A stretch of DNA of 64,000 bases from Eubacteriales bacterium (GTDB lineage Bacteria > Bacillota > Clostridia > Oscillospirales > CAG-272). A program made the translations under genes and the position numbers. The notes under the pieces are model-generated. The model worked only from the letters and a program-made list of their open reading frames with translations. It was not told where the DNA came from and made no database searches. This document shows, piece by piece, positions 1-64,000 of the stretch (the stretch's first letter is position 1; each line of letters opens with the position of its first letter). The stretch covers positions 67,399-131,398 of the forward strand of contig JAZQWL010000010.1 in NCBI GenBank assembly GCA_045632305.1. The letters are read 5' to 3'.

Positions 1-57
1 GGTAATGAATTCAGCTGGGACTTTTCGCTCGCCAATTATCCTGCGGTTTGGGCGTTT

Positions 58-1437
58 ATGGTTCAGATAGGTTTATTATTTTTATTTTTGATGCTCGGAA
101 ATACGCTCAGACGCAAGATCCCGTGGTTCCGCAAGTGCCTTATTCCTTCCGCACTTCTTGGCGGTCTGTTGCTTCTCATTGTAAATATAATCATAAAGCA
201 GTTCGGGGTTGAGATTGTTAATCAGCAGGTCATGCAGGTTATTACTTATCACTGTCTGGGTATCGGATTTGCGGCGATGTCGCTTAAAACAGAGAAAAAG
301 CGCCACAAGACAAATTCCGCGCAGGTATTTGAATTCGGTGCGACAACCGGCGGCACGTACATGCTTCAAGCGTTTGTCGGATTGGGTATTTCTATTTTAA
401 TGTTCCTTATTACTCGCGGCGGCAAGGTTATTTCTTACGTCAGCGGTCTTATTCTCCCTCTGGCGTACGGACAGGGCCCCGGAAATGCGCTCAGTTGGGA
501 TATCAACTATACCAATATGCCCGGCAATTTCTTTGCGGGTAACGGAAGCTTTGGTCTTTCTCTTGCATCCATCGGATTTGTGGTTGCGTCGGTTTTCGGC
601 ATTATTTATATCAACATTTACAAAAAGCGCGGACTCAAGATGCGTGACGGAAGCCGCAATGCGGAGCTTTCCGACATTTACACTGAGAGTCTTAACGAGA
701 TTCCCGATAATGAGTCCGTTGACAAGTTTTCTCTTCAGATCGGTTTTGTTATCATAGCGTACGCTATGGCGTTTGGATTTATGTGTCTTCTCGGCATTCT
801 TTCCGACTTTACGAACAGCATCGCGTGGGGCTTCAATTTCCTTTGGGCATCCTTGGCGGCTATGGTGGTTAAGGCGGTCGTAAAGATCCTTCACAAGACC
901 AAGCTTATGAAGAGAGAATACATAAACAACTACCACATGGACAGAATTTCGGGTCTTTTCTTCGACCTTATGATCGTTGCGGGAGTAACCGCGATCGAGA
1001 TCAACGATATAAAGAATTACATTATTCCCATTATCGTTTTGAGCGTAGCCGGTGTGGTTGCGACTTGGATATATCTTCGCCTTGTAGCGAAGGAATGCTT
1101 CCGCGGATTCGAGCATGAGTTTTTCCTTATGAGCTTTGGCACATTTACAGGTACCGCATCGAACGGTATGATACTTATGAAGCAGATCGACCCCGCTCTT
1201 AGAACTCCGACGTCAAGTCTTTATATTTTGTCGAATTTCCCTGCAATGGTAATGATCGCTCCGCTTCTTTTCATGCTTGGATTTGCGGGCGGATCGCTTA
1301 AAAACGCCGTTATCGCTTGCGTGGTCTTCTTCGTCTTGTGGGTGGTTTACACTGTATTTTTATTCCGCAGACGGATCTTCAAAAAGCATTATAAGAACAA
1401 GCCCGTGGAGGTTTGGCAGGAAGAAGAGCAGTCGTGA
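58..1437 (+). CDS. Polytopic membrane transporter, sodium/glutamate symporter (GltS-like) family
   Basis: 459-aa ORF that is hydrophobic throughout. N-terminal LIPSALLGGLLLLIV and C-terminal FGTFTGTASNGM segments resemble GltS as I remember it. Followed by a hairpin plus T-run. Confidence 0.55.
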   Translation: MVQIGLLFLFLMLGNTLRRKIPWFRKCLIPSALLGGLLLLIVNIIIKQFGVEIVNQQVMQVITYHCLGIGFAAMSLKTEKKRHKTNSAQVFEFGATTGGTYMLQAFVGLGISILMFLITRGGKVISYVSGLILPLAYGQGPGNALSWDINYTNMPGNFFAGNGSFGLSLASIGFVVASVFGIIYINIYKKRGLKMRDGSRNAELSDIYTESLNEIPDNESVDKFSLQIGFVIIAYAMAFGFMCLLGILSDFTNSIAWGFNFLWASLAAMVVKAVVKILHKTKLMKREYINNYHMDRISGLFFDLMIVAGVTAIEINDIKNYIIPIIVLSVAGVVATWIYLRLVAKECFRGFEHEFFLMSFGTFTGTASNGMILMKQIDPALRTPTSSLYILSNFPAMVMIAPLLFMLGFAGGSLKNAVIACVVFFVLWVVYTVFLFRRRIFKKHYKNKPVEVWQEEEQS

Positions 1438-1458
1438 TTCAAATTTAATACAAAAATC

Positions 1459-1500
1459 AAGAGAACTCTGCAAAAATCCTCGCAGGGTTCTCTCTTTTTG
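1459..1500 (+). terminator. Rho-independent terminator after the transporter gene
   Basis: GAGAACTCTGC...GCAGGGTTCTC stem followed by CTTTTTG. Confidence 0.6.
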
Positions 1501-1595
1501 CGCTAAAATTCCTTGACAAATATACCTTAAATATTGTATAATTAAATAATAGTATAATGAGATATTGTATCCAAAAACAGACAGAGGAGCAAAAA

Positions 1596-3023
1596 ATGCT
1601 GAAATATAAAATTCTTCCCGAAGCAGACTCGGAATTAATAATTAAATATACGAACAGAATTTTCAAAATGAATCAGGCGAAGAGGGACGCGGGGTACACA
1701 CCGAGGTGCCACGTAATTACCTTCGGATGTCAGCAGAATGTGGCGGACAGCGAAAAGCTTACGGGCATGTGCGTTGCTATGGGATATACTCCCTGCGATG
1801 ATCCCGAGGATGCGGACATTATTCTCGCCAATACCTGTGCGGTGCGTGAGCATGCCGAGAAGAAGGCGCTCTCGACCATCGGTCAGTTCAAGCATATCAA
1901 GGCAAGAAAACCCGACCTTATCATCGGCGTTTGCGGTTGCATGGTAACGCAGGAGCACAGAAAGAACGATATTAAATTCAGATACCCTTACGTGGATTTC
2001 GTTTTCGGTACGTCGTCGATACACCGCCTGCCGCAGCTCATCTGCGATAGGTTGGACAAGCAGAAGAGAATATACTGTCCCGAGGAGACGGAATATCTCG
2101 TAGCCGAGGGCCTGCCCATTAATCGCGAGTCCGACTACCGAGCGTGGGTTTCCATTATGTACGGCTGCAACAACTTCTGCACGTATTGTATCGTGCCTTA
2201 CGTTCGCGGACGTGAGAGAAGCCGCCGCCCCGAGGACATTATTGACGAGGTTCGTGACTTGGTTGCGCGTGGATATAAGGACATCACCCTTCTAGGTCAG
2301 AACGTAAACTCCTATGGTAAGGATGCTAAGGGTGAGGACGGAGAATCCTATGATTTTGCCGATCTTCTTGCCGACCTTGACAAGATCGAGGGTGATTATC
2401 ATCTTCACTTTATGACAAGCCACCCGAAGGACGCGTCACGAAAGCTTATTGACGTTATGGCATCTTCGAAGCATATTGCCCGTCAGTTCCACCTGCCCAT
2501 GCAGTCGGGAAGTGACGTGATACTAAAGAAAATGAACCGTCATTACGATAGAGAAAAGTATCTTGCGACCGTGGATTATCTTTATGAGAAGATTCCCGAC
2601 GTCACGATCACCTCGGATATTATCGTGGGCTTCCCGGGGGAGACGGAGGAAGACTTTGCGGGAACGCTTGAGATGATCGAGCGCGTTCGTTTCGATATGA
2701 TATACTCCTTTATTTTCTCGCCGAGAAAGGGAACTCCCGCATCAGAAATGGAGGATCCCGCCACCGACAAGGAGAAGGGCGAGAGATTCAACCGCTTGCT
2801 TGAAGCCCAAAACAAGATCGGATACGAGAAGAATCAGACGCTTGTAGGACAGAGGATACGAGTTCTTTGCGACGGACGTAGCAAGAATAATCCCGACGTG
2901 TTCTGCGGAAGAACCGAGGGCAACAAGATAGTCCTTTTCGACGGCTCGGATGAGGATACGGGCAATTTCGTGGAGCTTAAAATAACTCGCGCGGATACTT
3001 TTGCGCTTTACGGTGAAAAATAA
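1596..3023 (+). CDS. miaB: tRNA-i6A37 methylthiotransferase MiaB
   Basis: N-terminal MTTase cysteines (FGCQQN, NTCAVRE, GCM), radical-SAM CNNFCTYC and a TRAM-like C-terminus. The ORF track starts at 1557, but ATG 1596 follows a GAGGAG RBS. Confidence 0.9.
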   Translation: MLKYKILPEADSELIIKYTNRIFKMNQAKRDAGYTPRCHVITFGCQQNVADSEKLTGMCVAMGYTPCDDPEDADIILANTCAVREHAEKKALSTIGQFKHIKARKPDLIIGVCGCMVTQEHRKNDIKFRYPYVDFVFGTSSIHRLPQLICDRLDKQKRIYCPEETEYLVAEGLPINRESDYRAWVSIMYGCNNFCTYCIVPYVRGRERSRRPEDIIDEVRDLVARGYKDITLLGQNVNSYGKDAKGEDGESYDFADLLADLDKIEGDYHLHFMTSHPKDASRKLIDVMASSKHIARQFHLPMQSGSDVILKKMNRHYDREKYLATVDYLYEKIPDVTITSDIIVGFPGETEEDFAGTLEMIERVRFDMIYSFIFSPRKGTPASEMEDPATDKEKGERFNRLLEAQNKIGYEKNQTLVGQRIRVLCDGRSKNNPDVFCGRTEGNKIVLFDGSDEDTGNFVELKITRADTFALYGEK

Positions 3024-3049
3024 TAGAAAAAGAATTGAGGTAAACTTAA

Positions 3050-3433
3050 ATGAGTATATATGCAATTGCAAAAGAACTTGGCGAGGCGATCGCTGAGGAC
3101 GCAAGAATGGTAAGAATGAAGGCGGCGAAGGCGGCTTACGAATCGAGCGGCGAGATCGCGGTGCTTCTTACGGAATACAGCATTCAGAGAGAGGCGCTTA
3201 CAAGCATCGGTGACGAGGGCGGCGAGATAAATACCGACGCTATTACACGCATTCAGGACCGTCTTGACGAGATCTATGATAAGATCACGACGAATCCTCT
3301 CTTTATTGAGCTTGACGAGGCGCAGACCGCGGTTAACGAGCTTATGGAGAACGTAAACAATATTATCAAGTATAATGCGACGGGTGAATCCCCCTGCACA
3401 CACGACTGCTCCACTTGTGGCGGTTGTCAGTAA
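3050..3433 (+). CDS. YlbF/YmcA-family-like small regulator with C-terminal Cys cluster
   Basis: 127-aa helical protein with a YlbF-like N-terminal pattern (AKELGEAI...AYESS...LLTEY). The C-terminus is CTHDCSTCGGCQ. Sits between miaB and mutS. Confidence 0.5.
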   Translation: MSIYAIAKELGEAIAEDARMVRMKAAKAAYESSGEIAVLLTEYSIQREALTSIGDEGGEINTDAITRIQDRLDEIYDKITTNPLFIELDEAQTAVNELMENVNNIIKYNATGESPCTHDCSTCGGCQ

Positions 3434-3465
3434 TTTAAATTCCGAATTTTAGGAGGAACACGAAT

Positions 3466-6057
3466 ATGACTCCAATGATGGAGCAATATTTTGAGGTTAA
3501 AAATAATTATAAGGACTGTCTTCTGTTCTACCGTCTCGGCGACTTCTACGAGATGTTCTTTGACGATGCAATCGTGGCGTCAAGAGAGCTTGAGCTGACG
3601 CTTACGGGAAGAGATTGCGGTGAGGCCGAGAGAGCGCCCATGTGCGGCGTTCCGTTCCATTCGGTCGATACCTACATAGGCAGACTTATCGAAAAGGGAT
3701 ATAAGATTGCTATTTGCGAGCAGATGGAGGATCCTTCTCTTGCGAAGGGACTCGTTCGCCGTGACGTGACGAGAATTATCTCCAAGGGCACGCTTATAGA
3801 GTCAAATCTTCTTACGGATAAAAAGAATAATTTCCTCTCTGCAATTTACGTAGGAGAGTACGATATCGGTGTTTGCTTCTGCGATATTTCAACCGCGGAG
3901 GTGTTTGCAACGTCATTTTCGGGTAATGACGCCGAGGGCGCGCTGATCAACGAGCTTGCGGCATATTCTCCCGTCGAGGTGGTTATAAATCTTGCAAAGA
4001 GCAAGAGCGAGGCGATCGCGGACTTTGCTATGGGTAGACTTGGCGCCACTTTTGTAGACAATCAACCGTCGAGATTCGAATACGGTGTGGGACTTGAGCT
4101 TGCAAGAAAGCATTTTGCCGAAAATTCCAAGGAGAATGATTTTGACGACAGAGCGGTGGTTTGCGCTCTCGGAGGTCTTCTCGACTATATATACGAAACA
4201 CAGAAAAAGGACATTTCCTACATAAATAAGCTGACGGTCTATACGGGCGGTCAGTATATGCAGATGGACGCGAACACAAGACGAAACCTTGAGCTTTGCG
4301 AGTCCATGAGAAGCAAGGAAAAGCGAGGAACGCTTCTTTGGGTGCTTGACAAGACCAAGAGTGCGATGGGCGGCAGACTTATCCGCAAATGGATCGAGCG
4401 TCCGCTTATTTCCGCGGCGGAGATCAAGCTTCGTCAGGGCGCGGTTGAGGAATTGTACAACAACTTCATGCTCCGTGAGGAAATGGGCGAGATCTTCTCA
4501 AACGTGCTTGACCTTGAGCGACTTATCACAAGAATCGTTTACGGAACTGCCAACGCAAAGGATCTTCGCGCAGTTGCCAATACGATCAAGGTGTTGCCCG
4601 AGCTTCGCCGTTTGATCGAGGGCTGTAAGAGTGAAGAAATGTTCCGTCTTTACAGCGAGCTTGACACTCTTGAGGACATTTTCGAGCTTATCGATACGGC
4701 TATCGTCGACGAGCCGCCATTCTCTGTTCGCGAGGGCGGTATGATCCGCGACGGCTACAATTCTCAGGTCGATGAATTCAGAGTTGCGGTATTCCACGGC
4801 GATGAGTGGAGAGAGAGAATTCTCGAATCGGAGAGGGAAGCGACGGGAATAAAGAATCTCAAGATCGGATATAACAAGGTGTTCGGCTACTTTATTGAGG
4901 TTACGAAGTCCCAGATAGATATGGTTCCCGACCGTTACATTAGAAAGCAGACGCTTTCGAACTGTGAAAGATACATTACCGAGGAGCTCAAGGATATGGA
5001 ATCCACGATCCTTGGCGCATCGGACAAGCTCTCGTCCCTTGAGTATGAGATCTTTTCCGAGATCAGAAACAAGGTGGCTGATGCCAGCGCAAGAATTCAG
5101 TCTGCCGCGGCTATAATTGCGGCTTGCGACGTTTATCTTTCTTTAGCGAGCGTTGCCGCCAAGAACAGATACGTTCGTCCGAAGATAAATACGGGCCCCG
5201 AAATTGAAATCAAGGACGGACGCCACCCTGTGGTTGAGCAGTTCGTTCGCGATACGTATTTCGTTCCCAACGATACAAAGCTCAATCTCACAGATACAAG
5301 ACTTATGCTCATCACGGGCCCCAATATGGCGGGTAAATCTACGTATATGAGACAGGTTGCGCTCATCGTTCTTATGGCGCAGATCGGCTCCTTCGTTCCC
5401 GCGAGTGAGGCAACGGTCGGTGTTGTGGATAAGATATTTACAAGAGTCGGCGCATCTGACGACTTGGCTTCGGGACAGTCTACGTTCATGCTTGAAATGA
5501 CCGAGGTTGCATACATTCTCAAAAATGCAACGAGAAACAGTCTTATCATTTACGACGAGGTAGGCCGCGGCACTTCCACGTTTGACGGCATGAGTATCGC
5601 GCGCGCTATCGTTGAATATACGGCAAGTAAAAAGATTGGTGCAAAGACGCTTTTTGCGACTCACTATCACGAGTTAACTTCAATGGAAGAAGAATTTGAC
5701 GGCATAGTCAATTACAATATTGCGGCAAAGAAGCGCGGCGACGGAATTACGTTCCTTCGCAAGATCGTTCGCGGCTCGACCGACGATTCCTACGGTATCG
5801 ACGTAGCAAAGCTTGCGGGTGTGCCGAATGAGGTTATCAAGCGCGCACGCGAGGTTCTGCAGAACGTTGAGGCAAGCGCGAAGAATCTCTCGCTTGTTGA
5901 AAAGAAGGAAGAGGTTGCGCTTGACGATAGCGTGATCACACTTGAGGACGTAATAAATCAGCAGATCATCGACGAGCTTAAAAATACAGATATAAATACG
6001 CTCTCACCGTATGAGTGTATGACTCTTCTTTTCAACTTGAAGAAACGGCTCGGATAA
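3466..6057 (+). CDS. mutS: DNA mismatch repair protein MutS
   Basis: 863 aa. N-terminal MTPMMEQYFEVK..FYRLGDFYEMF mismatch-binding motif, Walker A GPNMAGKST, and DEVGRGTST. Confidence 0.97.
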   Translation: MTPMMEQYFEVKNNYKDCLLFYRLGDFYEMFFDDAIVASRELELTLTGRDCGEAERAPMCGVPFHSVDTYIGRLIEKGYKIAICEQMEDPSLAKGLVRRDVTRIISKGTLIESNLLTDKKNNFLSAIYVGEYDIGVCFCDISTAEVFATSFSGNDAEGALINELAAYSPVEVVINLAKSKSEAIADFAMGRLGATFVDNQPSRFEYGVGLELARKHFAENSKENDFDDRAVVCALGGLLDYIYETQKKDISYINKLTVYTGGQYMQMDANTRRNLELCESMRSKEKRGTLLWVLDKTKSAMGGRLIRKWIERPLISAAEIKLRQGAVEELYNNFMLREEMGEIFSNVLDLERLITRIVYGTANAKDLRAVANTIKVLPELRRLIEGCKSEEMFRLYSELDTLEDIFELIDTAIVDEPPFSVREGGMIRDGYNSQVDEFRVAVFHGDEWRERILESEREATGIKNLKIGYNKVFGYFIEVTKSQIDMVPDRYIRKQTLSNCERYITEELKDMESTILGASDKLSSLEYEIFSEIRNKVADASARIQSAAAIIAACDVYLSLASVAAKNRYVRPKINTGPEIEIKDGRHPVVEQFVRDTYFVPNDTKLNLTDTRLMLITGPNMAGKSTYMRQVALIVLMAQIGSFVPASEATVGVVDKIFTRVGASDDLASGQSTFMLEMTEVAYILKNATRNSLIIYDEVGRGTSTFDGMSIARAIVEYTASKKIGAKTLFATHYHELTSMEEEFDGIVNYNIAAKKRGDGITFLRKIVRGSTDDSYGIDVAKLAGVPNEVIKRAREVLQNVEASAKNLSLVEKKEEVALDDSVITLEDVINQQIIDELKNTDINTLSPYECMTLLFNLKKRLG

Positions 6058-6092
6058 TGAAAATGAAAAATTACAGAAGGGAGGAAATTTAA

Positions 6093-8189
6093 ATGGGTGT
6101 AATCAATCAGCTGTCCTTTGACGTTGCGAATCTTATCGCGGCGGGAGAGGTAGTCGACAGACCTGCGTCGGCAATAAAGGAGCTTATGGAAAACTCCATT
6201 GACGCGGGGGCTAAAAGAATAACTGTTGAAATAAAGAACGGTGGCGTTACGTTTATGCGAGTATCCGACGACGGCTGCGGCATGGAGCCCGAGGATCTGC
6301 CCGTGGCGATTCTCCGCCACGCGACGAGTAAAATTTCCTCTGCGGAGGATCTTGACGGGATCGTTACGCTCGGCTTTCGCGGTGAAGCGTTGGCGGCGAT
6401 ATCCGCAGTATCAAAAATAAGAATTATCTCAAAATGCAGAGAAAACCCCATGGGTGCCGTTCTTGACGTTCATTACGGCGAGATTTTGGGGCTCAACGAG
6501 CAGGGCGCGTCAAACGGCACGACCATTATCGTCGAGGAGCTTTTCTCAAACGTTCCCGCAAGAAGAAAGTTTTTAAAGAGAGATATTACAGAGAGCAGTT
6601 TTGTCGGCACGAACGTCGAGAAAATCGCGCTCTCTCACCCCGAGATCGCTATAAGATACATTGCAGACGGCCAGGTCAAGCTTGAAACCGCAGGCGACGG
6701 CAATCTCAAAAATACGATCTATGCGGTTTACGGCAAGGATTTTTCGCAAAAGCTCATACCCGTCGATATGGAATATGACGGAATAAGAGTTTCGGGCTTT
6801 ATCGGTCGTTCCGATAACGTCAAGGGTAACCGTGGCGGCGAGAACTTTTATATAAATAATCGCTTTATCAAGAGCAAGACCGCGACGGCGGCGATAGAGC
6901 AGGCGTATTCCTCTTATATGCCGAGCGAAAAATTCCCCGTGTGCGTGCTTTTCATCGAGCTGTCCCCGGGGCGTGTTGACGTAAACGTGCATCCTGCAAA
7001 GCTCGAGGTCAAATTCTCGAACGAAAAGCCCGTGTTCGAGGCGGTTTATTATGCGGTAAAGCAGGCGCTTGAATCAAGCGCGTACCGTCCCGAAATTTTC
7101 AAAGCACCCGAGAGAAAAAATACTCTTGCGGCATCACAGCTTGAGGTTTCGGTTGAACGTGGCGAGTCGCAGAAGAAAAATCAGATGTCCATCGACTTTG
7201 TAACGCAGAGCGGTAACGGTGGATTCCATAAAATGAGCGCGGCTGATTACGTAAATACTTACGTAAACGGAGGCAGAACGCCGACACCCACTCCCGCTCC
7301 CTCGCCAAAGGCGGAGCAGAGACCTGCTCCCGTGCCCACACCTGCATTTAAGGTCGAAGAGACGAAGGAGCGCGTGAGCGCGCCCGTGTACACGGAACGC
7401 GTGGCAAGTGTTCAGAGGGTGATCCCGAAGGAGGATAGCTCCGTAAGTAATTCAAAGCCGAGCGAGGTCATCCCGTCCTACGAAAGCTATATTAAGCAAT
7501 CAACGGCAGAGAAAGAGAAGACACCCACGGTAAAAAAGATGCCCGAGCCGAGTGTTGCGACCGCTCCGCTTGTTGATACGGAGAACGTTCAGAGCGTATC
7601 GAACGGTAAAACGAGCTGGAGATATATCGGAGAGGCGTTCAATTCGTATATTATATGCGAGTTTGATGAGAAGCTTCTTATAATAGACAAGCACGCGGCG
7701 CACGAGAGAATCCTATTTGAGGAGCTCAAGGCGAATATGTATCGCGCGGAGGGCTCGTCGCAGATACTCATGCTCCCCATCGAGGTCATGCTTATGAGCG
7801 ATGAGATACAGTGTCTTGAGCAGTACCGCTCCGAGATCGAGGCGGTCGGATTTTCCTTTGAAAGCGCGAGAAATACTGTGTTCGTAACCGAAATTCCCAC
7901 GGGCATCGAGACCGAGGACGTTGCGAACTTTATGGCAGTTATAGCTGAGCGTCTTCGTGACGGAACGGGAAATATTGAGATCACAAGAAATCTCCTCTTT
8001 GAGCGCGCGCTTTATCAGGCATCCTGCAAGGCGGCTATCAAGGCGGGCAGGGAATACACGAAGGATTACAATCTCTGGATAATCCGAAAGCTTATGGAAA
8101 TTCCCGACATTACGGTCTGTCCTCACGGTCGTCCCGTGGCGATGACGTTCTCGAAGAGCAATATGGACCGTCAATTTGAAAGAACTTAA
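6093..8189 (+). CDS. mutL: DNA mismatch repair protein MutL
   Basis: GHKL ATPase N-terminus (IAAGEVVDRPASAIKELMENSIDAG), a Pro-rich linker and a C-terminal dimerisation domain. Directly downstream of mutS. Confidence 0.96.
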   Translation: MGVINQLSFDVANLIAAGEVVDRPASAIKELMENSIDAGAKRITVEIKNGGVTFMRVSDDGCGMEPEDLPVAILRHATSKISSAEDLDGIVTLGFRGEALAAISAVSKIRIISKCRENPMGAVLDVHYGEILGLNEQGASNGTTIIVEELFSNVPARRKFLKRDITESSFVGTNVEKIALSHPEIAIRYIADGQVKLETAGDGNLKNTIYAVYGKDFSQKLIPVDMEYDGIRVSGFIGRSDNVKGNRGGENFYINNRFIKSKTATAAIEQAYSSYMPSEKFPVCVLFIELSPGRVDVNVHPAKLEVKFSNEKPVFEAVYYAVKQALESSAYRPEIFKAPERKNTLAASQLEVSVERGESQKKNQMSIDFVTQSGNGGFHKMSAADYVNTYVNGGRTPTPTPAPSPKAEQRPAPVPTPAFKVEETKERVSAPVYTERVASVQRVIPKEDSSVSNSKPSEVIPSYESYIKQSTAEKEKTPTVKKMPEPSVATAPLVDTENVQSVSNGKTSWRYIGEAFNSYIICEFDEKLLIIDKHAAHERILFEELKANMYRAEGSSQILMLPIEVMLMSDEIQCLEQYRSEIEAVGFSFESARNTVFVTEIPTGIETEDVANFMAVIAERLRDGTGNIEITRNLLFERALYQASCKAAIKAGREYTKDYNLWIIRKLMEIPDITVCPHGRPVAMTFSKSNMDRQFERT

Positions 8190-8246
8190 AACAAAATTAA
8201 GCCGCCGCATTGGTCTGCGGCAGGCGAAAAATATAGGAGCAAAGTT

Positions 8247-9383
8247 ATGTTTGAACTTTTAGCACAGGACGGACGCGCTCGTCGCGGCGTCCTTCACACG
8301 GTACACGGTGATATTCAGACTCCCGTGTTTATGAACGTTGGCACTTGCGCGGCAATCAAGGGCGGTGTTTCTACAATGGAGCTTCGCGAAATTGACTGTC
8401 AGGTCGAGCTTTCCAACACATATCACTTACACATTCGTCCCGGTGACAAGCTCATTTATGAGATGGGCGGTCTTCATAAGTTTATGAACTGGGACAAGCC
8501 CATCCTTACCGACTCGGGTGGATTCCAAGTGTTTTCTTTAGCGCAGCTTCGTAAGATCACCGAGGAGGGCGTAAGATTCCAAAGCCACGTTGACGGTAAG
8601 AGAATCTTCATGGGCCCTGAGGAGAGCATGCAGATCCAGTCAAACCTTGCGTCCACGATCGCGATGGCGTTTGACGAATGCATCGAAAACCCCGCGCCCT
8701 ATCAGTACGTAAGAAATTCAATCGACAGAACGACTCGCTGGCTGCAGCGTTGCCGTATTGAGATGGACCGTCTCAATTCCTTGCCCGAGACTATCAATAA
8801 GAATCAGATGCTTTTCGGTATTAACCAGGGCGGAACGTACGAGGATCTTCGTATCGAGCATATGCAGAGAATTTCGGAAATTCCTTGCGAGGGTTATGCT
8901 CTCGGCGGTCTTGCGGTTGGTGAGGAGACCGAGGATATGTACAGAATTATTGACGCGGTTGAGCCCTTTATGCCCAAGGACAAGCCCAGATACCTTATGG
9001 GCGTAGGTACACCCTGCAATATTCTTGAGGCGGTTCACATGGGCGTTGATTTCTTCGACTGCGTAATGCCCTCGAGAAACGCGCGTCACGGAAACCTCTT
9101 TACGTGGGAAGGAAAGATGAATATTTGTAACGAAAAGTACGCAAAGGATCCCCGTCCGATCTCCCACTCCTGCGACTGTCCTGCTTGCAGAAATTACAGC
9201 CGCTCCTACATTCGTCATCTTATCAAGGCGAAGGAGGCGCTCGGTATGCGTCTTGCGGTTGTTCACAATCTCTATTTCTACAACAATCTTATGAAGAAGA
9301 TAAGAGAAGCGCTTGACGGCGGTTACTTTGAGGCGTTCTACCAGAAGTATCATATCGCACTCGGCGAGCGCAACCCCGATTAA
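8247..9383 (+). CDS. tgt: Queuine tRNA-ribosyltransferase
   Basis: 378 aa with DSGGFQV, a zinc site CDCPACRNY...H, and TPVFMNVGT. Confidence 0.95.
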   Translation: MFELLAQDGRARRGVLHTVHGDIQTPVFMNVGTCAAIKGGVSTMELREIDCQVELSNTYHLHIRPGDKLIYEMGGLHKFMNWDKPILTDSGGFQVFSLAQLRKITEEGVRFQSHVDGKRIFMGPEESMQIQSNLASTIAMAFDECIENPAPYQYVRNSIDRTTRWLQRCRIEMDRLNSLPETINKNQMLFGINQGGTYEDLRIEHMQRISEIPCEGYALGGLAVGEETEDMYRIIDAVEPFMPKDKPRYLMGVGTPCNILEAVHMGVDFFDCVMPSRNARHGNLFTWEGKMNICNEKYAKDPRPISHSCDCPACRNYSRSYIRHLIKAKEALGMRLAVVHNLYFYNNLMKKIREALDGGYFEAFYQKYHIALGERNPD

Positions 9384-9384
9384 A

Positions 9385-10050
9385 ATGATAAATTACGTAA
9401 TCTTTGATATGGACGGCACGCTTCTTGATACGGAGAAGCTCTTCCGCCGTTCGTGGATAGAAATAAGCAACGAGTACGGCTTGAGCGACGGAGAGCGTTT
9501 TTACGAGCTTGTCGCAGGACGTCCTGCCGAGGTGTTAAAGCAAAGATTTGCGGAAACCTACGGAGAGGAAATAGACTACGATGAGTTTATTTCGGTAAGG
9601 AGAAAAAGATTCTCTTCCTTTATCGAGGAGAATGTTCCGCTCAAGAGGTATTGTATCGAGATCCTTGAATATTTGAAGGGGCAGGGTATAAAAATCGCCT
9701 TGGCTACCTCGACTACGTTTGATTTAGCAAAGAGAAACCTTGAATTTGCGGGGATATATAAATATTTCGATGCGATAGTTACGGGTGATGATGTAGAGAA
9801 TGGCAAGCCCGCGCCCGACATTTTTCTGCTTGCGGCGGAGAGGTTAGGCGCGAAGCATTCCGAGGCGGTGATTGTTGAGGACACGTATAACGGTCTTCGG
9901 GGCGCGTACGCCGCGGGAATTCGCGGTATTATGGTCATTGACGGTCAGCCGCCAAATGAAGAAACACACGCGATCACGGTCGCGGAGTGTGAAGATCTTA
10001 ATCAGGTTTTAAACTATATAAAAACACACAAAGGAGACGGAAGAAAATGA
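9385..10050 (+). CDS. HAD-superfamily hydrolase (beta-phosphoglucomutase-like subfamily IA)
   Basis: DMDGTLLDTE motif I, ATST motif II, K...EDT motif. The ORF track start 9313 overlaps tgt. ATG 9385 gives the canonical MINYVIFDMDGT N-terminus. Confidence 0.8.
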   Translation: MINYVIFDMDGTLLDTEKLFRRSWIEISNEYGLSDGERFYELVAGRPAEVLKQRFAETYGEEIDYDEFISVRRKRFSSFIEENVPLKRYCIEILEYLKGQGIKIALATSTTFDLAKRNLEFAGIYKYFDAIVTGDDVENGKPAPDIFLLAAERLGAKHSEAVIVEDTYNGLRGAYAAGIRGIMVIDGQPPNEETHAITVAECEDLNQVLNYIKTHKGDGRK

Positions 10051-11429
10051 TAATTTCTAAGCTTCTTGCAGAAGAGGTGCTTGCGTGCGCAATGTCCACG
10101 GGCGCCGATTTCGCCGAAATTTATGCGGAAAAGACGAGAAATAACTCTGTCGGCTTTCTTGACGGAAAGATCGAGGACGTAACGGACAACACGGTTTCGG
10201 GCGTCGGTATCCGCGCATTCCTTGGTACAAGAACGGTTTACGCGACAACGACCGATTTCTCCCGCGCGGGACTTATCCGTTGCGCGCAGACGGTAGCGGA
10301 CGCTATGGGTCAGTCAAGAGCGCAGGTGCAGATCAATCTCGCCGAGAGAATTTTCGGGGATATTCATCCTGTAAAGGTAGTTCCCGCAAGCACACCCATG
10401 AAGGAGCGCACAGACCTTTTGAAGGCGGCTTGCTTTGCCGCAAAGGAAACCGATGAGAAGATAAAGCAGGTATCCGGTCGCCTTCTCTCTGTTGATCATA
10501 ACATCCTTATCTGCAACAGTGATGGGCTTTACACTACCGACAGACACGTAAGAACGAGAATGTCCGTATCCGCGGTTGCATCCAACGGAAGCGAAAATCA
10601 GTCGGGCTTCTACGGCCCCGGCAGAGGCATGGGACTTGAGGTGTTTGATCTTATCTCCCCCGAATATATTGGTAAGAGAGCGGCAAATCAGGCGCTCGTT
10701 AACCTCAGAGCCGATTACTGTCCTGCAGGACAGATGACGGTTGCCATTGAAAACGGCTTTGGCGGTGTTATTTTTCACGAGGCGTGCGGACACTCTCTTG
10801 AAGCGACAAGCGTAGCGACGGGTCGCTCCCAGATGGCGGGCAAGCTCGGTCAGATGGTTGCAAATCCCAAGGTTACGGCAATTGATGACGGCACTATCCC
10901 GAACGCGTGGGGCTCTGTTAACATCGACGATGAGGGCAACCCTACACAGAGAAACGTGCTTATTGAAAACGGTGTTCTCAAGGGCTATATGATCGACCGT
11001 CTCGGATCTCGCAGAATGGGAATGGCTATGACAGGTAACTCCCGTCGTGAAAGCTACGCGTACGAGCCCACGAGCCGTATGACTAATACTTATATTGCAA
11101 ACGGAACTGATAAGAATGAAGACATTATTGCGTCCATTGAATACGGTCTTTACTGTAAATCCATGGGTGGCGGCTCTGTAAACCCCTTGACGGGCGACTT
11201 TAATTTCTCCGTAAGTGAGGGTTATATTGTACGTAACGGCGTTATCTGCGAGCCCGTTCGCGGCGCATCTCTTATCGGTACGGGTTCACAGATCCTTAAG
11301 GACATTGACATGGTAGGTCAGAATATGGAAACAGGTCAGGGCATGTGCGGCTCTGCGAGCGGTAGCGTTCCTACCGACGTAGGTCAGCCCCTCATTCGCG
11401 TTTCCAAGATTACGGTAGGAGGTAGATAA
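10047..11429 (+). CDS. tldD: TldD-family metalloprotease
   Basis: 460 aa with the HEACGHSLE metal site. 4-bp overlap with the upstream gene. Followed by its PmbA partner. Confidence 0.85.
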   Translation: MIISKLLAEEVLACAMSTGADFAEIYAEKTRNNSVGFLDGKIEDVTDNTVSGVGIRAFLGTRTVYATTTDFSRAGLIRCAQTVADAMGQSRAQVQINLAERIFGDIHPVKVVPASTPMKERTDLLKAACFAAKETDEKIKQVSGRLLSVDHNILICNSDGLYTTDRHVRTRMSVSAVASNGSENQSGFYGPGRGMGLEVFDLISPEYIGKRAANQALVNLRADYCPAGQMTVAIENGFGGVIFHEACGHSLEATSVATGRSQMAGKLGQMVANPKVTAIDDGTIPNAWGSVNIDDEGNPTQRNVLIENGVLKGYMIDRLGSRRMGMAMTGNSRRESYAYEPTSRMTNTYIANGTDKNEDIIASIEYGLYCKSMGGGSVNPLTGDFNFSVSEGYIVRNGVICEPVRGASLIGTGSQILKDIDMVGQNMETGQGMCGSASGSVPTDVGQPLIRVSKITVGGR

Positions 11430-11431
11430 TA

Positions 11432-12775
11432 ATGGATTTTTTGAAAATTCGTGATATAATCGTATCCGCGGCATCTGTTGCAGGTATCGAAAAATATGAA
11501 ATTTACTGCACTACAGAGGAAGAAATTTCCACAAAGACGTTGAAGCATGAGATAAGCGCGTTAAGCTCCGGTATGACGGGCGGCGTCGGTTTCCGTTGTA
11601 TCGTTGACGGTAAAATGGGCTATGCTTCCACGAACGCTCTTGATACAGACGAGCTTTGCGGTCTTGTTACAAGAGCGGCTGAGAACGCAAAGGTTATTGA
11701 AAATACTGACGAGGTATTCATTTTCGAGGGCTCCGAAGCTTATGCGAAAACAAGCGCGGGCGAGCCCGTAGTCGTTGATGCGGCAAAGCTCAAGGAGTGC
11801 GCTCTGAAGCTTCAGGAGGGACTTTATAACTACAGTGAAGCCGTTGTAGACGGTACACAGAGCGTATCTCTCTCATTCGTTTCCGAAATCTATCTTTACA
11901 ACTCCTACGGCCTTGAGCTTACAAACAAGGTTGGTATGTCGGGCTGCTACGCTTCGTCCGTTATCAGTGTTGACGGGGAAAAGCAGAGCGGATTTGAATT
12001 TGCTATGGGCATTGACGGGGATGAGGTTGAATCCCTTCCCGCAAAGGCGGTTGACGGAGCTATAGAGCGTCTCGGCGCGGGCTTCGTTGAATCGGGCAAG
12101 TACAACATCGTGCTCTCAGGCAAGCAGATGAGAACGATCCTCTCTGCATATTCCTCTTGCTTCTCCGCAAAGAACGCGCAGATGGGACTTTCCTTGCTCG
12201 CAGGCAAGGAGGGCGAGAAGATCGCTTCCGATATCGTAACTATTACCGACGATCCTATGCGCGAGGGCTGTCCCGTACAGACCGCGTTTGATGGAGAGGG
12301 CGTTGCAGCATATAAGAAGAACGTTGTAGAGAACGGCGTTTTAAAGACTCTCCTTTACGACCTTAAGACCGCAAAGAAGGCGGGCAGAACAACTACTGCA
12401 AACGGACAGAGAGGCGGATATGCTTCTCAGGTTCATATCGCTCCCTACAACTTCGCAATTGCCGCGGGCGAGAATACTCTTGACGAGCTTTTTGCGGCAG
12501 TTGGCAACGGTATTTACATTACCGAGCTTAAGGGTCTTCACGCGGGCGCAGACCCCGTTACGGGCGATTTCTCGATCGAAAGCGCGGGCTTTAAGATTGA
12601 AAATGGCAAGAAGGCGGGCGCAGTGAAGACGTTTACTATCGCGGGCAACTTCTTTACACTGCTCAAGAGCATTACAATGGTAGCTGACGAGATCGAATGG
12701 GGAATTCCCACAAGCTTTACGGTATTCGGCTCTCCCGCAGTTTTAGTAGAGGGAATCAGCGTAGCTGGTAAGTAA
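11432..12775 (+). CDS. pmbA: PmbA/TldE-family protease partner
   Basis: 447-aa TldD/PmbA-fold protein lacking the HExxxH site, 2 nt after tldD. Confidence 0.8.
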   Translation: MDFLKIRDIIVSAASVAGIEKYEIYCTTEEEISTKTLKHEISALSSGMTGGVGFRCIVDGKMGYASTNALDTDELCGLVTRAAENAKVIENTDEVFIFEGSEAYAKTSAGEPVVVDAAKLKECALKLQEGLYNYSEAVVDGTQSVSLSFVSEIYLYNSYGLELTNKVGMSGCYASSVISVDGEKQSGFEFAMGIDGDEVESLPAKAVDGAIERLGAGFVESGKYNIVLSGKQMRTILSAYSSCFSAKNAQMGLSLLAGKEGEKIASDIVTITDDPMREGCPVQTAFDGEGVAAYKKNVVENGVLKTLLYDLKTAKKAGRTTTANGQRGGYASQVHIAPYNFAIAAGENTLDELFAAVGNGIYITELKGLHAGADPVTGDFSIESAGFKIENGKKAGAVKTFTIAGNFFTLLKSITMVADEIEWGIPTSFTVFGSPAVLVEGISVAGK

Positions 12776-12795
12776 TTATATCTTATATCAAATCA

Positions 12796-12827
12796 AAGTG
12801 CGTACGAATTTCGTGCGCACTTTTTTG
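12796..12827 (+). terminator. Rho-independent terminator after pmbA
   Basis: AAAGTGCGTACGAA/TTCGTGCGCACTTT stem followed by TTTTTTG. Confidence 0.65.
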
Positions 12828-12919
12828 CATCTTACCCTCATTTTTCCACCACTTGCCAAAAAGGTATTTACAAAAATTCGACAAGATGCTATAATAATCT
12901 TGCAAGGTGAGGTGATCAC

Positions 12920-13372
12920 GTGAAGGTTAAAATTGAAATATCGCAGGACGCGTCCTGCGAGGTCATAATTAAATGCCGCGAGATAAACGATGAGGTATTG
13001 CATATTGAGTCGCTTCTGACACAGAGAGGAAGCGCGGAAATGCCGCTTTATATAGGCGACGATGAGTATTTTGTCCTAAAGAAAGACGTTTTGTTTTTTG
13101 AAACGACTCTCGGTAAGGTTTACGCGCATACAAGGGATCGAATGTATCTGTGTCAATATAAGCTGTTTGAGCTTGAACAGATGCTAGGCGTAAGCTTTTT
13201 GCGCATCTCTAAATCCACGGTCGTGAATATCATGGAGATAAGCTCTCTGCATAAGGACATTACGGGCAGCGGTGAGATCCGCTTCCGCAGAAGCGACAAG
13301 ACAACCTATTTTTCGCGCGGTTACGCGAAGATATTGAAGGATAGAATTGAAGAAATGAGGTTTGGAAAATGA
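12920..13372 (+). CDS. Stand-alone LytTR-domain transcriptional regulator
   Basis: 150 aa with a GTG start. LytTR pattern (FFETTLGKVYAHT...YKLFELEQML...FLRISKSTVVNI). Preceded by TTTACA-17-TATAAT. Confidence 0.8.
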   Translation: MKVKIEISQDASCEVIIKCREINDEVLHIESLLTQRGSAEMPLYIGDDEYFVLKKDVLFFETTLGKVYAHTRDRMYLCQYKLFELEQMLGVSFLRISKSTVVNIMEISSLHKDITGSGEIRFRRSDKTTYFSRGYAKILKDRIEEMRFGK

Positions 13373-14202
13373 AGATAACAGTTTGGGAAAGAAAACGCGT
13401 GAGCGCCTCAACTATCGTTTGGGGATTGTTTATAATAGCGATTGCGGTGTTCTGTATTTTGCAGGCGCTTGGAGTTTTGGGCGGATTTACAAGTATGTTC
13501 GGTGTGATCCCGATATGGAAATTGATACTTGGCGTCGGCTTGCTTGCGATAGCTGTGAGGGGTATCGTGAAATTAAGATTAGACGAGGTGTTCGTGCCGC
13601 TCGGATTTATCTTCATGCTTTTTGAAAAAAATATCGCGTTTGCTTCAGGACGTGAAGAAGACATAATCAACAATTGGCTTGTGTTCGGTTGCTGCTGTCT
13701 TTTGTCCATCGGATTTGGATTAATTCTCCCTAAGAGAAGAAAAAGATTCAAGAAAAAGACAAATTACAAGATCAAGAACGGTCATCTGAGAGTCGATATT
13801 GACGATGACGATAAGATCGAGGTCGAGGCAGAGGATAATGATTCCGATGAGTTCGACGATGACGAATTTGATGAGGATTTTGAAGATTACAAGAGTGATT
13901 TTGCGACTGCAAACACCCGTTATTTTGACGGAGCAACGTTCAAAAAGGGTTACGTTATGATCAATATGGGCGCGACCGACGTAATATTTGAAAATCCTGA
14001 AAAATATCAAGGTGGCGGCGTGCTCAAGGTTGAGTGTAAGATGGGTGCTCTGTCCGTTTCGGTGCCTGAAGAGTGGCGCGTTGTTACAAACATTGCCAAC
14101 AGAATGGGATCCGTTTCCGACAATCATAAAAACAATGACCCGAACGCTCCCGTTTTGACCATCGTCGGCGAGTGTGTAATGGGCGCAATCGATATTGAAT
14201 AA
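13369..14202 (+). CDS. Membrane protein partner of the LytTR regulator (LiaF-like C-terminal beta domain, acidic linker)
   Basis: 277 aa with a 4-bp overlap with the LytTR gene. About four N-terminal TM segments, a DIDDDDKIEVEAEDNDSDEFDDDEFDEDFEDY linker, and a C-terminal domain resembling LiaF/DUF2154-type domains. Confidence 0.55.
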   Translation: MKITVWERKRVSASTIVWGLFIIAIAVFCILQALGVLGGFTSMFGVIPIWKLILGVGLLAIAVRGIVKLRLDEVFVPLGFIFMLFEKNIAFASGREEDIINNWLVFGCCCLLSIGFGLILPKRRKRFKKKTNYKIKNGHLRVDIDDDDKIEVEAEDNDSDEFDDDEFDEDFEDYKSDFATANTRYFDGATFKKGYVMINMGATDVIFENPEKYQGGGVLKVECKMGALSVSVPEEWRVVTNIANRMGSVSDNHKNNDPNAPVLTIVGECVMGAIDIE

Positions 14203-14217
14203 GCATATTGAATAAAT

Positions 14218-14255
14218 AAAAAGCCACACTGAAAACGGTGTGGCTTCTATTTTTG
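14218..14255 (+). terminator. Rho-independent terminator
   Basis: AAGCCACAC-tgaaaac-GGTGTGGCTT followed by CTATTTTTG. Confidence 0.75.
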
Positions 14256-14461
14256 TGAAATGTTGACAAACTTTATTCAAATTGGAAATAAACGCCGTAT
14301 TGGATGGCGTTTCCTATTGACAACAAAGAGTTTTTTTAGTATAATAATAGGTGGATATTGTACAATAGGGGGAGTATAATCCCTTATGCTTGATATAATA
14401 TTTAAATTTGAGATTTAAAACAAAAAACACAGACACAAACAAAGGAGGTGTAAAGGAAAGA

Positions 14462-16009
14462 ATGGAAATGCCGGTAGTAGCATTTTTAGCTTCCTTGCTT
14501 GGCGCCGCGGTAGTATTCTTCTTCTTTGGATATCTTTCCAGAAAGAAGATCGGTGAGGCCAAGATCGGTTCTGCCGAGGCAGAAGCTAAAAAGATTGTAA
14601 CAGAAGCAAAGTCTGATGCGGAATCCGCTAAGAAGACCGCTCTCCTCGAGGCCAAGGAAGGCATCATGTCTCAGAGAAATGAATTTGAGCGTGAGATGAG
14701 ACAGAGACGCGCGGAAGTAAACAGACTTGAAGACAGAATTTCTAAAAAAGAAGAAACACTTGACAAGAAGACCGACGCACTCGAGAAGAAGAACGAGCAG
14801 CTCGACCGCAAGCTCAAGGAAAATGAGGTTGTAAAGGAGCAGATCGAAGGAGTTCTCTCCGAGCAGTTAAAGAAGCTCGAGCTTATTTCGGGAATTTCTG
14901 CCGAGGAGGCAAAAGACGAGCTTATCGAGAGAGTTGAGTCCGAGATGAAGCACGAGCTGGCTGAACGCCTTGACGCCCTTGAAACACAGTTCAAGGAGGA
15001 GGCAGACGAGAAGGCGAAGAACATTTTGTCTTTGGCTATTCAGAGATATGCATCCGATCACGTTTCCGAAGCAACTATTTCCTCTGTGGCATTGCCCAGT
15101 GAGGAAATGAAGGGTAGAATCATCGGACGTGAGGGTAGAAACATTCAGAAGATCGAAACGTTGACAGGCGTTGAGCTTATCATTGACGATACCCCTGAAA
15201 CTATTACATTGTCGGGATTTGATCCCGTAAGACGAGAGGTTGCGAGAATCGCCCTTGAGCGTCTTATTTCCGACGGTAGAATTCATCCTACGAGAATTGA
15301 GGAGATGGTTGAGAAGGCGCAGCGTGAGGTTGACGCATCCGTTAAGCAGGCGGGTGAGAGAGCTACATTTGAGGTTGGCATTCACGGTATTAACCCCGAG
15401 CTTGTAAGACTTCTCGGTCGTCTTAAGTACAGAACGAGCTACGGACAGAACGTGCTCAAGCACTCCATTGAGGTTGCATTCCTCGCCGGTATGATGGCTG
15501 AGGAGCTTGGCGTTGATGCGAATATCGCAAGACGCGCGGGTCTCCTCCACGATATCGGTAAAGCATTCCCGCACGACGTTGAGGGCTCTCACGTTGAGAT
15601 CGGCGTAAATGCGGCGAAGAAGTATAAGGAAAGCCGCGAGGTCGTTCATGCGATCGAAGCGCACCACAATGACGTTGAACCCAAGACCATTATCGCTATT
15701 CTTGTTCAGGCGGCTGACGCTATCAGCGCGGCAAGACCCGGCGCGAGACGCGAGGATATGGAAAACTACATCAAGCGTCTTGAAAAGCTCGAGGAGATCG
15801 CAAAGAGCTTTGACGGCGTAGATAAGGCGTTCGCTATTCAGGCAGGACGTGAAATTCGTGTTATGGTTAAGCCCGAGGAGGTTAACGATGACGCAATGAA
15901 GGTTGTCGCAAGAGAAATGGCGGCAAAGATCCAGTCTGAGATGAAGTATCCCGGTCAGATCAAGATCAATCTTATTCGTAAGAGTCGCGCTGTTGACTAC
16001 GCGAAGTAA
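14462..16009 (+). CDS. rny: Ribonuclease Y
   Basis: N-terminal TM helix, coiled-coil, KH domain ([12 protein letters not shown]) and HD domain (LLHDIGKA...HH). The ORF track starts at TTG 14408. ATG 14462 lies downstream of an AAAGGAGG RBS. Confidence 0.95.
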
Positions 16010-16085
16010 TATTATTTAGGTTCCGCTTCGGATTGATATATATTTATATATAGCTTAATTGACAGTATAATCGAAAATAATATAG

Positions 16086-16124
16086 AAAAGCCTCCGTTGA
16101 GTAGATCTCAACGGAGGCTTATTT
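16086..16124. terminator. Bidirectional terminator shared by rny (+) and the helicase gene (-)
   Basis: 13-bp perfect stem AGCCTCCGTTGAG/CTCAACGGAGGCT with T-runs on both strands. Confidence 0.8.
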
Positions 16125-18416
16125 TTATTTTATCTCCCCGAACAGCTCGCGGATCTTGTCCTCGGGCTCATCGGCGCGCAATTTATCGGTCGCGTAGGCG
16201 CGGCGCAGAAGGGATTGCGGTATATAGGGGTCGTACTTTTCAAATATGGGTATTTCGCCATTTTCAACCAGCTCGTGCGGGTTGATTCCGTATCTTTCAA
16301 CGTCCTGCATAAGTCGGGAGATAAGATAATCGGGGCTTGTTTTCTCCATTTTGAAGGTGATATAGTAGCAGCCCTCAAATTCTATGCCTGAAATATTGAA
16401 TTTCTGCGCATTATTCTTCAAATACTTGCGAAGCGTTCTGAAGGAGCGTGTGCCAAGCCACGGGAAGAGGCAATAGGAATAGCCGCCAAGATGCACGAGG
16501 GACTGCTCGAGCATACCCGTATTTCGGGCGCATCTGCGCGCGATCTCAAGGCGCTTTTGCGCGTTTTCCTTGAGGTATGGGTAAACCGTGTCCTCCATAA
16601 GCACCTGCTTCATACGCATAAGGATCTTGGTGTGTATCTCACCAAAGTCGCCGGGCCAGGAGATTTCCATTTTGCCGTCGACCTTTTTAACGTAAATGAG
16701 CTTTCTTTGTATATCAAGCTCCTCGACCTCCCAGACTCTGCCCGCCAGAGCAAAGCGGTCGCCGACGGGCGGGGGAGTGGTTATCGTGCCGATCTCGTCC
16801 GAGCCGCAACGAACTGTAAAGTCCTCACTGTCCTTGAAGACCGCGAAGAATTTGTAGCTGCGAAGAAGTCGCTCGCCCGCAAGACCGATTATAAGTCCGC
16901 CGATCTCGGTCAGTTGAATATAATCGCAGTTGAGCATGGAAAGAATAAGCTCCTTATAATCCTCTCGGCTTACGCTGAGGAAGGGCGGTAGCGTCAGGAC
17001 TCGTTCGGCAAGCGCGCGGGGAGAAAGCTCTCCGCTTGAAGCTAATACGCTGAGTGTCTGGTGGAAAAGCAAGCTCATTGGCATTTTCTTTATCTGTGGC
17101 GGTTCGATAAACCGTTCCTCGATATAGAGCTGAATTATTGCAATACCGCGGAGAAGCTCCCACGGAATAAGCTGGGGCAGGGGTGTGTTCGGAAGCGCTT
17201 CTTCCTCACGAAATACCATCATCATTTCGGGGGGCATATCACGTCTGCCCGAGCGACCGAGACGCTGCAGGAAGTTGGAAACCGTATTAGGCGCTTGCAT
17301 CTGGAGAACTCTTTGAAGCTTGCCGATATCAATTCCAAGCTCCATTGTAACCGTCGCGCAGGTGGTGATGTTTTCCTCATCGTCACGCATTTTCATTTCC
17401 GCTTCTTCACGCAGAGAGGCGGAAAGGTTGCCGTGGTGGATAAGGATTCGGGAATCGTTGTCTCCACGCGCTTTTGCTATCTGTCGCATCGTCGCGCAGA
17501 TATATTCGGTCTCTTCTCGGGAATTTGAGAAAACAATGGATTTTGCGTCCTTTACGCAATCGTATGCGTATTCGTACCCGGGATCTATTTTCGGCACGAT
17601 GAATTTCGGGTCGCAGCTTACGGGTATGTTCTCGCCTGCGATATTATCGCCTGCGGGAGCGGTGTCTGTGTCGGTATGTTCCGCTTTGTATTTTTCCGCC
17701 TCGGGATTTTCAATGTAAAAATGCTCAAGGCCAAGACGCCACCTGATCTTTTCGTTTCCGAATATGGGCGTGTCGACCGCTCTTCCTGTGTCCGCGGTGA
17801 GCCATTGCGCGGCAAGAGAAGGGTCGCCAATAGTGGCGGAAAGACCTATTCGTCTCGGGTGGTAGCCGATAAGACGGGCCAAACGGGATAGCTGGCAGAT
17901 TATCTGGTTGCCTCGGTCGGTACTCGTCAGGGTATGTATCTCATCAATGATTACAAAGCGGAGGTCGCCGAAAAGTCGCGGGATATCGTTCGAGCGGTTT
18001 ATTAGCATCGCTTCAAGCGATTCGGGAGTGATCTGCAAAATTCCGCGGGGCTTGTCGAGCAGCTTTTTCTTGTGGGATGCCGAAACGTCGCCGTGCCAAT
18101 GGGTGACTTCAACTCCCGACATATCGAGAACCTCGCTTATGCGCTCAAACTGATCGTTTATCAAGCTCTTGAGCGGCGCGATATAAAGCACACCGATGGA
18201 ATACGGGGGAGCTTCGTTTAGAAGGGAGAGAACGGGGAAAAATGCCGCCTCCGTCTTGCCGCTTGCGGTTGAAGAGGTGAGCAGGAGATTATTGTCGGTA
18301 TCAAAAATACTCCTCGCCGCCTCAATCTGAACTGCGCGAAGCGATTCCCATGAGTGCGCGTATATATATTCTCTTATATAGTCGGGAAAACGGTCAAAAA
18401 TCTTCTCGCTGTTCAT
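16125..18416 (-). CDS. sngC: Superfamily-2 DExH helicase, third gene of the TerB/ATPase/helicase cassette (Shango SngC-like)
   Basis: 763 aa. Motif I SSTASGKTEAA, motif II VIIDEIH, motif III GLSAT, motif VI QRLGRSGRR, plus a ~300-aa C-terminal domain of unknown function. AAAGGAG RBS 18 nt after the upstream stop. Symbol assigned by gene order and architecture from memory. Confidence 0.75.
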   Translation of the reverse strand: MNSEKIFDRFPDYIREYIYAHSWESLRAVQIEAARSIFDTDNNLLLTSSTASGKTEAAFFPVLSLLNEAPPYSIGVLYIAPLKSLINDQFERISEVLDMSGVEVTHWHGDVSASHKKKLLDKPRGILQITPESLEAMLINRSNDIPRLFGDLRFVIIDEIHTLTSTDRGNQIICQLSRLARLIGYHPRRIGLSATIGDPSLAAQWLTADTGRAVDTPIFGNEKIRWRLGLEHFYIENPEAEKYKAEHTDTDTAPAGDNIAGENIPVSCDPKFIVPKIDPGYEYAYDCVKDAKSIVFSNSREETEYICATMRQIAKARGDNDSRILIHHGNLSASLREEAEMKMRDDEENITTCATVTMELGIDIGKLQRVLQMQAPNTVSNFLQRLGRSGRRDMPPEMMMVFREEEALPNTPLPQLIPWELLRGIAIIQLYIEERFIEPPQIKKMPMSLLFHQTLSVLASSGELSPRALAERVLTLPPFLSVSREDYKELILSMLNCDYIQLTEIGGLIIGLAGERLLRSYKFFAVFKDSEDFTVRCGSDEIGTITTPPPVGDRFALAGRVWEVEELDIQRKLIYVKKVDGKMEISWPGDFGEIHTKILMRMKQVLMEDTVYPYLKENAQKRLEIARRCARNTGMLEQSLVHLGGYSYCLFPWLGTRSFRTLRKYLKNNAQKFNISGIEFEGCYYITFKMEKTSPDYLISRLMQDVERYGINPHELVENGEIPIFEKYDPYIPQSLLRRAYATDKLRADEPEDKIRELFGEIK

Positions 18417-18434
18417 ATTTTTCTCCTTTAAAGA

Positions 18435-19808
18435 TTAAAATTCGATATCTGCGGCGGTATACGTTCTGTTCTGTGCGGGAGCTTGGGGTGTGATCGGCTC
18501 GCCGTCACCTATGTCCGCATGCGAGAGCGTAACGCTTTTACCGACCACGTCGGAAAATTTCGCGTCGGGATTCTGCATCAGGATATTGAGCACCGTCATA
18601 TAGTCGCGAAGCATTTCACGGGGGGTTATCATACTGTCAGCGCCCGCGCGGGAAAGACAGATATTTAAAAATTCAACTCTTTCCTCTTCGGTTATGGTGC
18701 AATTCCAATTATAATACTGCGAGTAAAGCGCAGTTACACGGCAGATGAGCGCATAAAGCTCGTCGTCGGATAGACGCTTTAAGCGGATCACGGGGCCGAT
18801 AAGATTCTTGAATCCGTCAAGCGCGAAACGGCTGTCGCAAAGACGGGAGCGGAGGGCTTCGTAGCTGAAAAGTCCGCGTCGTGTGTCCTCAAGGAACTGA
18901 GGCGTGCCGCCAAAGATGATATCGAGCCCGGGAGAGCGTCCCTGAAGTGTATCGTTGAACATGGAAAGGATCTTTTCGTAGTTGTTCTCTCGGCTGATTC
19001 TGTGAGGGATCTTGTAGAGGTTTACGCATTCATCGATAAAAACTACAAGTCCGCGGTAGCCCATCTTCTTTGAGAGAGCCGCTAAGAGTTTTAGAAAGTC
19101 ATACCAGTTGTCATCGTCAATAATTACGGAAACCGAGAAGCCGAGAGCTTTTTTTGCCTCAGTCTTGGTCGCGTATTCACCGCGAAGCCAACGGATACAA
19201 GCGCTTGCGCGCTCTCTTGCCGCCTCTCCGTCCTCCATTGTCGCCTTGTAATATTCGATGATCACCTTGGAAAAGTCAAAGCCGCCAACGAGAAATTCAA
19301 GAGAGGAAAGCTCGCTTGAAACTCTCTTTGTAAGCTCCATGTAAAATACTTCACCGTCGGAGGAAATGCCACTCTGGAGAAGGTCGTTTTTTATCTGACC
19401 GATCCAGCGGGAAATGATCTTTGTGAGCGCGCCACCGTCGGGGGAGGATTTTGACGCTAAGTTCTTCATAAGCTCGCGATAGGTTGCGACGCCCGAGCCA
19501 CCCGTACCGTAAAGTCGACGCTCGGGGGAGAGATCGCAGTCTGCGGTCAAAAAGTCGCGATCGAGCGCGTAGCCGCGCACAAGCTGGATGAGAAAGCTCT
19601 TGCCGCTTCCGTATCGACCGATAAGGAAACGCATAGCGCCGCCGCCCTCGTTTACCTCCTCAAGGTCGGAAAGAAACGCGCTTATCTCGTCAGCTCGTCC
19701 GATTGCGATATAAGGCGCGCCCGATCTCGGTACTACGCCTGCGGATATGCTTGAGAGAAGAGAAGAGAGAATTCTTCTCGGAATTATTGGTGTTGTGTTG
19801 TCTGTCAT
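18435..19808 (-). CDS. sngB: DUF2791/BrxC-D-like P-loop ATPase (Shango SngB-like)
   Basis: 457 aa with Walker A GRYGSGKSF and Walker B VVFIDEC. Overall resemblance to the DUF2791 ATP-binding family. Its RBS TAAGGAGG overlaps the stop codon of the upstream TerB gene. Confidence 0.7.
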   Translation of the reverse strand: MTDNTTPIIPRRILSSLLSSISAGVVPRSGAPYIAIGRADEISAFLSDLEEVNEGGGAMRFLIGRYGSGKSFLIQLVRGYALDRDFLTADCDLSPERRLYGTGGSGVATYRELMKNLASKSSPDGGALTKIISRWIGQIKNDLLQSGISSDGEVFYMELTKRVSSELSSLEFLVGGFDFSKVIIEYYKATMEDGEAARERASACIRWLRGEYATKTEAKKALGFSVSVIIDDDNWYDFLKLLAALSKKMGYRGLVVFIDECVNLYKIPHRISRENNYEKILSMFNDTLQGRSPGLDIIFGGTPQFLEDTRRGLFSYEALRSRLCDSRFALDGFKNLIGPVIRLKRLSDDELYALICRVTALYSQYYNWNCTITEEERVEFLNICLSRAGADSMITPREMLRDYMTVLNILMQNPDAKFSDVVGKSVTLSHADIGDGEPITPQAPAQNRTYTAADIEF

Positions 19809-19819
19809 ATCTGTCCTCC

Positions 19820-21667
19820 TTATATGAGGTCTGTGTAATCTTCAATAACCGTGTATTTTTCGCCGTCGAAATCAAGAATAATGTCACCGATGATATTCAC
19901 GGCAAGCTCGTTTATAATATCCGCAAGTCCGTCGAGCGTCATGCCGTGTGATCTTGCGTAGCTTTTTTGTTCCTGAGGTGAACCGCTTTTGCAAATAAGC
20001 AAAAATTCATGATGCTCGCCCCACGAGGGTGAGTTGAGAGTTAAGAGTGAAGAGTTAAGAGTTGAGGTGGATTTTTGTCCAAGACAAAAATCTTCATTTG
20101 ATTTTAACTCTTCATTCTGCATTCTGCACTCTGCACTTGCATTTAACTCTGCACTCTGCACTCTGCACTCTGCACTTGCATTTAACTCTGCACTCTGCAT
20201 TCTGCACTTTGCACTTGCATTTAACTCTGCACTCTGCACTCTGCACTCTGCACTTGCATTAAACTTTGCACTCTGCATTCTGCACTCTGCACTTGCATTT
20301 AACTCTGCACTCTGCATTCTGCACTCTGCACTTTCAGCAAATGCCTCGGTAAGCTTTTTTGTGGTTGCCCATGAGCGCGCCTCGATTGCCTTTGCGTTTG
20401 AAAGGGAAAGCTGCGTCTTAGGTATATCGTAAAGGTGGCTGTATTTTTCCTCAAGCTTTTGTTCTGCTTTTTGCTTTTCGCTTGCTTTTGCGGATGCAAA
20501 TTCGTCGGATACGGAGGCAAAATAACCGTCAATCACATCGGTGATCTTAAGCGGAAGCTCGCCCACCGCAAGGGATGTTCGTATGCCGAGAAGCGCGCGG
20601 AGCTTGTTTTCCGCGTAGCGTATTGCGTCGGTTACAACTCCCGCGATGCATTTTACGGGGAAGTAGCTTACAAGGATTCTTGTGTTTGGCGCGCAGAATT
20701 CGATACGCCCGTCAAAAAGCTTTCTGTCGGTGAGCTTCGTGGAAAAAATTCCCGAGGCGTTATTGATTATTTCACCGTAAGAAGCGTCATTTATAAAGCA
20801 CGCGTTGAGCGCGGCGGGAATGTGTGTATCGAACGCTGCCTTTTTTTCGTCGGTATAGAATTTGGATTTTTTGTAATCGTAGATTGAGATATGCTCAATT
20901 GCGATCGGAGCGTAGATGTGTCTGTTTGACTCCGAAAGCCCCAAGAAGAATTCGTCTGCGGAGTGATCCGTCATGAAGGTGTGAAGCACGTCGCGTATTT
21001 CTTCGATCGGGCATTTGAGCTTGTGAATAAGGCAAAAATCCGAAATAATTCTCGCGATATATATTTTACCTACCACGTTATCAAAGCAGGTTAGAGCGAT
21101 TTTTACAAGGTCTGTAAGACATCTGTGAAGATCCTCGCCCTCGCCCGCGGTAACAAGCTCCTGAATATAGAGCTTGATATATGAAATATCGGTTTTAATA
21201 AATTCGCCGTTCCTTACGTTTTCGCGCCACCAGAGGTAGTACGAAAGCTGTGCGCGTGTCATGGAGGAATATCTCGGGGAATGGGAGTAGAAGCTGACGT
21301 AGCTGCAGGGCGTACCTTTTCGTTCAAGCAACGCCGCGCGTTCGCGCATGAAGAGGGCGCTCGGCTCGAAAATATTTTTGTTTTTATCCTTGGTCGTGAT
21401 CTTGACCTTGTTTATAAAAATATTGTCGGGGGTATATTCGAGAATTGTATCGGGGGCTAAAGCTTCGGGCTTTCTGTCGGGAATCTTTACGGATGCGCTG
21501 ACAGATCCGCCACCCGTTCCCGATTCGATAAGTACACCCTCGGGAGTCGGTTGTTTGTGTATCTGGTAGGAGGGCGCGGGGCGGGAATTACCCTTATTTG
21601 CGGACAGATCCCAAAAATCGTTGCCGCCAATATCGTTGCGAGCGTAATATTTACCCGAATCTGACAT
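19820..21667 (-). CDS. sngA: TerB-N / TerB-C domain protein with internal 13-aa repeat linker (Shango SngA-like)
   Basis: 615 aa. TerB-N-like core (SPRYSSMTRAQLSYYLWWRENVRNGEFIKTDISYIKLYIQELV). Six SAECRMQSAELNA-type repeats. A TerB-C-like tail (GMTLDGLADIINELAVNIIGDIILDFDG). Confidence 0.7.
   Translation of the reverse strand: MSDSGKYYARNDIGGNDFWDLSANKGNSRPAPSYQIHKQPTPEGVLIESGTGGGSVSASVKIPDRKPEALAPDTILEYTPDNIFINKVKITTKDKNKNIFEPSALFMRERAALLERKGTPCSYVSFYSHSPRYSSMTRAQLSYYLWWRENVRNGEFIKTDISYIKLYIQELVTAGEGEDLHRCLTDLVKIALTCFDNVVGKIYIARIISDFCLIHKLKCPIEEIRDVLHTFMTDHSADEFFLGLSESNRHIYAPIAIEHISIYDYKKSKFYTDEKKAAFDTHIPAALNACFINDASYGEIINNASGIFSTKLTDRKLFDGRIEFCAPNTRILVSYFPVKCIAGVVTDAIRYAENKLRALLGIRTSLAVGELPLKITDVIDGYFASVSDEFASAKASEKQKAEQKLEEKYSHLYDIPKTQLSLSNAKAIEARSWATTKKLTEAFAESAECRMQSAELNASAECRMQSAKFNASAECRVQSAELNASAKCRMQSAELNASAECRVQSAELNASAECRMQNEELKSNEDFCLGQKSTSTLNSSLLTLNSPSWGEHHEFLLICKSGSPQEQKSYARSHGMTLDGLADIINELAVNIIGDIILDFDGEKYTVIEDYTDLI
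20104..20337. repeat. 6 x 39-bp in-frame tandem repeat, each unit built from TGCA(C/T)TC heptamers
   Basis: Units start at 20104, 20143, 20182, 20221, 20260 and 20299. The consensus on the + strand is TTAACTC TGCACTC TGCACTC TGCACTC TGCACTT GCAT. Units 2 and 4 are identical. Confidence 0.95.
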
Positions 21668-21704
21668 TTTTATCCCTCCTTGTCCGTCTTTTTCTTAATA
21701 TATA

Positions 21705-21733
21705 ATTATAACATTTTTTTTTGCTTTTGTCAA
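21705..21733 (-). promoter_or_regulatory. Consensus sigma-A promoter of the TerB/ATPase/helicase operon
   Basis: On the minus strand: TTGACA (21733-21728), 17 nt, TATAAT (21710-21705). This lies about 40 nt upstream of the AAGGAGGG RBS and ATG. Confidence 0.7.
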
Positions 21734-21744
21734 GTTATATGAGC

Positions 21745-21773
21745 TTGACAGAAAATCTCTTTTATTGTATAAT
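21745..21773 (+). promoter_or_regulatory. Consensus sigma-A promoter of the divergent small ORF
   Basis: TTGACA (21745-21750), 17 nt, TATAAT (21768-21773). Back to back with the minus-strand promoter. Confidence 0.7.
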
Positions 21774-21800
21774 TAAATCAGAAAAAAGCGAGGTGTTTTT

Positions 21801-22085
21801 ATGATAAAGCAGTATTTTGAAGTTAAAATTGATGAAGAAACATACAGAATCGAATATTCCTTCAATAAATTTCTCGGTAAAACCACGTTTGCCGTGAACG
21901 ATGACGAGTTTTCCACGCGCGGTCACGCCTTCGGCATCGGTGTCAAGAGAAGTGAAATGATAATGATCGGCATGACGCAGGGCGCGCTCTCCATTGATAA
22001 GAAGGGAAGAGCGAAGCTCATCTGTCGCGACGCGGACAGTGTGCGTGAGGTTGAGGGGTTTGAAGAATTCGAGTCGGAGGAATAA
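21801..22085 (+). CDS. Hypothetical 94-aa protein with acidic tail
   Basis: ATG preceded by GCGAGGTG. It has its own consensus promoter and a terminator. I recognise no family. Confidence 0.5.
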   Translation: MIKQYFEVKIDEETYRIEYSFNKFLGKTTFAVNDDEFSTRGHAFGIGVKRSEMIMIGMTQGALSIDKKGRAKLICRDADSVREVEGFEEFESEE

Positions 22086-22118
22086 AAAAGAGCAGACACA
22101 TCGTGTCTGCTCTTTTTG
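22084..22118. terminator. Bidirectional terminator
   Basis: GAGCAGACAC-atc-GTGTCTGCTC stem flanked by an A-run and a T-run. Confidence 0.8.
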
Positions 22119-22119
22119 T

Positions 22120-22806
22120 TTATTCTCCGTCGGAGAATCTGAAGCCCGCGGTTTCGGTAATGGGGAGCGCAAACACAACGGGATGCGCGCTTTCGGCATA
22201 CGTGTAGGAGGCAATCGCCTTCATAATGGCGGATTTTGTTTCCTTGTGGCTTACGATGTATATAATTTCCTTTTCGTCGGAAATTGCCATGCCGAAGAAT
22301 TTGTCAGTTCCCGCCTTGGCGGTACCCTTTGCCTTGACGATAGTGCCGCCCGTAGCACCCGCCTCGCGAGCCGCGGTCATTATTTCATTTGTGTGTCCTT
22401 TAGCGCAGATCGCAATTATAAGCTCCATTGTATTAGTCCTTTCAGTGATTTCTTTTTTCTGTACTCCCTCGTCGCATACACCTTCTGTGACGATGTTATC
22501 AAGCACCCGTCTTGACGCGATCGCGGAGAGTGGGATCGCCATGGAGATTCCGCGGTCGGGAAGGTAAATGCGCATATCGTGAGCAAGTCCGTAAATAAGC
22601 TCGCGCATCTTGCTCTCGGTAACGATGGACTGCATCATTACCTTTTCGCTCTTTTCAAGCCCAAATGTTTTGAGCTTGCTCTCGCGGGTAGAACCCTCGC
22701 AGAGCGTTGAATATATAGGATAAGTGTGGCGGGAGAGGAAGAAATCCGAGAACTCCTCGGCCTCACTTTTCTTTGTTACCGTTATTAAAAGAAAGATGTT
22801 TTCCAT
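22120..22806 (-). CDS. Tandem P-II-like (GlnB-superfamily) signal protein
   Basis: 228 aa. The C-terminal half (MELIIAICAKGHTNEIMTAAREAGATGGTIVKAKGT) is a clear P-II-like fold pattern and the N-terminal half is a degenerate copy. Its start lies 1 nt downstream of the stop of the DUF1538 gene, which is upstream in the operon. Confidence 0.65.
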   Translation of the reverse strand: MENIFLLITVTKKSEAEEFSDFFLSRHTYPIYSTLCEGSTRESKLKTFGLEKSEKVMMQSIVTESKMRELIYGLAHDMRIYLPDRGISMAIPLSAIASRRVLDNIVTEGVCDEGVQKKEITERTNTMELIIAICAKGHTNEIMTAAREAGATGGTIVKAKGTAKAGTDKFFGMAISDEKEIIYIVSHKETKSAIMKAIASYTYAESAHPVVFALPITETAGFRFSDGE

Positions 22807-22807
22807 A

Positions 22808-24400
22808 TCAGGATAAAACTCCGCTTAAATCAAATTCAATAATTTCTACGTCGTATTCGCTTGAAGCTTCAGTATTATCAAGCTCAATGATTTCATCGTC
22901 AACCTCGGACGACGTAACAGCGGCTGTCTGCTTCGCCTTGAATACGATACCTAAAATCTGGATGGATATGGTGGGCGTCATCGCAACGAGCGCGATCGTT
23001 CCGAACGCGTCCATCATGATCTTGTCGCTTGTAGCTCCCATAGCAGTCGAAATGCCTATGGACAAGGGCAAAAGGAAGGTTGCCGCCATAACGCCCGATG
23101 CAACGCCGCCCGCGTCGAACGCGATGGACGTAAAGATTGACGGGCAGAAGAACGTTAGGATCACGGCAATTACGTATCCTATGACGAGCATCGGCATGAT
23201 TGAGATTCCCGTAAGAGCGCGGAGCATTGAAAGTCCCGCGGCGAGAGATACGCCGATCGCCATCATAAGAGGGAGGATCTTTTTTGGTATTGTGCCTGCG
23301 GTCGCATCCTCGACCTGCTTTTCAAGTACACCTACGGCGGGCTCGGCGTATGTCATACAGAAGCCGATGATCATGCCGACGGGGATTATCATATATTTGA
23401 GCTCACCGATGGCAAGCGTGCTTCCGATATAGCTTCCCACGGGCATAAAGCCGACGTTTACTCCTACGAGGAAAAGCACCATGCCGACAAAGGTATACAC
23501 CGCGCCGACAGTTATTTGAGTTTTTTCCGCCTTGGTGATTTTTGTGGTCGCGAACTGATATATTACAAAGAAAATAATGATCGGGATAAGTCCCATAAGC
23601 ACGTCTTTGATGACGTGAGGAGCTTTCTTGAGGAATGAAAGCGCCATGCTCTGTGAGTTTTCAAACGCAGGAAGCTCGTGCGGAGTGTATGCAACGCTGT
23701 CAAGACCACCCATAAGACCGAGTATAAGAATCGCGAGTATCGGACCTATGGAACAAATTGCCATAAGACCGAAGCTTGAGTCGTCATCACCGTTCTGCGC
23801 ACTGATCGCGGCAATACCCGCGCCGATGGACATTACAAAGGGGACCGACATCGCTCCCGTGGTAACTCCGCCTGCGTCAAAGGCGATGGCTAAAAATCTC
23901 GGGTTTTTGAAATACGTAAGTAATGCGAGCGCAATAACGAGACCGTATCCGACAAGAAGCAAATATTTGATCTTTACGCCGAAAATAATTCTCATAACGG
24001 CAATAACAAGGCAGATGCCAAGACCGATAGCTACAGCTAAAACGAATATCAGCTTTTGGTTGCCCGTATATCCTGCGAGAACGTGAAGATCGGGCTCGGA
24101 AATAGTGATAAGTACGCCCACAATAAGGGAAATGATTGCGATTATGGGGATGTTGCGGGATTTTGTAAGGTTAGAACCGATATGCGTACCCATTTTCGTC
24201 ATGGACATATCTGCGCCAAGCGAGAAAAGGCCTAGACCTACGGTCAAAAGGCACGTGCCGACGAGAAATGCTATGAAAATGTCATTCGGCAGTGGGCATA
24301 CCGTAAAGGACATGAGAAGCACGATGAGTGCTATCGGCAAAACCGAAAAGCATGCTTCCTTGACCTTCTCAATTATGGTTTCGTATCTGTATTTTTTCAT
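22808..24400 (-). CDS. DUF1538-family integral membrane protein (duplicated/fused)
   Basis: 530-aa polytopic protein with two similar halves (FDAGGVTTGAMSVPF and FDAGGVASGVMAATF) and an acidic C-tail. Confidence 0.65.
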   Translation of the reverse strand: MKKYRYETIIEKVKEACFSVLPIALIVLLMSFTVCPLPNDIFIAFLVGTCLLTVGLGLFSLGADMSMTKMGTHIGSNLTKSRNIPIIAIISLIVGVLITISEPDLHVLAGYTGNQKLIFVLAVAIGLGICLVIAVMRIIFGVKIKYLLLVGYGLVIALALLTYFKNPRFLAIAFDAGGVTTGAMSVPFVMSIGAGIAAISAQNGDDDSSFGLMAICSIGPILAILILGLMGGLDSVAYTPHELPAFENSQSMALSFLKKAPHVIKDVLMGLIPIIIFFVIYQFATTKITKAEKTQITVGAVYTFVGMVLFLVGVNVGFMPVGSYIGSTLAIGELKYMIIPVGMIIGFCMTYAEPAVGVLEKQVEDATAGTIPKKILPLMMAIGVSLAAGLSMLRALTGISIMPMLVIGYVIAVILTFFCPSIFTSIAFDAGGVASGVMAATFLLPLSIGISTAMGATSDKIMMDAFGTIALVAMTPTISIQILGIVFKAKQTAAVTSSEVDDEIIELDNTEASSEYDVEIIEFDLSGVLS

Positions 24401-24433
24401 CTATATTAATTCCTTAATAAACAATATATATTT

Positions 24434-24462
24434 ATTATACTATAGCGGATTTGTTTTGTCAA
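24434..24462 (-). promoter_or_regulatory. Consensus sigma-A promoter of the DUF1538/P-II operon
   Basis: On the minus strand: TTGACA-17 nt-TATAAT. Confidence 0.65.
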
Positions 24463-24559
24463 TGCGGGTGGGCAATTTTATTGTAATTTAATATTGAAGA
24501 GAATTGAAAGCTCAGGTTTTTTATTATTGAACTATGCGTCTAAAGATTGGTAAAATCCC

Positions 24560-24588
24560 TTGACAATTATAGTTTTGTGTGATAAAAT
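24560..24588 (+). promoter_or_regulatory. Likely glyQS promoter
   Basis: TTGACA-17 nt-TAAAAT, about 90 nt upstream of the ATG. Confidence 0.55.
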
Positions 24589-24678
24589 TTATAATTGAAG
24601 TAATATTTGCTTAATTACAATTTTGAGCTTTTTCTGCCTTGTATCCAATAAGGCGTGAGAAGCGGAATGGAGTAAAAA

Positions 24679-26100
24679 ATGAAGAACACAGAAAAGACAA
24701 TGGACAAAATTGTAGCCCTTTGTAAAAACCGCGGCTACATCTTCCCCGGAAGTGAAATTTACGGCGGACTTGCAAACACATGGGATTACGGTCCTCTCGG
24801 CGTTGAGCTTAAGAACAACGTTAAGAAAGCTTGGTGGAAGAAGTTTGTTCAGGAAAATAAATACAACGTAGGTCTCGATGCCGCTATTCTTATGAACCCT
24901 CAGACATGGGTTGCATCGGGTCATCTTGCGGGATTCTCCGATCCTCTTATGGACTGCCGCGAATGTCACGAAAGATTCCGCGCTGACAAGCTCATCGAGG
25001 ACTATTGCGCTGAAACCGGCGTAACACTTGAAAAGCCCATTGACGCTTTCACACACGCTGAAATGAAGGAATTCGTTGAAGCGAACAACATTCCTTGTCC
25101 TACCTGCGGCAAGCACAATTTTACAGACATCCGTCAGTTTAACCTTATGTTCAAGACGTTCCAGGGCGTAACCGAGGACGCTAAGAATACAGTTTACCTC
25201 CGTCCCGAGACTGCTCAGGGTATCTTTACAAACTTTGCAAACGTGCAGAGAACAACGAGAAAGAAGCTTCCCTTCGGTATCGGTCAGATCGGTAAGTCCT
25301 TCAGAAACGAGATCACTCCCGGTAACTTTATCTTCCGCGTACGTGAATTCGAACAGATGGAGCTTGAATTCTTCTGCAAGCCCGGAACAGACCTCGAATG
25401 GTTTGCATATTGGAGAAATTTCTGCCACCAGTGGCTGCTTGCCATCGGTCTTAAGGATGAAAACCTTCGTCTTCGCGACCACGATCCCGAAGAGCTTTGC
25501 TTCTATTCAAAGGCGACTACTGACTTTGAATTCTTGTTCCCGTTCGGTTGGGGCGAGCTTTGGGGCGTAGCTGACAGAACTGACTATGACCTTACACAGC
25601 ACCAGAACGAGTCCAGAAAGGATCTTACTTACTTCGATCCTGAAACAAACGAAAGATATACACCTTGCGTAATCGAGCCCTCTCTCGGTGTTGAAAGAAG
25701 CGTTCTCGCGGTTCTTTGCGATGCTTACGACGAAGAGGTTATTGATGAAGCGAAGAACGACGTGAGAACTGTTCTTCACCTCCATCCCGCGCTCGCTCCC
25801 GTTAAGGCAGCGATCCTCCCCCTCTCCAAGAAGCTCTCCGGTAAGGCGGATGAGATTTATAGTGAGCTTTCCAAGTATTATAACGTGGATTTCGATGAGA
25901 CCGGATCTATCGGTAAGAGATACCGCCGTCAGGATGAGATCGGTACTCCCATTTGTATTACTGTTGACTTTGAAACTGTTGGCGATGGTGATGCTGCAGG
26001 TGATAACTGCGTAACAGTACGTGACAGAGATACAATGGAGCAGGTTCGTCTCCCCATCTCTGAACTCAAGGCATACCTTGATAAGATCATGGAATTTTAA
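24679..26100 (+). CDS. glyQS: Glycine--tRNA ligase (homodimeric class II type)
   Basis: 473 aa with [34 protein letters not shown], class II motifs and a C-terminal anticodon-binding domain. Confidence 0.95.
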
Positions 26101-26173
26101 TCGAAAATAAACAAGCGTGCATATTTTTCAACAATTGATTTATAAATTCGATTGATTTTGGAGGCAAAACAGT

Positions 26174-26356
26174 ATGTCTAAGAATAAAAGATTTATAAAG
26201 GTATATTCTGATGGAGCTTTCTCTCCTATGCAGATCTGGGTTGATAAGGAGACAGGCGTTAATTATCTCCTCATGCGCGACGGCTATGCCGGCGGAATGA
26301 CGCCCTTACTTGATAAGGATGGTAAGGTTGTTGTAACCCCCGTTGAAGAAGAATAA
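26174..26356 (+). CDS. Small conserved protein (DUF6440-like)
   Basis: 60 aa with a GGAGG RBS and a strong terminator. The sequence pattern (VDKETGVNYLL...GGMTPLLDKDGK) is familiar from small Firmicute proteins. Confidence 0.55.
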   Translation: MSKNKRFIKVYSDGAFSPMQIWVDKETGVNYLLMRDGYAGGMTPLLDKDGKVVVTPVEEE

Positions 26357-26357
26357 A

Positions 26358-26395
26358 AGAAACTCCGACGGTGCTCCGTCGGGGTTTCTTTTTAT
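26358..26395 (+). terminator. Rho-independent terminator
   Basis: 14-bp stem AGAAACTCCGACGG/CCGTCGGGGTTTCT followed by TTTTT. Confidence 0.8.
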
Positions 26396-26402
26396 TGAAA
26401 TG

Positions 26403-26439
26403 CAAAAAAACAGAGTTCGCTTGACGAACTCGGTTTTTC
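26403..26439. terminator. Bidirectional terminator (serves rplL on the minus strand)
   Basis: GAGTTCG-cttga-CGAACTC stem flanked by an A7 run and a T5 run. Confidence 0.65.
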
Positions 26440-26496
26440 TGTAAATTATCCAAATTTGCAGAATTGTATGTTGGTGAAAGGTCAGTAATTTTAAAA

Positions 26497-26874
26497 TTAC
26501 TTAATTTCAACAGATGCGCCTGCTTCTTCGAGAGCAGCCTTGATCTTTTCAGCTTCGTCCTTGGACACGCCTTCCTTAACGTTCTTAGGACAACCTTCAA
26601 CCATGTCCTTAGCTTCCTTAAGGCCGAGACCTGTGATTTCACGAACTGCCTTGATAACGTTGAGCTTCTTGTCGCCGAAGCCAGTGAGAACTACGTCGAA
26701 TTCTGTCTTTTCTTCAACTGCGGGAGCTGCTGCGCCTGCTACTGCAACTACGCCTACGGGAGCTGCTGCGGATACGCCAAATTCTTCTTCAACTGCCTTT
26801 ACGAGTTCAGCGAGTTCGAGAAGTGTGAGGGACTTAACCTCTTCAACAATATTCATAATCTTTTCGGATGCCAT
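26497..26874 (-). CDS. rplL: 50S ribosomal protein L7/L12
   Basis: 125 aa: [39 protein letters not shown]... Confidence 0.97.
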
Positions 26875-26932
26875 TTTGATTTACCTCCTGAAATGTGTGT
26901 TTAATAGTTTTTTTGTGTTTTACAGCTGTAAA

Positions 26933-27460
26933 TTATTCAGCTGCTGCTTCTGTTGTAGCTTCGCCTTCGTTATCCTTATCGAGGATTGCCTGAAGAGCAT
27001 AAGCAAAGTTGTAAACAGGAGACTTGATAGAGCCGAGGAACTTGGAAATGAGAACTTCCTTCGAAGGAATGGAAGCAAGGTTCTCAACGCCTGCAACGTC
27101 TATAACTTCTCCATCGATGTATCCTGCGAGAATCTTAAAGGATTCGATCTTATCTGCGTATTCCTTGATGATCTTTGCAGGAGCAACCGGGTCATTTGCG
27201 CTAATTGCGATAGCTGTCATGCCGTTGAGGTACTGCTTCATGTCGCTGTAACCGCACATGTCGCAAGCTCTACCTGTAAGTGTGTTCTTCATAACAACGT
27301 ACTTAACGCCTGCTTCACGAAGTGCCTTACGGAGTGCTGTGTCCTTTTCAACGGTGATACCCTGGTAATTAACGACTACGCCGGATGCACTAGCTTTGAT
27401 GAGTTCTGCAAGGTCTGCTACGACCTGCTGCTTCTGTTCAAGTATTGCATTACTTGGCAT
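26933..27460 (-). CDS. rplJ: 50S ribosomal protein L10
   Basis: 175 aa, directly upstream of rplL, with a typical L10 N-terminus. Confidence 0.95.
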   Translation of the reverse strand: MPSNAILEQKQQVVADLAELIKASASGVVVNYQGITVEKDTALRKALREAGVKYVVMKNTLTGRACDMCGYSDMKQYLNGMTAIAISANDPVAPAKIIKEYADKIESFKILAGYIDGEVIDVAGVENLASIPSKEVLISKFLGSIKSPVYNFAYALQAILDKDNEGEATTEAAAE

Positions 27461-27652
27461 TGTGGTTTACCTCCCGTACTGATGAGTAAAATAAAAAATC
27501 TTTCTTTTCCCGAAACACAAGTACACCGAGATAAAGAAAGACACAAAAATAGTAATATTATTATCATTTTGGTTTTCTCCTCGGCAGGGTGGCTTGCGCT
27601 TTTACGGGAACCTGCTGTCTTTGGATAAAGGCATTTAATTGCCTACCTTGGG
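27461..27652 (-). promoter_or_regulatory. rplJ 5' leader, probable L10-leader-type attenuator
   Basis: ~190-nt leader between a consensus promoter and rplJ. It contains a GC-rich structured part (CAGCAGGTTCCCGTAAAAGCGCAAGCCACCCTGCCGAGGAG) followed by the TCTTTCTTT...AAAGAAAGA stem plus TTTTTTATTTT before the RBS. Confidence 0.55.
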
Positions 27653-27681
27653 ATTATATCATAAGATTTTCATTTTGTCAA
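27653..27681 (-). promoter_or_regulatory. Consensus sigma-A promoter of rplJL
   Basis: On the minus strand: TTGACA-17 nt-TATAAT. Confidence 0.7.
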
Positions 27682-27759
27682 TAGCTTTTTGCAAAGTTTT
27701 TGCACATTTTTTAAAAAAATATGCGAAACGCCCGTGTTTGCGCTTCGCATAAGTGTATT

Positions 27760-28320
27760 TTAATCGAGTTTATTGTTCTTTATAACGTTTTCAGCTATTC
27801 TGACGAGGCGTTCCTTGAGCCAGAGGGGTTCGATGATTTTTGCGTCGGATTTAAGGGTTATAAATGCGCCGAGGAATTGCTCGATGTTGTGGAACTCACA
27901 AACGTAGCGATTTCTTGTCTCTTTTGAGATGATAAAGCCCTTGAAGGAAAGTACGGAGAGCTTATCGGGGATCTCAACGGTTGCTGTATAGGGGATCTGC
28001 ATCTGTATGTACATGTTTTCCGCCGCCATTTCTGCGCCGATGATATTGTCGGCGAGCTCGGAGAGGGATTCGTCGTTGTCGGATGAAACCACGAAGGGAA
28101 GGGAATATTGCTCTGTGTAATAGAAGCCCTTGTGCTCCGCGCTGTATTCGATAGGCGCGCCGAGCTTGTTCTTGAGATAATCAACGTCTCTCTGCGCCTG
28201 GCGGTGAGAAATGTTGAATCTCTCGGAAAGACGCATAGCGTTGGGGTAGTACATATTTAATATCTTCTTGTGAAGCCACTGTATTCTTGTTCCTTGAGGT
28301 GTTCCCTGAGGTGTTCTCAT
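27760..28320 (-). CDS. HTH transcriptional regulator (YafY/DeoR-type N-terminal HTH, C-terminal effector-like domain)
   Basis: 186 aa with YPNAMRLSERFNISHRQAQRDVDYLKNKLGAPIEYSAEHKGFYY, typical of HTH_11-type regulators. Confidence 0.55.
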   Translation of the reverse strand: MRTPQGTPQGTRIQWLHKKILNMYYPNAMRLSERFNISHRQAQRDVDYLKNKLGAPIEYSAEHKGFYYTEQYSLPFVVSSDNDESLSELADNIIGAEMAAENMYIQMQIPYTATVEIPDKLSVLSFKGFIISKETRNRYVCEFHNIEQFLGAFITLKSDAKIIEPLWLKERLVRIAENVIKNNKLD

Positions 28321-28358
28321 AACTTTTTTCTTCCTTTATATTATATATAGTGTTGAAA

Positions 28359-29150
28359 TCAGGATTCGAGGAGATTTGACGCGGAGCAGCTTGCCATGGC
28401 GGAGAACAGGATCGCGCTTGAAATGTTCAAAAGCGTAGGTGTCTGATTGTACATTATCTCAAACATTTTTGAAACTCCGGCGCAAAGTGTCAGAGTGGTG
28501 CAGATGCCCGATGCGGCGATTATTAATTTCTTTTTAGGGGCGGGCGTGTAAGCTCGAAGCTCTGTGACGTAATAAAGAGCGAACGTAGCGCATCCGAATT
28601 CGAACAGAAGCTTGTATGGGGAGTTGAGCGTCTGACTGTGGTCGAAATATGAGGCGGTTGCGATGAGTATCGGGGTTAAAACCGCGCATATACCCGTAAA
28701 AATTTTCAAACTGTCACCGGCATTTCTTGAAAATGCTACGATGATAAAATGAGCAACCGATATAGCTGCGAAGACTATGAGAAGCGCGCACATGGGCACG
28801 GAGAGGTAGGCGGGTCTTTTTGTAAGCGCAAAGCTTACAAGGTAGAATAAGAATGCTACCGCCATGATGATTGCCATAACGCGTCTGTCTCCCTTGGCGT
28901 TTGCGCCATCTTTTTCACTGTGAGTGATGGCGGCTGCAATGGCAATTGCGATCGCGATAACTATCGAAGCGTAAAAAATATAGGTCAGAGGTGCTGCGCG
29001 GAAGTATCCGATATCTCTGTCGAAGCTATATCTGTACGCAACGGCGCAAAGGATCGCACATATCAATGCCCAGATGGGCAGGATAAATTTGAGCTTGTTG
29101 TGTATTTTGCATTTTGACATAAAAGTCAATCCTTTTCTTGTTATCTTCAT
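28359..29150 (-). CDS. Hypothetical integral membrane protein
   Basis: 263 aa with about 7 hydrophobic helices. No family recognised. The start is uncertain (alternative Met 10 codons downstream). Confidence 0.5.
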   Translation of the reverse strand: MKITRKGLTFMSKCKIHNKLKFILPIWALICAILCAVAYRYSFDRDIGYFRAAPLTYIFYASIVIAIAIAIAAAITHSEKDGANAKGDRRVMAIIMAVAFLFYLVSFALTKRPAYLSVPMCALLIVFAAISVAHFIIVAFSRNAGDSLKIFTGICAVLTPILIATASYFDHSQTLNSPYKLLFEFGCATFALYYVTELRAYTPAPKKKLIIAASGICTTLTLCAGVSKMFEIMYNQTPTLLNISSAILFSAMASCSASNLLES

Positions 29151-29388
29151 TATTATATATTATATTATACAATTGTGAATAAATATAAAACAAAATCAAA
29201 AATATTGAGAAAATTACGGAAAATTTTGCATTTTCAACAAAATTGACTAACAACGTTTACGGGACGGGCGGGCTTTGGAGGTGAAAAACGCCACATTTGC
29301 GTTGAAAAAACGGTGTTTTTGTGCAAGATATACAAGAATATCGATTAAAAACACAGAAAAATTCTACAAATACGAGCTAACGTATGTA

Positions 29389-29417
29389 TTGACAAACACC
29401 AAAAAATAGTGTATAAT
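29389..29417 (+). promoter_or_regulatory. Consensus sigma-A promoter of the S10 operon
   Basis: TTGACA (29389-29394), 17 nt, TATAAT (29412-29417), about 330 nt upstream of rpsJ. Confidence 0.65.
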
Positions 29418-29750
29418 AGTGGAGCTTGATATGCGTTGAAGCGAGAGGTTGCTTCACCCGGGACGCTGGGAGAAGGTAATTTTCGCAGAGTATGTCCGTA
29501 TGAATCGGGCGACAAAGCCTTTCATACACACACCTTGCAACATGCGGCATAGTGGTGCATTGTGTTCTAACCTATCTTGTTATAACTATGGATTTTTGTT
29601 CGTTTATGCTGAAGCGTGCAAAGTCCGTATTTTAATGTTGAGGGAAAGAAACACACGGCACGGTGTACGAAAGAACGCCACTTTTACAGCACACGCAAAG
29701 CTTCATTTATTATATACGCGTGTGTGAAGATTTGAAAGGAGGCACAACTT

Positions 29751-30062
29751 ATGGCAGTTAAGGAGAAGATCAGAGTTCGTCTTAAGAGCTACGACCACAC
29801 TCTCATCGACACAGCAGCAGAAAAGATCGTTACCGTTGTTAAGGCAAATGGTTCCGAGGTATCCGGTCCTATTCCGCTTCCTACCGAGAGAGAAATCGTT
29901 ACTATTCTTCGTGCAGTTCACAAGTACAAGGACAGCAGAGAACAGTTTGAAATGAGAACTCATAAGAGACTCATCGACATCATTAAGCCCAATCAGAAAA
30001 CGATTGACGCGCTTATGAACGTTGAACTTCCCGCAGGTGTTGAAATCGAGGTTAAGCTCTGA
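29751..30062 (+). CDS. rpsJ: 30S ribosomal protein S10
   Basis: 103 aa: [13 protein letters not shown]. Confidence 0.97.
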
Positions 30063-30179
30063 TAGAACACCGCAAGCAAAGATAACAGCCGGTGGGACAA
30101 GCCCATGACGGTAACTTTGTAAATCATGTTGAACGGAGAATTCCGTATCAACCAATAATTTACAGGAGGAAAAGAAAAA

Positions 30180-30809
30180 ATGAAAAAGGGTATTATCGGT
30201 AAGAAGATCGGTATGACTCAGATCTTCGATGAAAAGGGTAACGTAATCCCTGTAACACTCATCGAAGCAGGTCCCTGTGTAGTAGCACAGAAGAAGACCA
30301 CCGAAAACGACGGTTATGACGCCGTTCAGCTCGGTTTCGTTGATGCAAAGGAAAAGCACATCACAAAAGCTGAAAAAGGTCATTTCGAAAAGGCAGGCGT
30401 TTCTTTCAAGAGACACCTCAAGGAATTCCGTCTTGATGACTGCTCCGCGTATAACGTTGGTGACGTTATAACAGCCGATACCTTCGCTGCAGGCGAAAAG
30501 GTCGACATCACAGGTTTAACAAAGGGCCGCGGATATACAGGTTGCGTTAAGAGATGGGGTCATCACATTCTCCGTATGACACACGGTACAGGTCCTATTC
30601 ACCGTCAGCCCGGTTCTATGGGTACAATCGACCCTGCACACATCTTCAAGAACAAGAAGATGCCCGGTCAGTACGGTAACGAACAGGTTACAATTTTGAA
30701 CCTTAAGGTTGTAAAGATCGACAGCGAAAAGAACCTCATCGCAGTTAAGGGTGCTATCCCCGGTGCGAAGAACGGTATCGTATTCGTTCGCGATTCTATT
30801 AAAGCATAA
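30180..30809 (+). CDS. rplC: 50S ribosomal protein L3
   Basis: 209 aa: [26 protein letters not shown]. Confidence 0.97.
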
Positions 30810-30828
30810 TGGAAGGAGGAATTGAATA

Positions 30829-31455
30829 ATGGCTACAGTTAAAGTTTACAATATGGCCGGCGCAGAAGTTGGCACTATGGAACTCTCCAATGTTCTTTTT
30901 GGAGCAGAAAAGGTTAATGAAGCAGTCCTCCACGCAGCGGTTAGAGCATACTTGCTCAACCAGAGACAGGGTACACAGTCCACTCTTACTCGTTCCGAAG
31001 TATCCGGTGGCGGTAAGAAGCCCTGGAGACAGAAGGGTACAGGTAGAGCTCGTCAGGGTTCAACACGTTCTCCTCAGTGGACACACGGTGGTATCGCTCT
31101 CGGTCCTAAGCCCAGAAGCTACCGCACAGGTATGAACAAGAAGACAAAGAAGCTTGCTCTTATCTCCGCTCTTACAGATAAGGTTAACAACGGTAAGCTC
31201 ATCGTTGTTGATGACATCAAGCTCGACACATACGCAACAAAGGTTATGGTTGCTATGTTCAAGGCGCTCAACATCACAAAGAAGCCCCTCGTTGTTCTTC
31301 CTACAGTTGACAACTTCGTAGTTAAGAGCTGCGCTAACATTCCTGGCGCAAAGACATGCCTCTACAACACAATCAACGTTTATGACATTATCAATGCAGA
31401 CACAATGGTTGTTACCGTAGCAGCAGTTAAGATGCTTGAGGAGGTATATGCATAA
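30829..31455 (+). CDS. rplD: 50S ribosomal protein L4
   Basis: 208 aa with the GGGKKPWRQKGTGRARQGS motif. Confidence 0.97.
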   Translation: MATVKVYNMAGAEVGTMELSNVLFGAEKVNEAVLHAAVRAYLLNQRQGTQSTLTRSEVSGGGKKPWRQKGTGRARQGSTRSPQWTHGGIALGPKPRSYRTGMNKKTKKLALISALTDKVNNGKLIVVDDIKLDTYATKVMVAMFKALNITKKPLVVLPTVDNFVVKSCANIPGAKTCLYNTINVYDIINADTMVVTVAAVKMLEEVYA

Positions 31456-31751
31456 TGAGAATGCTTGAAGATGTTATTATTAAGCCCGTTATTTCCGAAG
31501 CAAGCATGGACTTGATCGGTCAGAACAAGTACGTATTCAAGGTAGCTAAGGATGCAGACAAGTTCGAGATCGCAGCAGCGGTTGAGAAGATGTTCCCCGG
31601 CACAGTAGTTGAATCCGTATACACAATCAACATGAAGAGAAAGCCTAAGAGATACGGTGTACACTTCGGTTATACATCCGCATGGAAGAAGGCAATCGTT
31701 ACACTTACTAAGGACTCTAAGACAATCGAGTTCTTCGAAGGCATGAACTAA
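31455..31751 (+). CDS. rplW: 50S ribosomal protein L23
   Basis: 98 aa. Assigned by position and the [12 protein letters not shown] motif. Confidence 0.95.
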
Positions 31752-31768
31752 TAGGGAGGTCGAAGAAA

Positions 31769-32605
31769 ATGGCTACAATTAAGTATAATCCTACGACACC
31801 CGCAAGAAGACACATGTCTGTTACTGATTACAAGCAGGTAATCACAAAGGATACTCCTGAAAAGAGTCTCGTTGTAACAAAGAAGAAGCATGCGGGTAGA
31901 AACAGCTACGGACGCATCACAGTTCGTCACAGAGGTGGCGGAAACAAGGTTAAGTACAGAATTATCGACTTCAAGCGTTTGAGCTTGGCTCCCGCTACAG
32001 TAGTTGCAATCGAGTACGACCCTAACAGAACAGCGTTCATTGCTCTCCTCGAGAATGCAGAAGGCGTTAAGAGCTATATCGTAGCTCCCGAAGGCCTCAA
32101 GGTTGGTGACGTAGTTCACACAGGCGCAGATGCAGACATCAAGCCCGGTAACTGCCTCCCCATCGCAAACATTCCCGTTGGTACATTCATCAACAATATC
32201 GAAATTTATCCCGGTAAGGGCGCTCAGCTCGTAAGAAGTGCCGGTGTTGCTGCACAGCTTATCTCTAAGGAAGCTAACGGCATGGCACAGGTAAGACTTC
32301 CCTCCGGTGAAGTTCGTTTCATCAGACTTGACTGCAAGGCAGTTATCGGTCAGGTGGGCAATATCGACCACGACACAGTTAAGGTTGGTAAGGCCGGTAA
32401 GACAAGACACAAGGGCATTCGTCCTACAGTACGTGGTTCCGTAATGAACCCCTGCGATCACCCCCACGGTGGTGGTGAAGGTAGATCTCCCATCGGTCAT
32501 CCCAATCCTATGACTCCTTGGGGTAAGCCCGCTCTCGGTCTTAAGACAAGAAACAAGAAGGCACGCACAAACAAGTTTATTGTTAAGCGTAGAAATGCTA
32601 AGTAA
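31769..32605 (+). CDS. rplB: 50S ribosomal protein L2
   Basis: 278 aa with [16 protein letters not shown] and [13 protein letters not shown]. Confidence 0.97.
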
Positions 32606-32618
32606 GGAGGGAATATAA

Positions 32619-32900
32619 ATGAGCAGAAGTTTAAAGAAGGCGCTTTTTGTAGAAGAAAAGCTCTACACAAGAGTTTGCGCTATGAACGAAAAGAACGAGA
32701 AGAAAGTTCTCAAGACATGGTCTCGTGCATCTACAATATTCCCTGAATTTGTAGGTCACACAATCGCAGTTTACGACGGAAGAAAGCACATTCCGGTTTA
32801 CGTAACTGAAGATATGATCGGCCACAAGCTTGGTGAGTTTGCACCCACAAGAACATTCAAGGGTCATGCGGGCTCCAAGACATCCAACAACGGTAAGTAA
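32619..32900 (+). CDS. rpsS: 30S ribosomal protein S19
   Basis: 93 aa: MSRSLKK...[33 protein letters not shown]. Confidence 0.97.
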
Positions 32901-32921
32901 TACGAAGGGAGATAATTGATA

Positions 32922-33257
32922 ATGGAAGCAAGAGCATATCTTAAGTATGCGAGAATTTCCCCTCGTAAGGTAAAGATCGTTCTCGACCTCATCAGAGGTA
33001 AGGACGCAGGTATGGCAATGGCAATCCTTAAGAACACAAACAAGGGTGCGTCTGAATACCTTATCAAATTGTTGGGAAGTGCAATCGCAAACGCAGAACA
33101 CAACTTTAACATGGATTCTTCCAAGCTCTACGTATCCGAGTGTTTCGTAACTCCCGGTCCTACGCTCAAGAGAATTATGCCCAGAGCGAAGGGTAGCGCA
33201 GACAGAATCCTTAAGAGAACAAGCCACGTAACAATCGTGGTAAAAGAAAGAATCTGA
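32922..33257 (+). CDS. rplV: 50S ribosomal protein L22
   Basis: [17 protein letters not shown]. The track start is TTG 32916. ATG 32922 has better spacing from the GAAGGGAG RBS. Confidence 0.95.
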
Positions 33258-33273
33258 GAGAGGAGCAAGAGTA

Positions 33274-34062
33274 ATGGGTCAGAAGGTTAATCCCCACGGT
33301 CTTAGAGTGGGCGTTATAAAGAACTGGGATTCAAGATGGTTCGCTAAGGACGAAGTTTTCGGCGACACTCTTGTATCCGACTACAATATCAGAAAGTATT
33401 TGAAGAATGAGCTCAAGGATGCTGGTATCCCCAAGATCGAAATCGAAAGAGACAGCAGAAGAGTTAGAGTATTCATTCACTGCGCAAAGCCCGGTATGGT
33501 TATCGGTAAGGGCGGCGTAGAAATCGAAAAGTACAAGGCACAGCTTGAAAAGATGGTTAAGATGCCTGTTTCCCTCAACGTTGTTGAGGTTAGACAGCCC
33601 GACCTCAATGCACAGCTCGTAGCAGAGAACATCTGCGCACAGCTCGAAAAGAGAGTTTCTTTCCGTCGTGCAATGAAGATGGCTATCAGAAACACAATGC
33701 GTCTTGGCGCAAAGGGTATTAAGATTTGCTGCAGCGGTCGTCTCGGCGGCGCAGAAATCGCAAGAAGCGAAACATACCACGAAGGTACAATCCCGCTTCA
33801 GACACTCAGAGCTGACATTGAGTACGGCTTCGCAGAGGCAGACACAACATACGGTAAGATCGGTGTTAAGACATGGATCTACCGCGGTGAGGTTCTCAAC
33901 GAAGTAAACCGTCCTGCACGTAACGGTGAGCGCCGCGATAACCGCAGAGGTAACGGCGAGCGTCGTGACAACAACCGCAGAGGTGGTAACAACAACCGTC
34001 AGGGTCGTGAAAACAGAGCTCCCAGAGCTGAAAGAACACAGAGAGACGGAGGTGCTAAATAA
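33274..34062 (+). CDS. rpsC: 30S ribosomal protein S3 with Arg/Asn/Gly-rich C-terminal extension
   Basis: [13 protein letters not shown], a KH domain, and a ~50-aa tail [37 protein letters not shown]. Confidence 0.96.
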
Positions 34063-34484
34063 TGTTAATGCCTAAGAGAGTAAAGTTCCGTCGCGTACAG
34101 CGCGGAAGACTTAAGGGTAAGGCAATGAGAGGCAACACCATTACAAATGGTCAGTTCGGTCTCGTAGCACTTGAACCCGCTTGGATTACAAGCAATCAGA
34201 TCGAAGCAGCCCGTATCGCTATGACACGTTACATCAAGCGTGGCGGTACGGTTTGGATCAAGATATTCCCCGACAAGCCCATCACAGAAAAGGCCGCTGA
34301 AACTCGAATGGGTTCCGGTAAGGGTTCACGCGAATACTGGGTAGCTGTTGTTAAGCCCGGTCGTGTAATGTTTGAAATGAACGGCGTTTCTGAGGAAGTT
34401 GCTCGTGAAGCTATGCGTCTTGCTAGCCACAAGCTTCCTATCAAGACAAAGTTCATGGTAAGAGAAGAAAGTAAGGAGGCATAA
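34062..34484 (+). CDS. rplP: 50S ribosomal protein L16
   Basis: [19 protein letters not shown]. Confidence 0.97.
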
Positions 34485-34488
34485 GCTC

Positions 34489-34677
34489 GTGAAGGTTACA
34501 GATATCAGAAATATGACAGCTGAAGAACTCAACGCTAAGCTCGCTGAGCTTAAGAAAGAGCTTTTCAACCTCCGTTTCCAGCACGCAGTAAATCAGCTCG
34601 AAAATCCTCACAAGATCACAGAGGTTAAGAGAGACATTGCTCGCGTAATGACAGTTCTTAACGAGAAGAACGCATAA
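34489..34677 (+). CDS. rpmC: 50S ribosomal protein L29
   Basis: 62 aa, GTG start: [21 protein letters not shown]. Confidence 0.93.
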
Positions 34678-34689
34678 GGAGGGACAGTC

Positions 34690-34953
34690 ATGACAGAACA
34701 GAGAGATACACTCAGAAAAGTAAGAGTTGGCATGGTTGTCAGCGACAAGATGGACAAGACAGTTGTAATCGCTATCGAAGACAACGTTAAGCATCCCGTT
34801 TACGGTAAGATCATCAAGCACACTCTTAAAGTTCACGCTCACGATGAGAACAATGAATGTGGCATCGGTGACACAGTAAAGATTATGGAAACAAGACCTC
34901 TTTCCAAGACAAAGAGATGGAGAGTTGTTGAAGTAATCGAAAAGGCAAAGTAA
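34690..34953 (+). CDS. rpsQ: 30S ribosomal protein S17
   Basis: 87 aa: [17 protein letters not shown]...[27 protein letters not shown]. Confidence 0.96.
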
Positions 34954-35030
34954 TTTGTCTTAAAAATAAGAAATAAGAATTCGAATAGTAGGTACGTCGA
35001 AGCGTACTCGAAACAGTAGGAGGAAAAAAC

Positions 35031-35399
35031 ATGATTCAGCAGCAGTCAAGAATGAAAGTTGCCGACAATACCGGTGCTAAGGAATTGATGTGCATTCGTG
35101 TTCTCGGTGGTACAGGCCGCAGATACGGAAACATCGGTGATATCGTGGTTTGCTCTGTAAAGAAGGCAATCCCCGGCGGTATGGTTAAGAAGGGCGACGT
35201 TGTTAAAGCTGTAATCGTAAGAAGCGCACACGGTGCAAAGCGTGCAGACGGTTCTTACATCAAGTTCGATGAGAACGCAGCAGTAATTATTAGAGAAGAT
35301 AAGACACCCAGAGGAACACGTATTTTTGGTCCTGTGGCAAGAGAGCTCAGAGAAAAGGACTTCCTTAAGATCCTTTCCCTCGCTCCCGAAGTACTTTAA
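35031..35399 (+). CDS. rplN: 50S ribosomal protein L14
   Basis: [27 protein letters not shown]. Confidence 0.97.
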
Positions 35400-35415
35400 T
35401 TGGAGGTAACGAAAA

Positions 35416-35730
35416 ATGGCACAGCTTCATATTAAGACAGGCGATACCGTTGTAGTTCTCTCCGGTAGCTCCAAGGGCGTAAAGGGCGAAGTACTCGCTG
35501 TATCCCCCAAGGAAGGAAAAGTAATCGTTAAGGGCGCTAACATGATCAAGAAGCACGTTAAGGCACGCCGTCAGGGCGACGTTTCCGGCATCATCGATGC
35601 TGAAGGCGCTATGTATGCTTCTAAGGTTGCTCTTTTCTGCCCCAAGTGCAACAAGGGCGTTAGAACACATGTCGTTGTAGATGGCGACAAGAAGATCCGT
35701 ACATGCAAGTGCGGTCACAAGTTTGACTAA
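35416..35730 (+). CDS. rplX: 50S ribosomal protein L24
   Basis: 104 aa: [17 protein letters not shown], with a C-terminal Cys pair region (CPKC...CKCG). Confidence 0.95.
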
Positions 35731-35744
35731 GGAGGGAAATGACA

Positions 35745-36284
35745 ATGGCAAGACTTAATACAATGTATAAGGCCGAGGTTGCTCCCGCCCTTATGAAGAA
35801 GTACGCTTACAAGAGCGTAATGCAGATCCCCAAGTTCGATAAGATCGTTATCAACATTGGCGCAGGTGATGCAAAGGATAACTCCAAGGTAATTGATTCT
35901 ATCATCAAGGACCTTACAACAATTTCCGGTCAGAAGGCAGTTCCCACATACGCTAAGAAGTCCGTTGCGAACTTCAAGCTTCGTGAAGGAATGAAGATCG
36001 GCGCGAAGGTAACACTCCGCGGTGAAAAGATGTACGAATTCATGGACAGACTCTTCAACTTTGCTCTTCCCAGAGTTCGTGACTTCAAGGGTATCAATCC
36101 CAACGCTTTCGATGGTCGCGGTAACTACTCCCTCGGTCTCAAGGAACAGCTTATTTTCCCTGAAATCGAATACGATAAGGTAGACAAGATTCGCGGTATG
36201 GATATCTGCTTTGTAACAACAGCGCAGACAGACGACGAAGCAAGAGAGCTCCTCACACTTATGGGCGCTCCCTTCGCTAAATAA
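35745..36284 (+). CDS. rplE: 50S ribosomal protein L5
   Basis: [23 protein letters not shown] 35745 is 8 nt after the GGAGGG RBS. The track ATG 35739 is too close to the RBS. Confidence 0.95.
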
Positions 36285-36298
36285 TCGGAGGTAGAGAA

Positions 36299-36484
36299 AT
36301 GGCTAAGACAGCGATGATACTCAAGCAGCAGAAGCCCCAGAAGTACTCCACAAGAGAGTACAACAGATGCAAGATCTGCGGTCGTCCCCACTCTTACATG
36401 CGTAAGTATGGTATCTGCCGTATTTGCTTCAGAAACCTTGCATACAAGGGCGAAATTCCCGGCGTAAAGAAAGCAAGCTGGTAA
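36299..36484 (+). CDS. rpsN: 30S ribosomal protein S14 type Z (zinc-binding)
   Basis: 61 aa with [22 protein letters not shown]. Confidence 0.95.
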
Positions 36485-36695
36485 TTAAAAGATTTTTATT
36501 CGCAAAGCGAATGAAATAAAACGGTTCGGAGTCGGAGATATGCGGCGCATGCCGCTGCCTCTCTGGCTTGCGAATACCCCCACTACCGAAAGGAAGTTAA
36601 TCGGAAAGTTGATTATCCGTTGGACTTAACCGTCGGTACGCCGCCGATATTCGGCAGCAAGAAAATATTTTAACTTGCATCAGGAGGAAAGAAAA
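36485..36695 (+). other. Unusually long, hairpin-rich rpsN-rpsH spacer (candidate structured RNA / regulatory insert)
   Basis: The spacer is 210 nt where other gaps in the cluster are 0-117 nt. It contains TTCGC-aaa-GCGAA, GCGGC-gcat-GCCGC and GCCGA-tat-TCGGC mini-hairpins, plus possible long-range pairs GCGGCG/CGCCGC and GCTGCC/GGCAGC. Confidence 0.4.
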
Positions 36696-37091
36696 ATGCA
36701 AATGTCCGATGTTATTGCAGATATGCTCACAAGAATCAGAAATGCTAGCAACGCTAAGCATGCTACTGTTGACATTCCTGCATCCAACATGAAGAAGTCC
36801 ATCGCAGATATCCTTGTTGAAGAAGGTTATATCAAGAGCTACGAAGTAGTTGAAGATGGCAAGCAGGGTACAATCAGAGTTACTCTCAAGTACCTTGGTA
36901 AGACAAAGGTTATTAGAGGTCTCAAGCGCGTATCCAAGCCCGGTCTTAGAATTTACGTTGGTTATGAAAACATGCCCAAGGTAATGAACGGTCTCGGTAT
37001 CGCAATCGTTTCCACATCTAAGGGTATCATGACAGACAAGAAGGCTCGCGCACTTAAGGTTGGCGGCGAAGTTCTCGCGTTTGTTTGGTAA
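36696..37091 (+). CDS. rpsH: 30S ribosomal protein S8
   Basis: [20 protein letters not shown] 36696 follows a CAGGAGGAAAG RBS. The track start is 36675. Confidence 0.96.
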
Positions 37092-37111
37092 TTGATAGGA
37101 GGTATACTAAT

Positions 37112-37732
37112 ATGTCAAGAATTGGTAGAATGCCTGTCGTAATTCCTGCAGGTGTAACAGTAACACTTAACGGTAACACACTTACTGCTAAGGGCCCCAA
37201 GGGCACACTCACTGAGTCCTTTAGTGAAAGAATGACAATCACAGTTGAAGGCAACCAGATCCTCGTAACACGTCCTACAGACGACAAGGAAGACAGAAGC
37301 GTACACGGTCTCACACGTGCTCTTATTCAGAACATGATCACAGGTGTATCCGTTGGCTATCAGAAGATCCTTATGATCATGGGCGTTGGTTACAAGGCAG
37401 TTAAGGTTGGTAAGGACCTTCAGCTTTTCCTCGGTTACTCCCTTGTTCCTACAAGCGGACTTCCCCAGGATAAGTACATCATCAGCGACACTGATGAAGT
37501 AAAGCTTTCAGTTCCTAACGAAGCTGAAATTAAGGCACTTGGAATTGACAAGATGACAACTGAAAAGATCAATGGCGGTCTTATCATCATCGTAAGCGGT
37601 GCTGACAAGCAGGCAGTTGGTCAGATGGCAGCTGTTATCAGAAGCAAGCGTCCCCCCGAACCCTACCACGGTAAGGGTATTCGCTACATCGACGAATACG
37701 TTCGTCGTAAAGCCGGTAAGACTGGTAAATAA
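37112..37732 (+). CDS. rplF: 50S ribosomal protein L6 (with ~25-30 aa internal insertion)
   Basis: MSRIGRMPVVIPAGVTVTL...RPPEPYHGKGIRY. It is 206 aa versus about 178 aa typical. The track start 37085 overlaps rpsH. Confidence 0.95.
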   Translation: MSRIGRMPVVIPAGVTVTLNGNTLTAKGPKGTLTESFSERMTITVEGNQILVTRPTDDKEDRSVHGLTRALIQNMITGVSVGYQKILMIMGVGYKAVKVGKDLQLFLGYSLVPTSGLPQDKYIISDTDEVKLSVPNEAEIKALGIDKMTTEKINGGLIIIVSGADKQAVGQMAAVIRSKRPPEPYHGKGIRYIDEYVRRKAGKTGK

Positions 37733-37750
37733 TGAAAGGAGTGGAGTAAA

Positions 37751-38110
37751 ATGGTATCAAGAAAAGACAGCAATAAGGCTCGCCTTAAGAGACATAAGAG
37801 AGTCAGAGCAAAGATTTCCGGTACTGCAGCTCGTCCCCGTCTTTGCGTATATCGCTCTAATGCGAATATTTCCGCGCAGATCATTGACGACGTAGCAGGC
37901 AAGACATTGGTTTCCGCTTCTACTTACGGCGCTTCCTTCGAGGGCAACGGTGGTAACAAGGCCGCAGCTCGCGAGGTTGGTAAGGCACTTGCGGAAAAGG
38001 CAGTTGCAATGGGCATCACAGAAGTCGTTTTCGACAGAGGCGGCTATGTATATCACGGACGTGTATCGGAATTGGCTGACGGCGCTCGCGAGGGCGGCTT
38101 GAAGTTCTAA
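37751..38110 (+). CDS. rplR: 50S ribosomal protein L18
   Basis: 119 aa: [39 protein letters not shown]. Confidence 0.96.
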
Positions 38111-38186
38111 TCCATTTCGGATTAGTAACCGGTTTGTACACTGTTCAAACACATTTATTTGAACATTTTTCAGGAGGAAACCAGAA

Positions 38187-38690
38187 ATGGCACAGAGATT
38201 TAATCCGGCAGAAGTTGAGCTTACAGAAAAGCTCGTTTCGCTGAACCGTGTTTCCAAGACAGTTAAGGGTGGTCGTATCGCTCGTTTCGCAGCACTTATG
38301 GTTGTAGGCGATGGCAACGGTCACGTAGGCGTAGGTCTTGGTAAGGCAGCTGAAGTACCCGAAGCAATCCGCAAGGGTATTGAAGACGCAAAGAAGAATA
38401 TGATCACAGTTTCCCTTAAGGGAACAACAATTCCCCACGAAGTTACAGGTGTATTCGGCGCAGGTAAGGTGCTTCTTAAGCCCGCTGCACTCGGTACAGG
38501 TATCATCGCAGGTGGTAAGGTAAGAGCTGTACTTGAGGCAGCCGGTATTTCCAATATCAGAGCTAAGTCCCTTCGTTCCAGCAACCCCACAAACGTTGTT
38601 AAGGCAACAATGGAAGGTCTCAAGGAACTCCGTACAGCAGAAGAAGTTGCTAAGATCCGCGATATTAGCGTTGAACAGGTTAAGGGTTAA
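38187..38690 (+). CDS. rpsE: 30S ribosomal protein S5
   Basis: 167 aa: [39 protein letters not shown]. Confidence 0.97.
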
Positions 38691-38704
38691 GGAGGAGAAT
38701 GACG

Positions 38705-38884
38705 ATGAAAAAGGTAACACTTGTAAAGAGTCTTATTTGCTCCAAGCCCAACCAGAAGGCAACTGCACAGTCCCTCGGTCTCAAGAAGATCGGTGACAGC
38801 ATTGTACACGCAGATGACGCAGTTCTTGCAGGCAAGATTAAAGTCATCGCTCACCTCGTTACAGTTGAAACTGTAGAAGGCTAA
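38705..38884 (+). CDS. rpmD: 50S ribosomal protein L30
   Basis: [33 protein letters not shown] 38705 is 7 nt after the GGAGGAG RBS. Confidence 0.93.
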
Positions 38885-38900
38885 TAGGAGGTACAGAGTA

Positions 38901-39344
38901 ATGAAACTTAATGAACTCAGACCCGCTGAGGGTTCCGCAAAGTCCGCTTACAGAAAGGGCAGAGGCCCCGGTTCCGGTAACGGTAAGACTGCAGGTAAGG
39001 GACACAAGGGTCAGAACGCTCGCTCCGGCGGTGGTGTAAGACCCGGTTTTGAAGGCGGTCAGATTCCGCTTTACAGAAAGCATCCTAAGAGAGGCTTCAA
39101 TAATAAGTTTGCTACAAACTATGCTATCGTAAACGTTCAGACAATTAACGACAGATTCGAAAACGGCGCTGTTGTTGATATGGAAGCACTCCTCGCTTCT
39201 AAGATCATCCGCAAGCCCATGGATGGACTTAAGGTTCTTGGTAACGGTGAGCTCACAAAGAGCGTAACGGTTAAGGCAAACATCTTCTCCGCAACAGCAA
39301 AGGAAAAGATAACAGCAGCAGGTGGACAGGCAGAGGAGGTATAA
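38901..39344 (+). CDS. rplO: 50S ribosomal protein L15
   Basis: [31 protein letters not shown]. Confidence 0.97.
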
Positions 39345-39348
39345 AAGG

Positions 39349-40815
39349 ATGTTTCAGACGTTAAAAAATGCGTGGAAGACCCCCGAGCTTAAGACTAAGC
39401 TTCTCTTCACATTAATTATCGTTATCCTTTACCGACTTGGCGCAAGCATAATGGTACCGTGGATCGATCCCGCGGCAACAACACAGATGGTTGACATGTA
39501 TTCGGGTACAGTTCTCGAATATTTGAGCCTCCTTTCCGGTGGCGCGTTGACACAGGCGACGTTGTTTGCTCTTTCGGTATCTCCCTATATCACTGCATCC
39601 ATCGTAATGCAGCTTCTTACAATCGCTATTCCGAAGCTTGAACAGCTCTCCAAGGAAGGCGAAGAAGGTAAGAAGAAGATTTCCGCAATCACAAGACTTG
39701 TAACAATTGCTTTGGCGCTAATCACATCCTTTGGTTACACATTGATGATCATGAGCCAGAGCATGACAACACTCGTAAAGCTTAAGACAGGCGTTGGCTA
39801 CACATGGGTTAACGGCAACACAACAAAGGCATTTAACATCGTTGAGATCTTCAAGAACGGTGTTGGCTTGCAGTTTGTAGCAATTATTGCTTGCTACTGC
39901 GCAGGTGCTGCTCTTGTTATGTGGCTTGCTGAAAAGATCAACGAAAAGGGTATTGGTAACGGTATTTCCATCATCCTCTTCGCTAACATCTTGTCCGGTA
40001 TTCCCACAACAGTTGCTAACCTTTGGGCACTCGCTTCCACACCTTTCAAGGCAGGTGTGAACGACGGCTTCCACGCTTCTATGATCGTTGCTCCTGCACT
40101 CGCACTTCTCATCGTAGCAATCGTTGTTGCTGCAGTTTACTTCATTGTTTGGTTCACAAACTCTGAGAGAAGAATTCCCGTTCAGTACGCAAAGAGAGTA
40201 GTTGGCAGAAAGATGTATGGCGGCCAGTCCTCCAGTCTTCCTTTGAAGCTTAACATGTCCGGCGTTATGCCTATCATCTTCGCGAACGCAATTGTAACGA
40301 TTCCCGCTACAATTTCCATGTTCACAACAAACGCGAAGGCAGAGTGGATCAAGAAGGCGAACAACCTTATTGCCGGTTTCAACCAGACAAATCCCCTCTA
40401 CATCATTTTGTTTGCAATCTTGCTTATTGCATTCGCATTCTTCTATATTATGATCTCCTTCAACCCTGTTGAGGTTGCAAATAATATCAGAAATAACGGT
40501 GGCGCTATCCCCGGTATCAGACCCGGTAAGCCCACAAAGGACTTCATCCAGAAGATCCTTAACAGAATAACATTTATAGGCGCAATCTTCCTTGCAGTAA
40601 TCGCTGTACTTCCTATGATCGTATATGCGATTCTCGCAATCGAGCCCATCTACAACTCCGTTGGTACATTCCTTAATGTTAACCTCGTAGGTGTTCTTGG
40701 TGGTATCGCGTTCTCCGGTTCTTCAATCCTCATCGTTGTAGGTGTTGCACTTGAAACAATCAGAGAGCTCGAGGCACAGCTCACAATGCGTAACTATAAG
40801 GGATTCCTTGATTAA
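39349..40815 (+). CDS. secY: Preprotein translocase subunit SecY
   Basis: MFQTLKNAWKTPELKTKLLFTL. 488 aa, longer than the ~430-440 aa I expect, so it probably has lineage-specific loop insertions. The track start 39322 overlaps rplO. Confidence 0.95.
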   Translation: MFQTLKNAWKTPELKTKLLFTLIIVILYRLGASIMVPWIDPAATTQMVDMYSGTVLEYLSLLSGGALTQATLFALSVSPYITASIVMQLLTIAIPKLEQLSKEGEEGKKKISAITRLVTIALALITSFGYTLMIMSQSMTTLVKLKTGVGYTWVNGNTTKAFNIVEIFKNGVGLQFVAIIACYCAGAALVMWLAEKINEKGIGNGISIILFANILSGIPTTVANLWALASTPFKAGVNDGFHASMIVAPALALLIVAIVVAAVYFIVWFTNSERRIPVQYAKRVVGRKMYGGQSSSLPLKLNMSGVMPIIFANAIVTIPATISMFTTNAKAEWIKKANNLIAGFNQTNPLYIILFAILLIAFAFFYIMISFNPVEVANNIRNNGGAIPGIRPGKPTKDFIQKILNRITFIGAIFLAVIAVLPMIVYAILAIEPIYNSVGTFLNVNLVGVLGGIAFSGSSILIVVGVALETIRELEAQLTMRNYKGFLD

Positions 40816-40857
40816 TTAAGACACAACGATAATATAAAATCCATTGGAGGTTAAACC

Positions 40858-41496
40858 ATGAATTTGATATTAATGGGTGCTCCCGGCGCGGGTAAAGGCA
40901 CACAGTCAGCTAAAATTTCTGAAAAGTACAACATTCCCGCTATAGCAACAGGAGATATTCTCCGCGGCGCTATCAAGGCCGGAACAGAGCTTGGTTTGTC
41001 TGCAAAGAGTTATATCGATGCAGGTAAGCTCGTTCCCGATGCAGTTGTGATCGGTATTATTAAGGAATATCTTTCGACAGAAGCTTGTAAGAATGGCTTC
41101 ATACTTGACGGTTTCCCCCGTTCCATTCCTCAGGCAGAGGCGCTTGACACTCTCGGTGTTAAGATCGACGTAGTCCTCAGCATTGAGGTTGATGATGAAA
41201 AGATCATTCAGAGAATGAGCGGAAGAAGAGTTTGCTCCTGCGGCGCTTCTTACCACGTTGACTACAACGCTCCCAAGGTTGAGGGCGTATGTGACAAGTG
41301 CGGTAACGAGCTTTACATCAGAAATGATGACGCTGCTGAAACCGTTGCAAACAGACTCAAAACTTACCACGCACAGACCGAGCCGCTTAAGGATTTCTAT
41401 GCGGCAAAGGGACTTCTTGTTGAGGTTGACGGACACCGCAGCGTTGAAGAAACAACAGCTCTTGTGTTCTCCGTTCTTGACAAGGTAGAGGCGTAA
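40858..41496 (+). CDS. adk: Adenylate kinase (zinc-lid type)
   Basis: GAPGAGKGTQ P-loop and a CSCG...CDKCG lid. Confidence 0.96.
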   Translation: MNLILMGAPGAGKGTQSAKISEKYNIPAIATGDILRGAIKAGTELGLSAKSYIDAGKLVPDAVVIGIIKEYLSTEACKNGFILDGFPRSIPQAEALDTLGVKIDVVLSIEVDDEKIIQRMSGRRVCSCGASYHVDYNAPKVEGVCDKCGNELYIRNDDAAETVANRLKTYHAQTEPLKDFYAAKGLLVEVDGHRSVEETTALVFSVLDKVEA

Positions 41497-41516
41497 AATA
41501 AACTCGAGGTAGACGA

Positions 41517-42278
41517 ATGATTCAGTTGAAGAATCAGGCACAGCTTGAAACAATGCAGGTTGCCTGCAGAATTACGGGAGAAGCACTGCTTCTCGCCCGT
41601 GATAGCATTCGTGAGGGCATGAGCACCTATGAGCTTGACAAGATCATAAGAAATTATATCGAGTCGCAGGGCGCTCGCCCCTCCTTCCTCGGATACGGCG
41701 GATTCCCCGGTAGCGCTTGTATAAGCATAAACGACGAAGTAATTCACGGAATTCCTTCCAAGAAGGTCATCATCAAAAACGGTGATATCGTGAAGGTTGA
41801 CGTTGGAGCTTTCTACAAGGGTTATCACGGAGACGCCGCAAGAACTATTCCTGTAGGAACTGTAAGCGACGAAGCGAAGAAGCTCATTGAGGTAACTCGT
41901 GAAAGCTTTTTCCGTGGCATAGAACAGCTCAAGGTCGGTAACAGACTTGGAGACGTTGGTCACGCGATCGATTCCTACGTTGTTGAGAATGGCTTTTCCA
42001 CAGTGAAGAGATACATCGGACACGGAATCGGAACCGAGCTTCATCAGTCTCCCGACGTTCCGAATTACGGAACAGCGGGCAGAGGAACAAGATTGCTCGC
42101 GGGAATGACTCTGGCAATTGAACCAATGGTCAATGTCGGAGGAGAAAATGTCAGAGATCTCTCTGACGGTTGGACAGTGAAAACTGCCGACGGAACATTG
42201 TCTGCTCATTATGAAAACACGGTTGCATTGACTAATGACGGCGTGATCGTTATGACGCAGATCGACAAAGATTTTTGA
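41517..42278 (+). CDS. map: Methionine aminopeptidase type I
   Basis: 253 aa with metal ligands in the D..D..H..E..E context (VDVGAFYKGYHGDAART, IGHGIG, LAIEPM). Confidence 0.95.
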   Translation: MIQLKNQAQLETMQVACRITGEALLLARDSIREGMSTYELDKIIRNYIESQGARPSFLGYGGFPGSACISINDEVIHGIPSKKVIIKNGDIVKVDVGAFYKGYHGDAARTIPVGTVSDEAKKLIEVTRESFFRGIEQLKVGNRLGDVGHAIDSYVVENGFSTVKRYIGHGIGTELHQSPDVPNYGTAGRGTRLLAGMTLAIEPMVNVGGENVRDLSDGWTVKTADGTLSAHYENTVALTNDGVIVMTQIDKDF

Positions 42279-42318
42279 GTTTTGAATTTGGTATGAACCA
42301 TATTTAGGAGGATTTATT

Positions 42319-42537
42319 TTGCCGAAGGATGATGTAATTGAATTTGAAGGCGAAGTAGTTGAGGCACTTCCCAACGCGACCTTCAAGGTAAAGCTTCCCA
42401 ACGGTCACATCGTGACTGCTCATATTTCGGGAAAGCTGAGAATTAACTATATCAGAGTTTTGCCCGGTGACCACGTAACTGTTGAGGTTTCGGTTTACGA
42501 CCTCACAAAGGGTCGCATTACATGGCGCTCTAAATAA
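42319..42537 (+). CDS. infA: Translation initiation factor IF-1
   Basis: 72 aa, TTG start: [28 protein letters not shown]. Confidence 0.96.
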
Positions 42538-42602
42538 TAAAATTAAAACCGTGATGTGGCTTTGCCACGAAAAAATACTCTAAAGAAAGGTGGTTTACAG
42601 GA

Positions 42603-42716
42603 ATGAAAGTTAAACCGTCCGTAAAGAAAATCTGCGAAAAGTGCAAGATTATTAAGAGAAAAGGTAAAGTCATGGTTATCTGCGAGAACCCCAAGCACAA
42701 GCAGAAGCAGGGTTAA
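42603..42716 (+). CDS. rpmJ: 50S ribosomal protein L36
   Basis: Not in the ORF track because it is under 60 aa. I translated it as [37 protein letters not shown], preceded by an AAAGGTGG RBS. Confidence 0.93.
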
Positions 42717-42768
42717 TCGCAAGCTTGACTTTAACAATCAACTCATTTTAACAGAGAGGTAAAAACAG

Positions 42769-43137
42769 ATGGCACGTATAGCTGGTGTTGATATTCCCAA
42801 TAACAAGCGCGTTGAAATCGCCCTTACTTACATTTATGGTATTGGACGCAAGAGCGCAAATGATATCATAGCTCAGACAGGCATCAACCCTGATACAAGA
42901 GCTAAGGACCTTACAGAGGAAGAAATTGCAAAGCTTCGTGATGTTATCGAAAACTCTTACAAAGTTGAAGGTGATCTTCGTAGAGAAGTTTCCCTCAATA
43001 TCAAGAGAATGGTAGAAATCAACTGCTACCGCGGTATCAGACACAGAAAGGGTCTTCCCGTAAGAGGTCAGAGAACAAAGACAAATGCGAGAACAAGAAA
43101 AGGTCCCGCTAAGACAATTGCTAACAAGAAGAAATAA
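42769..43137 (+). CDS. rpsM: 30S ribosomal protein S13
   Basis: [26 protein letters not shown]. Confidence 0.97.
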
Positions 43138-43152
43138 AGGAGTGGCATAGAC

Positions 43153-43551
43153 ATGGCAAAAGCAAATGCAAAGAAAGTTGTCAAGAGACGCCGCGAAAGA
43201 AAGAATATTGAAAAGGGCGCAGTACACATTCAGTCCACTTTCAATAACACTATCGTTACAATTACAGACGTTAACGGCAACGCAATTTCCTGGGCTTCCG
43301 CTGGTGAGCTTGGTTTCAAGGGTTCTAGAAAGTCTACTCCCTTCGCAGCTCAGTCAGCTTCCGAAACAGCAGCAAAGGCTGCAGTTGAGCACGGTCTCAA
43401 GTCTGTTGAAGTATATGTAAAGGGTCCCGGTTCGGGCCGTGAATCCGCAATTCGCGCACTCGAAACATGTGGTCTTCAGATTACACTTATCAAAGACGTT
43501 ACTCCCATCCCCCACAACGGATGCAGACCGCCTAAGCGCAGACGCGTATAA
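43153..43551 (+). CDS. rpsK: 30S ribosomal protein S11
   Basis: [30 protein letters not shown]. Confidence 0.97.
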
Positions 43552-43571
43552 TTTAAAGGAGGTAGTTTAAA

Positions 43572-44198
43572 ATGGCTAGATACACAGGTCCCGCATGTAA
43601 GCTCTGCCGTAGAGAAGGTAAGAAGCTCTACCTCAAGGGCGAAAGATGCACAAGCGGCAAGTGCGCACTTGACCGCAGAAATACAGCTCCCGGCCAGCAC
43701 GGCGCAGCTAAGAAGAAGATGGGCGAATACGGCCTTCAGCTTCGTGAAAAGCAGACAACAAAGAGATACTACGGTGTTCTTGAAAAGCAGTTCAAGAATT
43801 ACTATGAAGAGGCAGCTCGCAAGGAAGGTATGACAGGTGAAAACCTCCTCGTTCTCCTTGAAAGACGTCTTGACAACACAATCTTCAGAATGGGTCTTGC
43901 TGAGTCTCACAAGGAAGCTCGTCAGCTCGTTCTTCATGCAAACTTCACACTTAACGGCAAGAAGGTTAACATTCCTTCCATCCTCGTTAAGCCCGGCGAT
44001 GTAATCGCAACAAAGGAATCAGCTCGCGACAACGGCAGAATCAAGGAACTCGTTGAGGCTCTTGAATCCAAGGTTGCTCCTAAGTGGCTCGAGGTTAACA
44101 AGACAGACCTTACAGCTAAGGTTGTTGCAATGCCTGCAAGAGAAGATATTGACTTCGACTTCAACGAACAGCTTATCGTTGAACTTTACTCCAAGTAA
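43572..44198 (+). CDS. rpsD: 30S ribosomal protein S4
   Basis: [26 protein letters not shown]. Confidence 0.97.
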
Positions 44199-44299
44199 TA
44201 CCACTTTGGGTAACCGTGGTTTTACGTTATTTTTGCGAATCCGTTACCCGATTTTAGGCAAATTGCTTATCTAAAAATTTTAAGGAGGTTTTATTTGGA

Positions 44300-45274
44300 A
44301 TGATTGAAATAGAGAAGCCCAATATATCTACTGTAAATTTGAGCGAGGATGGCACACGCGGTACATTTATCGTTGAGCCCCTTGAAAGAGGATTTGGACA
44401 GACTCTTGGTAACTCTCTCCGCAGAGTTCTTATGAGCTCTCTTCCCGGTTACGCAGTAACAAATATTAAGATTGACGGTGTTCTTCACGAATTCTCCACA
44501 GTTCCCGGTGTTACCGAGGACGTAACAGAGATCATTCTTAACGTGAAGGGTATTATCGCTAAGCTTCATTGCACAGGTCCCAAGATCGTTGTTATCGACG
44601 TTGTTGGTGAGCACAATGTAACAGCCGGTGATATCAAGGCAGATACAGACATTGAGATCCTCAATCCTGATCACCACATCGCAACAGTTGCTGAAAATGA
44701 AAGATTCTATATGGAACTTACATTCAACTGTGACAGAGGTTACGTATCCTCTGAGCGCAACAAGCAGCTTCATACAGATATGCTCGGTATGAACTCCGCG
44801 CTCCCCATCAACACAATCTTCACAGACTCAATTTACACCCCCGTTTACAACGTAAACTTTGAGGTTGAAAATACTCGTTCCGGTAGCAACACTGATCTTG
44901 ACAAGCTCACGATCAACGTTCTTACAAACGGTACAATCTCAGCTAAGGAAGCGATTTCGCTCGGAGCCAAGATTCTCAATGAGCATCTCAACTTGTTTGT
45001 CGGATTGTCAGACGAGCCCGATGTCGGCGGTATCATGGTTGAGAGAGAAGAAACTATTAAAGAAAAGGTTCTTGAGATGACCATTGAGGAACTTGACATG
45101 TCTGTAAGAAGCTTCAATTGCTTGAAGCGTGCAGGCATTGATACAGTGGAAGATTTGACAAACCGCACCGAAGAGGATATGATCAAGGTTCGTAACCTCG
45201 GTAAGAAGTCGCTTGACGAAGTTATCCAGAAGCTCCATTCCCTCGGCTTAGATCTTAAGCGCGAAGAGGAGTAA
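44300..45274 (+). CDS. rpoA: DNA-directed RNA polymerase alpha subunit
   Basis: 324 aa: [20 protein letters not shown], with a C-terminal HhH ([16 protein letters not shown]). Confidence 0.97.
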
Positions 45275-45313
45275 GAAATTTAGATTTATTAAGCAGAAGG
45301 AGGGAATACAGCA

Positions 45314-45661
45314 ATGCCCGGAACCAGAAAACTTGGCAGACCTACCGCACACAGAAAAGCTATGCTTCGCGGAATGGTTACCCTGCTGCTTGAGAACGGA
45401 CAGGTAGAAACAACTCTTACAAGAGCAAAGGAAGTTCGTTCCATCGCAGAAAAGATGATTACACTCGGCAAGAAGAATACTCTTGCAAGCCGTAGAGCAG
45501 CTCTCGCATACATCACAAAGGAAGACGTAGTTACAAAGCTCTTCAACGAAATCGCTCCCAAGTATGCAGAACGCAACGGTGGTTATACACAGATTCTTAA
45601 GGTTGGTGCACGTCGTGGCGACGCAGCTGAAATGGCTATCGTTCGTCTTATCGAGGACTAA
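45314..45661 (+). CDS. rplQ: 50S ribosomal protein L17
   Basis: 115 aa: [17 protein letters not shown]. Confidence 0.96.
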
Positions 45662-46082
45662 TCAGTAGACTGATAATTTTGGCGTAGAACAAGCGCCACA
45701 CGAATGAACTTATTTGAGTTTATTTGACTCAAAGTGAATACATTCAAGGTTGAAACCCGCAGACTAAGTCTGCGGGTTTCTTCGATTTTATGTGGCGCTT
45801 TAGGCGCGTGAGCTGCCTCTGCCGTACGCCTGTACGGCGACGAGCTTGCTCCCACGCCTTCTACATCCAAACTTATCAGTCTTGTTCTCGTAATTTTGGC
45901 ACAGACCATGTGCCACACCACATATTAATTAAAGTTTATTAAACTCAAAGTTAATATATTTAAAGTTGAAACCCACAGACCAAGTCTGTGGGTTTCTTCG
46001 TTTTCGTGTGGCACATTTTGTATCACATCCTTATCAGTCTTGTTCTCGTAATCTTGGCACAGACCATGTGTCAATATAAAAC
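45662..46082. repeat. Tandemly repeated non-coding modules (terminator hairpin plus ~45-bp conserved block)
   Basis: The hairpin module at 45752-45780 is repeated at 45968-45996. The block CTTATCAGTCTTGTTCTCGTAAT(T/C)TTGGCACAGACCATGTG occurs at 45872-45917 and 46029-46074, with a weaker third copy at 45661-45710. Confidence 0.8.
45749..45790 (+). terminator. Rho-independent terminator of the alpha operon (copy 1 of a duplicated module)
   Basis: GAAACCCGCAGAC-taa-GTCTGCGGGTTTC followed by TTCGATTTTA. Confidence 0.75.
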
Positions 46083-46461
46083 AGCCCGCCGAAAATGGGT
46101 CAGGTTCTTAGCGGAGAATTTGAGAACTCTACTAAGTGCGAGCATCGCATTTGTCCGGACAAATGCAAAGTGGGCTATGCCTAAACCCTTATAGAAACAG
46201 AAAGAGAGAACAAATCGGCTTCAATGCCGAAATGCTCGCTCCTTTTCTGTTGGTTTTCAGTTTAGAGTTATGAGGCTCGCATTGCTCGCCGTTATGAGCT
46301 TGCACAGCAAGCGTTATGATATGATTGCCTTTGCAATCTATAACTTGGCGAAGCCAATCATAACAATGCGTAAGCATTTCATAACTCATAACTTGCCCAA
46401 AAGGGCAATCATAGTTTAGCGTGAATACTCCGTTAAGAGTATCACGCTAAATCGGCGGGCT
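46083..46461 (-). repeat. ~380-bp element of GTTATGA/TCATAAC heptamers and mini-hairpins, bracketed by a 10-bp inverted repeat, immediately downstream of mgtE
   Basis: AGCCCGCCGA (46083-46092) pairs with TCGGCGGGCT (46452-46461). GTTATGA occurs 3 times (46267, 46291, 46313). (T/C)ATAAC occurs 4 times (46339, 46358, 46379, 46386). At least six short hairpins lie between them. Confidence 0.75.
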
Positions 46462-46467
46462 TTTCTT

Positions 46468-47979
46468 TTATAGATGCAACGCGCTGGATGCGATTGCAAA
46501 GTAGATAATCAAAGTGATCGAGTCAACGATGGTTGTAATGAAGGGCGATGCCATAACTGCGGGGTCAACCTTGAGCTTTTGCGCTACGATGGGGAGAAGC
46601 GTACCTATAAGCTTAGCAACGATTACTGCAAGACACGCGGTCACGCTTACAACAAAGGAAATAAGAAGATTTTCCTGAGTGAAAGCAAAGCCAAAGTCAA
46701 TCGCAATTGTTTTGATAAAGCATACTACTGCCAGACAAACGCCGCAGAGAATGGATACTCTGAATTCCTTGAAAAGAACGCGAATAATATTTTTCGGTTC
46801 AATTTCATCGAGTGAAAGCGCACGGATAATTGCAACCGAGGACTGGCTACCCGCATTACCGCCCGTACTCATGAGCATGGGAATGAAGGATGTCAGAATC
46901 ACGTAAGTTCCAAGCGCTGTCTCATAATGGGAAATGATCATACTTGTGAAAATTCCCGAGATCATGAGTATTACAAGCCACGGAATACGCTTTATCCACG
47001 TTTCAATTACACCCGTTTTTGTATACGGCTTATCGGTAGGAGTAATAGCTGCCATCATTTCGATGTCGGCGGTTGCTTCTTCTTCGATAACGTCGAGCGC
47101 GTCGTCGACGGTTACGATACCGACGAGTCGGTTTTCTTTATCAACGATGGGGAGGGCTAACAAGTCGTATTTCGAAATTGTCTGCGCTACGCTTTCTCTG
47201 TCGTCAAGCGTATGAGCGAAGATAACCTGTTCTTCCATTATATCGCGGATCTTGGTATCGGGCTTTGCAAAAAGAAGCTGCTTGAAGGAAACCGTACCAA
47301 TAAGCTCGCGGGAGCGGTCGGTAACGTATGCGGTATATACGGTTTCTTTTTCGATACCTGTTCTGCGAATATAGGCAATGGCCTCTTCGACTGTCATGCT
47401 GGCGCGGAGCTTAACAAACTCGGCGGTCATTACGCTCCCTGCGGAGTCATCGGGGTAGGCGAGAAGTCGGTTGATCTGAGTTCTTGTTTCTTTCGATGCG
47501 TTTTTCATGATTCTGTGAACCATGTTAGCAGGGAGCTCTTCGAGCATATCTACGGCGTCGTCAAGGAAGAGGTCTTCGATAATAAGTGAAATTTCCTTAT
47601 CTGTCAATACCTCTATGATTCTTTCCTGCATTTCGGAATCAAGCTCGGCAAATACGTCTGCGGAGATGTCTTTGCGGAGGAGCTTAAACACTGCGGGAAC
47701 CTTTTTAATATCAAGCTCGGAGAAGAAGTCGGCGATGTCGACAGGATTCATCTCGAGCGTTGCTCGTCTGAACTGGGAGTATTTACGGTTTTCAAGCATA
47801 GTCCCGAGATCTTCGAACATTTCATCGACGATGTCCTCGTAGGTTTCTGTGGGCTCTTCCTCCATTGCTTTCATTTCAGCTTCGATCTTCGCCTTATTGG
47901 CTTCGAGCTGATCCTCAAGCATTGTTTTGAGCTCTTCGTCATTGTTTATGAGGTTTTCATTTTCTTTGTATTCTGCCAT
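46468..47979 (-). CDS. mgtE: Magnesium transporter MgtE (with acidic N-terminal extension)
   Basis: 503 aa with an MgtE N-domain, tandem CBS domains, and a C-terminal TM domain with PMLMSTGGNAGSQS and DPAVMASPFITT. Confidence 0.93.
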   Translation of the reverse strand: MAEYKENENLINNDEELKTMLEDQLEANKAKIEAEMKAMEEEPTETYEDIVDEMFEDLGTMLENRKYSQFRRATLEMNPVDIADFFSELDIKKVPAVFKLLRKDISADVFAELDSEMQERIIEVLTDKEISLIIEDLFLDDAVDMLEELPANMVHRIMKNASKETRTQINRLLAYPDDSAGSVMTAEFVKLRASMTVEEAIAYIRRTGIEKETVYTAYVTDRSRELIGTVSFKQLLFAKPDTKIRDIMEEQVIFAHTLDDRESVAQTISKYDLLALPIVDKENRLVGIVTVDDALDVIEEEATADIEMMAAITPTDKPYTKTGVIETWIKRIPWLVILMISGIFTSMIISHYETALGTYVILTSFIPMLMSTGGNAGSQSSVAIIRALSLDEIEPKNIIRVLFKEFRVSILCGVCLAVVCFIKTIAIDFGFAFTQENLLISFVVSVTACLAVIVAKLIGTLLPIVAQKLKVDPAVMASPFITTIVDSITLIIYFAIASSALHL

Positions 47980-48015
47980 ACAAACACCTCCTGTTCATTG
48001 ACTTTTTACTCTTCA

Positions 48016-48044
48016 AGTATAACAGAAAAATCTCTGATTGTCAA
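48016..48044 (-). promoter_or_regulatory. Likely mgtE promoter
   Basis: On the minus strand: TTGACA-17 nt-TATACT, leaving a short leader (under ~40 nt). Confidence 0.5.
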
Positions 48045-48115
48045 TAAATTACAATGAAAAAATGCTCGTTGGTGTAAAAAACGTTCTGTATTAAAGGATT
48101 TTGCGGATATTGTTG

Positions 48116-48748
48116 TCAGCAGTTATTCTTTTTGAAAACTCGTTCGCAATTGCACTTGTCAAAGCTGGGATTGAATGCGTAGAAATTCTTTGAATTGAGT
48201 TTATCCTGCGTGATTCTTATAGCATCGCAGAATCTTTGATAATGCACTATTTCACGTTCTCTTAAGAACTTGATAGGATCACGCACGTCGGGATCGTCAA
48301 CCAAGCGAAGAATGTTGTCGTAGGTGACTCTTGCTTTTTGCTCTGCAGCGAGGTCCTCGTTAAGATCGGCAAGGGTGTCACCCTTAACGCCCACGTACTT
48401 GATATCGAACGGAGTTCCCGAGGCGGCAACGGGGTATACGCCCGTGGTATGATCTACAAAATACGTCGCGAAGGGAGTTTTTGCTATATCGTCGGGCTTG
48501 ATATTGGCGGTAAGCTGGTGAATGATTGCGGATACCATCTCGATGTGCGCGAGTTCTTCCGTTCCTACGTCGGTCAAAATTCCAATAACCTCATCGTATG
48601 GCATGGAATATCTCTGCTGAAGATAACGCATTGATGCAGCGAGTTCACCGTCGGGGCCACCCACCTGTGAAATAATGATTTGTGCTAACTGGGGATTGGG
48701 GTTTTTAATTTTTACGGGGTACTGAAGCTTCTTGTCATAGGTCCACAT
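48116..48748 (-). CDS. cotJC: Manganese-catalase-family spore coat protein CotJC
   Basis: 210 aa: QLAQIIISQVGGPDGELAASMRYLQQRY...EELAHIEM (ferritin-like di-metal motif). Last gene of a cotJA-B-C arrangement. Confidence 0.88.
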   Translation of the reverse strand: MWTYDKKLQYPVKIKNPNPQLAQIIISQVGGPDGELAASMRYLQQRYSMPYDEVIGILTDVGTEELAHIEMVSAIIHQLTANIKPDDIAKTPFATYFVDHTTGVYPVAASGTPFDIKYVGVKGDTLADLNEDLAAEQKARVTYDNILRLVDDPDVRDPIKFLREREIVHYQRFCDAIRITQDKLNSKNFYAFNPSFDKCNCERVFKKNNC

Positions 48749-48765
48749 ATAGTTTCCTCCTTCTC

Positions 48766-49146
48766 TTAAGTGTTTGCTTCATACGTCCACGGCCAGGGGG
48801 ATTTTATCCAATCCCAGGAGTCGTGAGAAGTGTTACCGTGAGAGGTTACGGGGCCGCATGTCGCCTCGTACTCGGCGAGTAATTTCTTTTTCTCGTCGAT
48901 AAGCGCGTGATAATGGCAGAGAGCTTCCTGACAGTCGGGATAAACGTCGAGGTAGAGAACGGTTTCGTCTATCGCGAAATTAACGCACATAAGCTGTTTT
49001 TTGAGTGTATCGCAATTGCCTCGGCAGGAGTTGTGCGCGTGATTACAAGGGTTGCAGGCGCAACCTCTGTTCGTGTTCTGCAAAGCGGCGCGACGGTGAT
49101 TGCAAGCGCAACCTAATGTGTTGTTGTGCATATTATTCATGTCCAT
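48766..49146 (-). CDS. cotJB: Spore coat protein CotJB with Cys/His-rich N-terminal extension
   Basis: The CotJB core is LKKQLMCVNFAIDETVLYLDVYPDCQEALCHYHAL. ATG 49146 follows an AAGGAGG RBS. The track ORF is extended to 49296 across cotJA. Confidence 0.8.
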   Translation of the reverse strand: MDMNNMHNNTLGCACNHRRAALQNTNRGCACNPCNHAHNSCRGNCDTLKKQLMCVNFAIDETVLYLDVYPDCQEALCHYHALIDEKKKLLAEYEATCGPVTSHGNTSHDSWDWIKSPWPWTYEANT

Positions 49147-49157
49147 GATCAACCTCC

Positions 49158-49463
49158 TTATTTGCAACCCTCGAAGGGCAGGTACAGTTCGGCGAAAAGT
49201 GTGCCGTGTTCGAGAGCTTCGTGGCATTTGTAAACGTTTCTGAAGGTCTGGTACGGGGAATAAACCATAGCGAGTGGGTATTCGTACAGTCCCCAACCGT
49301 TTCCGCGGTCATAGCCCTCGGGGTTACAGGGTGTTTTACGGCTCGAGATGTCGCGGGCTTCGTTTGTATTTCTTTCACAAGCATTACAAGCGGGGGCGTT
49401 CATTTGATCCATTTTGCGCCGCAGCTCGCGATACTGATCGGCGCGATAATTAGAATTGTGCAT
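49158..49463 (-). CDS. cotJA: Spore coat-associated protein CotJA
   Basis: C-terminal LAMVYSPYQTFRNVY...ALEHGTLFAELYLPF motif. ATG 49463 follows an AAAGGAG RBS. Confidence 0.8.
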   Translation of the reverse strand: MHNSNYRADQYRELRRKMDQMNAPACNACERNTNEARDISSRKTPCNPEGYDRGNGWGLYEYPLAMVYSPYQTFRNVYKCHEALEHGTLFAELYLPFEGCK

Positions 49464-49536
49464 AAGATCTCCTTTCGAATAGAAATTGATAAATCTCGTT
49501 ACCATTATCCATTCTATGATCGCGGGGAGAATTTTG

Positions 49537-50862
49537 TCACAATACGTCGTTTAAAAATTTCGGCCTTGTAATTTCCTTTCTTAATATAAATATTGCGCCC
49601 AGATTTATCAGCGTCATTACTCCGATTGAAAGGTCGGATGCGTCCCAGATGACGTCGGATGTGAAAACCGTTCCAAAAACGATAAGGGCGGAGAAGAGGA
49701 TAACGTAAAGCGTTTTTACGGCGGGGCGGCGTGTGAGATATTCAAGCGCCATGATGCCGTATTTTGCCCAGCAGATGAGCGTGGCGAACGCGAAAAGAAA
49801 TACCGAAATACATAAGAATATATCCGACACGCCGCCAAGCTCAGCGGAAAAGGCATTCATGACAAGGATCATCGGGTTGGCGACATTATGCTCCGCTCCC
49901 GAGATAATTATAACAATTGCTGTGAGCGTGCATAAAATGATCGTGTCGGCAAACACCTCAAAAACCCCCATAAGGCCTTGCTTTTCGGGAATTTGTGTGT
50001 CAGAGAGCGCATGCGCGGCAGGAGCGGTACCCGCTCCCGCTTCATTGGAAATAAGTCCTCGCATACTCCCCGCGCGAAAAGCTCGTGAGGCGGCAAATCC
50101 GAGCACACCGCCGCCGATGCTTACGGGAGCGAACGCGTCCTTGAATATAATAGCGAAGGCGTCGGCGAGTTGATCGCGTCGGAGAAGAATCGCGATTATG
50201 CAAAAGATTATATAAAGCAAGCTCATTACGGGCACGATTATGCTCGTGATCTTCTCGACTCTGCCCGATTTGTAGAGAATAGCCATTATAAATAGTGCGG
50301 CGGTGACAATGCCAATAATTACGGGCTTTATATCAAAAACGTGAGAAAAAGACGAGGAGATTGCGTTTGATTGGAGCATGCAGCCCATTGTGAGCGAGTT
50401 GAAAATACAGAAAATAACGAAAATTTTCGATGCCGCCTTGCCTATGCGCGCAAGCTTTAAAGATTTCATTGCGGCAAAAATATAATACGCCGCGCCGCCG
50501 CAATATCCTATGTCGGTTTTTTCTCGGTATTTCATAGAAATTACGATCTCCGCATATTTTAGAGACATAGCAAGTATAGCTGAAATCCACATCCAGAAGA
50601 CCGCGCCGTACCCACCGATCATGATAGCTGACGCTACGCCCACTATGTTCCCGACACCGAGTGTTCCCGCAAGCGCAAGACACAGGGCGGAGAAGGGGGA
50701 GGTCTCTCCTTTCTTCTCGCGTCGCAAAAGCAATTTGGCGGAGGCAACAGGGTGAAAAATATAAAAACCTCGCAGCTTCAACGTTACAACCGCGCCCGAA
50801 ATTATAAGCAAAATCGGCGTTACAACACTGAAAAAACATTTATTCATAAGGGCTAAAATCAT
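49537..50862 (-). CDS. Sodium:alanine (amino acid carrier, AGCS) family symporter
   Basis: ~441-aa polytopic protein with SPFSALCLALAGTLGVGNIVGVA and NEAGAGTAPAAHA motifs. ATG 50862 follows a GAGGTAAAGG RBS. Confidence 0.85.
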   Translation of the reverse strand: MILALMNKCFFSVVTPILLIISGAVVTLKLRGFYIFHPVASAKLLLRREKKGETSPFSALCLALAGTLGVGNIVGVASAIMIGGYGAVFWMWISAILAMSLKYAEIVISMKYREKTDIGYCGGAAYYIFAAMKSLKLARIGKAASKIFVIFCIFNSLTMGCMLQSNAISSSFSHVFDIKPVIIGIVTAALFIMAILYKSGRVEKITSIIVPVMSLLYIIFCIIAILLRRDQLADAFAIIFKDAFAPVSIGGGVLGFAASRAFRAGSMRGLISNEAGAGTAPAAHALSDTQIPEKQGLMGVFEVFADTIILCTLTAIVIIISGAEHNVANPMILVMNAFSAELGGVSDIFLCISVFLFAFATLICWAKYGIMALEYLTRRPAVKTLYVILFSALIVFGTVFTSDVIWDASDLSIGVMTLINLGAIFILRKEITRPKFLNDVL

Positions 50863-51022
50863 ATCCTTTACCTCACAGCTTTTATGTATATAAAAAATTA
50901 TGAGTGGCAAAAAATATTTATAACTTTCAAGCGTTAAATTAAAATTTCATTTGTAAATAGATTGTGAATTATAGGGGAAACCTCTTGATTTTTCCTGTAT
51001 TTAGTGTAAAATAAAGAGGTGG

Positions 51023-51049
51023 TTAGCAATCAACACACAAGAGTGCTAA
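51023..51049 (+). promoter_or_regulatory. CIRCE operator (HrcA site) upstream of groES
   Basis: TTAGCAATC-N9-GAGTGCTAA matches the consensus TTAGCACTC-N9-GAGTGCTAA. It lies just downstream of TTGATT-16 nt-TAAAAT (50985-51012). Confidence 0.85.
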
Positions 51050-51098
51050 AAATTAAATTTCACATATAAGAATTCATTTTAAAGGAGGAAAATTTAAA

Positions 51099-51383
51099 AT
51101 GACTATTAAACCCTTACAGAACAGAGTAGTAATTAAATTTGTAGAAGCTGAAGAAAAGACAAAGGGCGGTATCATCTTGACAGCAAGTGCTCAGGAAAAG
51201 CCCCAGATTGCTGAAGTAGTAGCAGTAGGCCCCGGTAAGATCGAGGACGGCAACCTTGTTCCCGTATCCGTTAAGGTAGGCGAAAAGGTTATTGCAAGCA
51301 AGTATGCAGGTACAACAGTTAAGTTCGACGGTGTTGAATACGTTATTCTCTCCGAAGACGATCTTTTCGCAGTTGTTGAATAA
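51099..51383 (+). CDS. groES: Co-chaperonin GroES
   Basis: 94 aa: IKPLQNRVVIKFVEAEEKTKGGIILT. Confidence 0.97.
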   Translation: MTIKPLQNRVVIKFVEAEEKTKGGIILTASAQEKPQIAEVVAVGPGKIEDGNLVPVSVKVGEKVIASKYAGTTVKFDGVEYVILSEDDLFAVVE

Positions 51384-51398
51384 TTCCCTTGGAGGTAA

Positions 51399-53030
<1,632 letters not shown>

Positions 53031-53130
53031 TCTGCGCGTAGCGCAATCAGTTATAAGTTATGAGATATGAGTTATGAGATGCTTCGCATCGCTGATAACG
53101 CTTGCGTAGCAAACTCTAAACATTTGGCGC
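53031..53130 (+). repeat. Short copy of the GTTATGA/mini-hairpin repeat family between the groEL stop and its terminator
   Basis: GCGC-gta-GCGC, GTTATAA, GTTATGA x2, GATGC-ttc-GCATC, GATAAC, TTGC-gta-GCAA, AACTCTAAAC. It is collinear with the minus-strand reading of 46260-46400. Confidence 0.7.
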
Positions 53131-53155
53131 TCCCCAAATATATAACTGTAAATTT

Positions 53156-53187
53156 AAAAACCTCTCGCATAAGCGAGAGGTTTTTTG
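53156..53187. terminator. Bidirectional terminator (groEL / tetR-family gene)
   Basis: CCTCTCGC-ataa-GCGAGAGG flanked by an A5 run and a T6 run. Confidence 0.8.
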
Positions 53188-53190
53188 TTA

Positions 53191-53757
53191 TTATATCGCC
53201 AGCATAAAATATTCCGCAAGCGTTTCGGGGGATTCAACTTTGCCGTTGTCGAGCCACCAGCGGACTGTTTCAACAAACGTTGTACAGATGTGATTTATCC
53301 AGAAATCAAGGGGAAGGGCGGGTGGCTTTTTATTTTCGAAGAGATGGAGCTGGTATTTTATCAGTGCCTTTAAGTTCTCCTTGAAATAACGTACAAAAAG
53401 CTCGTTGTTCTCGCAGGAGAGAAGCTCTAAGATATTGTTATCGTTTTTTTGCAGATGCTGAAGCAGATGTAAAATAACCGATGCGGGCGCGTCGCACTCG
53501 AAGATGTGGTGATGATGCTCATTACCGTCCTCGGTCGAGTCGAATATGTGGCAGAAAAGCTCCTTACAAAGCTCCTTGAGTAAAAAATCCTTGGTTTCAA
53601 AGTGCGCGTAAAACGTAGCTCTGCCAATATTTGCGGTGTCTATAATTTCGCCAACTGTGATCTGATTAAAATGTTTTTTGGAGAGAAGAGAAATAAATGC
53701 TGAAAATATCGCCTCTCTCGTCTTTTTTTGCCGTCTGTCCATATTTTCTCCATACAT
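53191..53757 (-). CDS. TetR/AcrR-family transcriptional regulator
   Basis: 188 aa with an N-terminal HTH (KKTREAIFSAFISLLSKKHFNQITVGEIIDTANIGRATFYAHF). Confidence 0.88.
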   Translation of the reverse strand: MYGENMDRRQKKTREAIFSAFISLLSKKHFNQITVGEIIDTANIGRATFYAHFETKDFLLKELCKELFCHIFDSTEDGNEHHHHIFECDAPASVILHLLQHLQKNDNNILELLSCENNELFVRYFKENLKALIKYQLHLFENKKPPALPLDFWINHICTTFVETVRWWLDNGKVESPETLAEYFMLAI

Positions 53758-53767
53758 TTTGAGAATT

Positions 53768-53785
53768 TTGTTCGGTATCGAACAA
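53768..53785. promoter_or_regulatory. Perfect palindrome, candidate TetR operator
   Basis: TTGTTCG-GTAT-CGAACAA sits in the divergent tetR/CDF intergenic region. A second near-palindrome TTGAATATAATTATATTGAA is at 53821-53840, with related half-sites GAACAA/GTTCGG at 53839-53852. Confidence 0.5.
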
Positions 53786-53901
53786 TTATAAATAAGAATC
53801 TGTTGATTTTGTATTTCGGATTGAATATAATTATATTGAACAAGTAGTTCGGTAACTATATTGTATCAAAAATTTTCAGTTTTGTCAACACGGAGGAAAC
53901 G

Positions 53902-54810
53902 ATGAAAACCCATAAAAATATTTTGATTGCATTTATATTGAATTTCGCATTTTCGATCTTCGAATTTTTCGGCGGAGTTTTCACGGGAAGCGTTGCCATT
54001 ACCTCTGATGCAGTTCACGATCTCGGAGATGCTATGAGTATTGGTATGTCGTTCTTTCTCGAAAAAAAGAGCAAGCGTCAGCCCGACGAAAAATACACCT
54101 ATGGATACACGAGATTTTCGGTGCTCGGCGGGGTAATAACCACCTTTATTCTTCTTATCGGTTCTGCCGCGGTTATTTATAATGCAGTGCATAGAATTTT
54201 CAACCCCGTCGAAATTAATTATAACGGAATGATAATTTTTGCGATCGTGGGGGTTTGTGTTAACCTGGCGGCGGCATTCTTTACACATGGAGGGGATTCG
54301 TTTAATCAAAAGGCCGTGAATCTTCACATGATCGAGGACGTTCTCGGTTGGGTGGTCGTTCTTGTGGGCGCGATCGTTATGCGCTTTACCGACTTCTATC
54401 TTATTGACCCTATTATGTCGATTGGAGTGGCAACCTTTATTCTTGTGAGCGCGATAGGGAACCTTAAGACCGCTCTTGATATTTTCCTTGAAAAGAATCC
54501 TATGAGCCGTGAGATCAAGGAGATCAAGGAGCATATAACCCGTATTGAGGGCGTGCTCGGTGTTCATCATATTCATATCCGTTCGACTGACGGATATAAC
54601 GTTTTTGCGAGCATGCACGTTGTTGTAAACGGTGATCACAAGGAGATTAAAGCGAAAATTCGCGAGGAGCTTTCCAAGCACGGAATCTGTCATGCTACCC
54701 TTGAGCTTGAAGACGAGGGTGAGGAGTGCGGAGCGGAGTTCTGTCATCTTGAATTTGAGGAGAGCGCGGGACATCACCATCACCACCATCACCACCATCA
54801 TCACCATTAA
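53902..54810 (+). CDS. Cation diffusion facilitator (CzcD/ZitB-type Zn/Co/Cd efflux) with C-terminal His12 tail
   Basis: 302 aa with a TM-II HDLGD site and a TM-V HMIEDVLG site, a cytoplasmic domain, and a terminal GHHHHHHHHHHHH. Confidence 0.88.
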   Translation: MKTHKNILIAFILNFAFSIFEFFGGVFTGSVAITSDAVHDLGDAMSIGMSFFLEKKSKRQPDEKYTYGYTRFSVLGGVITTFILLIGSAAVIYNAVHRIFNPVEINYNGMIIFAIVGVCVNLAAAFFTHGGDSFNQKAVNLHMIEDVLGWVVVLVGAIVMRFTDFYLIDPIMSIGVATFILVSAIGNLKTALDIFLEKNPMSREIKEIKEHITRIEGVLGVHHIHIRSTDGYNVFASMHVVVNGDHKEIKAKIREELSKHGICHATLELEDEGEECGAEFCHLEFEESAGHHHHHHHHHHHH

Positions 54811-54885
54811 TTAAATGGGGTATTGCCTTTTCGTATAATTTATGCTATAATATGGTAAAGATCATACGTCTATAAGGAGGTATTT

Positions 54886-55611
54886 ATGATTAAATATGAT
54901 ATAGAGGGAGGAAATCTTCCCGTTCTTATATGCTACCCCGAGGTTGGACAGACGCTTTGCACACAGACGGGCGCGATGAGCTGGATGAGCCCCAACATGC
55001 AGATGCAAACTAATTCTGGCGGCGGCGTTAAGAAGGTCTTTGGCAGACTTTTCTCGGGTGAATCGCTCTTTATGAATGAGTATACCCCCATAGGAAGCAC
55101 GGGCACGATAGCGTTCGCTTCGAGCTTTCCCGGTTCGATCCTTCCGTATCACGTAACTCCCGGCAGGGGAATAATCGTGCAGAAGCGCGGCTTTCTCGCT
55201 ATGGAGAAAGGGCTCGACGTTTCGGTATATTTTCAGAAAAAGTTCCGTGGTGGATTTTTTGGCGGCGAGGGCTTCATTATGCAGAAAATTTCAGGTGATG
55301 GCCTTGTGTTCCTTGAAATTGACGGATACTGCAAGGAATATACCCTTGAAGCGGGACAGAGCATTATCATGAATACGGGATATCTTGCGGCTATGAGTGA
55401 TACATGCACCATGGACGTTGAAATGGTAAGGGGTGTTAAGAATATATTCCTCGGCGGTGAGGGATTGTTCAACACGCGTGTTACGGGTCCCGGTAAGGTA
55501 TATATTCAGTCCATGCCTATTTCGAATACCGCAGCGGCGATCGCGCCTTACATACAGATCGAAACAAACAATGATAACAACGGCGGAGGCGGATTTACGA
55601 TTCGCTTGTAA
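54886..55611 (+). CDS. AIM24/TIGR00266 (DUF124) family protein
   Basis: 241 aa: GAMSWMSPNMQMQT...GESLFMNEY...GEGFIMQKISGDGLVFLE...GEGLFNTRVTGPGKVYIQS. Confidence 0.75.
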   Translation: MIKYDIEGGNLPVLICYPEVGQTLCTQTGAMSWMSPNMQMQTNSGGGVKKVFGRLFSGESLFMNEYTPIGSTGTIAFASSFPGSILPYHVTPGRGIIVQKRGFLAMEKGLDVSVYFQKKFRGGFFGGEGFIMQKISGDGLVFLEIDGYCKEYTLEAGQSIIMNTGYLAAMSDTCTMDVEMVRGVKNIFLGGEGLFNTRVTGPGKVYIQSMPISNTAAAIAPYIQIETNNDNNGGGGFTIRL

Positions 55612-55616
55612 TATGA

Positions 55617-55652
55617 AAAGCACCGAGAAGAAACTTCTCGGTGCTTTCTGTT
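55617..55652. terminator. Bidirectional terminator (AIM24-family gene / recG)
   Basis: 12-bp stem AGCACCGAGAAG/CTTCTCGGTGCT. Confidence 0.8.
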
Positions 55653-57818
55653 TTAGCTTATAATATCGGATTGCAGAGTGAACATTTTCTGAATATCGTC
55701 AAGCAAGGGCTTGTGATCGTCAAGATTTTCATTTTTGATGAATTCTCTCGCGGCGGCGAACGCCTCTTCCATAAGAGATGCGTCCTCGCACATATCGGCA
55801 AGCTTGAAGTACATATCGCCGCTCTGTCTGATCTCTCGGCTTGTGGAGAGGCAGAGAAAGTCGCCGGGGCCTCGCTGCTTCAAGTCCTCCTCGGCAATCT
55901 CAAAGCCGTTGTAGGAACGCGTCATGGTTTCAAGGCGCGCTCTTGAATTCTCGGAGAGCTGGGCTTTGGATTTAGTTCCCGCAACCAAGATGCAATATGA
56001 TTTTTTGCTTCCTCTTCCAACTCGACCGCGAAGCTGATGTAACTGAGAAAGACCGAATCTTTCGGCGTTTTCTACTATCATGAGCGTGGCATTAGGCACG
56101 TTCACGCCGACCTCGATAACGGTTGTGGAAACGAGAACGTCAATATTGCCTCGGGCAAAATTGTTCATAACGGTATCCTTTTCGGCTGTTTTGAGCTTAC
56201 CGTGAACAAAGCCGATACGGAGATTTTGTAGTCGTGCCGCAAGCTCGTCCGCATATTGAACTGCCGCCTTGAGCGGAGGGGCGCTTGGTTTTTCAATATA
56301 GTCAAGTGAGGAGAGAGGAATTCCCGAAAGGTCGATTTCGTCGTCCTCAAGCTCCTTTTCTTCAACTGCAGGGCAAACGATATAAACCTGCGAGCCCTCG
56401 GATACCTGCTTTTCGATAAATGCATCAAGTCGGGAGCGGTAGCTCTCGTCAACGAGGAAGGTGTCAACCTTCTGTCTGCCTACGGGCATCTCGGTAATTT
56501 TTGAAAGATTGAGATCGCCGTACATAACGAGCGCAAGTGAGCGTGGAATAGGCGTCGCGCTCATAACGAGCATGTGGGAGTGGCGACTCTTTTTTGAGAG
56601 AGTAGCGCGCTGATTTACGCCGAAGCGATGCTGCTCGTCAATTACAGTAAGCGCGGGGGAGAAAAACTCCACCTTCTCCGAAATGAGCGCCTGCGTGCCG
56701 ATCACAATATCGATACGCTCGTCGGGATCAACGCTTGAAAGCATTGCCTGAACTCTTGCCTTCTTTGCGGGGGTAAGTGAGCCCACAAGGAGCGCACACT
56801 TGATTCCAAGCGCCTCAAACATGGGGGCGAGGTCTGCGTAGTGCTGTGTCGCGAGAATTTCGGTGGGTGCCATAAGCGCCGCCTGACCGCCGTTCTTGAC
56901 GGCAATATACATAGCCGCGGCGGCTACGACCGTTTTACCGCATCCAACGTCACCGATAACGATACGGCTCATGGGAATATCGTTCTTCATATCGCGAGCG
57001 ATGTCAGAGATCGCGTTTGTCTGACCGTCTGTCAGCTTGTACGGCAAAAGGGAAAGCAAGGGTGAGACGTCGGAGTCGGGGCATTTTTTTGCCGTACCCT
57101 CGCGAGTGACTTTTTTTGCCGAGATCGCCATACCCGTGGCAAATTTGAAGAATTCGTCGAATATAAGGCGGCGCTTGGCTTCGGACAGTGATTTTATATC
57201 GGTTGGCTTGTGTATCTGATTTATTGCAAATGAAATGTCGCAAAGACCGTGCCCGTCGAGAATATCGCGGGGCATACAATCGGGAATATTGTTTTCCACA
57301 AGTGAGAGCGCGGAGTCGACATGGGACGCGATCTGCTTTTGCGAAAGTCCGTCGGTGAGCGGGTAAATAGGTGCAAATGGGGGGAGGGGCTTGTCCTCGA
57401 AATACGGCTCTGCTACGGGGGAGCTCATTTCGTAATTTTTGCCTACTTTCTCAACCCTACCGAAAAAGCGGAAGGTTGAGCCGATGGGGAACGTGCTCTT
57501 GAGATAATCCTGATTGAAATACGTAATTTCGCACACACCAGATTCGTCGAACGCGCGGAATTTAAGGAGCGACATGCCGCGTCGAATGAGATGAACTCTT
57601 GGTGCAGTTGCAACCGTAAGAATTACTGCGCTTTTGAGGTCGGGGGACGCCTCGCAGAGCAGGGAGATGTGTGAGCGGTTTTCGTAAGCTCTCGGGAAAA
57701 AGTAGATAAGATCGCGCAGATTTTCAACGCCGAGGCGGTTGTACGCCGTCCTCTTTACTTTTCCGACGCCGTTGATAGAGCCGATAGGATATTTTGAAAG
57801 ATCGTTTAATTTTTCCAT
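55653..57818 (-). CDS. recG: ATP-dependent DNA helicase RecG
   Basis: 721 aa with an N-terminal wedge/OB domain, GDVGCGKT, DEQHRFG, SATPIPRS and QLRGRVGRG. Confidence 0.95.
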   Translation of the reverse strand: MEKLNDLSKYPIGSINGVGKVKRTAYNRLGVENLRDLIYFFPRAYENRSHISLLCEASPDLKSAVILTVATAPRVHLIRRGMSLLKFRAFDESGVCEITYFNQDYLKSTFPIGSTFRFFGRVEKVGKNYEMSSPVAEPYFEDKPLPPFAPIYPLTDGLSQKQIASHVDSALSLVENNIPDCMPRDILDGHGLCDISFAINQIHKPTDIKSLSEAKRRLIFDEFFKFATGMAISAKKVTREGTAKKCPDSDVSPLLSLLPYKLTDGQTNAISDIARDMKNDIPMSRIVIGDVGCGKTVVAAAAMYIAVKNGGQAALMAPTEILATQHYADLAPMFEALGIKCALLVGSLTPAKKARVQAMLSSVDPDERIDIVIGTQALISEKVEFFSPALTVIDEQHRFGVNQRATLSKKSRHSHMLVMSATPIPRSLALVMYGDLNLSKITEMPVGRQKVDTFLVDESYRSRLDAFIEKQVSEGSQVYIVCPAVEEKELEDDEIDLSGIPLSSLDYIEKPSAPPLKAAVQYADELAARLQNLRIGFVHGKLKTAEKDTVMNNFARGNIDVLVSTTVIEVGVNVPNATLMIVENAERFGLSQLHQLRGRVGRGSKKSYCILVAGTKSKAQLSENSRARLETMTRSYNGFEIAEEDLKQRGPGDFLCLSTSREIRQSGDMYFKLADMCEDASLMEEAFAAAREFIKNENLDDHKPLLDDIQKMFTLQSDIIS

Positions 57819-57827
57819 GGCTCCTCC

Positions 57828-58859
57828 TTAAGCATCGTCCTTTGTTACGTCTGCCCGTGTTTTGTTAATATTAGCGAGCGGGTTTTGTGACATAGCGTTC
57901 ATCATCTGTTTATCGTTTACGTGGGTATATATCTGCGTTGTGGAAAGCTGCTCGTGTCCGAGGATATCTTTAAGTACACGGATATCCACGTTGCCCGTCT
58001 GGTACATAAGAGTCGCGGCGGTATGGCGTAGCTTATGAACGGAATAGTTTTTTGAGCCGAGCCCCGACATGTCAAGGTATTTATATACCATTGCCTGTAC
58101 CATCTTGTCGCTGATACGCTTGTCGCGATTACTTAAGAACAAAGCTCTGTCATTGATGCCCTTGTATTTTTCGGTCATTCGTACGTTCTCTATATATTCG
58201 TAAAGCACTGCCTTACAGGCGTCATTGAGGTAAATTATGCGCTCCTTTGCGCCTTTACCTACAACGCGCACGTGCTCGTAATTGTTTTCAATATCCGTAA
58301 TGTTTATCCCCACAAGCTCGGAAAGTCGCATGCCGCAGTTGAGAAAAAGGGTTATGATACAAAGATCGCGCAGACGGGTTTTCGAGCTTACGTCGTTTCT
58401 TACCGTATCGATGAGCGTGAGCGCCTCGTCAAGCGAAAGAAACTTCGGGAGTGTCTTCTTGGGCTTCGGAGCTTCAATATTCGCCGCAGGGTTTTCGTCA
58501 AGATAGCCGCGTTTGAAGGTCATGAATTTGAATAGCCCCTTTATTGCCGAGAGCTTTCTCGCTCTGGACGCCCACATATTGTCGCGCACGTTTCCCGCGT
58601 AGAGAAGAAAATCGTATATATGCTCGGTTGTGATGCCTCTTATGTAGTCGACGTTGACCGAGAGAATGGAGATTTCGGAAAATTCCTCCGACTCGGGAGA
58701 TATTCCTTTATCCTTGGCTATCATGTATCTGAAAAACGTGCGAAGGTCGAGAAGATATTCGTCAACCGTCTTCTTTGAACAGTTCTGTATTGCGGATTTG
58801 TATGCCGCAAATTCGCGTATTATTGGCGGAAATTCCGATATATCAACAGAATAGGGCAT
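57828..58859 (-). CDS. Tyrosine recombinase (XerC/XerD/phage-integrase family)
   Basis: C-terminal HKLRHTAATLMY...LGHEQLSTTQIYTHV catalytic region and an N-terminal SAM-like domain. ATG 58859 follows an AAGGAGG RBS. Confidence 0.85.
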   Translation of the reverse strand: MPYSVDISEFPPIIREFAAYKSAIQNCSKKTVDEYLLDLRTFFRYMIAKDKGISPESEEFSEISILSVNVDYIRGITTEHIYDFLLYAGNVRDNMWASRARKLSAIKGLFKFMTFKRGYLDENPAANIEAPKPKKTLPKFLSLDEALTLIDTVRNDVSSKTRLRDLCIITLFLNCGMRLSELVGINITDIENNYEHVRVVGKGAKERIIYLNDACKAVLYEYIENVRMTEKYKGINDRALFLSNRDKRISDKMVQAMVYKYLDMSGLGSKNYSVHKLRHTAATLMYQTGNVDIRVLKDILGHEQLSTTQIYTHVNDKQMMNAMSQNPLANINKTRADVTKDDA

Positions 58860-59040
58860 TACTGCCTCCTTATTATACAAAATTTTTATCAATTACATTA
58901 TACTATAAATAATGTATATTTGTCAAGATATTGCAATTTTTTCGGTAAAATCTCTTGCAAATGCCAATATACTGTGCTATAATATAAAGTAAGATAGTAT
59001 GTTTTCAGCCGACGCGTCGGCAAGAAAGGAAATTAAAATA

Positions 59041-59709
59041 ATGGATATGAATAACGTAAAGAAGAAATTGCCCCTTATATTTTTGATCATAGGCGGTTTG
59101 CTCATTCTCGGAGGCGTGCTTATGCTTATCTTCGGAGCGGGCGATAGCTTCGGATTTCTCAAGGTAATGTTTATTATAACGAGCATCGTTATGATTCTGC
59201 TCGGTTGCACTTGCATTTATTTTGTAAGCACGATCACAACGAAGGCGACTCCCAACTTTTTCCTGTATGAGACGGGCACGAAGAACAATATGCCCATCGA
59301 GGAGCTTGAATTTGATCACGTAAACAGAAAGATGACTTATTTTATGTCCCACGTTGCAAAGAATGCGCGTGAGGTTTGGGAGAGAGATGTCGTTGGCTCT
59401 GAAAACGAGATTTTCGGCGACGAGAATCAGTTCCGTCCTCTTGCTGCTTACAAGGTTCTTTTCGACCTCTCCGACCGCGGTAATGACGCTGTTTGGGCGC
59501 TCTATCTTAACGCGAGCGACGACATCATAGTTTCCATCGTTGATGCGCTTGCGCTTGGCGGTGACATTGAGCTTGGTAAGGCGATAAGACATCTTCACAA
59601 GACGGCTGAGGGTGATGCGGAGAAGACACAGAAGTTCCTTTCCGACAACAAGGTCTATATCCAGAAGAAGATGGTAAAGTACGTAAAGGCAAATATCGAA
59701 AAATTCTAA
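59041..59709 (+). CDS. Hypothetical membrane-anchored protein
   Basis: Two N-terminal TM helices followed by a ~150-aa soluble domain. No family recognised. ATG 59041 is preferred over the track start 58999. Confidence 0.5.
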   Translation: MDMNNVKKKLPLIFLIIGGLLILGGVLMLIFGAGDSFGFLKVMFIITSIVMILLGCTCIYFVSTITTKATPNFFLYETGTKNNMPIEELEFDHVNRKMTYFMSHVAKNAREVWERDVVGSENEIFGDENQFRPLAAYKVLFDLSDRGNDAVWALYLNASDDIIVSIVDALALGGDIELGKAIRHLHKTAEGDAEKTQKFLSDNKVYIQKKMVKYVKANIEKF

Positions 59710-59742
59710 TTTAAAGTTTTAATTCTTGGAAAGGAGGAGCGT

Positions 59743-60444
59743 ATGTTTAAGATAAAGATGGCGGGCGAAGTAATCGAGATCGACAATATCCACAGTTACA
59801 TAAAAGAATACTGCCGTGAGTATCTTTGCGACGATGCTCCCGCCTTCAGAGTTAAGACAACTGTTGATGAGATAAAATCCTATCTTGCCACTCGAGGTAT
59901 CGAGAGCATAGACGATGCGACCGCAGAGAGAATTCTTGTTTATAAGAAGATCGCGGCAAAGCTTGCTGAACGCGGAATGTTTCTCCTTCATTCCGGCGTT
60001 ATCTCATACAAGGGAAAGGGAATTGCATTCGTGGCGAGCCGTGGAGTAGGAAAGACAACACACGCGATGCTCTGGAAGCATTCCTTCTGGGATGACGTGA
60101 AATTCGTTAACGGAGATAAGCCGATTGTGAAGTGTGAGAACGGTAAGTTTGTAGCTTACACCTCACCGTGGAAGGGCAAGGAGGGACTTGGTGAGATCGA
60201 GTCCATCGAGCTTTCCGCTATCGTGTTTATCGAGCGCGGAGATAAGCCGTCCGTCAAGAGCATAGCTCCTCGAGATGCGGTGGCTTTGATCTCGAATCAG
60301 AGTATCGCGCCCGAGAGCAGAGTATATGACGGTGAATTTTCCGAAAACATCGCGGCAATGCTGAAATCCGTTCCGCTATATGCGGCAAAGGTCAATATGG
60401 ATAAGGAATCCGCTGTTGCTGTAAGAGATTATATTTTCAAGTAA
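59743..60444 (+). CDS. HPr-kinase-C-terminal-like P-loop protein (uncharacterised)
   Basis: 233 aa. LHSGVISYKGKGIAFVASRGVGKTTHAMLW resembles the HprK/PEPCK-like P-loop segment. Confidence 0.4.
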   Translation: MFKIKMAGEVIEIDNIHSYIKEYCREYLCDDAPAFRVKTTVDEIKSYLATRGIESIDDATAERILVYKKIAAKLAERGMFLLHSGVISYKGKGIAFVASRGVGKTTHAMLWKHSFWDDVKFVNGDKPIVKCENGKFVAYTSPWKGKEGLGEIESIELSAIVFIERGDKPSVKSIAPRDAVALISNQSIAPESRVYDGEFSENIAAMLKSVPLYAAKVNMDKESAVAVRDYIFK

Positions 60445-60445
60445 A

Positions 60446-60478
60446 AAGAAGCGAGCATCAGGTGATGCTCGCTTTTTG
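60446..60478. terminator. Bidirectional terminator
   Basis: GCGAGCATC-aggt-GATGCTCGC flanked by A-runs and T-runs. Confidence 0.8.
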
Positions 60479-61513
60479 TTATTCGGGTTTGTAGTTGTAG
60501 TGGATTGTGGCGTCGGTTAAGGATTCGTTTGATTCTCCTATTGTAAGCGCTCCCCAATCTCCCTCTGTGCCGGCATAATATACGTCTGTAAGCTTGTCAC
60601 AGAAATGGAATGCACATTCATTAATTAACGTTATGCTTTCGGGTATTACAACGCTTGAAAGATTGATGCAATCGAAAAATACCGAGAAGTTCAATGAAGT
60701 AAGTCCTTCCGGCAGAGCGATATGTGTAATTCCCGAAGAGGAAAACGCGTAATCATCGATTTTTGTTATGCCGTCGGGAAGGTTTATGCTCTGTAAATTA
60801 TAGCATCCCGAAAACGCGCCCAGCTCAATGGTGTTTACCGTATCGGGAAGAACTATCTCGGTTACTTTTGCACATTCTGAAAACGAGTAGGATGCGATAA
60901 CCGATATATTCTTAGGCAGAGTAATTGAAGTTGCGTTCGCGCATCCGTGGAATGCGTAGTCCTCAATAGAGGTTACACTGTCGGGAATTTTGATTTCGGT
61001 AAATGATCCGCACATTGAAAACGCGCCTCGCTGAATTGTGGTAACGCTCGAGGGAATGGTTACGTTTTCAAGTCTGATGCATTCTGAAAAAGTATCTTCA
61101 CATATCGTAGTGATGCCGTCAGGCAAATTTATCGTTTTAAGCTCGGGGCATTTTTTAAATGCGCCCTTCGATATTTTTGTGATGCTGTCGGGAAGGGTGA
61201 CGTTTACAATGTATCCCTTGTTTGCAAAGGCGTCCTCGCCGATTTCGGTTACGGGAACACCGTTATATTCTTCGGCAATGATTATATCCGCCATTACTCC
61301 CGAGCAATCGACCGCGATGGCATACGTGCCGTCATCGGAGATCTCGTATACTATCTCGGGCTTAGTGCTTGCTTCGGGAAGAGTTGATGTCTCTTCGTTT
61401 TCTTCATTCTCTTCGGGTGTAAAGTTTCCGTCTTCTTTTTTTGACTTGCAGGAAACAAGGAGCATTGAGATAAGAGAAACAGTAAGCAGTATGATTAAGA
61501 ACTTTTTAAACAT
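60479..61513 (-). CDS. BspA-type leucine-rich-repeat lipoprotein
   Basis: Signal peptide with an LLVSC lipobox. About 22-23-aa repeats follow (..V.IPDSVTSI...AF..C..L..I.LP). Confidence 0.8.
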   Translation of the reverse strand: MFKKFLIILLTVSLISMLLVSCKSKKEDGNFTPEENEENEETSTLPEASTKPEIVYEISDDGTYAIAVDCSGVMADIIIAEEYNGVPVTEIGEDAFANKGYIVNVTLPDSITKISKGAFKKCPELKTINLPDGITTICEDTFSECIRLENVTIPSSVTTIQRGAFSMCGSFTEIKIPDSVTSIEDYAFHGCANATSITLPKNISVIASYSFSECAKVTEIVLPDTVNTIELGAFSGCYNLQSINLPDGITKIDDYAFSSSGITHIALPEGLTSLNFSVFFDCINLSSVVIPESITLINECAFHFCDKLTDVYYAGTEGDWGALTIGESNESLTDATIHYNYKPE

Positions 61514-61574
61514 CTTTGTCCTCCTGTGTGCTTGATAAAATCATTATAGCATACGTTATGTAAAATTGCAAGTC

Positions 61575-61610
61575 ATAAATAAAAAAGCCAACTCGAAACG
61601 GAGTTGGCTT
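61575..61610 (-). terminator. Rho-independent terminator of the carboxypeptidase gene
   Basis: On the minus strand: AGCCAACTC-cgtttc-GAGTTGGCT followed by TTTTTTATTT. Confidence 0.75.
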
Positions 61611-61679
61611 GATATCAATGCTTTCGGCGGGAGTTGAACCCCCGCCCTGCGATTTTACAATCTGCATTATGCGCTCTGT

Positions 61680-62858
61680 TTACATACAAAATGCCGATCT
61701 CATTATCCTGCCAAACAGATCTGTAACGGTGATACGCTCGACGGTGCTTTCCGATACAATATCGACCGAGCCGATTTTTTGACTGTTGAGGTAGAATTCG
61801 ACCTCTCCGATCTTATCCCCCGTCTTGATCGGTGCGCTCACGGAGTCGGGCAGGGTGATCTTTGGCTCGATATATTTAATTTCGTTTTTCTTGACCGTTA
61901 TGGCAAACGCATCATGCTTGGCGTTTAAGGCGGGCACCTTGCCGCCCGCGACCCTGACGTTTTTGAATTCGCCCGCGCCGTAGGTGTAGGTCGCGAAATT
62001 TGAAAAGCCGTAGTCGAGAAGATTTGACGCGATATTATTTCGTACGTCACGATTCGGCGCGCCCATGACTACACAGATGAGGGAAAGTTCGTCGCGCTCG
62101 GCGGTAACCGAAACGCAAAATCCCGCCTTGGCGGTGGAGCCCGTTTTAAGCCCCGTACAGCCCTTGTAAAATCTCACAAGTCGGTTTGTATTGGTAAGTC
62201 CGAATTCTCCGTTACGGATCGTATCCATCCACGTTGAGCTGTACTGTAAAATAAATTTGTGCTTTATAAGTGCGCGTGACATAAGCGCGATATCATACGC
62301 GCTTGTTTTGTGATTTTCCACGGTATCGTCAAGCCCGTTGGTATTTTCAAAACGGGTGTTTTTCATGCCAAGCTCCTCCGCGCGCTTGTTCATCTGCGAA
62401 ACGAAAGCCGCCTCGCTCCCCGCAATATGCTCGGCAAGAGCCACAGCCGCATCGTTTGCCGAGGAAATAATAACGCTTTTGAGCATATCCTCGACCGACA
62501 TCTGCTCGCCCTCCTTGAGGAAAACCTGCGAGCCGCCCATACTTGCCGCGTGAGCAGATGCGGTAACGGTATCCGTCATTTTAATTCTGCCGTCCTCAAT
62601 TGCCTCTGCAACGAGGAGAAGAGTCATGATTTTTGTGACGGATGCGGGCGGGAGCGCCTCGTCCTTGTTCTTTTCGTAGATCACCGTGCCCGTATTGGCA
62701 TCCATAAGCACCGCGCTTGTGCAATTAAAGTCCATTTCGGGAGATTCCGCCGCAGTTGGGTATGCTTGATTTTCCGTAGCTGATGCGTTAAATATAAGCG
62801 CACTCTGAACGATAATTATAAATATCAAAAAAAGCGCCGCAAACCGATTTTTCTTCAT
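61680..62858 (-). CDS. D-alanyl-D-alanine carboxypeptidase (PBP5/DacB-like, peptidase S11)
   Basis: SVTKIMT (SxxK), SSAND (SxN), KTGST (KTG), a signal peptide and a C-terminal beta domain. ATG 62858 follows a GGAGG RBS. Confidence 0.9.
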   Translation of the reverse strand: MKKNRFAALFLIFIIIVQSALIFNASATENQAYPTAAESPEMDFNCTSAVLMDANTGTVIYEKNKDEALPPASVTKIMTLLLVAEAIEDGRIKMTDTVTASAHAASMGGSQVFLKEGEQMSVEDMLKSVIISSANDAAVALAEHIAGSEAAFVSQMNKRAEELGMKNTRFENTNGLDDTVENHKTSAYDIALMSRALIKHKFILQYSSTWMDTIRNGEFGLTNTNRLVRFYKGCTGLKTGSTAKAGFCVSVTAERDELSLICVVMGAPNRDVRNNIASNLLDYGFSNFATYTYGAGEFKNVRVAGGKVPALNAKHDAFAITVKKNEIKYIEPKITLPDSVSAPIKTGDKIGEVEFYLNSQKIGSVDIVSESTVERITVTDLFGRIMRSAFCM

Positions 62859-62936
62859 TTTTGCCTCCATCATAATACAATTTTTATATATTGTATTCGT
62901 GTGCGGCTCGTCCGTATTCTCGGTCTGCGGTGCGTT

Positions 62937-63488
62937 TTATTTGTTTTTAAGTTCTTTTTTGATGGTTCGGAAGGCAATCTTTTCACCCTCGTCGCGAAGG
63001 AGAATAAGCCAACGCTCGATGATCTCCACGGTGTCGGGGTGCATAATTTTTTTGCCGCGTCCCTGCGCGAAATACTCGTAAGGTGATGCGTCGGTATAAT
63101 TTTTGCCCTTGTAAATCTTACTTGCGGCAATTCTGTCGCAGAACATTTCCGCTACGTATTTTTTAGGCATGGGAACGCTTCTGTATTCCTTTGTTACGGG
63201 GTCGACGTCGTTCCAATATTCGAAATGATGGCGGTTTCTGCCCTTGTGGTGCATCCATGCAAGCGATTGTCCCGTTTCCTCGCGTTCAAGCTCGGTAGGA
63301 CTTCTGTAGCCGACGTAGTAGCGCGCGCCCTGAATAAACTCGGTGGGAGAGTATTTCGAGAGATCGTGGAAGAGCCCCTGAAATCCGATTCCGATCTTAA
63401 AGCAGTGCGAAATAACCTTGTGTCTGTGGCGTGTGATCGTGCAGAAGTGCTTTATGGGATGCGATTTTCTCTTTGCTTTATTTGTCAT
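62937..63488 (-). CDS. Conserved hypothetical protein (DUF5662-like, His-rich motifs)
   Basis: 183 aa: FHDLSKYSPTEF...WMHHKGRNRHHFEYW. The family assignment is from memory only. Confidence 0.4.
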   Translation of the reverse strand: MTNKAKRKSHPIKHFCTITRHRHKVISHCFKIGIGFQGLFHDLSKYSPTEFIQGARYYVGYRSPTELEREETGQSLAWMHHKGRNRHHFEYWNDVDPVTKEYRSVPMPKKYVAEMFCDRIAASKIYKGKNYTDASPYEYFAQGRGKKIMHPDTVEIIERWLILLRDEGEKIAFRTIKKELKNK

Positions 63489-63497
63489 ATTTACCTC

Positions 63498-64000
63498 TTA
63501 AATTTGAATCGAATCGAGAATCTTCATTCCGCGCTTTTCGGGAATTGCTCTTACGGTTTCGTAGAGCTTTTTGTCCTTTAAATATTCGGGCGCATGCGCG
63601 TCGCATCCGATGATCGCGGTACAACCGCAGTGAGCGGCGATGTCCCAGAATCGTTCGTTCGGGTAATTTCTGCCCACGGCTTTTCCAAGCATGTTTACCT
63701 CAAGGGGAATGCTTCGCTCGGCGGCGGCGCGGCAAAATTCTTCGGTGTATTTTGTATAGAGCTTACTGTCTCCAGTAAACTGCAAAAGATCGGGATGCGC
63801 GATATATATGAATTTGCCCGTTGAAAAGCCCTCGAGCATCTGGCGGTAAAATTGCTTTAAGATACCCTCGTCGGCAGTCGGACGCCCGTTGTAATGCTCG
63901 CAGTCATATTCGTTTTTGTTGAAATGCTGACCTAAAATAAGATAATCGTATTCGTATCCCGACAAGAACTTGATGAGGGAATCGAAAAGAGCGGGGAAGT
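63498..64000 (-). CDS. PHP-domain histidinol-phosphatase-family protein (5' end beyond window)
   Basis: C-terminal PHP motifs (IAHPDL, IGCDAH). The reading frame stays open upstream of the track start (FPALFDSLIKFL...), so the gene is truncated by the window edge. Confidence 0.7.
   Translation of the reverse strand, partial: FPALFDSLIKFLSGYEYDYLILGQHFNKNEYDCEHYNGRPTADEGILKQFYRQMLEGFSTGKFIYIAHPDLLQFTGDSKLYTKYTEEFCRAAAERSIPLEVNMLGKAVGRNYPNERFWDIAAHCGCTAIIGCDAHAPEYLKDKKLYETVRAIPEKRGMKILDSIQI

Follow-up and report, generated by a model that had tools for sequence, protein, structure and literature searches.

A predicted Shango (SngABC) anti-phage operon among housekeeping genes of an uncultured gut Eubacteriales bacterium

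The window analysed here, a 64,000-nt stretch of contig JAZQWL010000010.1, contained three adjacent genes that, judged from their sequences, are an ordinary and intact member of the known Shango (SngABC) anti-phage family. The locus is probably an intact, expressed SngABC defence operon, long resident in the chromosome of this uncultured Eubacteriales/Oscillospiraceae-like gut bacterium. Most likely, a helicase loaded by an ATPase would act on the nucleic acid of the phage, and SngA would serve as the sensor or adaptor. The operon comprised the following features.

21705–21733, minus strand: sngABC promoter (TTGACA, 17-nt spacer, TATAAT, extended -10 TG; 12/12 match)
19820–21667, minus strand: sngA, 615 aa, TerB-N/TerB-C protein
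18435–19808, minus strand: sngB, 457 aa, BrxD-family (DUF2791) P-loop ATPase
16125–18416, minus strand: sngC, 763 aa, SF2 DExH helicase with Lhr-core architecture
16088–16120, both strands: bidirectional intrinsic terminator common to sngC (minus) and rny (plus), 14-bp stem with 8 G-C pairs

The ORFs and their junctions bore out the tight coupling of the minus-strand trio described in the initial annotation, with gaps of 11 nt (A/B) and 18 nt (B/C). The sngA stop TAA (19822–19820) opens TAAGGAGG (19822–19815), which is the ribosome-binding site of sngB; this overlap was read directly, and the sngB ATG was located at 19808, 11 nt past the stop. The 18-nt gap between the sngB stop and the sngC ATG (18416) held AAAGGAG. 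The genes were adjacent and co-oriented in the order A-B-C, which is the gene order of Shango, and with one promoter and one terminator they form a single operon. The perfect TTGACA-17-TATAAT promoter claimed for the cassette was found at 21733–21705. Between its -35 box and roughly position +20 the sequence hardly changed among the related genomes L001, L081, and L085, whereas the spacer around it diverged. The terminator had U-tracts on both strands and folded at -25.5 kcal/mol on one strand and -27.3 kcal/mol on the other (z about -8). It was thus bidirectional and shared with rny as described, but its stem was 14 bp rather than 13 bp. The flanks had been given as core genes (rny on one side; P-II/DUF1538 and glyQS on the other), and they proved to encode RNase Y (rny), a P-II-like protein, DUF1538, and GlyRS.

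Membership in Shango was assigned because PADLOC called all three genes and the Pfam domains agreed. SngA, SngB, and SngC were each the best PADLOC match of their gene, and every domain searched for by profile (TerB_N, TerB_C, DUF2791/BrxC-BrxD, and DEAD/Helicase_C) was recovered; the components of the system (SngA with TerB_N and TerB_C, the SngB ATPase, and the SngC helicase) were all present by profiles or motifs. The A-B-C order recurred in the unrelated contexts of L088–L091, including a Clostridium estertheticum plasmid and positions behind the his operon and behind large genes. The anti-phage activity of Shango has been shown for P. aeruginosa and E. coli systems only (Millman 2022, bioRxiv 10.1101/2022.05.11.491447; Johnson 2023, PMC10250203), and the published protection was modest (10–100 fold). 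The earlier assignment to Shango was therefore supported by profiles, gene order in unrelated loci, and the literature. The systems of P. aeruginosa PA14 and E. coli comprise the same three families in the same order, and the PADLOC models matched the present proteins near full length. However, the host here is a Gram-positive gut anaerobe, and the cassette was solitary among housekeeping genes instead of lying in a defence hotspot or mobile element. It also differed from the prototypes in a 39-bp repeat that expands the SngA linker and in a lineage-specific divergent gene, orf94, alongside.

The best PADLOC match of SngB was the SngB model (3.1e-159), far ahead of BrxD (5.8e-49). The translation contained an intact Walker A (GRYGSGKS) and Walker B (VVFIDE), and the Pfam BrxC_BrxD domain was recovered at 1.7e-152, in agreement with the DUF2791-like ATPase proposed before. 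SngC matched the SngC model best (1.3e-236), followed by BrxHI (5.9e-122), and contained Pfam DEAD (3e-27) and Helicase_C (9e-16). Its motifs I, II, III, and VI (SGKT, DEIH, SAT, and QRLGRSGRR) were present in the translation, where the initial annotation had listed GKT, DEIH, SAT, and QRLGRSGRR.

The C-terminal ~300 aa of SngC had been labelled uncharacterised, and a structure prediction was run. In the AF2 model, RecA1, a variable insert (aa 220–277), and RecA2 were followed by a winged helix (aa 445–520), a beta-barrel (aa 533–579), and an alpha+beta C-terminal domain (aa 596–763). Foldseek ranked Lhr first (5V9X, E 1.8e-23), with a match along the entire protein, and MrfA next; both were also the top PDB sequence matches. 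The C-terminal part is thus predicted to be the winged-helix, beta-barrel, and C-terminal-domain module of the Lhr core, and the former label does not hold. Lhr-core of M. smegmatis (5V9X) and MrfA/YprA (6ZNP) were the closest relatives in both structure and sequence, and the likeness spans RecA1, RecA2, the winged helix, and the C-terminal domains. However, the identity was just 18–21%, SngC is co-encoded with SngA and SngB, and it has neither the long Lhr C-terminal extension nor the MrfA DUF1998 zinc module. SngC as an orthologue of Lhr or of the ligase-associated DEXH helicase was rejected, as TIGR04121 gave 205 bits (cut-off 850) and PRK09751 gave 90 bits (cut-off 1496). SngC therefore appears to resemble Lhr without being its orthologue, since the fold is Lhr-core-like yet the Lhr equivalog cut-offs were missed.

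Lhr and MrfA, the nearest solved relatives of SngC, are repair helicases, and the top NCBIfam match was a ligase-associated DNA-damage-response DEXH helicase, far under its cut-off. These matches are in line with a housekeeping module for DNA repair or replication restart, in which an Lhr-like helicase, an AAA+ loader, and an adaptor would serve genome maintenance. On the other hand, the Sng profile reached 786 bits against 205 bits for the best repair-helicase model, and the Shango family protects against phage experimentally.

SngB and SngC also resemble the BrxD-BrxHI dyad of type 2 BREX, in which a standalone ORC/Cdc6-like ATPase likewise accompanies a helicase of the Lhr/Ski2 type. The winged-helix, beta-barrel, and Lhr-type C-terminal domains described for BrxHI (PMC12839542) match the SngC model, and SngC clusters with BrxHI, DruE, and DpdJ (PMC12278908). 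BrxD and BrxHI are tightly linked in type 2 BREX, and both gave secondary matches here, as would be expected if the locus were what remains of a type 2 BREX (Pgl) system, or a satellite of one, in which the dyad alone survived. This origin is very improbable: the Sng models outscored the Brx models ~2–3 times in bits, NCBIfam BREX_BrxD reached 166 bits on SngB against a cut-off of 350, and a TerB-N/TerB-C gene always heads the triad. PglX, PglZ, BrxC, and PglW were found neither among the flanking genes nor among ten large window ORFs or the related syntenic loci. The cassette, in contrast to type 2 BREX, has no methyltransferase, PglZ, BrxC, or PglW, and has the TerB-N/TerB-C protein instead.

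The best PADLOC match of this third protein was SngA (6.3e-35), with aa 105–613 aligned to profile positions 82–521 of 528. Pfam TerB_N (1.9e-12; only residues 101–172, aligned to profile positions 29–96 of 207) and TerB_C (3.7e-8; residues 556–613) both exceeded their gathering scores, consistent with the TerB-N-like core and TerB-C-like tail described before. The protein was laid out as a disordered N-terminus with a conserved DFWDL motif, a folded core (aa 70–400), a conserved helix (aa 409–457), a disordered hypervariable linker (aa 458–546), and an acidic TerB_C domain (aa 547–615), with conservation judged from an alignment of 56 homologues. In the AF2 model, pLDDT was > 90 for the core and the C-terminal domain and < 50 for the linker, and no membrane segment was predicted. 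Neither PDB nor BFVD contained structural relatives of the core or of TerB_C. The TerB_C domain had a net charge of -9 over 69 aa and probably does not bind DNA itself, because it is so strongly acidic.

The acidic TerB_C cluster (invariant D, N, E, G, and D) could chelate metal, and together with the presence of TerB_N and TerB_C it would suit a system of the Ter type that responds to metal or tellurite stress. Such a function is hardly credible, because the TerB core (PF05099) was not found in SngA by profile search even at E <= 10, no TerC, TerD, TerZ, or other Ter families were detected among the flanking genes, and the partner genes encode nucleic-acid motors. Bunzi BnzA and Dionysus DinB, like SngA, are labelled as TerB-family proteins and have been proposed to act as sensors. 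However, they possess a TerB domain and membrane or pore-forming partners, whereas SngA has no TerB core and is partnered by nucleic-acid motors.

The linker of sngA contained a tandem repeat:

20103–20333, minus strand: 39-bp tandem repeat in the sngA linker, 5.9 copies (TRF score 413, 93% matches)

Each 39-bp unit consisted of four GCAGAGT/GCAGAAT heptamers and encoded the 13-aa unit SAECRMQSAELNA. A 98%-identical sngA allele (L085/P0001, 550 aa) had a single repeat copy. The linker was 106 aa here compared with a median of 49.5 aa in the 56 homologues, in line with the repeat-expanded linker by which the initial annotation had set this copy apart from the family.

All three genes were under purifying selection, with dN/dS of 0.035–0.15 across sngA, sngB, and sngC (0.04–0.09 for sngB and 0.035–0.058 for sngC). 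For the same genome pairs (L081 and L086), dN was 0.23–0.24 in SngA versus 0.034–0.052 in SngB/C; SngA thus changed 6–7 times faster, and its amino-acid identity fell to 30–35% where SngB/C held 68–78%. The synonymous divergence of sngA was ~3x that of sngB/C, which hints at exchange of sngA alleles or at long-maintained alleles.

Of 20 related species (representatives with rny >=70% identical and >=3 kb of downstream sequence), 3 had the cassette. It is dispensable, because the other 17 had sequence at the site and no cassette. In every genus-level relative seen, the cassette occupied the identical site. No tRNA, att-like repeat, integrase, or GC anomaly was found around it, and the dS of SngB/C was within the range of the flanking genes. 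The cassette was therefore accessory, as proposed before, but not a recent insertion, and it was vertically inherited within the genus. PADLOC detected no other defence system, and hence no defence island, among the flanking genes and ten other large ORFs scanned. SngB homologues also occurred on plasmids, 697 in all, of which 542 were conjugative.

Housekeeping neighbours and vertical inheritance also fit a role in repair or maintenance, as do the single site between core genes, the flank-like dS, the strong consensus promoter, and the lack of a defence island in the genes scanned. This role is nevertheless unlikely, as the cassette was missing from 17 of 20 related species, homologues were common on conjugative plasmids, and the rapid change of SngA is typical of conflict genes.

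No paper on the mechanism of Shango was found in the literature searched, in line with the earlier statement that none was known. The catalytic motifs of SngB and SngC were intact, and SngC carried the full Lhr-core domain set. SngB may be a BrxD-type ORC/Cdc6-like AAA+ ATPase that loads or switches on SngC, in keeping with the loader role suggested for BrxD and its closely linked partner BrxHI in type 2 BREX (PMC12839542). SngC would then translocate 3'-to-5' along single-stranded nucleic acid as Lhr does, and might dismantle phage replication or transcription intermediates (forks, D-loops, and R-loops) or expose them to host nucleases. SngA could be a fast-evolving sensor or adaptor whose folded TerB-N core recognises the trigger, while the conserved N-terminal DFWDL peptide and the acidic TerB-C, the latter held by a flexible tether whose length varies, might dock it to SngB/SngC or another partner. 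As no structural relatives of its core or TerB_C were found in PDB or BFVD, the sensor role is proposed from evolutionary rate and architecture. No nuclease or toxin domain was detectable in SngA, SngB, or SngC, and with no effector domain visible, how the phage would be killed or blocked can only be guessed; protection would be direct and not via cell suicide.

Shango is widespread, as SngA alone matched 1362 representatives of 50%-identity clusters (E <= 0.001), and the present copy leaves the general picture of the system unchanged. It offers handles for experiments on the signal that SngA senses and on the importance of tether length. These are a compact operon from a Gram-positive gut anaerobe whose native signals are clear, natural sngA alleles distinguished almost entirely by the number of linker repeats (one versus ~six units), the rapid divergence of SngA beside SngB and SngC conserved like housekeeping genes, and orf94 as a candidate companion gene.

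Orf94 and a second perfect promoter, both on the plus strand, had been overlooked in the initial annotation.

21745–21773, plus strand: divergent orf94 promoter, perfect (12/12 match), hexamers conserved among relatives
21801–22085, plus strand: orf94, 94-aa protein with an acidic C-terminal tail
22085–22117, plus strand: orf94 terminator, 15-bp perfect stem (-22.8 kcal/mol, z -7.5)

Searches of Pfam, PHROG, and PADLOC assigned orf94 to no family. Its homologues numbered only 16, all of them in its own clade and most on contigs size-matched to sngA-bearing ones. It stayed next to sngA where P-II/DUF1538 was missing (L087) or where YccF was inserted (L089, 49% identity), and the more distant Shango loci (L005, L010, L090, and L091) lacked it. 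Within the genus, orf94 may be a companion of the cassette that is specific to this lineage. A four-part, tunable Shango in this Clostridia lineage is conceivable but doubtful: orf94, with its acidic tail and a promoter interlocked with that of sngA, would be a lineage-specific regulator or inhibitor, sngA a swappable specificity cassette, and the reach of TerB-C would be set by gain or loss of 39-bp units captured from a genome-wide heptamer element. The -35 boxes of orf94 and sngA formed an inverted repeat (21725–21753), the orf94 terminator sat between orf94 and the convergent P-II-like gene, and the dN/dS of orf94 was 0.07–0.24.

The cassette comprises sngA, sngB and sngC (ORFs A, B and C), which form an operon on the minus strand of the window.

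Features of the cassette and its borders (positions in the window)
16088–16120, both strands, terminator hairpin with a 14-bp G+C-rich stem, scoring as a terminator on each strand in the consensus scan
16125–18416, minus strand, sngC (763 aa)
18435–19808, minus strand, sngB (457 aa)
19820–21667, minus strand, sngA (615 aa)
20103–20333, minus strand, 39-bp repeat in the sngA linker (5.9 copies)
21733–21705, minus strand, sngABC promoter TTGACA-17-TATAAT with TG upstream, 12/12 in the consensus scan
21745–21773, plus strand, perfect TTGACA-17-TATAAT promoter of orf94
21801–22085, plus strand, orf94 (94 aa, acidic C-terminal tail)

Direct reading and the consensus scan confirmed the three minus-strand ORFs, the coupled junctions and the perfect promoter described in the initial annotation. 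The sngA stop codon TAA (19822–19820) opens TAAGGAGG, with the sngB start 11 nt further on, and the 18-nt gap between sngB and sngC contains AAAGGAG; both junctions were read directly. Three relatives showed almost no variation in the sngA promoter between the -35 box and about position +20. The hairpin had folding energies of -25.5 and -27.3 kcal/mol (z about -8 vs. shuffled sequences); it scored on both strands, as expected of the proposed bidirectional terminator, and its stem measured 14 bp instead of 13 bp. The earlier account of the region was otherwise accurate, except that it lacked the second perfect promoter and orf94, the gene divergent from sngA.

The catalytic motifs of the cassette proteins are intact, and all the Walker and helicase motifs previously quoted were found in the translations. 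The three proteins matched the PADLOC profiles SngA (6.3e-35, spanning aa 105–613), SngB (3.1e-159) and SngC (1.3e-236). In Pfam, TerB_N and TerB_C were recovered in SngA, BrxC_BrxD (1.7e-152) in SngB, and DEAD and Helicase_C plus a weak WH_Lhr in SngC, which included every domain anticipated by the initial annotation. The PADLOC matches supported its Shango-type assignment, and the cassette almost certainly belongs to this family; it is a known system correctly observed, a further member of Shango and not a new kind of system. The second-ranking PADLOC profiles, BrxD for SngB (5.8e-49) and BrxHI for SngC (5.9e-122), were clearly weaker, and the reading of the cassette as a remnant of BREX-2 was considered and rejected as highly improbable. 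The TerB core domain was absent from SngA even at E ≤ 10; a Ter stress system, which would share the TerB_N and TerB_C domains, was also considered and rejected, with equally little probability. No NCBIfam model matched SngA, and NCBIfam matches were sub-threshold for SngB (BrxD) and SngC (Lhr-type); apart from this BrxD match, PHROGs and NCBIfam gave no families for SngA, SngB or orf94. PDB sequences, searched by sequence and by profile with SngA, SngB and TerB_C, yielded nothing meaningful, and no nuclease or toxin domain was recognisable in SngA, SngB or SngC.

The TerB/ATPase/helicase triad was reportedly predicted by Anantharaman and colleagues in 2012 to be a DNA-processing or conflict system. 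Shango consists of this triad, and it reduced plaques modestly and protected liquid cultures well (Millman et al., 2022, bioRxiv 10.1101/2022.05.11.491447; Johnson et al., 2023, PMC10250203). Our literature search on Shango found no mechanistic paper, and the role of TerB was still termed unclear in a 2025 preprint. A defence-associated SF2 clade unites SngC with BrxHI, DruE and DpdJ (PMC12278908). BrxD and BrxHI were described as a tightly linked dyad in a 2026 NAR study, in which BrxD was proposed as a helicase loader (PMC12839542).

The SngC model (mean pLDDT 68) comprised RecA1, a variable insert, RecA2, a winged helix, a beta-barrel and an alpha+beta C-terminal domain, the same domain set as that reported for BrxHI (PMC12839542). 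The top Foldseek match was the Lhr core of Mycobacterium smegmatis (5V9X; E 1.8e-23, 855 aligned columns), followed by MrfA. Thus, SngC as modelled has the Lhr-core fold, and its C-terminal ~300 aa, which had been called uncharacterised, correspond to the Lhr-core accessory module.

The SngA model was built on an alignment of 56 sequences and had a mean pLDDT of 76.6.

Parts of the SngA model
aa 70–390, core, confident
aa 409–457, long helix, conserved
aa 457–546, disordered stretch
aa 547–615, small C-terminal domain, confident

The N-terminal 70 residues were disordered, yet FW was invariant inside a DFWDL motif. Foldseek searches of the model against PDB and BFVD gave no significant structural match (nothing with E < 0.3), and the TerB_C profile matched no PDB sequence. 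The helix-helix-helix-strand-strand order of TerB_C is similar to that of a winged helix, but this assignment was unsupported and was rejected; its 69 aa carry a net charge of -9, and the domain is probably too acidic to bind DNA.

The linker, the disordered stretch before TerB_C, was 106 aa long in the window, compared with a median of 49.5 aa in homologues. Each 39-bp unit of its repeat contained four GCAGAGT/GCAGAAT heptamers. The L085 allele from a genus-level relative, 98% identical over aligned columns, had a single repeat copy and encoded 550 aa, and six other homologues also carried the AECR[MV]Q motif repeatedly, in differing copy numbers. A (GCAGART)4 tract followed by a short hairpin was intergenic in two related genomes (L020:1621–1647 and L022:5493–5519), which contained no Shango in the stretch fetched around rny, the RNase Y gene. 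The heptamer tract thus seems to be a repeat element found across the lineage, which sngA captured in frame. Heptamer slippage as a source of phase variation was considered and rejected, since the alleles differed by in-frame 39-bp units only, which gave no evidence for frameshift switching. Just downstream of the array, the sngA coding sequence contained a 49-nt imperfect inverted repeat (20031–20131, 71% complementary) with a perfect GACAAAAA/TTTTTGTC stem at its centre, and the linker DNA could form a long hairpin.

All three genes are under purifying selection, with pairwise Nei-Gojobori dN/dS estimates of 0.035–0.15, which indicated that each of them is constrained.

Divergence between the window and the genus-level relative L081
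sngA, dN 0.24, dS 2.3 (saturated)
sngB, dN 0.036, dS 0.91
sngC, dN 0.034, dS 0.71
flanking genes, dS 0.42–1.23

SngB and SngC had diverged about as much as the neighbouring genes. In the comparisons with three genus-level relatives (L081, L086 and L087), the dN of sngA was 6–7 times that of sngB and sngC, and its dS was about 2.3 (saturated) vs. 0.7–1.5. These values suggest that sngA evolves faster; its alleles may also be older or exchanged, which is only a hint because dS values above 1 are unreliable. The divergence of SngA was spread over its whole length and was highest in the linker, and the TerB_N motif around aa 126–150 was the most conserved part.

Using tblastn with the proteins of the window against 80 rny loci, Shango was found convergent with rny in four loci and the cassette in none of the remaining ones.

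Identity to the window at the four loci
L001, rny 93%, SngC 92%, SngB 95%, SngA 71%
L002 (contig ends inside sngC), rny 83%, SngC 76%
L005, rny 84%, SngC 75%, SngB 78%, SngA 35%
L010, rny 75%, SngC 68%, SngB 72%, SngA 30%

By its rny gene, the window belongs to an uncultured Eubacteriales/Oscillospiraceae-like lineage of the gut, and the best species representative was 93% identical in this gene. The cassette was present in 3 of the 20 species whose rny reached 70% identity or more and was followed by 3 kb of sequence or longer, so the presence/absence comparison proposed by the initial annotation revealed that it is not universal. All genus-level relatives found by exact-protein look-up (L081–L087) carried it at the same site; in more distant relatives the site was rearranged, and each genus-level relative examined had the cassette. 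Distant SngA homologues occurred in other contexts, with the A-B-C order throughout. SngB homologues were found on 697 plasmids, of which 542 were conjugative, and SngB had zero matches among 50,697 phage records. The window contained no tRNA, and the cassette showed no flanking direct repeats, no GC shift and no integrase among its neighbours, which argued against a recent insertion or mobile island. Of the "self-contained accessory insertion" suggested earlier, the accessory character was thus retained (3/20 species) and the recent insertion was rejected. We conclude that the cassette is accessory at the family level, and that within the genus it is fixed and passed on vertically.

The cassette was flanked by genes for RNase Y, a LytTR/LiaF-like pair, a P-II-like protein, DUF1538 and GlyRS. 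The pair, upstream of rny (12920–14202, plus strand) and kept in relatives, encoded a 150-aa LytTR DNA-binding protein and a 277-aa membrane protein that matched LiaF-TM weakly and was acidic in its central part; the two overlapped by 4 nt. The sngC–rny interval was a small variable spot, holding one or two additional genes in relatives (L001:11963–13216, L081:12346–14840, L005:5898–6680) and none in the window; these encoded lipoprotein-like proteins of 417, 485 and 321 aa and another protein of 260 aa. On the other side, one genus-level relative (L087:10001–11868) was missing the P-II-like/DUF1538 pair, so that orf94 adjoined glyQS, and another Shango locus (L089:6200–6562) had an inserted YccF gene. 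This indicated that the "housekeeping" flank there is itself variable.

The orf94 gene carries its own terminator (promoter-to-terminator stretch 21745–22117, plus strand), and its -35 box forms an inverted repeat with that of sngA (21725–21753). It matched no known family in profile searches; the 16 homologues found were clade-restricted and mostly lay on contigs equal in length to contigs bearing sngA, and more distant Shango loci were without it. The gene keeps its place beside sngA where the P-II side varies. A functional link with the cassette is possible, but shared synteny accounts for the same data.

The cassette likely has a defence role in its present host; the alternative, that it is a repair module, is unlikely. 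For the defence role, a tentative and rather doubtful mechanism is proposed: SngB would load SngC onto single-stranded or hybrid nucleic acid of the phage, or activate it there, SngC would move 3'-to-5' and disrupt or expose replication intermediates, and SngA might act as sensor or adaptor through its variable core, its DFWDL peptide and the acidic TerB-C domain on its tether. The value of the locus lies in its natural linker-length alleles, in SngA being singled out by evolutionary rate, and in the candidate companion orf94.

PADLOC matched no other system in the genes flanking the cassette or in ten further large ORFs of the window. A 721-aa helicase-like ORF (55653–57818, minus strand), with weak PADLOC matches to PbeA (4e-12) and DpdF/Cas3 helicase domains, is probably a housekeeping helicase. 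Two Rfam matches above the gathering score, a ribosomal protein L10 leader (27483–27642, minus strand) and an S10-Clostridia leader (29427–29515, plus strand), confirmed the ribosomal-protein operons nearby.

What the first reader, a model, noticed from the sequence alone, without database searches (positions are those of the whole stretch)
20104..20337. Six near-identical in-frame 39-bp tandem repeats made of TGCA(C/T)TC heptamers inside the TerB-protein linker
Seen in sequence: units start at 20104, 20143, 20182, 20221, 20260 and 20299. Units 2 and 4 are identical, and the others differ by 1-5 nt. Each 39-mer is itself four to five TGCACTC-type heptamers plus TTAACTC and GCAT. On the coding (minus) strand the repeats encode Cys-containing 13-aa units (SAECRMQSAELNA / SAECRVQSAELNA / SAKCRMQSAELNA) placed between the TerB-N and TerB-C regions. 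A related low-complexity stretch (LNSSLLTLNS, GAGTTAAGAGT-type DNA) lies just downstream in the protein. Inference: the high DNA identity suggests recent expansion or ongoing gene conversion. Slippage by one 39-bp unit keeps the frame and would change the spacer length between the two TerB modules. Slippage by one 7-bp subunit would frameshift sngA and could switch the coupled operon off. This could be a contingency or phase-variable locus, or a spacer ruler. The regularly spaced cysteines could also matter for metal or redox chemistry, given that TerB is a metal-associated fold.
Basis: partly seen in the sequence, partly recalled or inferred. Interest (0 to 1): 0.7.

Follow-up and report, generated by a model that had tools for sequence, protein, structure and literature searches.

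The report
Intergenic-type repeat element inside SngA linker
The six 39-bp repeats are real, but they are one amplified arm of a hairpin-plus-7-bp-satellite element that normally lies between genes and is here read in frame as a floppy, length-variable linker of a Shango anti-phage protein; this is an evolutionary curiosity, not a demonstrated switch.

Summary
There are 5.9 in-frame copies of a 39-bp unit (window 20099-20332, minus strand) in the linker of SngA, the first gene of a complete Shango operon (sngABC).

The array is not a stand-alone minisatellite. It is the expanded right arm of an imperfect palindrome. The left arm is GAGTTRA heptamers (20031-20063). The centre is a perfect 10-bp hairpin (20069-20093). 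The right arm is TGCAYTC heptamers.

This architecture defines a multi-copy, REP/REPIN-like family in gut Clostridia MAGs:
- A covariance model found 33 copies in 305 kb.
- 28 of the 29 copies outside SngA are not in a long ORF.
- 4 of 7 stem pairs show compensatory changes.

The GARTGCA satellite has no stop codon in any of the six frames. It occurs in many phyla, mostly intergenic and occasionally in frame (MetH, PriA, PheT).

A 98.3%-identical operon from another sample has 1 unit instead of 6. Orthologues have unrelated linkers of 22-133 aa. AlphaFold gives pLDDT of about 30 across the repeats.

The best reading is a tolerated, near-neutral in-frame repeat element with variable copy number. 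Phase variation is mechanically possible, because a ±7 bp change truncates the protein before TerB-C, but no evidence supports it. The metal, redox and ruler ideas are not supported.

The parts
19820..21667 (-). sngA: 615-aa TerB-N/TerB-C protein that hosts the repeat
   Evidence: ORF. Pfam TerB_N 1.9e-12 and TerB_C 3.7e-08. PADLOC SngA 6.3e-35.
18435..19808 (-). sngB: BrxC/BrxD-type ATPase, starting 11 nt after the sngA stop
   Evidence: Pfam BrxC_BrxD 1.7e-152. PADLOC SngB 3.1e-159.
16125..18416 (-). sngC: DEAD/DEAH helicase
   Evidence: Pfam DEAD and Helicase_C. PADLOC SngC 1.3e-236.
20024..20338 (-). Variable linker of SngA (aa 444-548) between the conserved ...KLTEAF helix and WGEHHEF, the start of TerB-C. 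It is made entirely of repeat-element DNA.
   Evidence: Anchor-based linker table over 59 proteins. AlphaFold2 pLDDT below 50 for residues 457-546.
20099..20332 (-). Six in-frame 39-bp units (13 aa each). Each unit is about four GARTGCA heptamers plus AGTTAAATGCA. This is the amplified right arm of the element.
   Evidence: There is 1 unit in L001 and 2 units in the P0003/P0024 alleles.
20064..20100 (.). Hairpin core of the element: GGATTTTTGTC-caa-GACAAAAATC with a perfect 10-bp stem at 20069-20093, plus the flanking TTGAGG / TTCATT motifs
   Evidence: Inverted-repeat search. Covariance model R1 scores 35.4 bits (E 2e-5) on the + strand and 29.4 bits on the - strand. DNA fold z = -4.0. Terminator-like on the + strand.
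20031..20063 (+). Left arm: GAGTTRA heptamers x4.7, read on the minus strand as STLNSSLLTLNS. The TTCACTC variant removes the in-frame TAA that a pure TTAACTC run would give.
   Evidence: Six-frame translation of pure heptamers.
20031..20131 (.). Imperfect palindrome: 49-nt arms, 71% complementary, 3 nt between them. This is the ancestral, unexpanded element.
   Evidence: I1. It is 79% identical over 107 nt to an intergenic element in L032.

Best explanation
The 39-bp array is the tandemly amplified arm of a REP/REPIN-like palindromic element. The element consists of 7-bp satellite arms around an A/T-rich hairpin and lies in frame inside the intrinsically variable, probably disordered linker of the Shango protein SngA.

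Shown:
- The palindromic anatomy.
- Membership of a multi-copy, mostly intergenic hairpin-plus-heptamer family in gut Clostridia.
- The GARTGCA satellite has no stop codon in any of the six frames, so it can be read through.
- Copy number differs (1 versus 6) between 98%-identical operons.

Inferred:
- An element of this family became part of the linker-coding DNA in an ancestor of this SngA clade.
- It persisted because the linker tolerates almost any sequence, provided the frame stays open.
- Its arm expands and contracts by slipped-strand or unequal recombination. The step is 39 bp, since units that are not a multiple of 3 would be removed by selection.
- The protein-level effect is a longer or shorter flexible tether between the SngA body and TerB-C. 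It has little or no dedicated function.
For: Anatomy:
- Arms at 20031-20079 and 20083-20131 are 71% complementary around a perfect 10-bp hairpin.
- The 116-nt core folds at -19.5 kcal/mol against -9.5±2.5 for shuffles. None of 200 shuffles folds as well.

Family:
- L032 carries an intergenic copy, lying between a gene start and the terminator of the next gene, that is 79% identical over 107 nt.
- In 22 copies the hairpin has a 7-bp consensus stem, and 4 of the 7 pairs show compensatory changes.
- Model R1 finds 33 distinct copies in 305 kb of Clostridia loci. Of the 29 copies outside SngA, 28 are not inside a long ORF.
- The window's copy scores 35.4 bits.

Satellite:
- GARTGCA x3.5 occurs in more than 120 genome stretches from many phyla.
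- It typically sits just after stop codons, often as inverted arms.
- Only 20 of 134 clusters have a frame open for at least 100 codons on both sides.
- It is stop-free in all six frames.

Polymorphism:
- L001 is 98.2-98.5% identical over the operon and has 1 unit versus 6.
- P0003 and P0024 have 2 units. P0024 has the whole element duplicated.

Lack of constraint:
- Linkers are 22-133 aa and unconserved, and several close orthologues have no repeat.
- pLDDT is about 30.
- All four variant sites among units 0-4 are non-synonymous. Three are G-to-A changes of the kind also seen among intergenic copies.

Precedent:
- Heptameric repeats are over-represented in bacterial intergenic DNA (PMC4692102, PMC4679880).
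- Rickettsia palindromic elements insert in frame into ORFs (PMC10969869).
Against: - Only 64 kb of this genome is available. It holds just one strong copy of the hairpin, the SngA copy itself, plus a weak intergenic candidate at 29214-29249 (E 0.11) and one other heptamer satellite (53049-53080). Multi-copy status in this genome is therefore not shown.
- The copy-number comparison rests on a single near-identical relative from a short-read metagenome assembly.
- The hairpin is still perfect in the window, L001 and L124, although it lies in coding DNA. This could mean recent origin, or selection on DNA/RNA structure.
- Recurrent heptamer and REP content in many alleles of this one linker could reflect selection for variability rather than mere tolerance.
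- No experiment bears on function.
Confidence: 0.65

Rival explanations
1. Contingency (phase-variable) locus. Slippage of one 7-bp subunit frameshifts sngA, removes TerB-C and switches the Shango system off and on in a subpopulation.
For: - 34 heptamer-periodic units are present.
- Every simulated ±7 bp change gives a stop at aa 453-520, upstream of TerB-C.
- sngB starts 11 nt after the sngA stop, so coupling is plausible.
- Phase-variable defence genes, such as restriction-modification systems, are established knowledge. Repeat-driven phase variation is reviewed in PMC4692102.
Against: - Perfect heptamer runs are only about 4 copies long and are interrupted every 39 bp by AGTTAAATGCA.
- All SngA alleles retrieved are in frame, although a protein database is biased towards intact ORFs.
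- The observed polymorphism is in 39-bp steps.
- The same satellite is mostly intergenic, and it is in frame in MetH, PriA and PheT, where switching off would be deleterious.
Confidence: 0.12
2. Adaptive hypervariable tether. Selection favours rapid change of linker length or sequence, to tune the reach of TerB-C or to escape phage-encoded inhibitors. The repeat element is retained because it supplies that mutability.
For: - Ten alleles of the close clade carry different mixes of heptamers, GTAG-tagged GC-rich hairpins and the A/T hairpin at the same linker position. Linker lengths in that clade range from 34 to 133 aa.
- Another allele lineage varies by a different 12-aa duplication (P0059 versus P0010).
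- Copy number is 1 versus 6 at 98% identity.
Against: - The pattern is equally expected from neutral turnover in an unconstrained linker.
- Several close orthologues have ordinary acidic/Pro-rich linkers with no repeat.
- No signal ties linker state to phage exposure.
- The NJ tree is star-like, so gain and loss cannot be ordered.
Confidence: 0.12
3. Structured functional module: a coiled-coil or helical ruler, or a Cys-based metal/redox site.
For: - A regular 13-aa unit with one Cys each.
- The heptamer encodes a 7-aa period (VQSAECR) that superficially resembles a heptad.
- Helix 422-458 runs into the first unit.
Against: - pLDDT is about 30 with no secondary structure for residues 457-546 when the alignment is used.
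- The single-sequence model is unreliable, with pLDDT 41 and arbitrary beta strands.
- Most homologue linkers have no Cys, and the near-identical allele has one unit.
- The Cys follows automatically from the TGC in the DNA satellite.
Confidence: 0.04
4. Assembly artefact: the copy number was inflated in the window or collapsed in L001.
For: Near-identical 39-mers are hard to assemble from short reads. L001 is a MEGAHIT k141 contig.
Against: - Units 0, 1, 3 and 5 each carry private variants that fix their order.
- A k=141 contig cannot join both unique flanks across a single 39-bp unit unless such molecules exist (inference from de Bruijn assembly).
- Independent assemblies show 1, 2 and 2+1 units.
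Confidence: 0.03

Closest known systems
Rickettsia palindromic elements (RPEs) and other intragenic MITE/ERIC/BOX insertions
   Same: A short palindromic repeat family found both between genes and in frame inside ORFs. It adds a peptide segment without destroying the host protein (PMC10969869, citing Ogata et al. 2000).
   Different: - This element has 7-bp satellite arms around a small hairpin, rather than a roughly 150-bp unit with a conserved peptide.
- One arm has amplified as a 39-bp higher-order repeat.
- Mobility and target duplications were not shown.
- The host is a Clostridia defence gene.
REP / REPIN elements, including GTAG-tagged REPs
   Same: - Small stem-loops, often in inverted pairs. 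They are multi-copy and intergenic, with stems kept by compensatory change (abstracts of PMC3116915 and PMC3733652).
- GTAG-tagged GC-rich hairpins occur in frame in the related linkers of L002, L003 and L124.
   Different: - The window's own hairpin is preceded by GAAG, not GTAG.
- No RAYT transposase was looked for or found.
- The flanking heptamer arrays are not a described REP feature.
Heptanucleotide repeats of bacteria (STRR of cyanobacteria, TAACTGA of Beggiatoaceae, GGGAATC of Xanthomonas)
   Same: Tandem 7-bp units that are over-represented, mostly intergenic, sometimes in inverted arrangement, and phylogenetically scattered (PMC4679880, PMC4692102).
   Different: - The unit is GARTGCA / GAGTTAA.
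- The exact strings were not found in the paper library.
- Here the repeat is inside a coding region. TAACTGA carries stop codons when read in its forward orientation and is therefore limited to ORF ends in that orientation (PMC4679880).
In-frame VNTRs and repeat-based contingency loci
   Same: Tandem units whose length is a multiple of 3, with copy number differing between close strains.
   Different: No surface or antigenic role and no demonstrated switching. The repeat derives from an intergenic-type element rather than arising within the gene.
Shango (SngABC) defence system
   Same: The three-gene operon of a TerB-like protein, an ATPase and a helicase (10.1101/2022.11.11.516204, 10.1101/2022.05.11.491447).
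   Different: Repeat-element-derived linkers are confined to one Clostridia clade of SngA. I did not find them mentioned in the passages of the Shango literature that I read.

Membership tests
Shango defence system (SngABC) | SngA with TerB-N and TerB-C domains | tested here: met
   Pfam TerB_N 47.8 bits and TerB_C 34.1 bits, both above the curated cut-offs. PADLOC SngA 6.3e-35 over aa 105-613.
Shango defence system (SngABC) | An adjacent BrxC/D-type ATPase (SngB) and a DEAD/DEAH helicase (SngC) on the same strand | tested here: met
   PADLOC SngB 3.1e-159 and SngC 1.3e-236. The ORFs at 18435-19808 and 16125-18416 are on the minus strand.
Shango defence system (SngABC) | Protects against phage | not testable with these tools
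   Shown only for the Pseudomonas and E. coli systems (10.1101/2022.11.11.516204).
In-frame VNTR | Tandem unit length is a multiple of 3 and the ORF is maintained | tested here: met
   39-bp units and a continuous 615-aa ORF.
In-frame VNTR | Copy number differs between closely related genomes | tested here: met
   1 unit in L001 versus 6 in the window at 98.2-98.5% identity. 2 units in L003 and L124.
Phase-variable contingency locus | Repeat-length changes that shift the frame are observed among cells or strains | tested here: not met
   No frameshifted allele among the retrieved alleles. Within-population variation could not be tested because no reads were available.
Phase-variable contingency locus | A long uninterrupted run of a unit that is not a multiple of 3 | tested here: inconclusive
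   Heptamer periodicity spans 226 bp at 77% match, but perfect runs are only about 4 units long.
REP/REPIN- or RPE-like palindromic repeat family | A palindromic stem-loop conserved by compensatory substitutions | tested here: met
   Perfect 10-bp stem. Across 22 copies, 4 of 7 consensus pairs show double changes that keep pairing.
REP/REPIN- or RPE-like palindromic repeat family | Many copies per genome, mainly intergenic | tested here: inconclusive
   Met in other Clostridia MAGs: 33 copies in 305 kb, up to 5 per 8 kb, and 28 of 29 non-SngA copies not in a long ORF. In this genome only 64 kb is visible, with one strong copy and one weak copy.
REP/REPIN- or RPE-like palindromic repeat family | The same family is found in frame within ORFs (the RPE hallmark) | tested here: met
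   SngA copies in the window, L001 and L124 (x2). The heptamer palindrome is also in frame in the MetH linker of L007.
REP/REPIN- or RPE-like palindromic repeat family | GTAG tag and an associated RAYT transposase (for GTAG-REPs) | tested here: not met
   The window hairpin is preceded by GAAG. GTAG-tagged hairpins occur only in the related linkers of L002, L003 and L124. RAYT was not searched for.
Bacterial heptanucleotide repeats | Tandem 7-bp units | tested here: met
   TRF period 7, 34.4 copies. GAGTTAA x4.7.
Bacterial heptanucleotide repeats | Predominantly intergenic location | tested here: not met
   This copy is coding. The family as a whole is mostly non-coding.

The most novel reading that the evidence does not exclude
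GARTGCA-type palindromic heptamer satellites, alone or with REP-like hairpins, may form a cross-phylum class of 'coding-compatible' repeat DNA.

- They are free of stop codons in all six frames.
- This could let them enter and persist in interdomain linkers and loops of real proteins. Examples are SngA here, and MetH, PriA, PheT, a squalene-hopene-cyclase-like protein and a P-type ATPase elsewhere.
- They would thereby create new disordered segments.
- In this SngA clade the linker may have become a preferred landing or expansion site, making a defence protein hypervariable in length.
Probability: 0.3. Interest if true: 0.6.

Novelty: new member of a known kind. Interest (0 to 1): 0.35.

Why it matters
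- It shows that a protein linker in an anti-phage system can be built entirely from DNA of a kind that normally lies between genes. The 'Cys-containing 13-aa repeats' are a by-product of a DNA satellite, not a designed motif.
- It gives a natural series of linker lengths (1, 2 and 6 units; 34-133 aa in the clade) for asking whether the TerB-C tether length matters in Shango.
- It defines, with a covariance model, a hairpin-plus-heptamer repeat family in gut Clostridia, and flags a widespread stop-free heptamer satellite. Both generate spurious ORFs and odd 'AECRVQS / LHSAFCI' peptides in databases.
- The ±7 bp route to a truncated SngA is a cheap, testable hypothesis for on/off heterogeneity of a defence system.

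Tried and rejected
- The exact 615-aa protein is not on record in the assembly index.
- A JGI metagenome scan with an allele-specific 28-mer found nothing. A protein-pattern scan with the clade alignment found no relative.
- A second protein search, with the C-terminal 209 aa, was meant to fish out further copy-number alleles. It returned only spurious ORFs translated from heptamer arrays, plus one unrelated linker variant.
- Single-sequence AlphaFold2 of the linker gave pLDDT 41 with arbitrary beta strands, so I discarded it.
- Rfam gave only sub-threshold miRNA-precursor-like hits, which amount to a generic long hairpin.
- The terminator scan found the hairpin on the + strand, but the count was not above shuffles.
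- A survey of all 7-periodic tracts in the fetched loci was dominated by the selected motif and was uninformative.
- My first 'longest ORF' test for coding context was confounded, because the satellite is open in all frames. I replaced it with the test requiring at least 100 open codons on both sides.
- An NJ tree could not order gains and losses because it is star-like.
- I considered whether SngA arose here by fusion of two genes across an intergenic element. I rejected this because distant SngA proteins are single chains with ordinary linkers.
Full report
OBSERVATION

The repeat is real.
- TRF reports 20103-20333, period 39, 5.9 copies, 93% matches, no indels, score 413. It also finds a nested 7-bp periodicity of 34 copies.
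- A 14-mer of two heptamers matches 22 times in the window against 0.31 expected. Of these, 21 matches lie in the array.
- On the minus strand the units are in frame within a 615-aa ORF (19820-21667). They encode 13-aa units at residues 446-523.
- The ORF is SngA (Pfam TerB_N and TerB_C; PADLOC 6e-35). SngB (BrxC/BrxD ATPase, 3e-159) and SngC (helicase, 1e-236) follow it, so this is a complete Shango operon. Shango is described in 10.1101/2022.11.11.516204 and 10.1101/2022.05.11.491447.

ANATOMY BEYOND THE GIVEN COORDINATES

The second low-complexity stretch (GAGTTAA x4.7, 20031-20063) is on the opposite strand relative to the GAGTGCA heptamers of the array.
- Together they form an imperfect palindrome. 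The arms are 20031-20079 and 20083-20131: 49 nt, 71% complementary, 3 nt apart. The centre is a perfect 10-bp hairpin, GGATTTTTGTC-caa-GACAAAAATC.
- The 116-nt core folds as a two-tier hairpin at -19.5 kcal/mol, against -9.5±2.5 for shuffles (z = -4.0, none of 200 as stable).
- The 39-bp array is therefore the right arm of this palindrome, amplified as a higher-order unit of about four heptamers plus AGTTAAATGCA.

RELATIVES OF THE GENE

Fifty-eight SngA homologues were found.
- The closest, P0001, is encoded on L001. Its operon is 98.2-98.5% identical to the window over 5.9 kb. The only large difference is a 195-bp indel, which leaves exactly one unit where the window has six.
- L001's single unit could be produced from a window-like array by one unequal crossover in the shared AGAGTTAAA motif plus one SNP. 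The array could equally have grown from a single unit. The direction is undetermined (inference).
- The P0003 and P0024 alleles (about 65% identity) have two 13-aa units. P0024 carries the whole heptamer-hairpin-heptamer element twice, with a GC-rich GTAG-tagged hairpin between the copies.
- Other close alleles carry heptamers only (L125, L126), or heptamers plus up to four GTAG-tagged hairpins read as VGDGVLGVP / VGAIHESPA (L002).
- Several close orthologues and all distant ones have ordinary acidic/Pro/Thr-rich linkers.
- Between the conserved anchors (..TEAF and WG..), the linker is 22-67 aa in 42 distant homologues and 34-133 aa in the close clade. There is no sequence conservation.
- AlphaFold2 with a 47-sequence alignment models the body and TerB-C confidently (pLDDT above 90). 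It gives pLDDT of about 30 and no secondary structure for residues 457-546.

RELATIVES OF THE DNA ELEMENT

They come from Acidobacteriota, Planctomycetota, Gemmatimonadota, Chloroflexota, Verrucomicrobiota, Bacteroidota, Cyanobacteria, Proteobacteria and many gut Clostridia.
- The arrays typically begin a few bases after a stop codon or terminator. They are often followed by an inverted array.
- Only 20 of 134 clusters have any frame open for at least 100 codons on both sides.
- One intergenic element in a Eubacteriales MAG (L032, 5979-6092) lies between a gene start and the terminator of the next gene. It is 79% identical over 107 nt to window 20037-20138.
- In Clostridia loci the array end (..GCAGAGTT) is regularly followed by TTAAGG, then a hairpin of the form xATTTTY-stem-RAAAATx. 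Often a second inverted hairpin follows, then CCTTAA and the inverted array. This is a REPIN-like layout.
- Over 22 copies the consensus stem has 7 pairs, 4 of them with compensatory double changes.
- A covariance model built from 21 copies (R1) scores the window's hairpin at 35.4 bits. It finds 33 distinct copies in 305 kb of Clostridia and SngA loci. Of the 29 copies outside SngA, 28 are not in a long ORF.
- One intergenic copy (L107, 65-104) has the same stem sequence as the window.

WHY THE ELEMENT CAN BE READ THROUGH

- Pure GAGTGCA or GAATGCA arrays have no stop codon in any of the six frames. They translate to ECRVQSA or ECRMQNA in every forward frame. This explains the regular Cys.
- Pure GAGTTAA/TTAACTC arrays have stops in all frames. 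In SngA the run reads TTAACTC-TTCACTC-TTAACTC, which avoids the in-frame TAA.
- The same satellite is in frame in bona fide proteins elsewhere. It sits in the MetH linker between the homocysteine and pterin domains (a complete palindrome), between the PriA 3'BD and helicase domains, and within PheT, a squalene-hopene-cyclase-like protein and a P-type ATPase.

MECHANISM

The best-supported reading is that a member of an intergenic palindromic repeat family became part of the linker-coding DNA of an ancestral SngA of this clade.
- It was tolerated because the linker is unconstrained.
- It now evolves as repeat DNA. It gains and loses heptamers and 39-bp units by slippage or unequal exchange, acquires further REP-like hairpins, or decays by point mutation.
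- All four variant sites among units 0-4 are non-synonymous. Three are G-to-A changes of the type seen among intergenic copies. So variation tracks the DNA family rather than protein constraint. The numbers are small.

RIVAL EXPLANATIONS

- Phase variation is mechanically possible, since every simulated ±7 bp change stops translation at aa 453-520. However, perfect runs are short, the observed polymorphism is in 39-bp steps, and no frameshifted allele was retrieved.
- An adaptive hypervariable tether cannot be excluded. The recurrence of repeat DNA at this one position in many alleles is notable.
- A structured or metal-binding module is not supported.
- An assembly artefact is unlikely, given unit-specific variants and independent assemblies with 1 and 2 units.

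COMPARISON WITH WHAT IS KNOWN

- Heptameric repeats are known to be over-represented and mostly intergenic in bacteria (PMC4692102, PMC4679880).
- REP/REPIN elements are well described (PMC3116915, PMC3733652).
- In-frame insertion of palindromic elements is classic for Rickettsia RPEs (PMC10969869).
- The exact heptamer strings were not found in the paper library, and Rfam has no matching family.
- I therefore file the finding as a new member of known kinds: an in-frame VNTR derived from a REP-like, heptamer-armed element. It is not a new mechanism.

LIMITS

- Only one near-identical comparator exists.
- No reads are available.
- Only 64 kb of the host genome is visible.
- Both JGI metagenome scans found nothing.
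- The host is probably a gut member of Oscillospirales/Eubacteriales. This rests on synteny with JAZMCG010000014.1 and on the taxa that carry the element, but the host was not identified directly.

Noticed in passing
window 53040-53110: A second heptamer satellite (AGTTATA/AGTTATG/AGATATG x4.3) followed by a small hairpin (GATGCttcGCATC). It lies in the intergenic region right after a Cpn60/GroEL gene (51405-53030) and before an intrinsic terminator at about 53157-53188.
   Followed up: partly
L004-L123 (genome-contig hits): The identical GARTGCA heptamer satellite occurs in at least ten phyla. It usually sits just after stop codons and often as inverted arms around a spacer. Why one 7-mer is so widespread is unexplained.
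   Followed up: partly
L007 2382-2460; L025; L106; L066; L096: The heptamer satellite is in frame in real proteins confirmed by Pfam. These are the MetH interdomain linker (a complete palindrome, MQNAECRMQN...NSEFCILNSAL), PriA between the 3'BD and the helicase, the PheT core domain, a squalene-hopene-cyclase-like protein and a P-type ATPase.
   Followed up: partly
L002 1542-1667 and 1737-1762; L003 1950-1973; L124 761-786: GC-rich GTAG-tagged REP-like hairpins (GTAGGGGACGnCGTCCTCGGCGTCCC, GTAGGGGCGATTCACGAATCGCCC) are read in frame as VGDGVLGVP / VGAIHESPA inside SngA linkers of related alleles, with up to four in one linker. L020 shows similar hairpins next to a heptamer array in a stretch that looks non-coding.
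   Followed up: partly
P0015 (672 aa, ENA contig 3317 bp): The N-terminal MutS domains (PF01624, PF05188) are fused to the C-terminal two-thirds of a P0003-like SngA. This is either an assembly chimera or a real rearrangement.
   Followed up: no
P0059 versus P0010: A different SngA lineage varies in the same linker by an extra 12-aa PQAPAEPVA-type unit. Tandem duplication in this linker is therefore not limited to the heptamer element.
   Followed up: no
window 21801-22085 (+): A 94-aa ORF lies divergent from sngA with no Pfam hit. It is conserved in the same position upstream of sngA in L001, L125, L126 and L127 and could be a regulator or a fourth component.
   Followed up: partly
window 10047-24400 versus L125: The Shango operon sits in a conserved housekeeping neighbourhood in both the window and JAZMCG010000014.1: DUF1538 and a P-II-like gene on one side, and RNase Y, LytTR and TldD/PmbA on the other. 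This is not a typical defence island.
   Followed up: partly
L001 5886-6890: In the 98%-identical strain, the DNA immediately after the sngC stop has no match anywhere in the 64-kb window. The operon's 3' boundary is a breakpoint between otherwise near-identical strains.
   Followed up: partly
L149, L142 (IMG/VR contigs): 27 viral contigs carry the GARTGCA array. One has 9 arrays in 15 kb and another has 6 in 12 kb. These are either misclassified cellular DNA or phages rich in the satellite, which would be a possible vehicle for its spread.
   Followed up: no
window 29214-29249 (+): A weak match (18.9 bits, E 0.11) of the hairpin model lies in an A/T-rich intergenic region next to a TATTATA x2 heptamer. 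It may be a degenerate second copy of the family in this genome.
   Followed up: partly
window 54775-54807: CACCATCAC x3.7 (a 9-bp repeat, His-rich if translated) lies at the end of overlapping ORFs at 53866-54807 and 53902-54810. I did not examine it.
   Followed up: no
window 20034-20432 (+): A 132-aa ORF runs antisense to sngA across the array. It is explained by the stop-free satellite and is not a gene. Database proteins P0060-P0066 are similar artefacts (AECRVQS-type peptides).
   Followed up: yes

Follow-up and report, generated by a model that had tools for sequence, protein, structure and literature searches.

The window under analysis is the whole stretch of 64,000 nucleotides. Within it, an open reading frame on the minus strand (46468-47979) encodes a product matching Pfam MgtE_N, CBS and MgtE, and this mgtE is the host gene whose terminator is occupied. 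Past its stop codon (46468-46470, minus), two perfectly complementary arms, AGCCCGCCGA (46083-46092) and TCGGCGGGCT (46452-46461) on the plus strand, are separated by 359 nt. The first arm is preceded by an A-run (46080-46092 together), and the second is followed by a T-run that overlaps the mgtE stop codon (46452-46469 together). Since the A-run lies outside one arm and the T-run outside the other, the pair resembles a bidirectional intrinsic terminator. The preliminary description of this DNA had proposed a terminator stem split by a large insert just past the mgtE stop, and both direct reading and a repeat search confirm it. The heptamers, the mini-hairpins and the 20-bp palindrome that it listed are likewise present in all details checked, and its statement that the insert holds no credible ORF is borne out: the frames that overlap it span only 45-68 aa.

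On the plus strand, the insert (46093-46451) begins with the junction AAATGG (46093-46098), which separates the terminal repeat from the host stem and agrees with the consensus (A)AATGG of the 56 complete copies described below. The 5' terminal inverted repeat that follows (46099-46123) is degenerate, reading GTCAGGTTCTTAGCGGAGAATTTGA against the consensus GTGATGTTCTTAGCGGAGAATTTGA with 2 mismatches. The ends are inverted with respect to each other: reverse-complemented, the 3' end GCGTGATGTCCTTAACGGACAAAT agrees with the 5' sequence GxGTGATGTTCTTAGCGGAGAAT. In the consensus fold of the subfamily, the 5' repeat and the 3' hairpin's outer arm are base-paired. Next comes a conserved 5' domain (46124-46195), which retains ~82% identity across all subfamilies and contains the perfect 20-bp palindrome or hairpin GCATTTGTCCGGACAAATGC (46147-46166) together with a GGGC-tat-GCC hairpin (46172-46188). 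It is succeeded by a long purine/pyrimidine hairpin, AACAGAAAGAGAG...CTCCTTTTCTGTT (46196-46251), in which several pairs carry compensatory changes and whose inner hairpin is TCGGCttcaatGCCGA (46215-46230).

The remainder of the insert is dominated by a dyad hairpin comb (46259-46413), an array of the Gut-1 type. Read on the plus strand, it consists of three GTTATGA units (46267, 46291 and 46313), one CTATAAC (46338) and three TCATAAC units (46358, 46379 and 46386), interleaved with five mini-hairpins: GCTTGC-aca-GCAAGC (46298-46312), GATTGC-cttt-GCAATC (46323-46338), TTGGC-gaa-GCCAA (46345-46357), AATGC-gtaa-GCATT (46365-46378) and TTGCCC-aaaa-GGGCAA (46393-46408). The comb is followed by the 3' terminal hairpin GCGTGAATACTCCGTTAAGAGTATCACGC (46419-46447, 29 nt; arms 46415-46424 and 46442-46451), the outer arm of which is the inverted 5' terminal repeat, and by the junction TAAA (46448-46451), which equals the family consensus. 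Many related genomes contain copies of this hairpin with 97% identity to the focal one. The 3' terminal hairpin is also found on its own at the tip of a terminator (L061).

In silico folding finds the insert far more stable than its shuffled counterparts on either strand. The minimum free energies (MFE) of the RNA are -162 kcal/mol for the minus strand and -154 kcal/mol for the plus strand, compared with approximately -99.5 ± 5.5 for dinucleotide shuffles, which gives z-scores of -11.2 and -10.9, respectively. The outer stem closes the MFE structures of both strands. Compensatory changes are present in 11 of the 49 predicted pairs of the 5' domain and, when the GTTATGA class is projected on the focal copy, in 15 of 108 pairs. 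No promoter signal above chance was found in the element.

A repeat family with a constant plan

The home assembly comprises 1.6 Mb in 51 contigs and is 93% complete. A BLAST search of the element against it returned 14 matches and a second query added a sister subfamily, amounting to ~9-10 copies in two subfamilies; the sequence is not single-copy, in agreement with the repeat family suggested previously. About six copies belong to the subfamily with the GTTATGA comb (C10, the focal copy; C15; C20; C26; C2+C28; C12). About three have a TGAATTG/CAATTCA comb (C3, C46 and C19/C15-end) and share the 5' 130 nt and the 3' hairpin with the GTTATGA copies, but differ in the comb. One mini-derivative (C44) is also present. 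Several of the copies lie at contig ends, implying that the repeat breaks the assembly. When the genomic copies are aligned, conservation ends at the same two points in every one of them, and each is enclosed by the two complementary arms of a GC stem of its own, preceded by an A-run and followed by a T-run, beside a gene end.

The copies within this genome are only ~80-84% identical to each other, and the nearest relative of the focal copy (88.7%) resides in a MAG from sheep colon rather than in its own genome. Recent activity in this genome is therefore not indicated. The focal copy itself looks old and is possibly immobile, given the two substitutions in its otherwise near-invariant 5' repeat.

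We assembled 56 complete copies from this genome, from related genomes and from MAGs located by the exact 23-nt end. They are ~350 nt in size, with imperfect terminal inverted repeats of ~27 bp, and all follow one plan. The junction (A)AATGG and the terminal repeat GTGATGTTCTTAGCGGAGAA are followed by a domain with the hairpins GCATTTGNNNNNCAAATGC and GGGCTAAGCCC, then by the long hairpin CAGAAAGAG...CTCTTTTTCTG and the comb, and finally by the hairpin GCGTGA-n-CCGTTAAGG-n-TCACGC, whose outer arm is the inverted 5' end, and the TAAA junction. The hairpin-rich conserved 5' domain occupies ~170 nt. In the comb, three to four direct copies of a word of 7-9 nt are followed by three to four complements, with mini-hairpins in between.

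Each element uses a single word throughout, with its complement invariably present, and between elements the words fall into discrete classes: GTTATGA (14 copies), GTGAAGT (10), GTGATAT (8), TGAAATC (7), TGAATTG (7), GCGATAT (3), TGATGTT (2) and TCGATAT (1). The identity of the 5' domain is ~82-83% both within and between the word classes. Because the nearest neighbour in the 5' domain shares the word class in 39 of 52 cases, the classes are mostly coherent lineages. Many copies are truncated or have internal deletions, and cargo-carrying derivatives were seen as well. The copy in L142, 904 nt in length, carries a GNAT acetyltransferase as a passenger.

An exact match to the 23-nt terminal repeat is present in gut Clostridia MAGs, in at least 117 contig stretches. 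The carriers are labelled Clostridia, Eubacteriales, Oscillospiraceae, Christensenellaceae, Candidatus Scatosoma and Ruminococcus, and many originate from ruminant gut samples. In an even sample of the order, the distribution is patchy: the exact end was detected in 14 of 151 genomes and 12 of 97 genera, with a single match for the reversed pattern used as a control. Carrier genomes of this sample have one to nine copies, the present genome having the most. Viral contigs, plasmids and phages gave no element matches, and a phage or plasmid origin was rejected on this ground.

Occupied and unoccupied terminators

A strong bracketing stem with A and T runs surrounds 48 of the 56 copies. A gene end lies within ~70 nt in 49 cases, and 25 copies are placed between convergent genes. 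Where a single gene abuts the element, 11 copies are co-oriented with the gene and 13 are opposed (convergent), so that orientation is random relative to the gene whose terminator is occupied. Likewise, no orientation bias is apparent relative to the local majority gene strand, taken as a proxy for replication direction (18/12/13). We also considered whether G.T wobbles might betray a preference for the plus strand. The counts of G.U versus A.C are 34 versus 26 over the 48 outer stems and ~82 versus 79 in local hairpins (by a hand tally of the pair table), and the preference was discarded. The random orientation and the equal wobble counts mark neither strand as the functional one.

Comparison with related genomes reveals the orthologous terminators in an unsplit state. 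Of 30 genomes of the same genus, nearly all have a short and simple terminator after mgtE. That of the closest relative (86% aa) is AAAAAGCTCCGTC-ttttc-GACGGAGCTTTTTT, and the downstream synteny is unchanged; the same TTGACAC...GCGCCAAGATTAC sequence lies past the terminator there and past the outer arm in the window. At the C3 site, G014 has an unsplit AAAAAGACCGAC-aagc-GTCGGCCTTTTT, whereas here the same arms are parted at the loop by the insert, AGAAAAGACCGACA-[element]-TGTCGGTCTTTT. At the C46 site, G053 and G014 have simple terminators of 35-45 nt between the same two convergent genes. Filled and empty states thus alternate between species at three sites, at one of them with identical stem arms. 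As far as this species-level comparison goes, the outer stem is the host's own terminator.

Some targets have been used more than once. One orthologous terminator of two species (L064 and L075) holds different subfamilies, the flanks being 84% identical and the insides unrelated, and the terminator of an orthologous ABC-transporter gene contains different element classes in this genome and in L133. Together with the unsplit orthologous terminators, such reuse is what independent insertions into pre-existing hairpins predict.

The comparison with sites lacking the insert, which the preliminary description had proposed for the mgtE 3' region of other strains, yielded plain terminators in related species at the orthologous mgtE, C3 and C46 sites, but not an exact empty mgtE allele from the same species. 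An exact-protein look-up of MgtE and two other flanking proteins gave no exact records in further genomes, and a gapped empty-site pattern for the mgtE site had no match in metagenome contigs. In contigs encoding a 99%-identical MgtE, the DNA diverges immediately past the stop codon. At the junctions, direct repeats of 4-6 nt are in weak excess (p ~0.003-0.015, permutation test) with no fixed register. They are largely self-complementary words, e.g. ACGT, TATA and AATT, as expected where the stem reaches the junction. Because of the variable register and the self-complementarity, we do not accept them as a reliable target-site duplication.

Relation of the comb to Gut-1 and PF05635 genes

Gut-1 is a 77-nt motif that was published as a likely non-coding RNA (Weinberg et al. 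2010, PMC2864571) and recorded exclusively in human gut metagenomes. In the right as well as the left half of the comb, three short hairpins alternate with a repeated heptamer, the grammar of Gut-1 with a different heptamer. An Rfam scan of 46060-46480 gave no Gut-1 (RF01706) match at E<=10, and the other copies of this genome do not match the model either; they have the words GTTATGA and TGAATTG in place of its GUGAAAU. The preliminary description had left room for a known ncRNA model covering the region, and no relevant Rfam match to the focal copy was obtained at E<=10. Two permissive Rfam scans of the region gave matches to SNORD46 and AaHKsRNA22, which are attributed to chance, and one to Leu_leader, which is a neighbouring terminator.

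In the sister subfamilies with GTGATAT or TGAAATC, whose words resemble GUGAAAU, Gut-1 scores are 36.5-51.3 bits. Half-combs of L060 (51.3 bits), L069 (50.9) and L075 (50.7) reach the gathering score of 50 bits. Matches occur on both strands since the comb is a dyad. The focal GTTATGA/TCATAAC comb is a variant of the orphan Gut-1 motif. Gut-1 as described is free-standing; here it constitutes half of a dyad comb within a mobile element of ~350 nt, with both strands matching.

A second set of combs precedes genes of the PF05635 family ("23S rRNA intervening-sequence protein"). This genome has two such genes, both directly preceded by a TCATAAC/GTTATGA comb of ~170 nt that has almost the same hairpins as the focal one. 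Reading of upstream sequences in three other genomes places combs ahead of about two thirds of 12 PF05635 genes, and among further PF05635 genes combs were read ahead of ~30 of 40. In these three genomes, a sigma-70-like promoter is often situated between the comb and the gene. PF05635 genes are present in 32 of 39 genomes of the genus, and seven of the eight word classes recur upstream of them, GCGATAT being the one not seen. The PF05635 protein of this genome matches PDB 2RLD, an uncharacterised Bacteroides protein whose entry is listed with five chains.

The elements themselves are not physically linked to these genes. Only one PF05635 gene was found in 503 kb flanking 80 elements, which led us to dismiss linkage, and full elements exist in genomes with no detectable PF05635 gene, e.g. 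G011 at 96% completeness. The connection between the element and PF05635 lies in sequence modules that they have in common, and not in position. We infer that the comb is homologous to the PF05635 combs, and that it probably derives from those cassettes or shares a ligand with them.

Origin and significance of the element

We consider it likely that 46093-46451 is one old, slightly degenerate copy of a MITE-like, non-autonomous element that was inserted in the loop of the intrinsic terminator of mgtE. The preliminary description had offered a MITE-like family without a recognised name among its options; multiple copies, each with a stem of its own, and relatives with simple terminators all agree with that option. 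Full-text searches for the motif and for MITEs in terminator hairpins found no published description of the element, only the 77-nt Gut-1 (PMC2864571). A large structured 3'-UTR RNA, which had been another option, may result from the insertion, but as an explanation it leaves the copy number, the variable flanks and the random orientation unaccounted for.

Under the MITE-like reading, a trans-acting enzyme would move the element as DNA, recognising the tips of extruded or single-stranded hairpins or cruciforms instead of a sequence, and selection on the host side would keep only those inserts that fold compactly on both strands. In the transcript, the host arms would be reunited just before the U-run, and the terminator would be predicted to work still in both directions. 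Insertion would be tolerable because the insert folds by itself on either strand, allowing the arms to meet and the terminator to be kept both ways. Insertion at hairpin tips combined with selection for folding of both strands would explain the dyad design, the strand symmetry, the strong folding of the two strands, the internal covariation and the frequent siting between convergent genes. This reading accounts only in part for the word code and the conserved 5' domain. The ~82% conservation of the 5' domain and its covariation exceed the constraint usual for MITEs, and hint at a function of the folded nucleic acid.

As to the enzyme, profile searches of the 93%-complete genome detected no RVT_1, DDE_Tnp_1, rve or DDE_Tnp_1_6 (PF13751) gene. 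A single gene of the Y1_Tnp type (Y1/HUH) is present at C15:22700-23197 (29.3 bits versus a cut-off of 23). Neither the genome nor 113 fetched loci (80 + 33) yielded an autonomous copy or a transposase with matching ends, though MAGs often lack IS copies. An IS3-like gene beside a solo hairpin in L268 has unrelated ends of its own and was set aside.

The insertion behaviour may be compared with that of known elements. Bacterial MITEs such as Correia/CREE of Neisseria, RUP, BOX and SPRITE of streptococci, and ERIC are similarly small, non-coding, strongly folding and intergenic, occur in multiple copies at unrelated loci with inverted ends, are co-transcribed with their neighbours and have truncated and internally deleted derivatives. 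Unlike them, the present element has no known partner IS or clear target duplication, its target is a structure (the loop of a terminator hairpin) and not a short sequence, and its interior is conserved and modular far beyond the ends. IS1397 and ISKpn1 of the IS3 family are autonomous IS that insert in the loops of REP/BIME palindromes with duplications of 3-4 bp. The geometry, a loop of an intergenic palindrome at gene ends, is the same, whereas these IS are autonomous and target one specific palindrome family, and this genome has no rve gene. Intervening sequences (IVS) of bacterial 23S rRNA carry a PF05635 gene and are located within rRNA helices, from which RNase III excises them. They resemble the element in being inserted at a helix tip with ends that extend the helix, and in their association with the same family of small four-helix-bundle proteins; the focal element differs in that it is gene-less, resides in terminators and is unlinked to PF05635 genes.

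IS1272 and TnSha1, members of the IS1182 family in staphylococci, insert into hairpins that are mostly terminators (Furi et al. 2016, PMC4923244). By analogy, the insertion behaviour of the element is closest to theirs, with no primary-sequence specificity, no clear target duplication, both orientations and repeated use of targets in common. However, IS1272 cuts the stem and deletes part of the hairpin, while the element keeps both arms (48/56) with the insert at the loop. In addition, IS1272 encodes a transposase, whereas the element has no ORF and the genome no match to PF13751, and membership in the IS1182 family was rejected for these reasons.

Could the element be primarily a functional structured nucleic acid, with mobility secondary? 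In that case, it would be an RNA of the Gut-1 class, or a DNA or RNA platform on which the repeated words of 7-9 nt would be bound by a cognate pentameric (Avd-like) PF05635 protein, and copies would be retained in terminators through their use by the host or the protein. The ~82% identity of the 5' domain even between subfamilies and the covariation of the hairpins speak for such a function. So do words that vary from subfamily to subfamily while staying constant inside each element and always having their complement there, the recurrence of the same word classes upstream of PF05635 genes, the five chains of 2RLD and the published view of Gut-1 as a likely non-coding RNA (PMC2864571). We nevertheless judge this reading unlikely on balance, since orientation is random relative to the transcribed gene, wobble pairs favour neither strand (34 versus 26 and ~82 versus 79), promoter signals do not exceed chance, PF05635 genes are not physically linked (one in 503 kb of flanks) and are undetectable in some genomes with full elements (e.g. 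G011), and many copies are truncated or internally deleted. A broader proposal seems quite unlikely to us. It would regard the words of 7-9 nt as an address code by which each comb docks its cognate pentameric PF05635 protein, and would unite the combs with their PF05635 cassettes, the gene-less elements and the 23S IVS in one undescribed selfish class that seeks hairpin tips, with the four-helix-bundle protein, in place of a classical transposase, as its sole dedicated factor.

Mobility through RNA appears very improbable. The Avd proteins of diversity-generating retroelements (DGRs) are assigned to PF05635, and stem-loops serve as target signals both in DGR homing and for class C group II (IIC) introns. 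In this reading, the folded transcript of the extremely structured element would be copied by a reverse transcriptase, aided by an Avd-like protein, and integrated at DNA hairpins, much as DGRs and IIC introns depend on stem-loops resembling terminators. Against this stand the lack of an RVT_1 gene in the 93%-complete genome, the lack of a match to a group II intron or any other ribozyme in Rfam, the classical terminal inverted repeats, and the occurrence of both orientations with no strand asymmetry. The group II intron analogy of the preliminary description is not supported, given the missing Rfam match and reverse transcriptase; a class C intron is further contradicted by the position of the insert, which is within the loop and not after the stem. 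Even less probable, to the point of being barely credible, is a REP/REPIN-like or IS200/IS605-derived element moved as single-stranded DNA by the single Y1 (HUH) transposase, although the element is hairpin-rich and located at gene ends like REPs. Its ends are inverted repeats and not subterminal hairpins of the same strand, its 350 nt are far above the size of a REP/REPIN unit, and it shows no orientation bias relative to the gene strand as proxy for replication direction. The search for Y1 genes that had been advised did retrieve the one above, but this gene carries a palindrome of another kind, GGGCGGATTCCATATCCGCCC, with which it is associated and which has five occurrences in the genome. 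The inverted ends, the lack of orientation bias and the other cognate hairpin of the only Y1 gene leave the IS200/IS605 analogy unsupported.

For annotation, copies of the MITE-like element deserve attention in that they break MAG assemblies, lengthen 3' UTRs by ~350 nt and could pass for riboswitches or sRNA genes. The family provides a clear case of a transposable element that chooses its targets by the shape of DNA or RNA and leaves both arms intact, and raises the idea that a bidirectional terminator is kept functional by the fold of the insert itself. For Gut-1, an orphan motif that has lacked an explanation since 2010, the family supplies a genomic context as half of a dyad comb, both in a mobile element and before PF05635 genes. 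The comb may thereby also offer a possible ligand for the widespread, functionally uncharacterised PF05635 family.

Derivatives of the element and a terminator occupied in two species

The family of MITE-like elements that sit in terminator-hairpin loops includes an enlarged form and possibly a minimal one. The member at locus L142 (JAFQOX010000014.1) is 904 nt long: a GNAT acetyltransferase gene, complete and reversed, lies after the 5' terminal repeat and before the comb of repeated words and mini-hairpins, and the split terminator stem (GAACCGACGG / CCGTCGGTTC) still brackets the whole element. In a related genome (L061, G007:C11, about 14691-14718), a long terminator stem is capped by nothing but the 28-nt terminal hairpin GCGTGATACTCCGTTAAGAGTATCACGC. 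A deletion between terminal-repeat copies in direct orientation may have left it as a solo derivative; alternatively, it may represent a minimal element.

Two species have elements of different subfamilies in one orthologous terminator, whose arms are CACCCCGAC.. / ..GTCGGGGTG (L064, G001:C142, and L075, G015:C140). The comb word is GTGATAT in the former versus TGAAATC in the latter, and only the 3' hairpin is common to the two elements. Either the hairpin could have been hit more than once, or one element could have replaced another in situ.

The Y1 gene and cassettes with PF05635 genes

The window's own genome also contains two paralogous cassettes of PF05635, the "23S rRNA intervening-sequence protein" family (C22:42435-42960 and C13:1215-1727; loci L076 and L077). 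Besides the PF05635 gene, each contains a TCATAAC/GTTATGA comb and the hairpin CTTGAGC-n-GCTCAAG. Both have inserted right where an unrelated gene has its stop codon. In the C22 case, the insertion takes the place of the stop codon in a GMP-synthase-like gene and adds 13 codons to its frame. A PF05635 gene in another genome (L080, G026:C6:16117-18093) is accompanied by a comb of direct repeats only (GCTAAAT units); because a second, identical comb begins after this gene, the arrangement suggests tandem cassette copies.

The single Y1/IS200-like (RAYT-type) gene of the window's genome is located at C15:22700-23197 (L078). A 25-nt repeat that includes a palindrome (GTAGGGGCGGATTCCATATCCGCCC) occurs twice, in inverted copies, within the gene's own reading frame and three more times elsewhere in the genome.

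Neighbouring features in the window

Downstream of rplQ, a module is present in tandem duplicate at 45662-46082. The module includes a pair of terminators that hardly differ from each other, at 45752-45780 and 45968-45996, as well as a 44-nt repeat, CTTATCAGTCTTGTTCTCGTAAT(T/C)TTGGCACAGACCATGTG, at 45872 and 46030. The unit is conserved in related species, as is the GC-rich stretch GGCGTGGGAGCAAGCTCGTCGCCGTACAGGCGTACGGCAGAGGCAGCTCACGCGCC (mgtE-sense strand), and the duplicated module, which adjoins the L17 gene, is possibly a regulatory element or an RNA that has escaped annotation.

A decayed half-comb of the terminator-loop family lies at 53030-53140, directly 3' of the groEL stop codon and ahead of an intact terminator (53156-53187). 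Its units are GTTATAA/GTTATGA, with the hairpins GCGCGTAGCGC and GCTTGCGTAGCAA.

In a sister strain (ENA contigs, L050/L051; MgtE 99% identical), the DNA diverges immediately 3' of the mgtE stop codon, and restriction-related DUF559 and HSDR_N_2 genes take the place of the element and rplQ. The pattern resembles a rearrangement at this junction, or an island specific to the strain.
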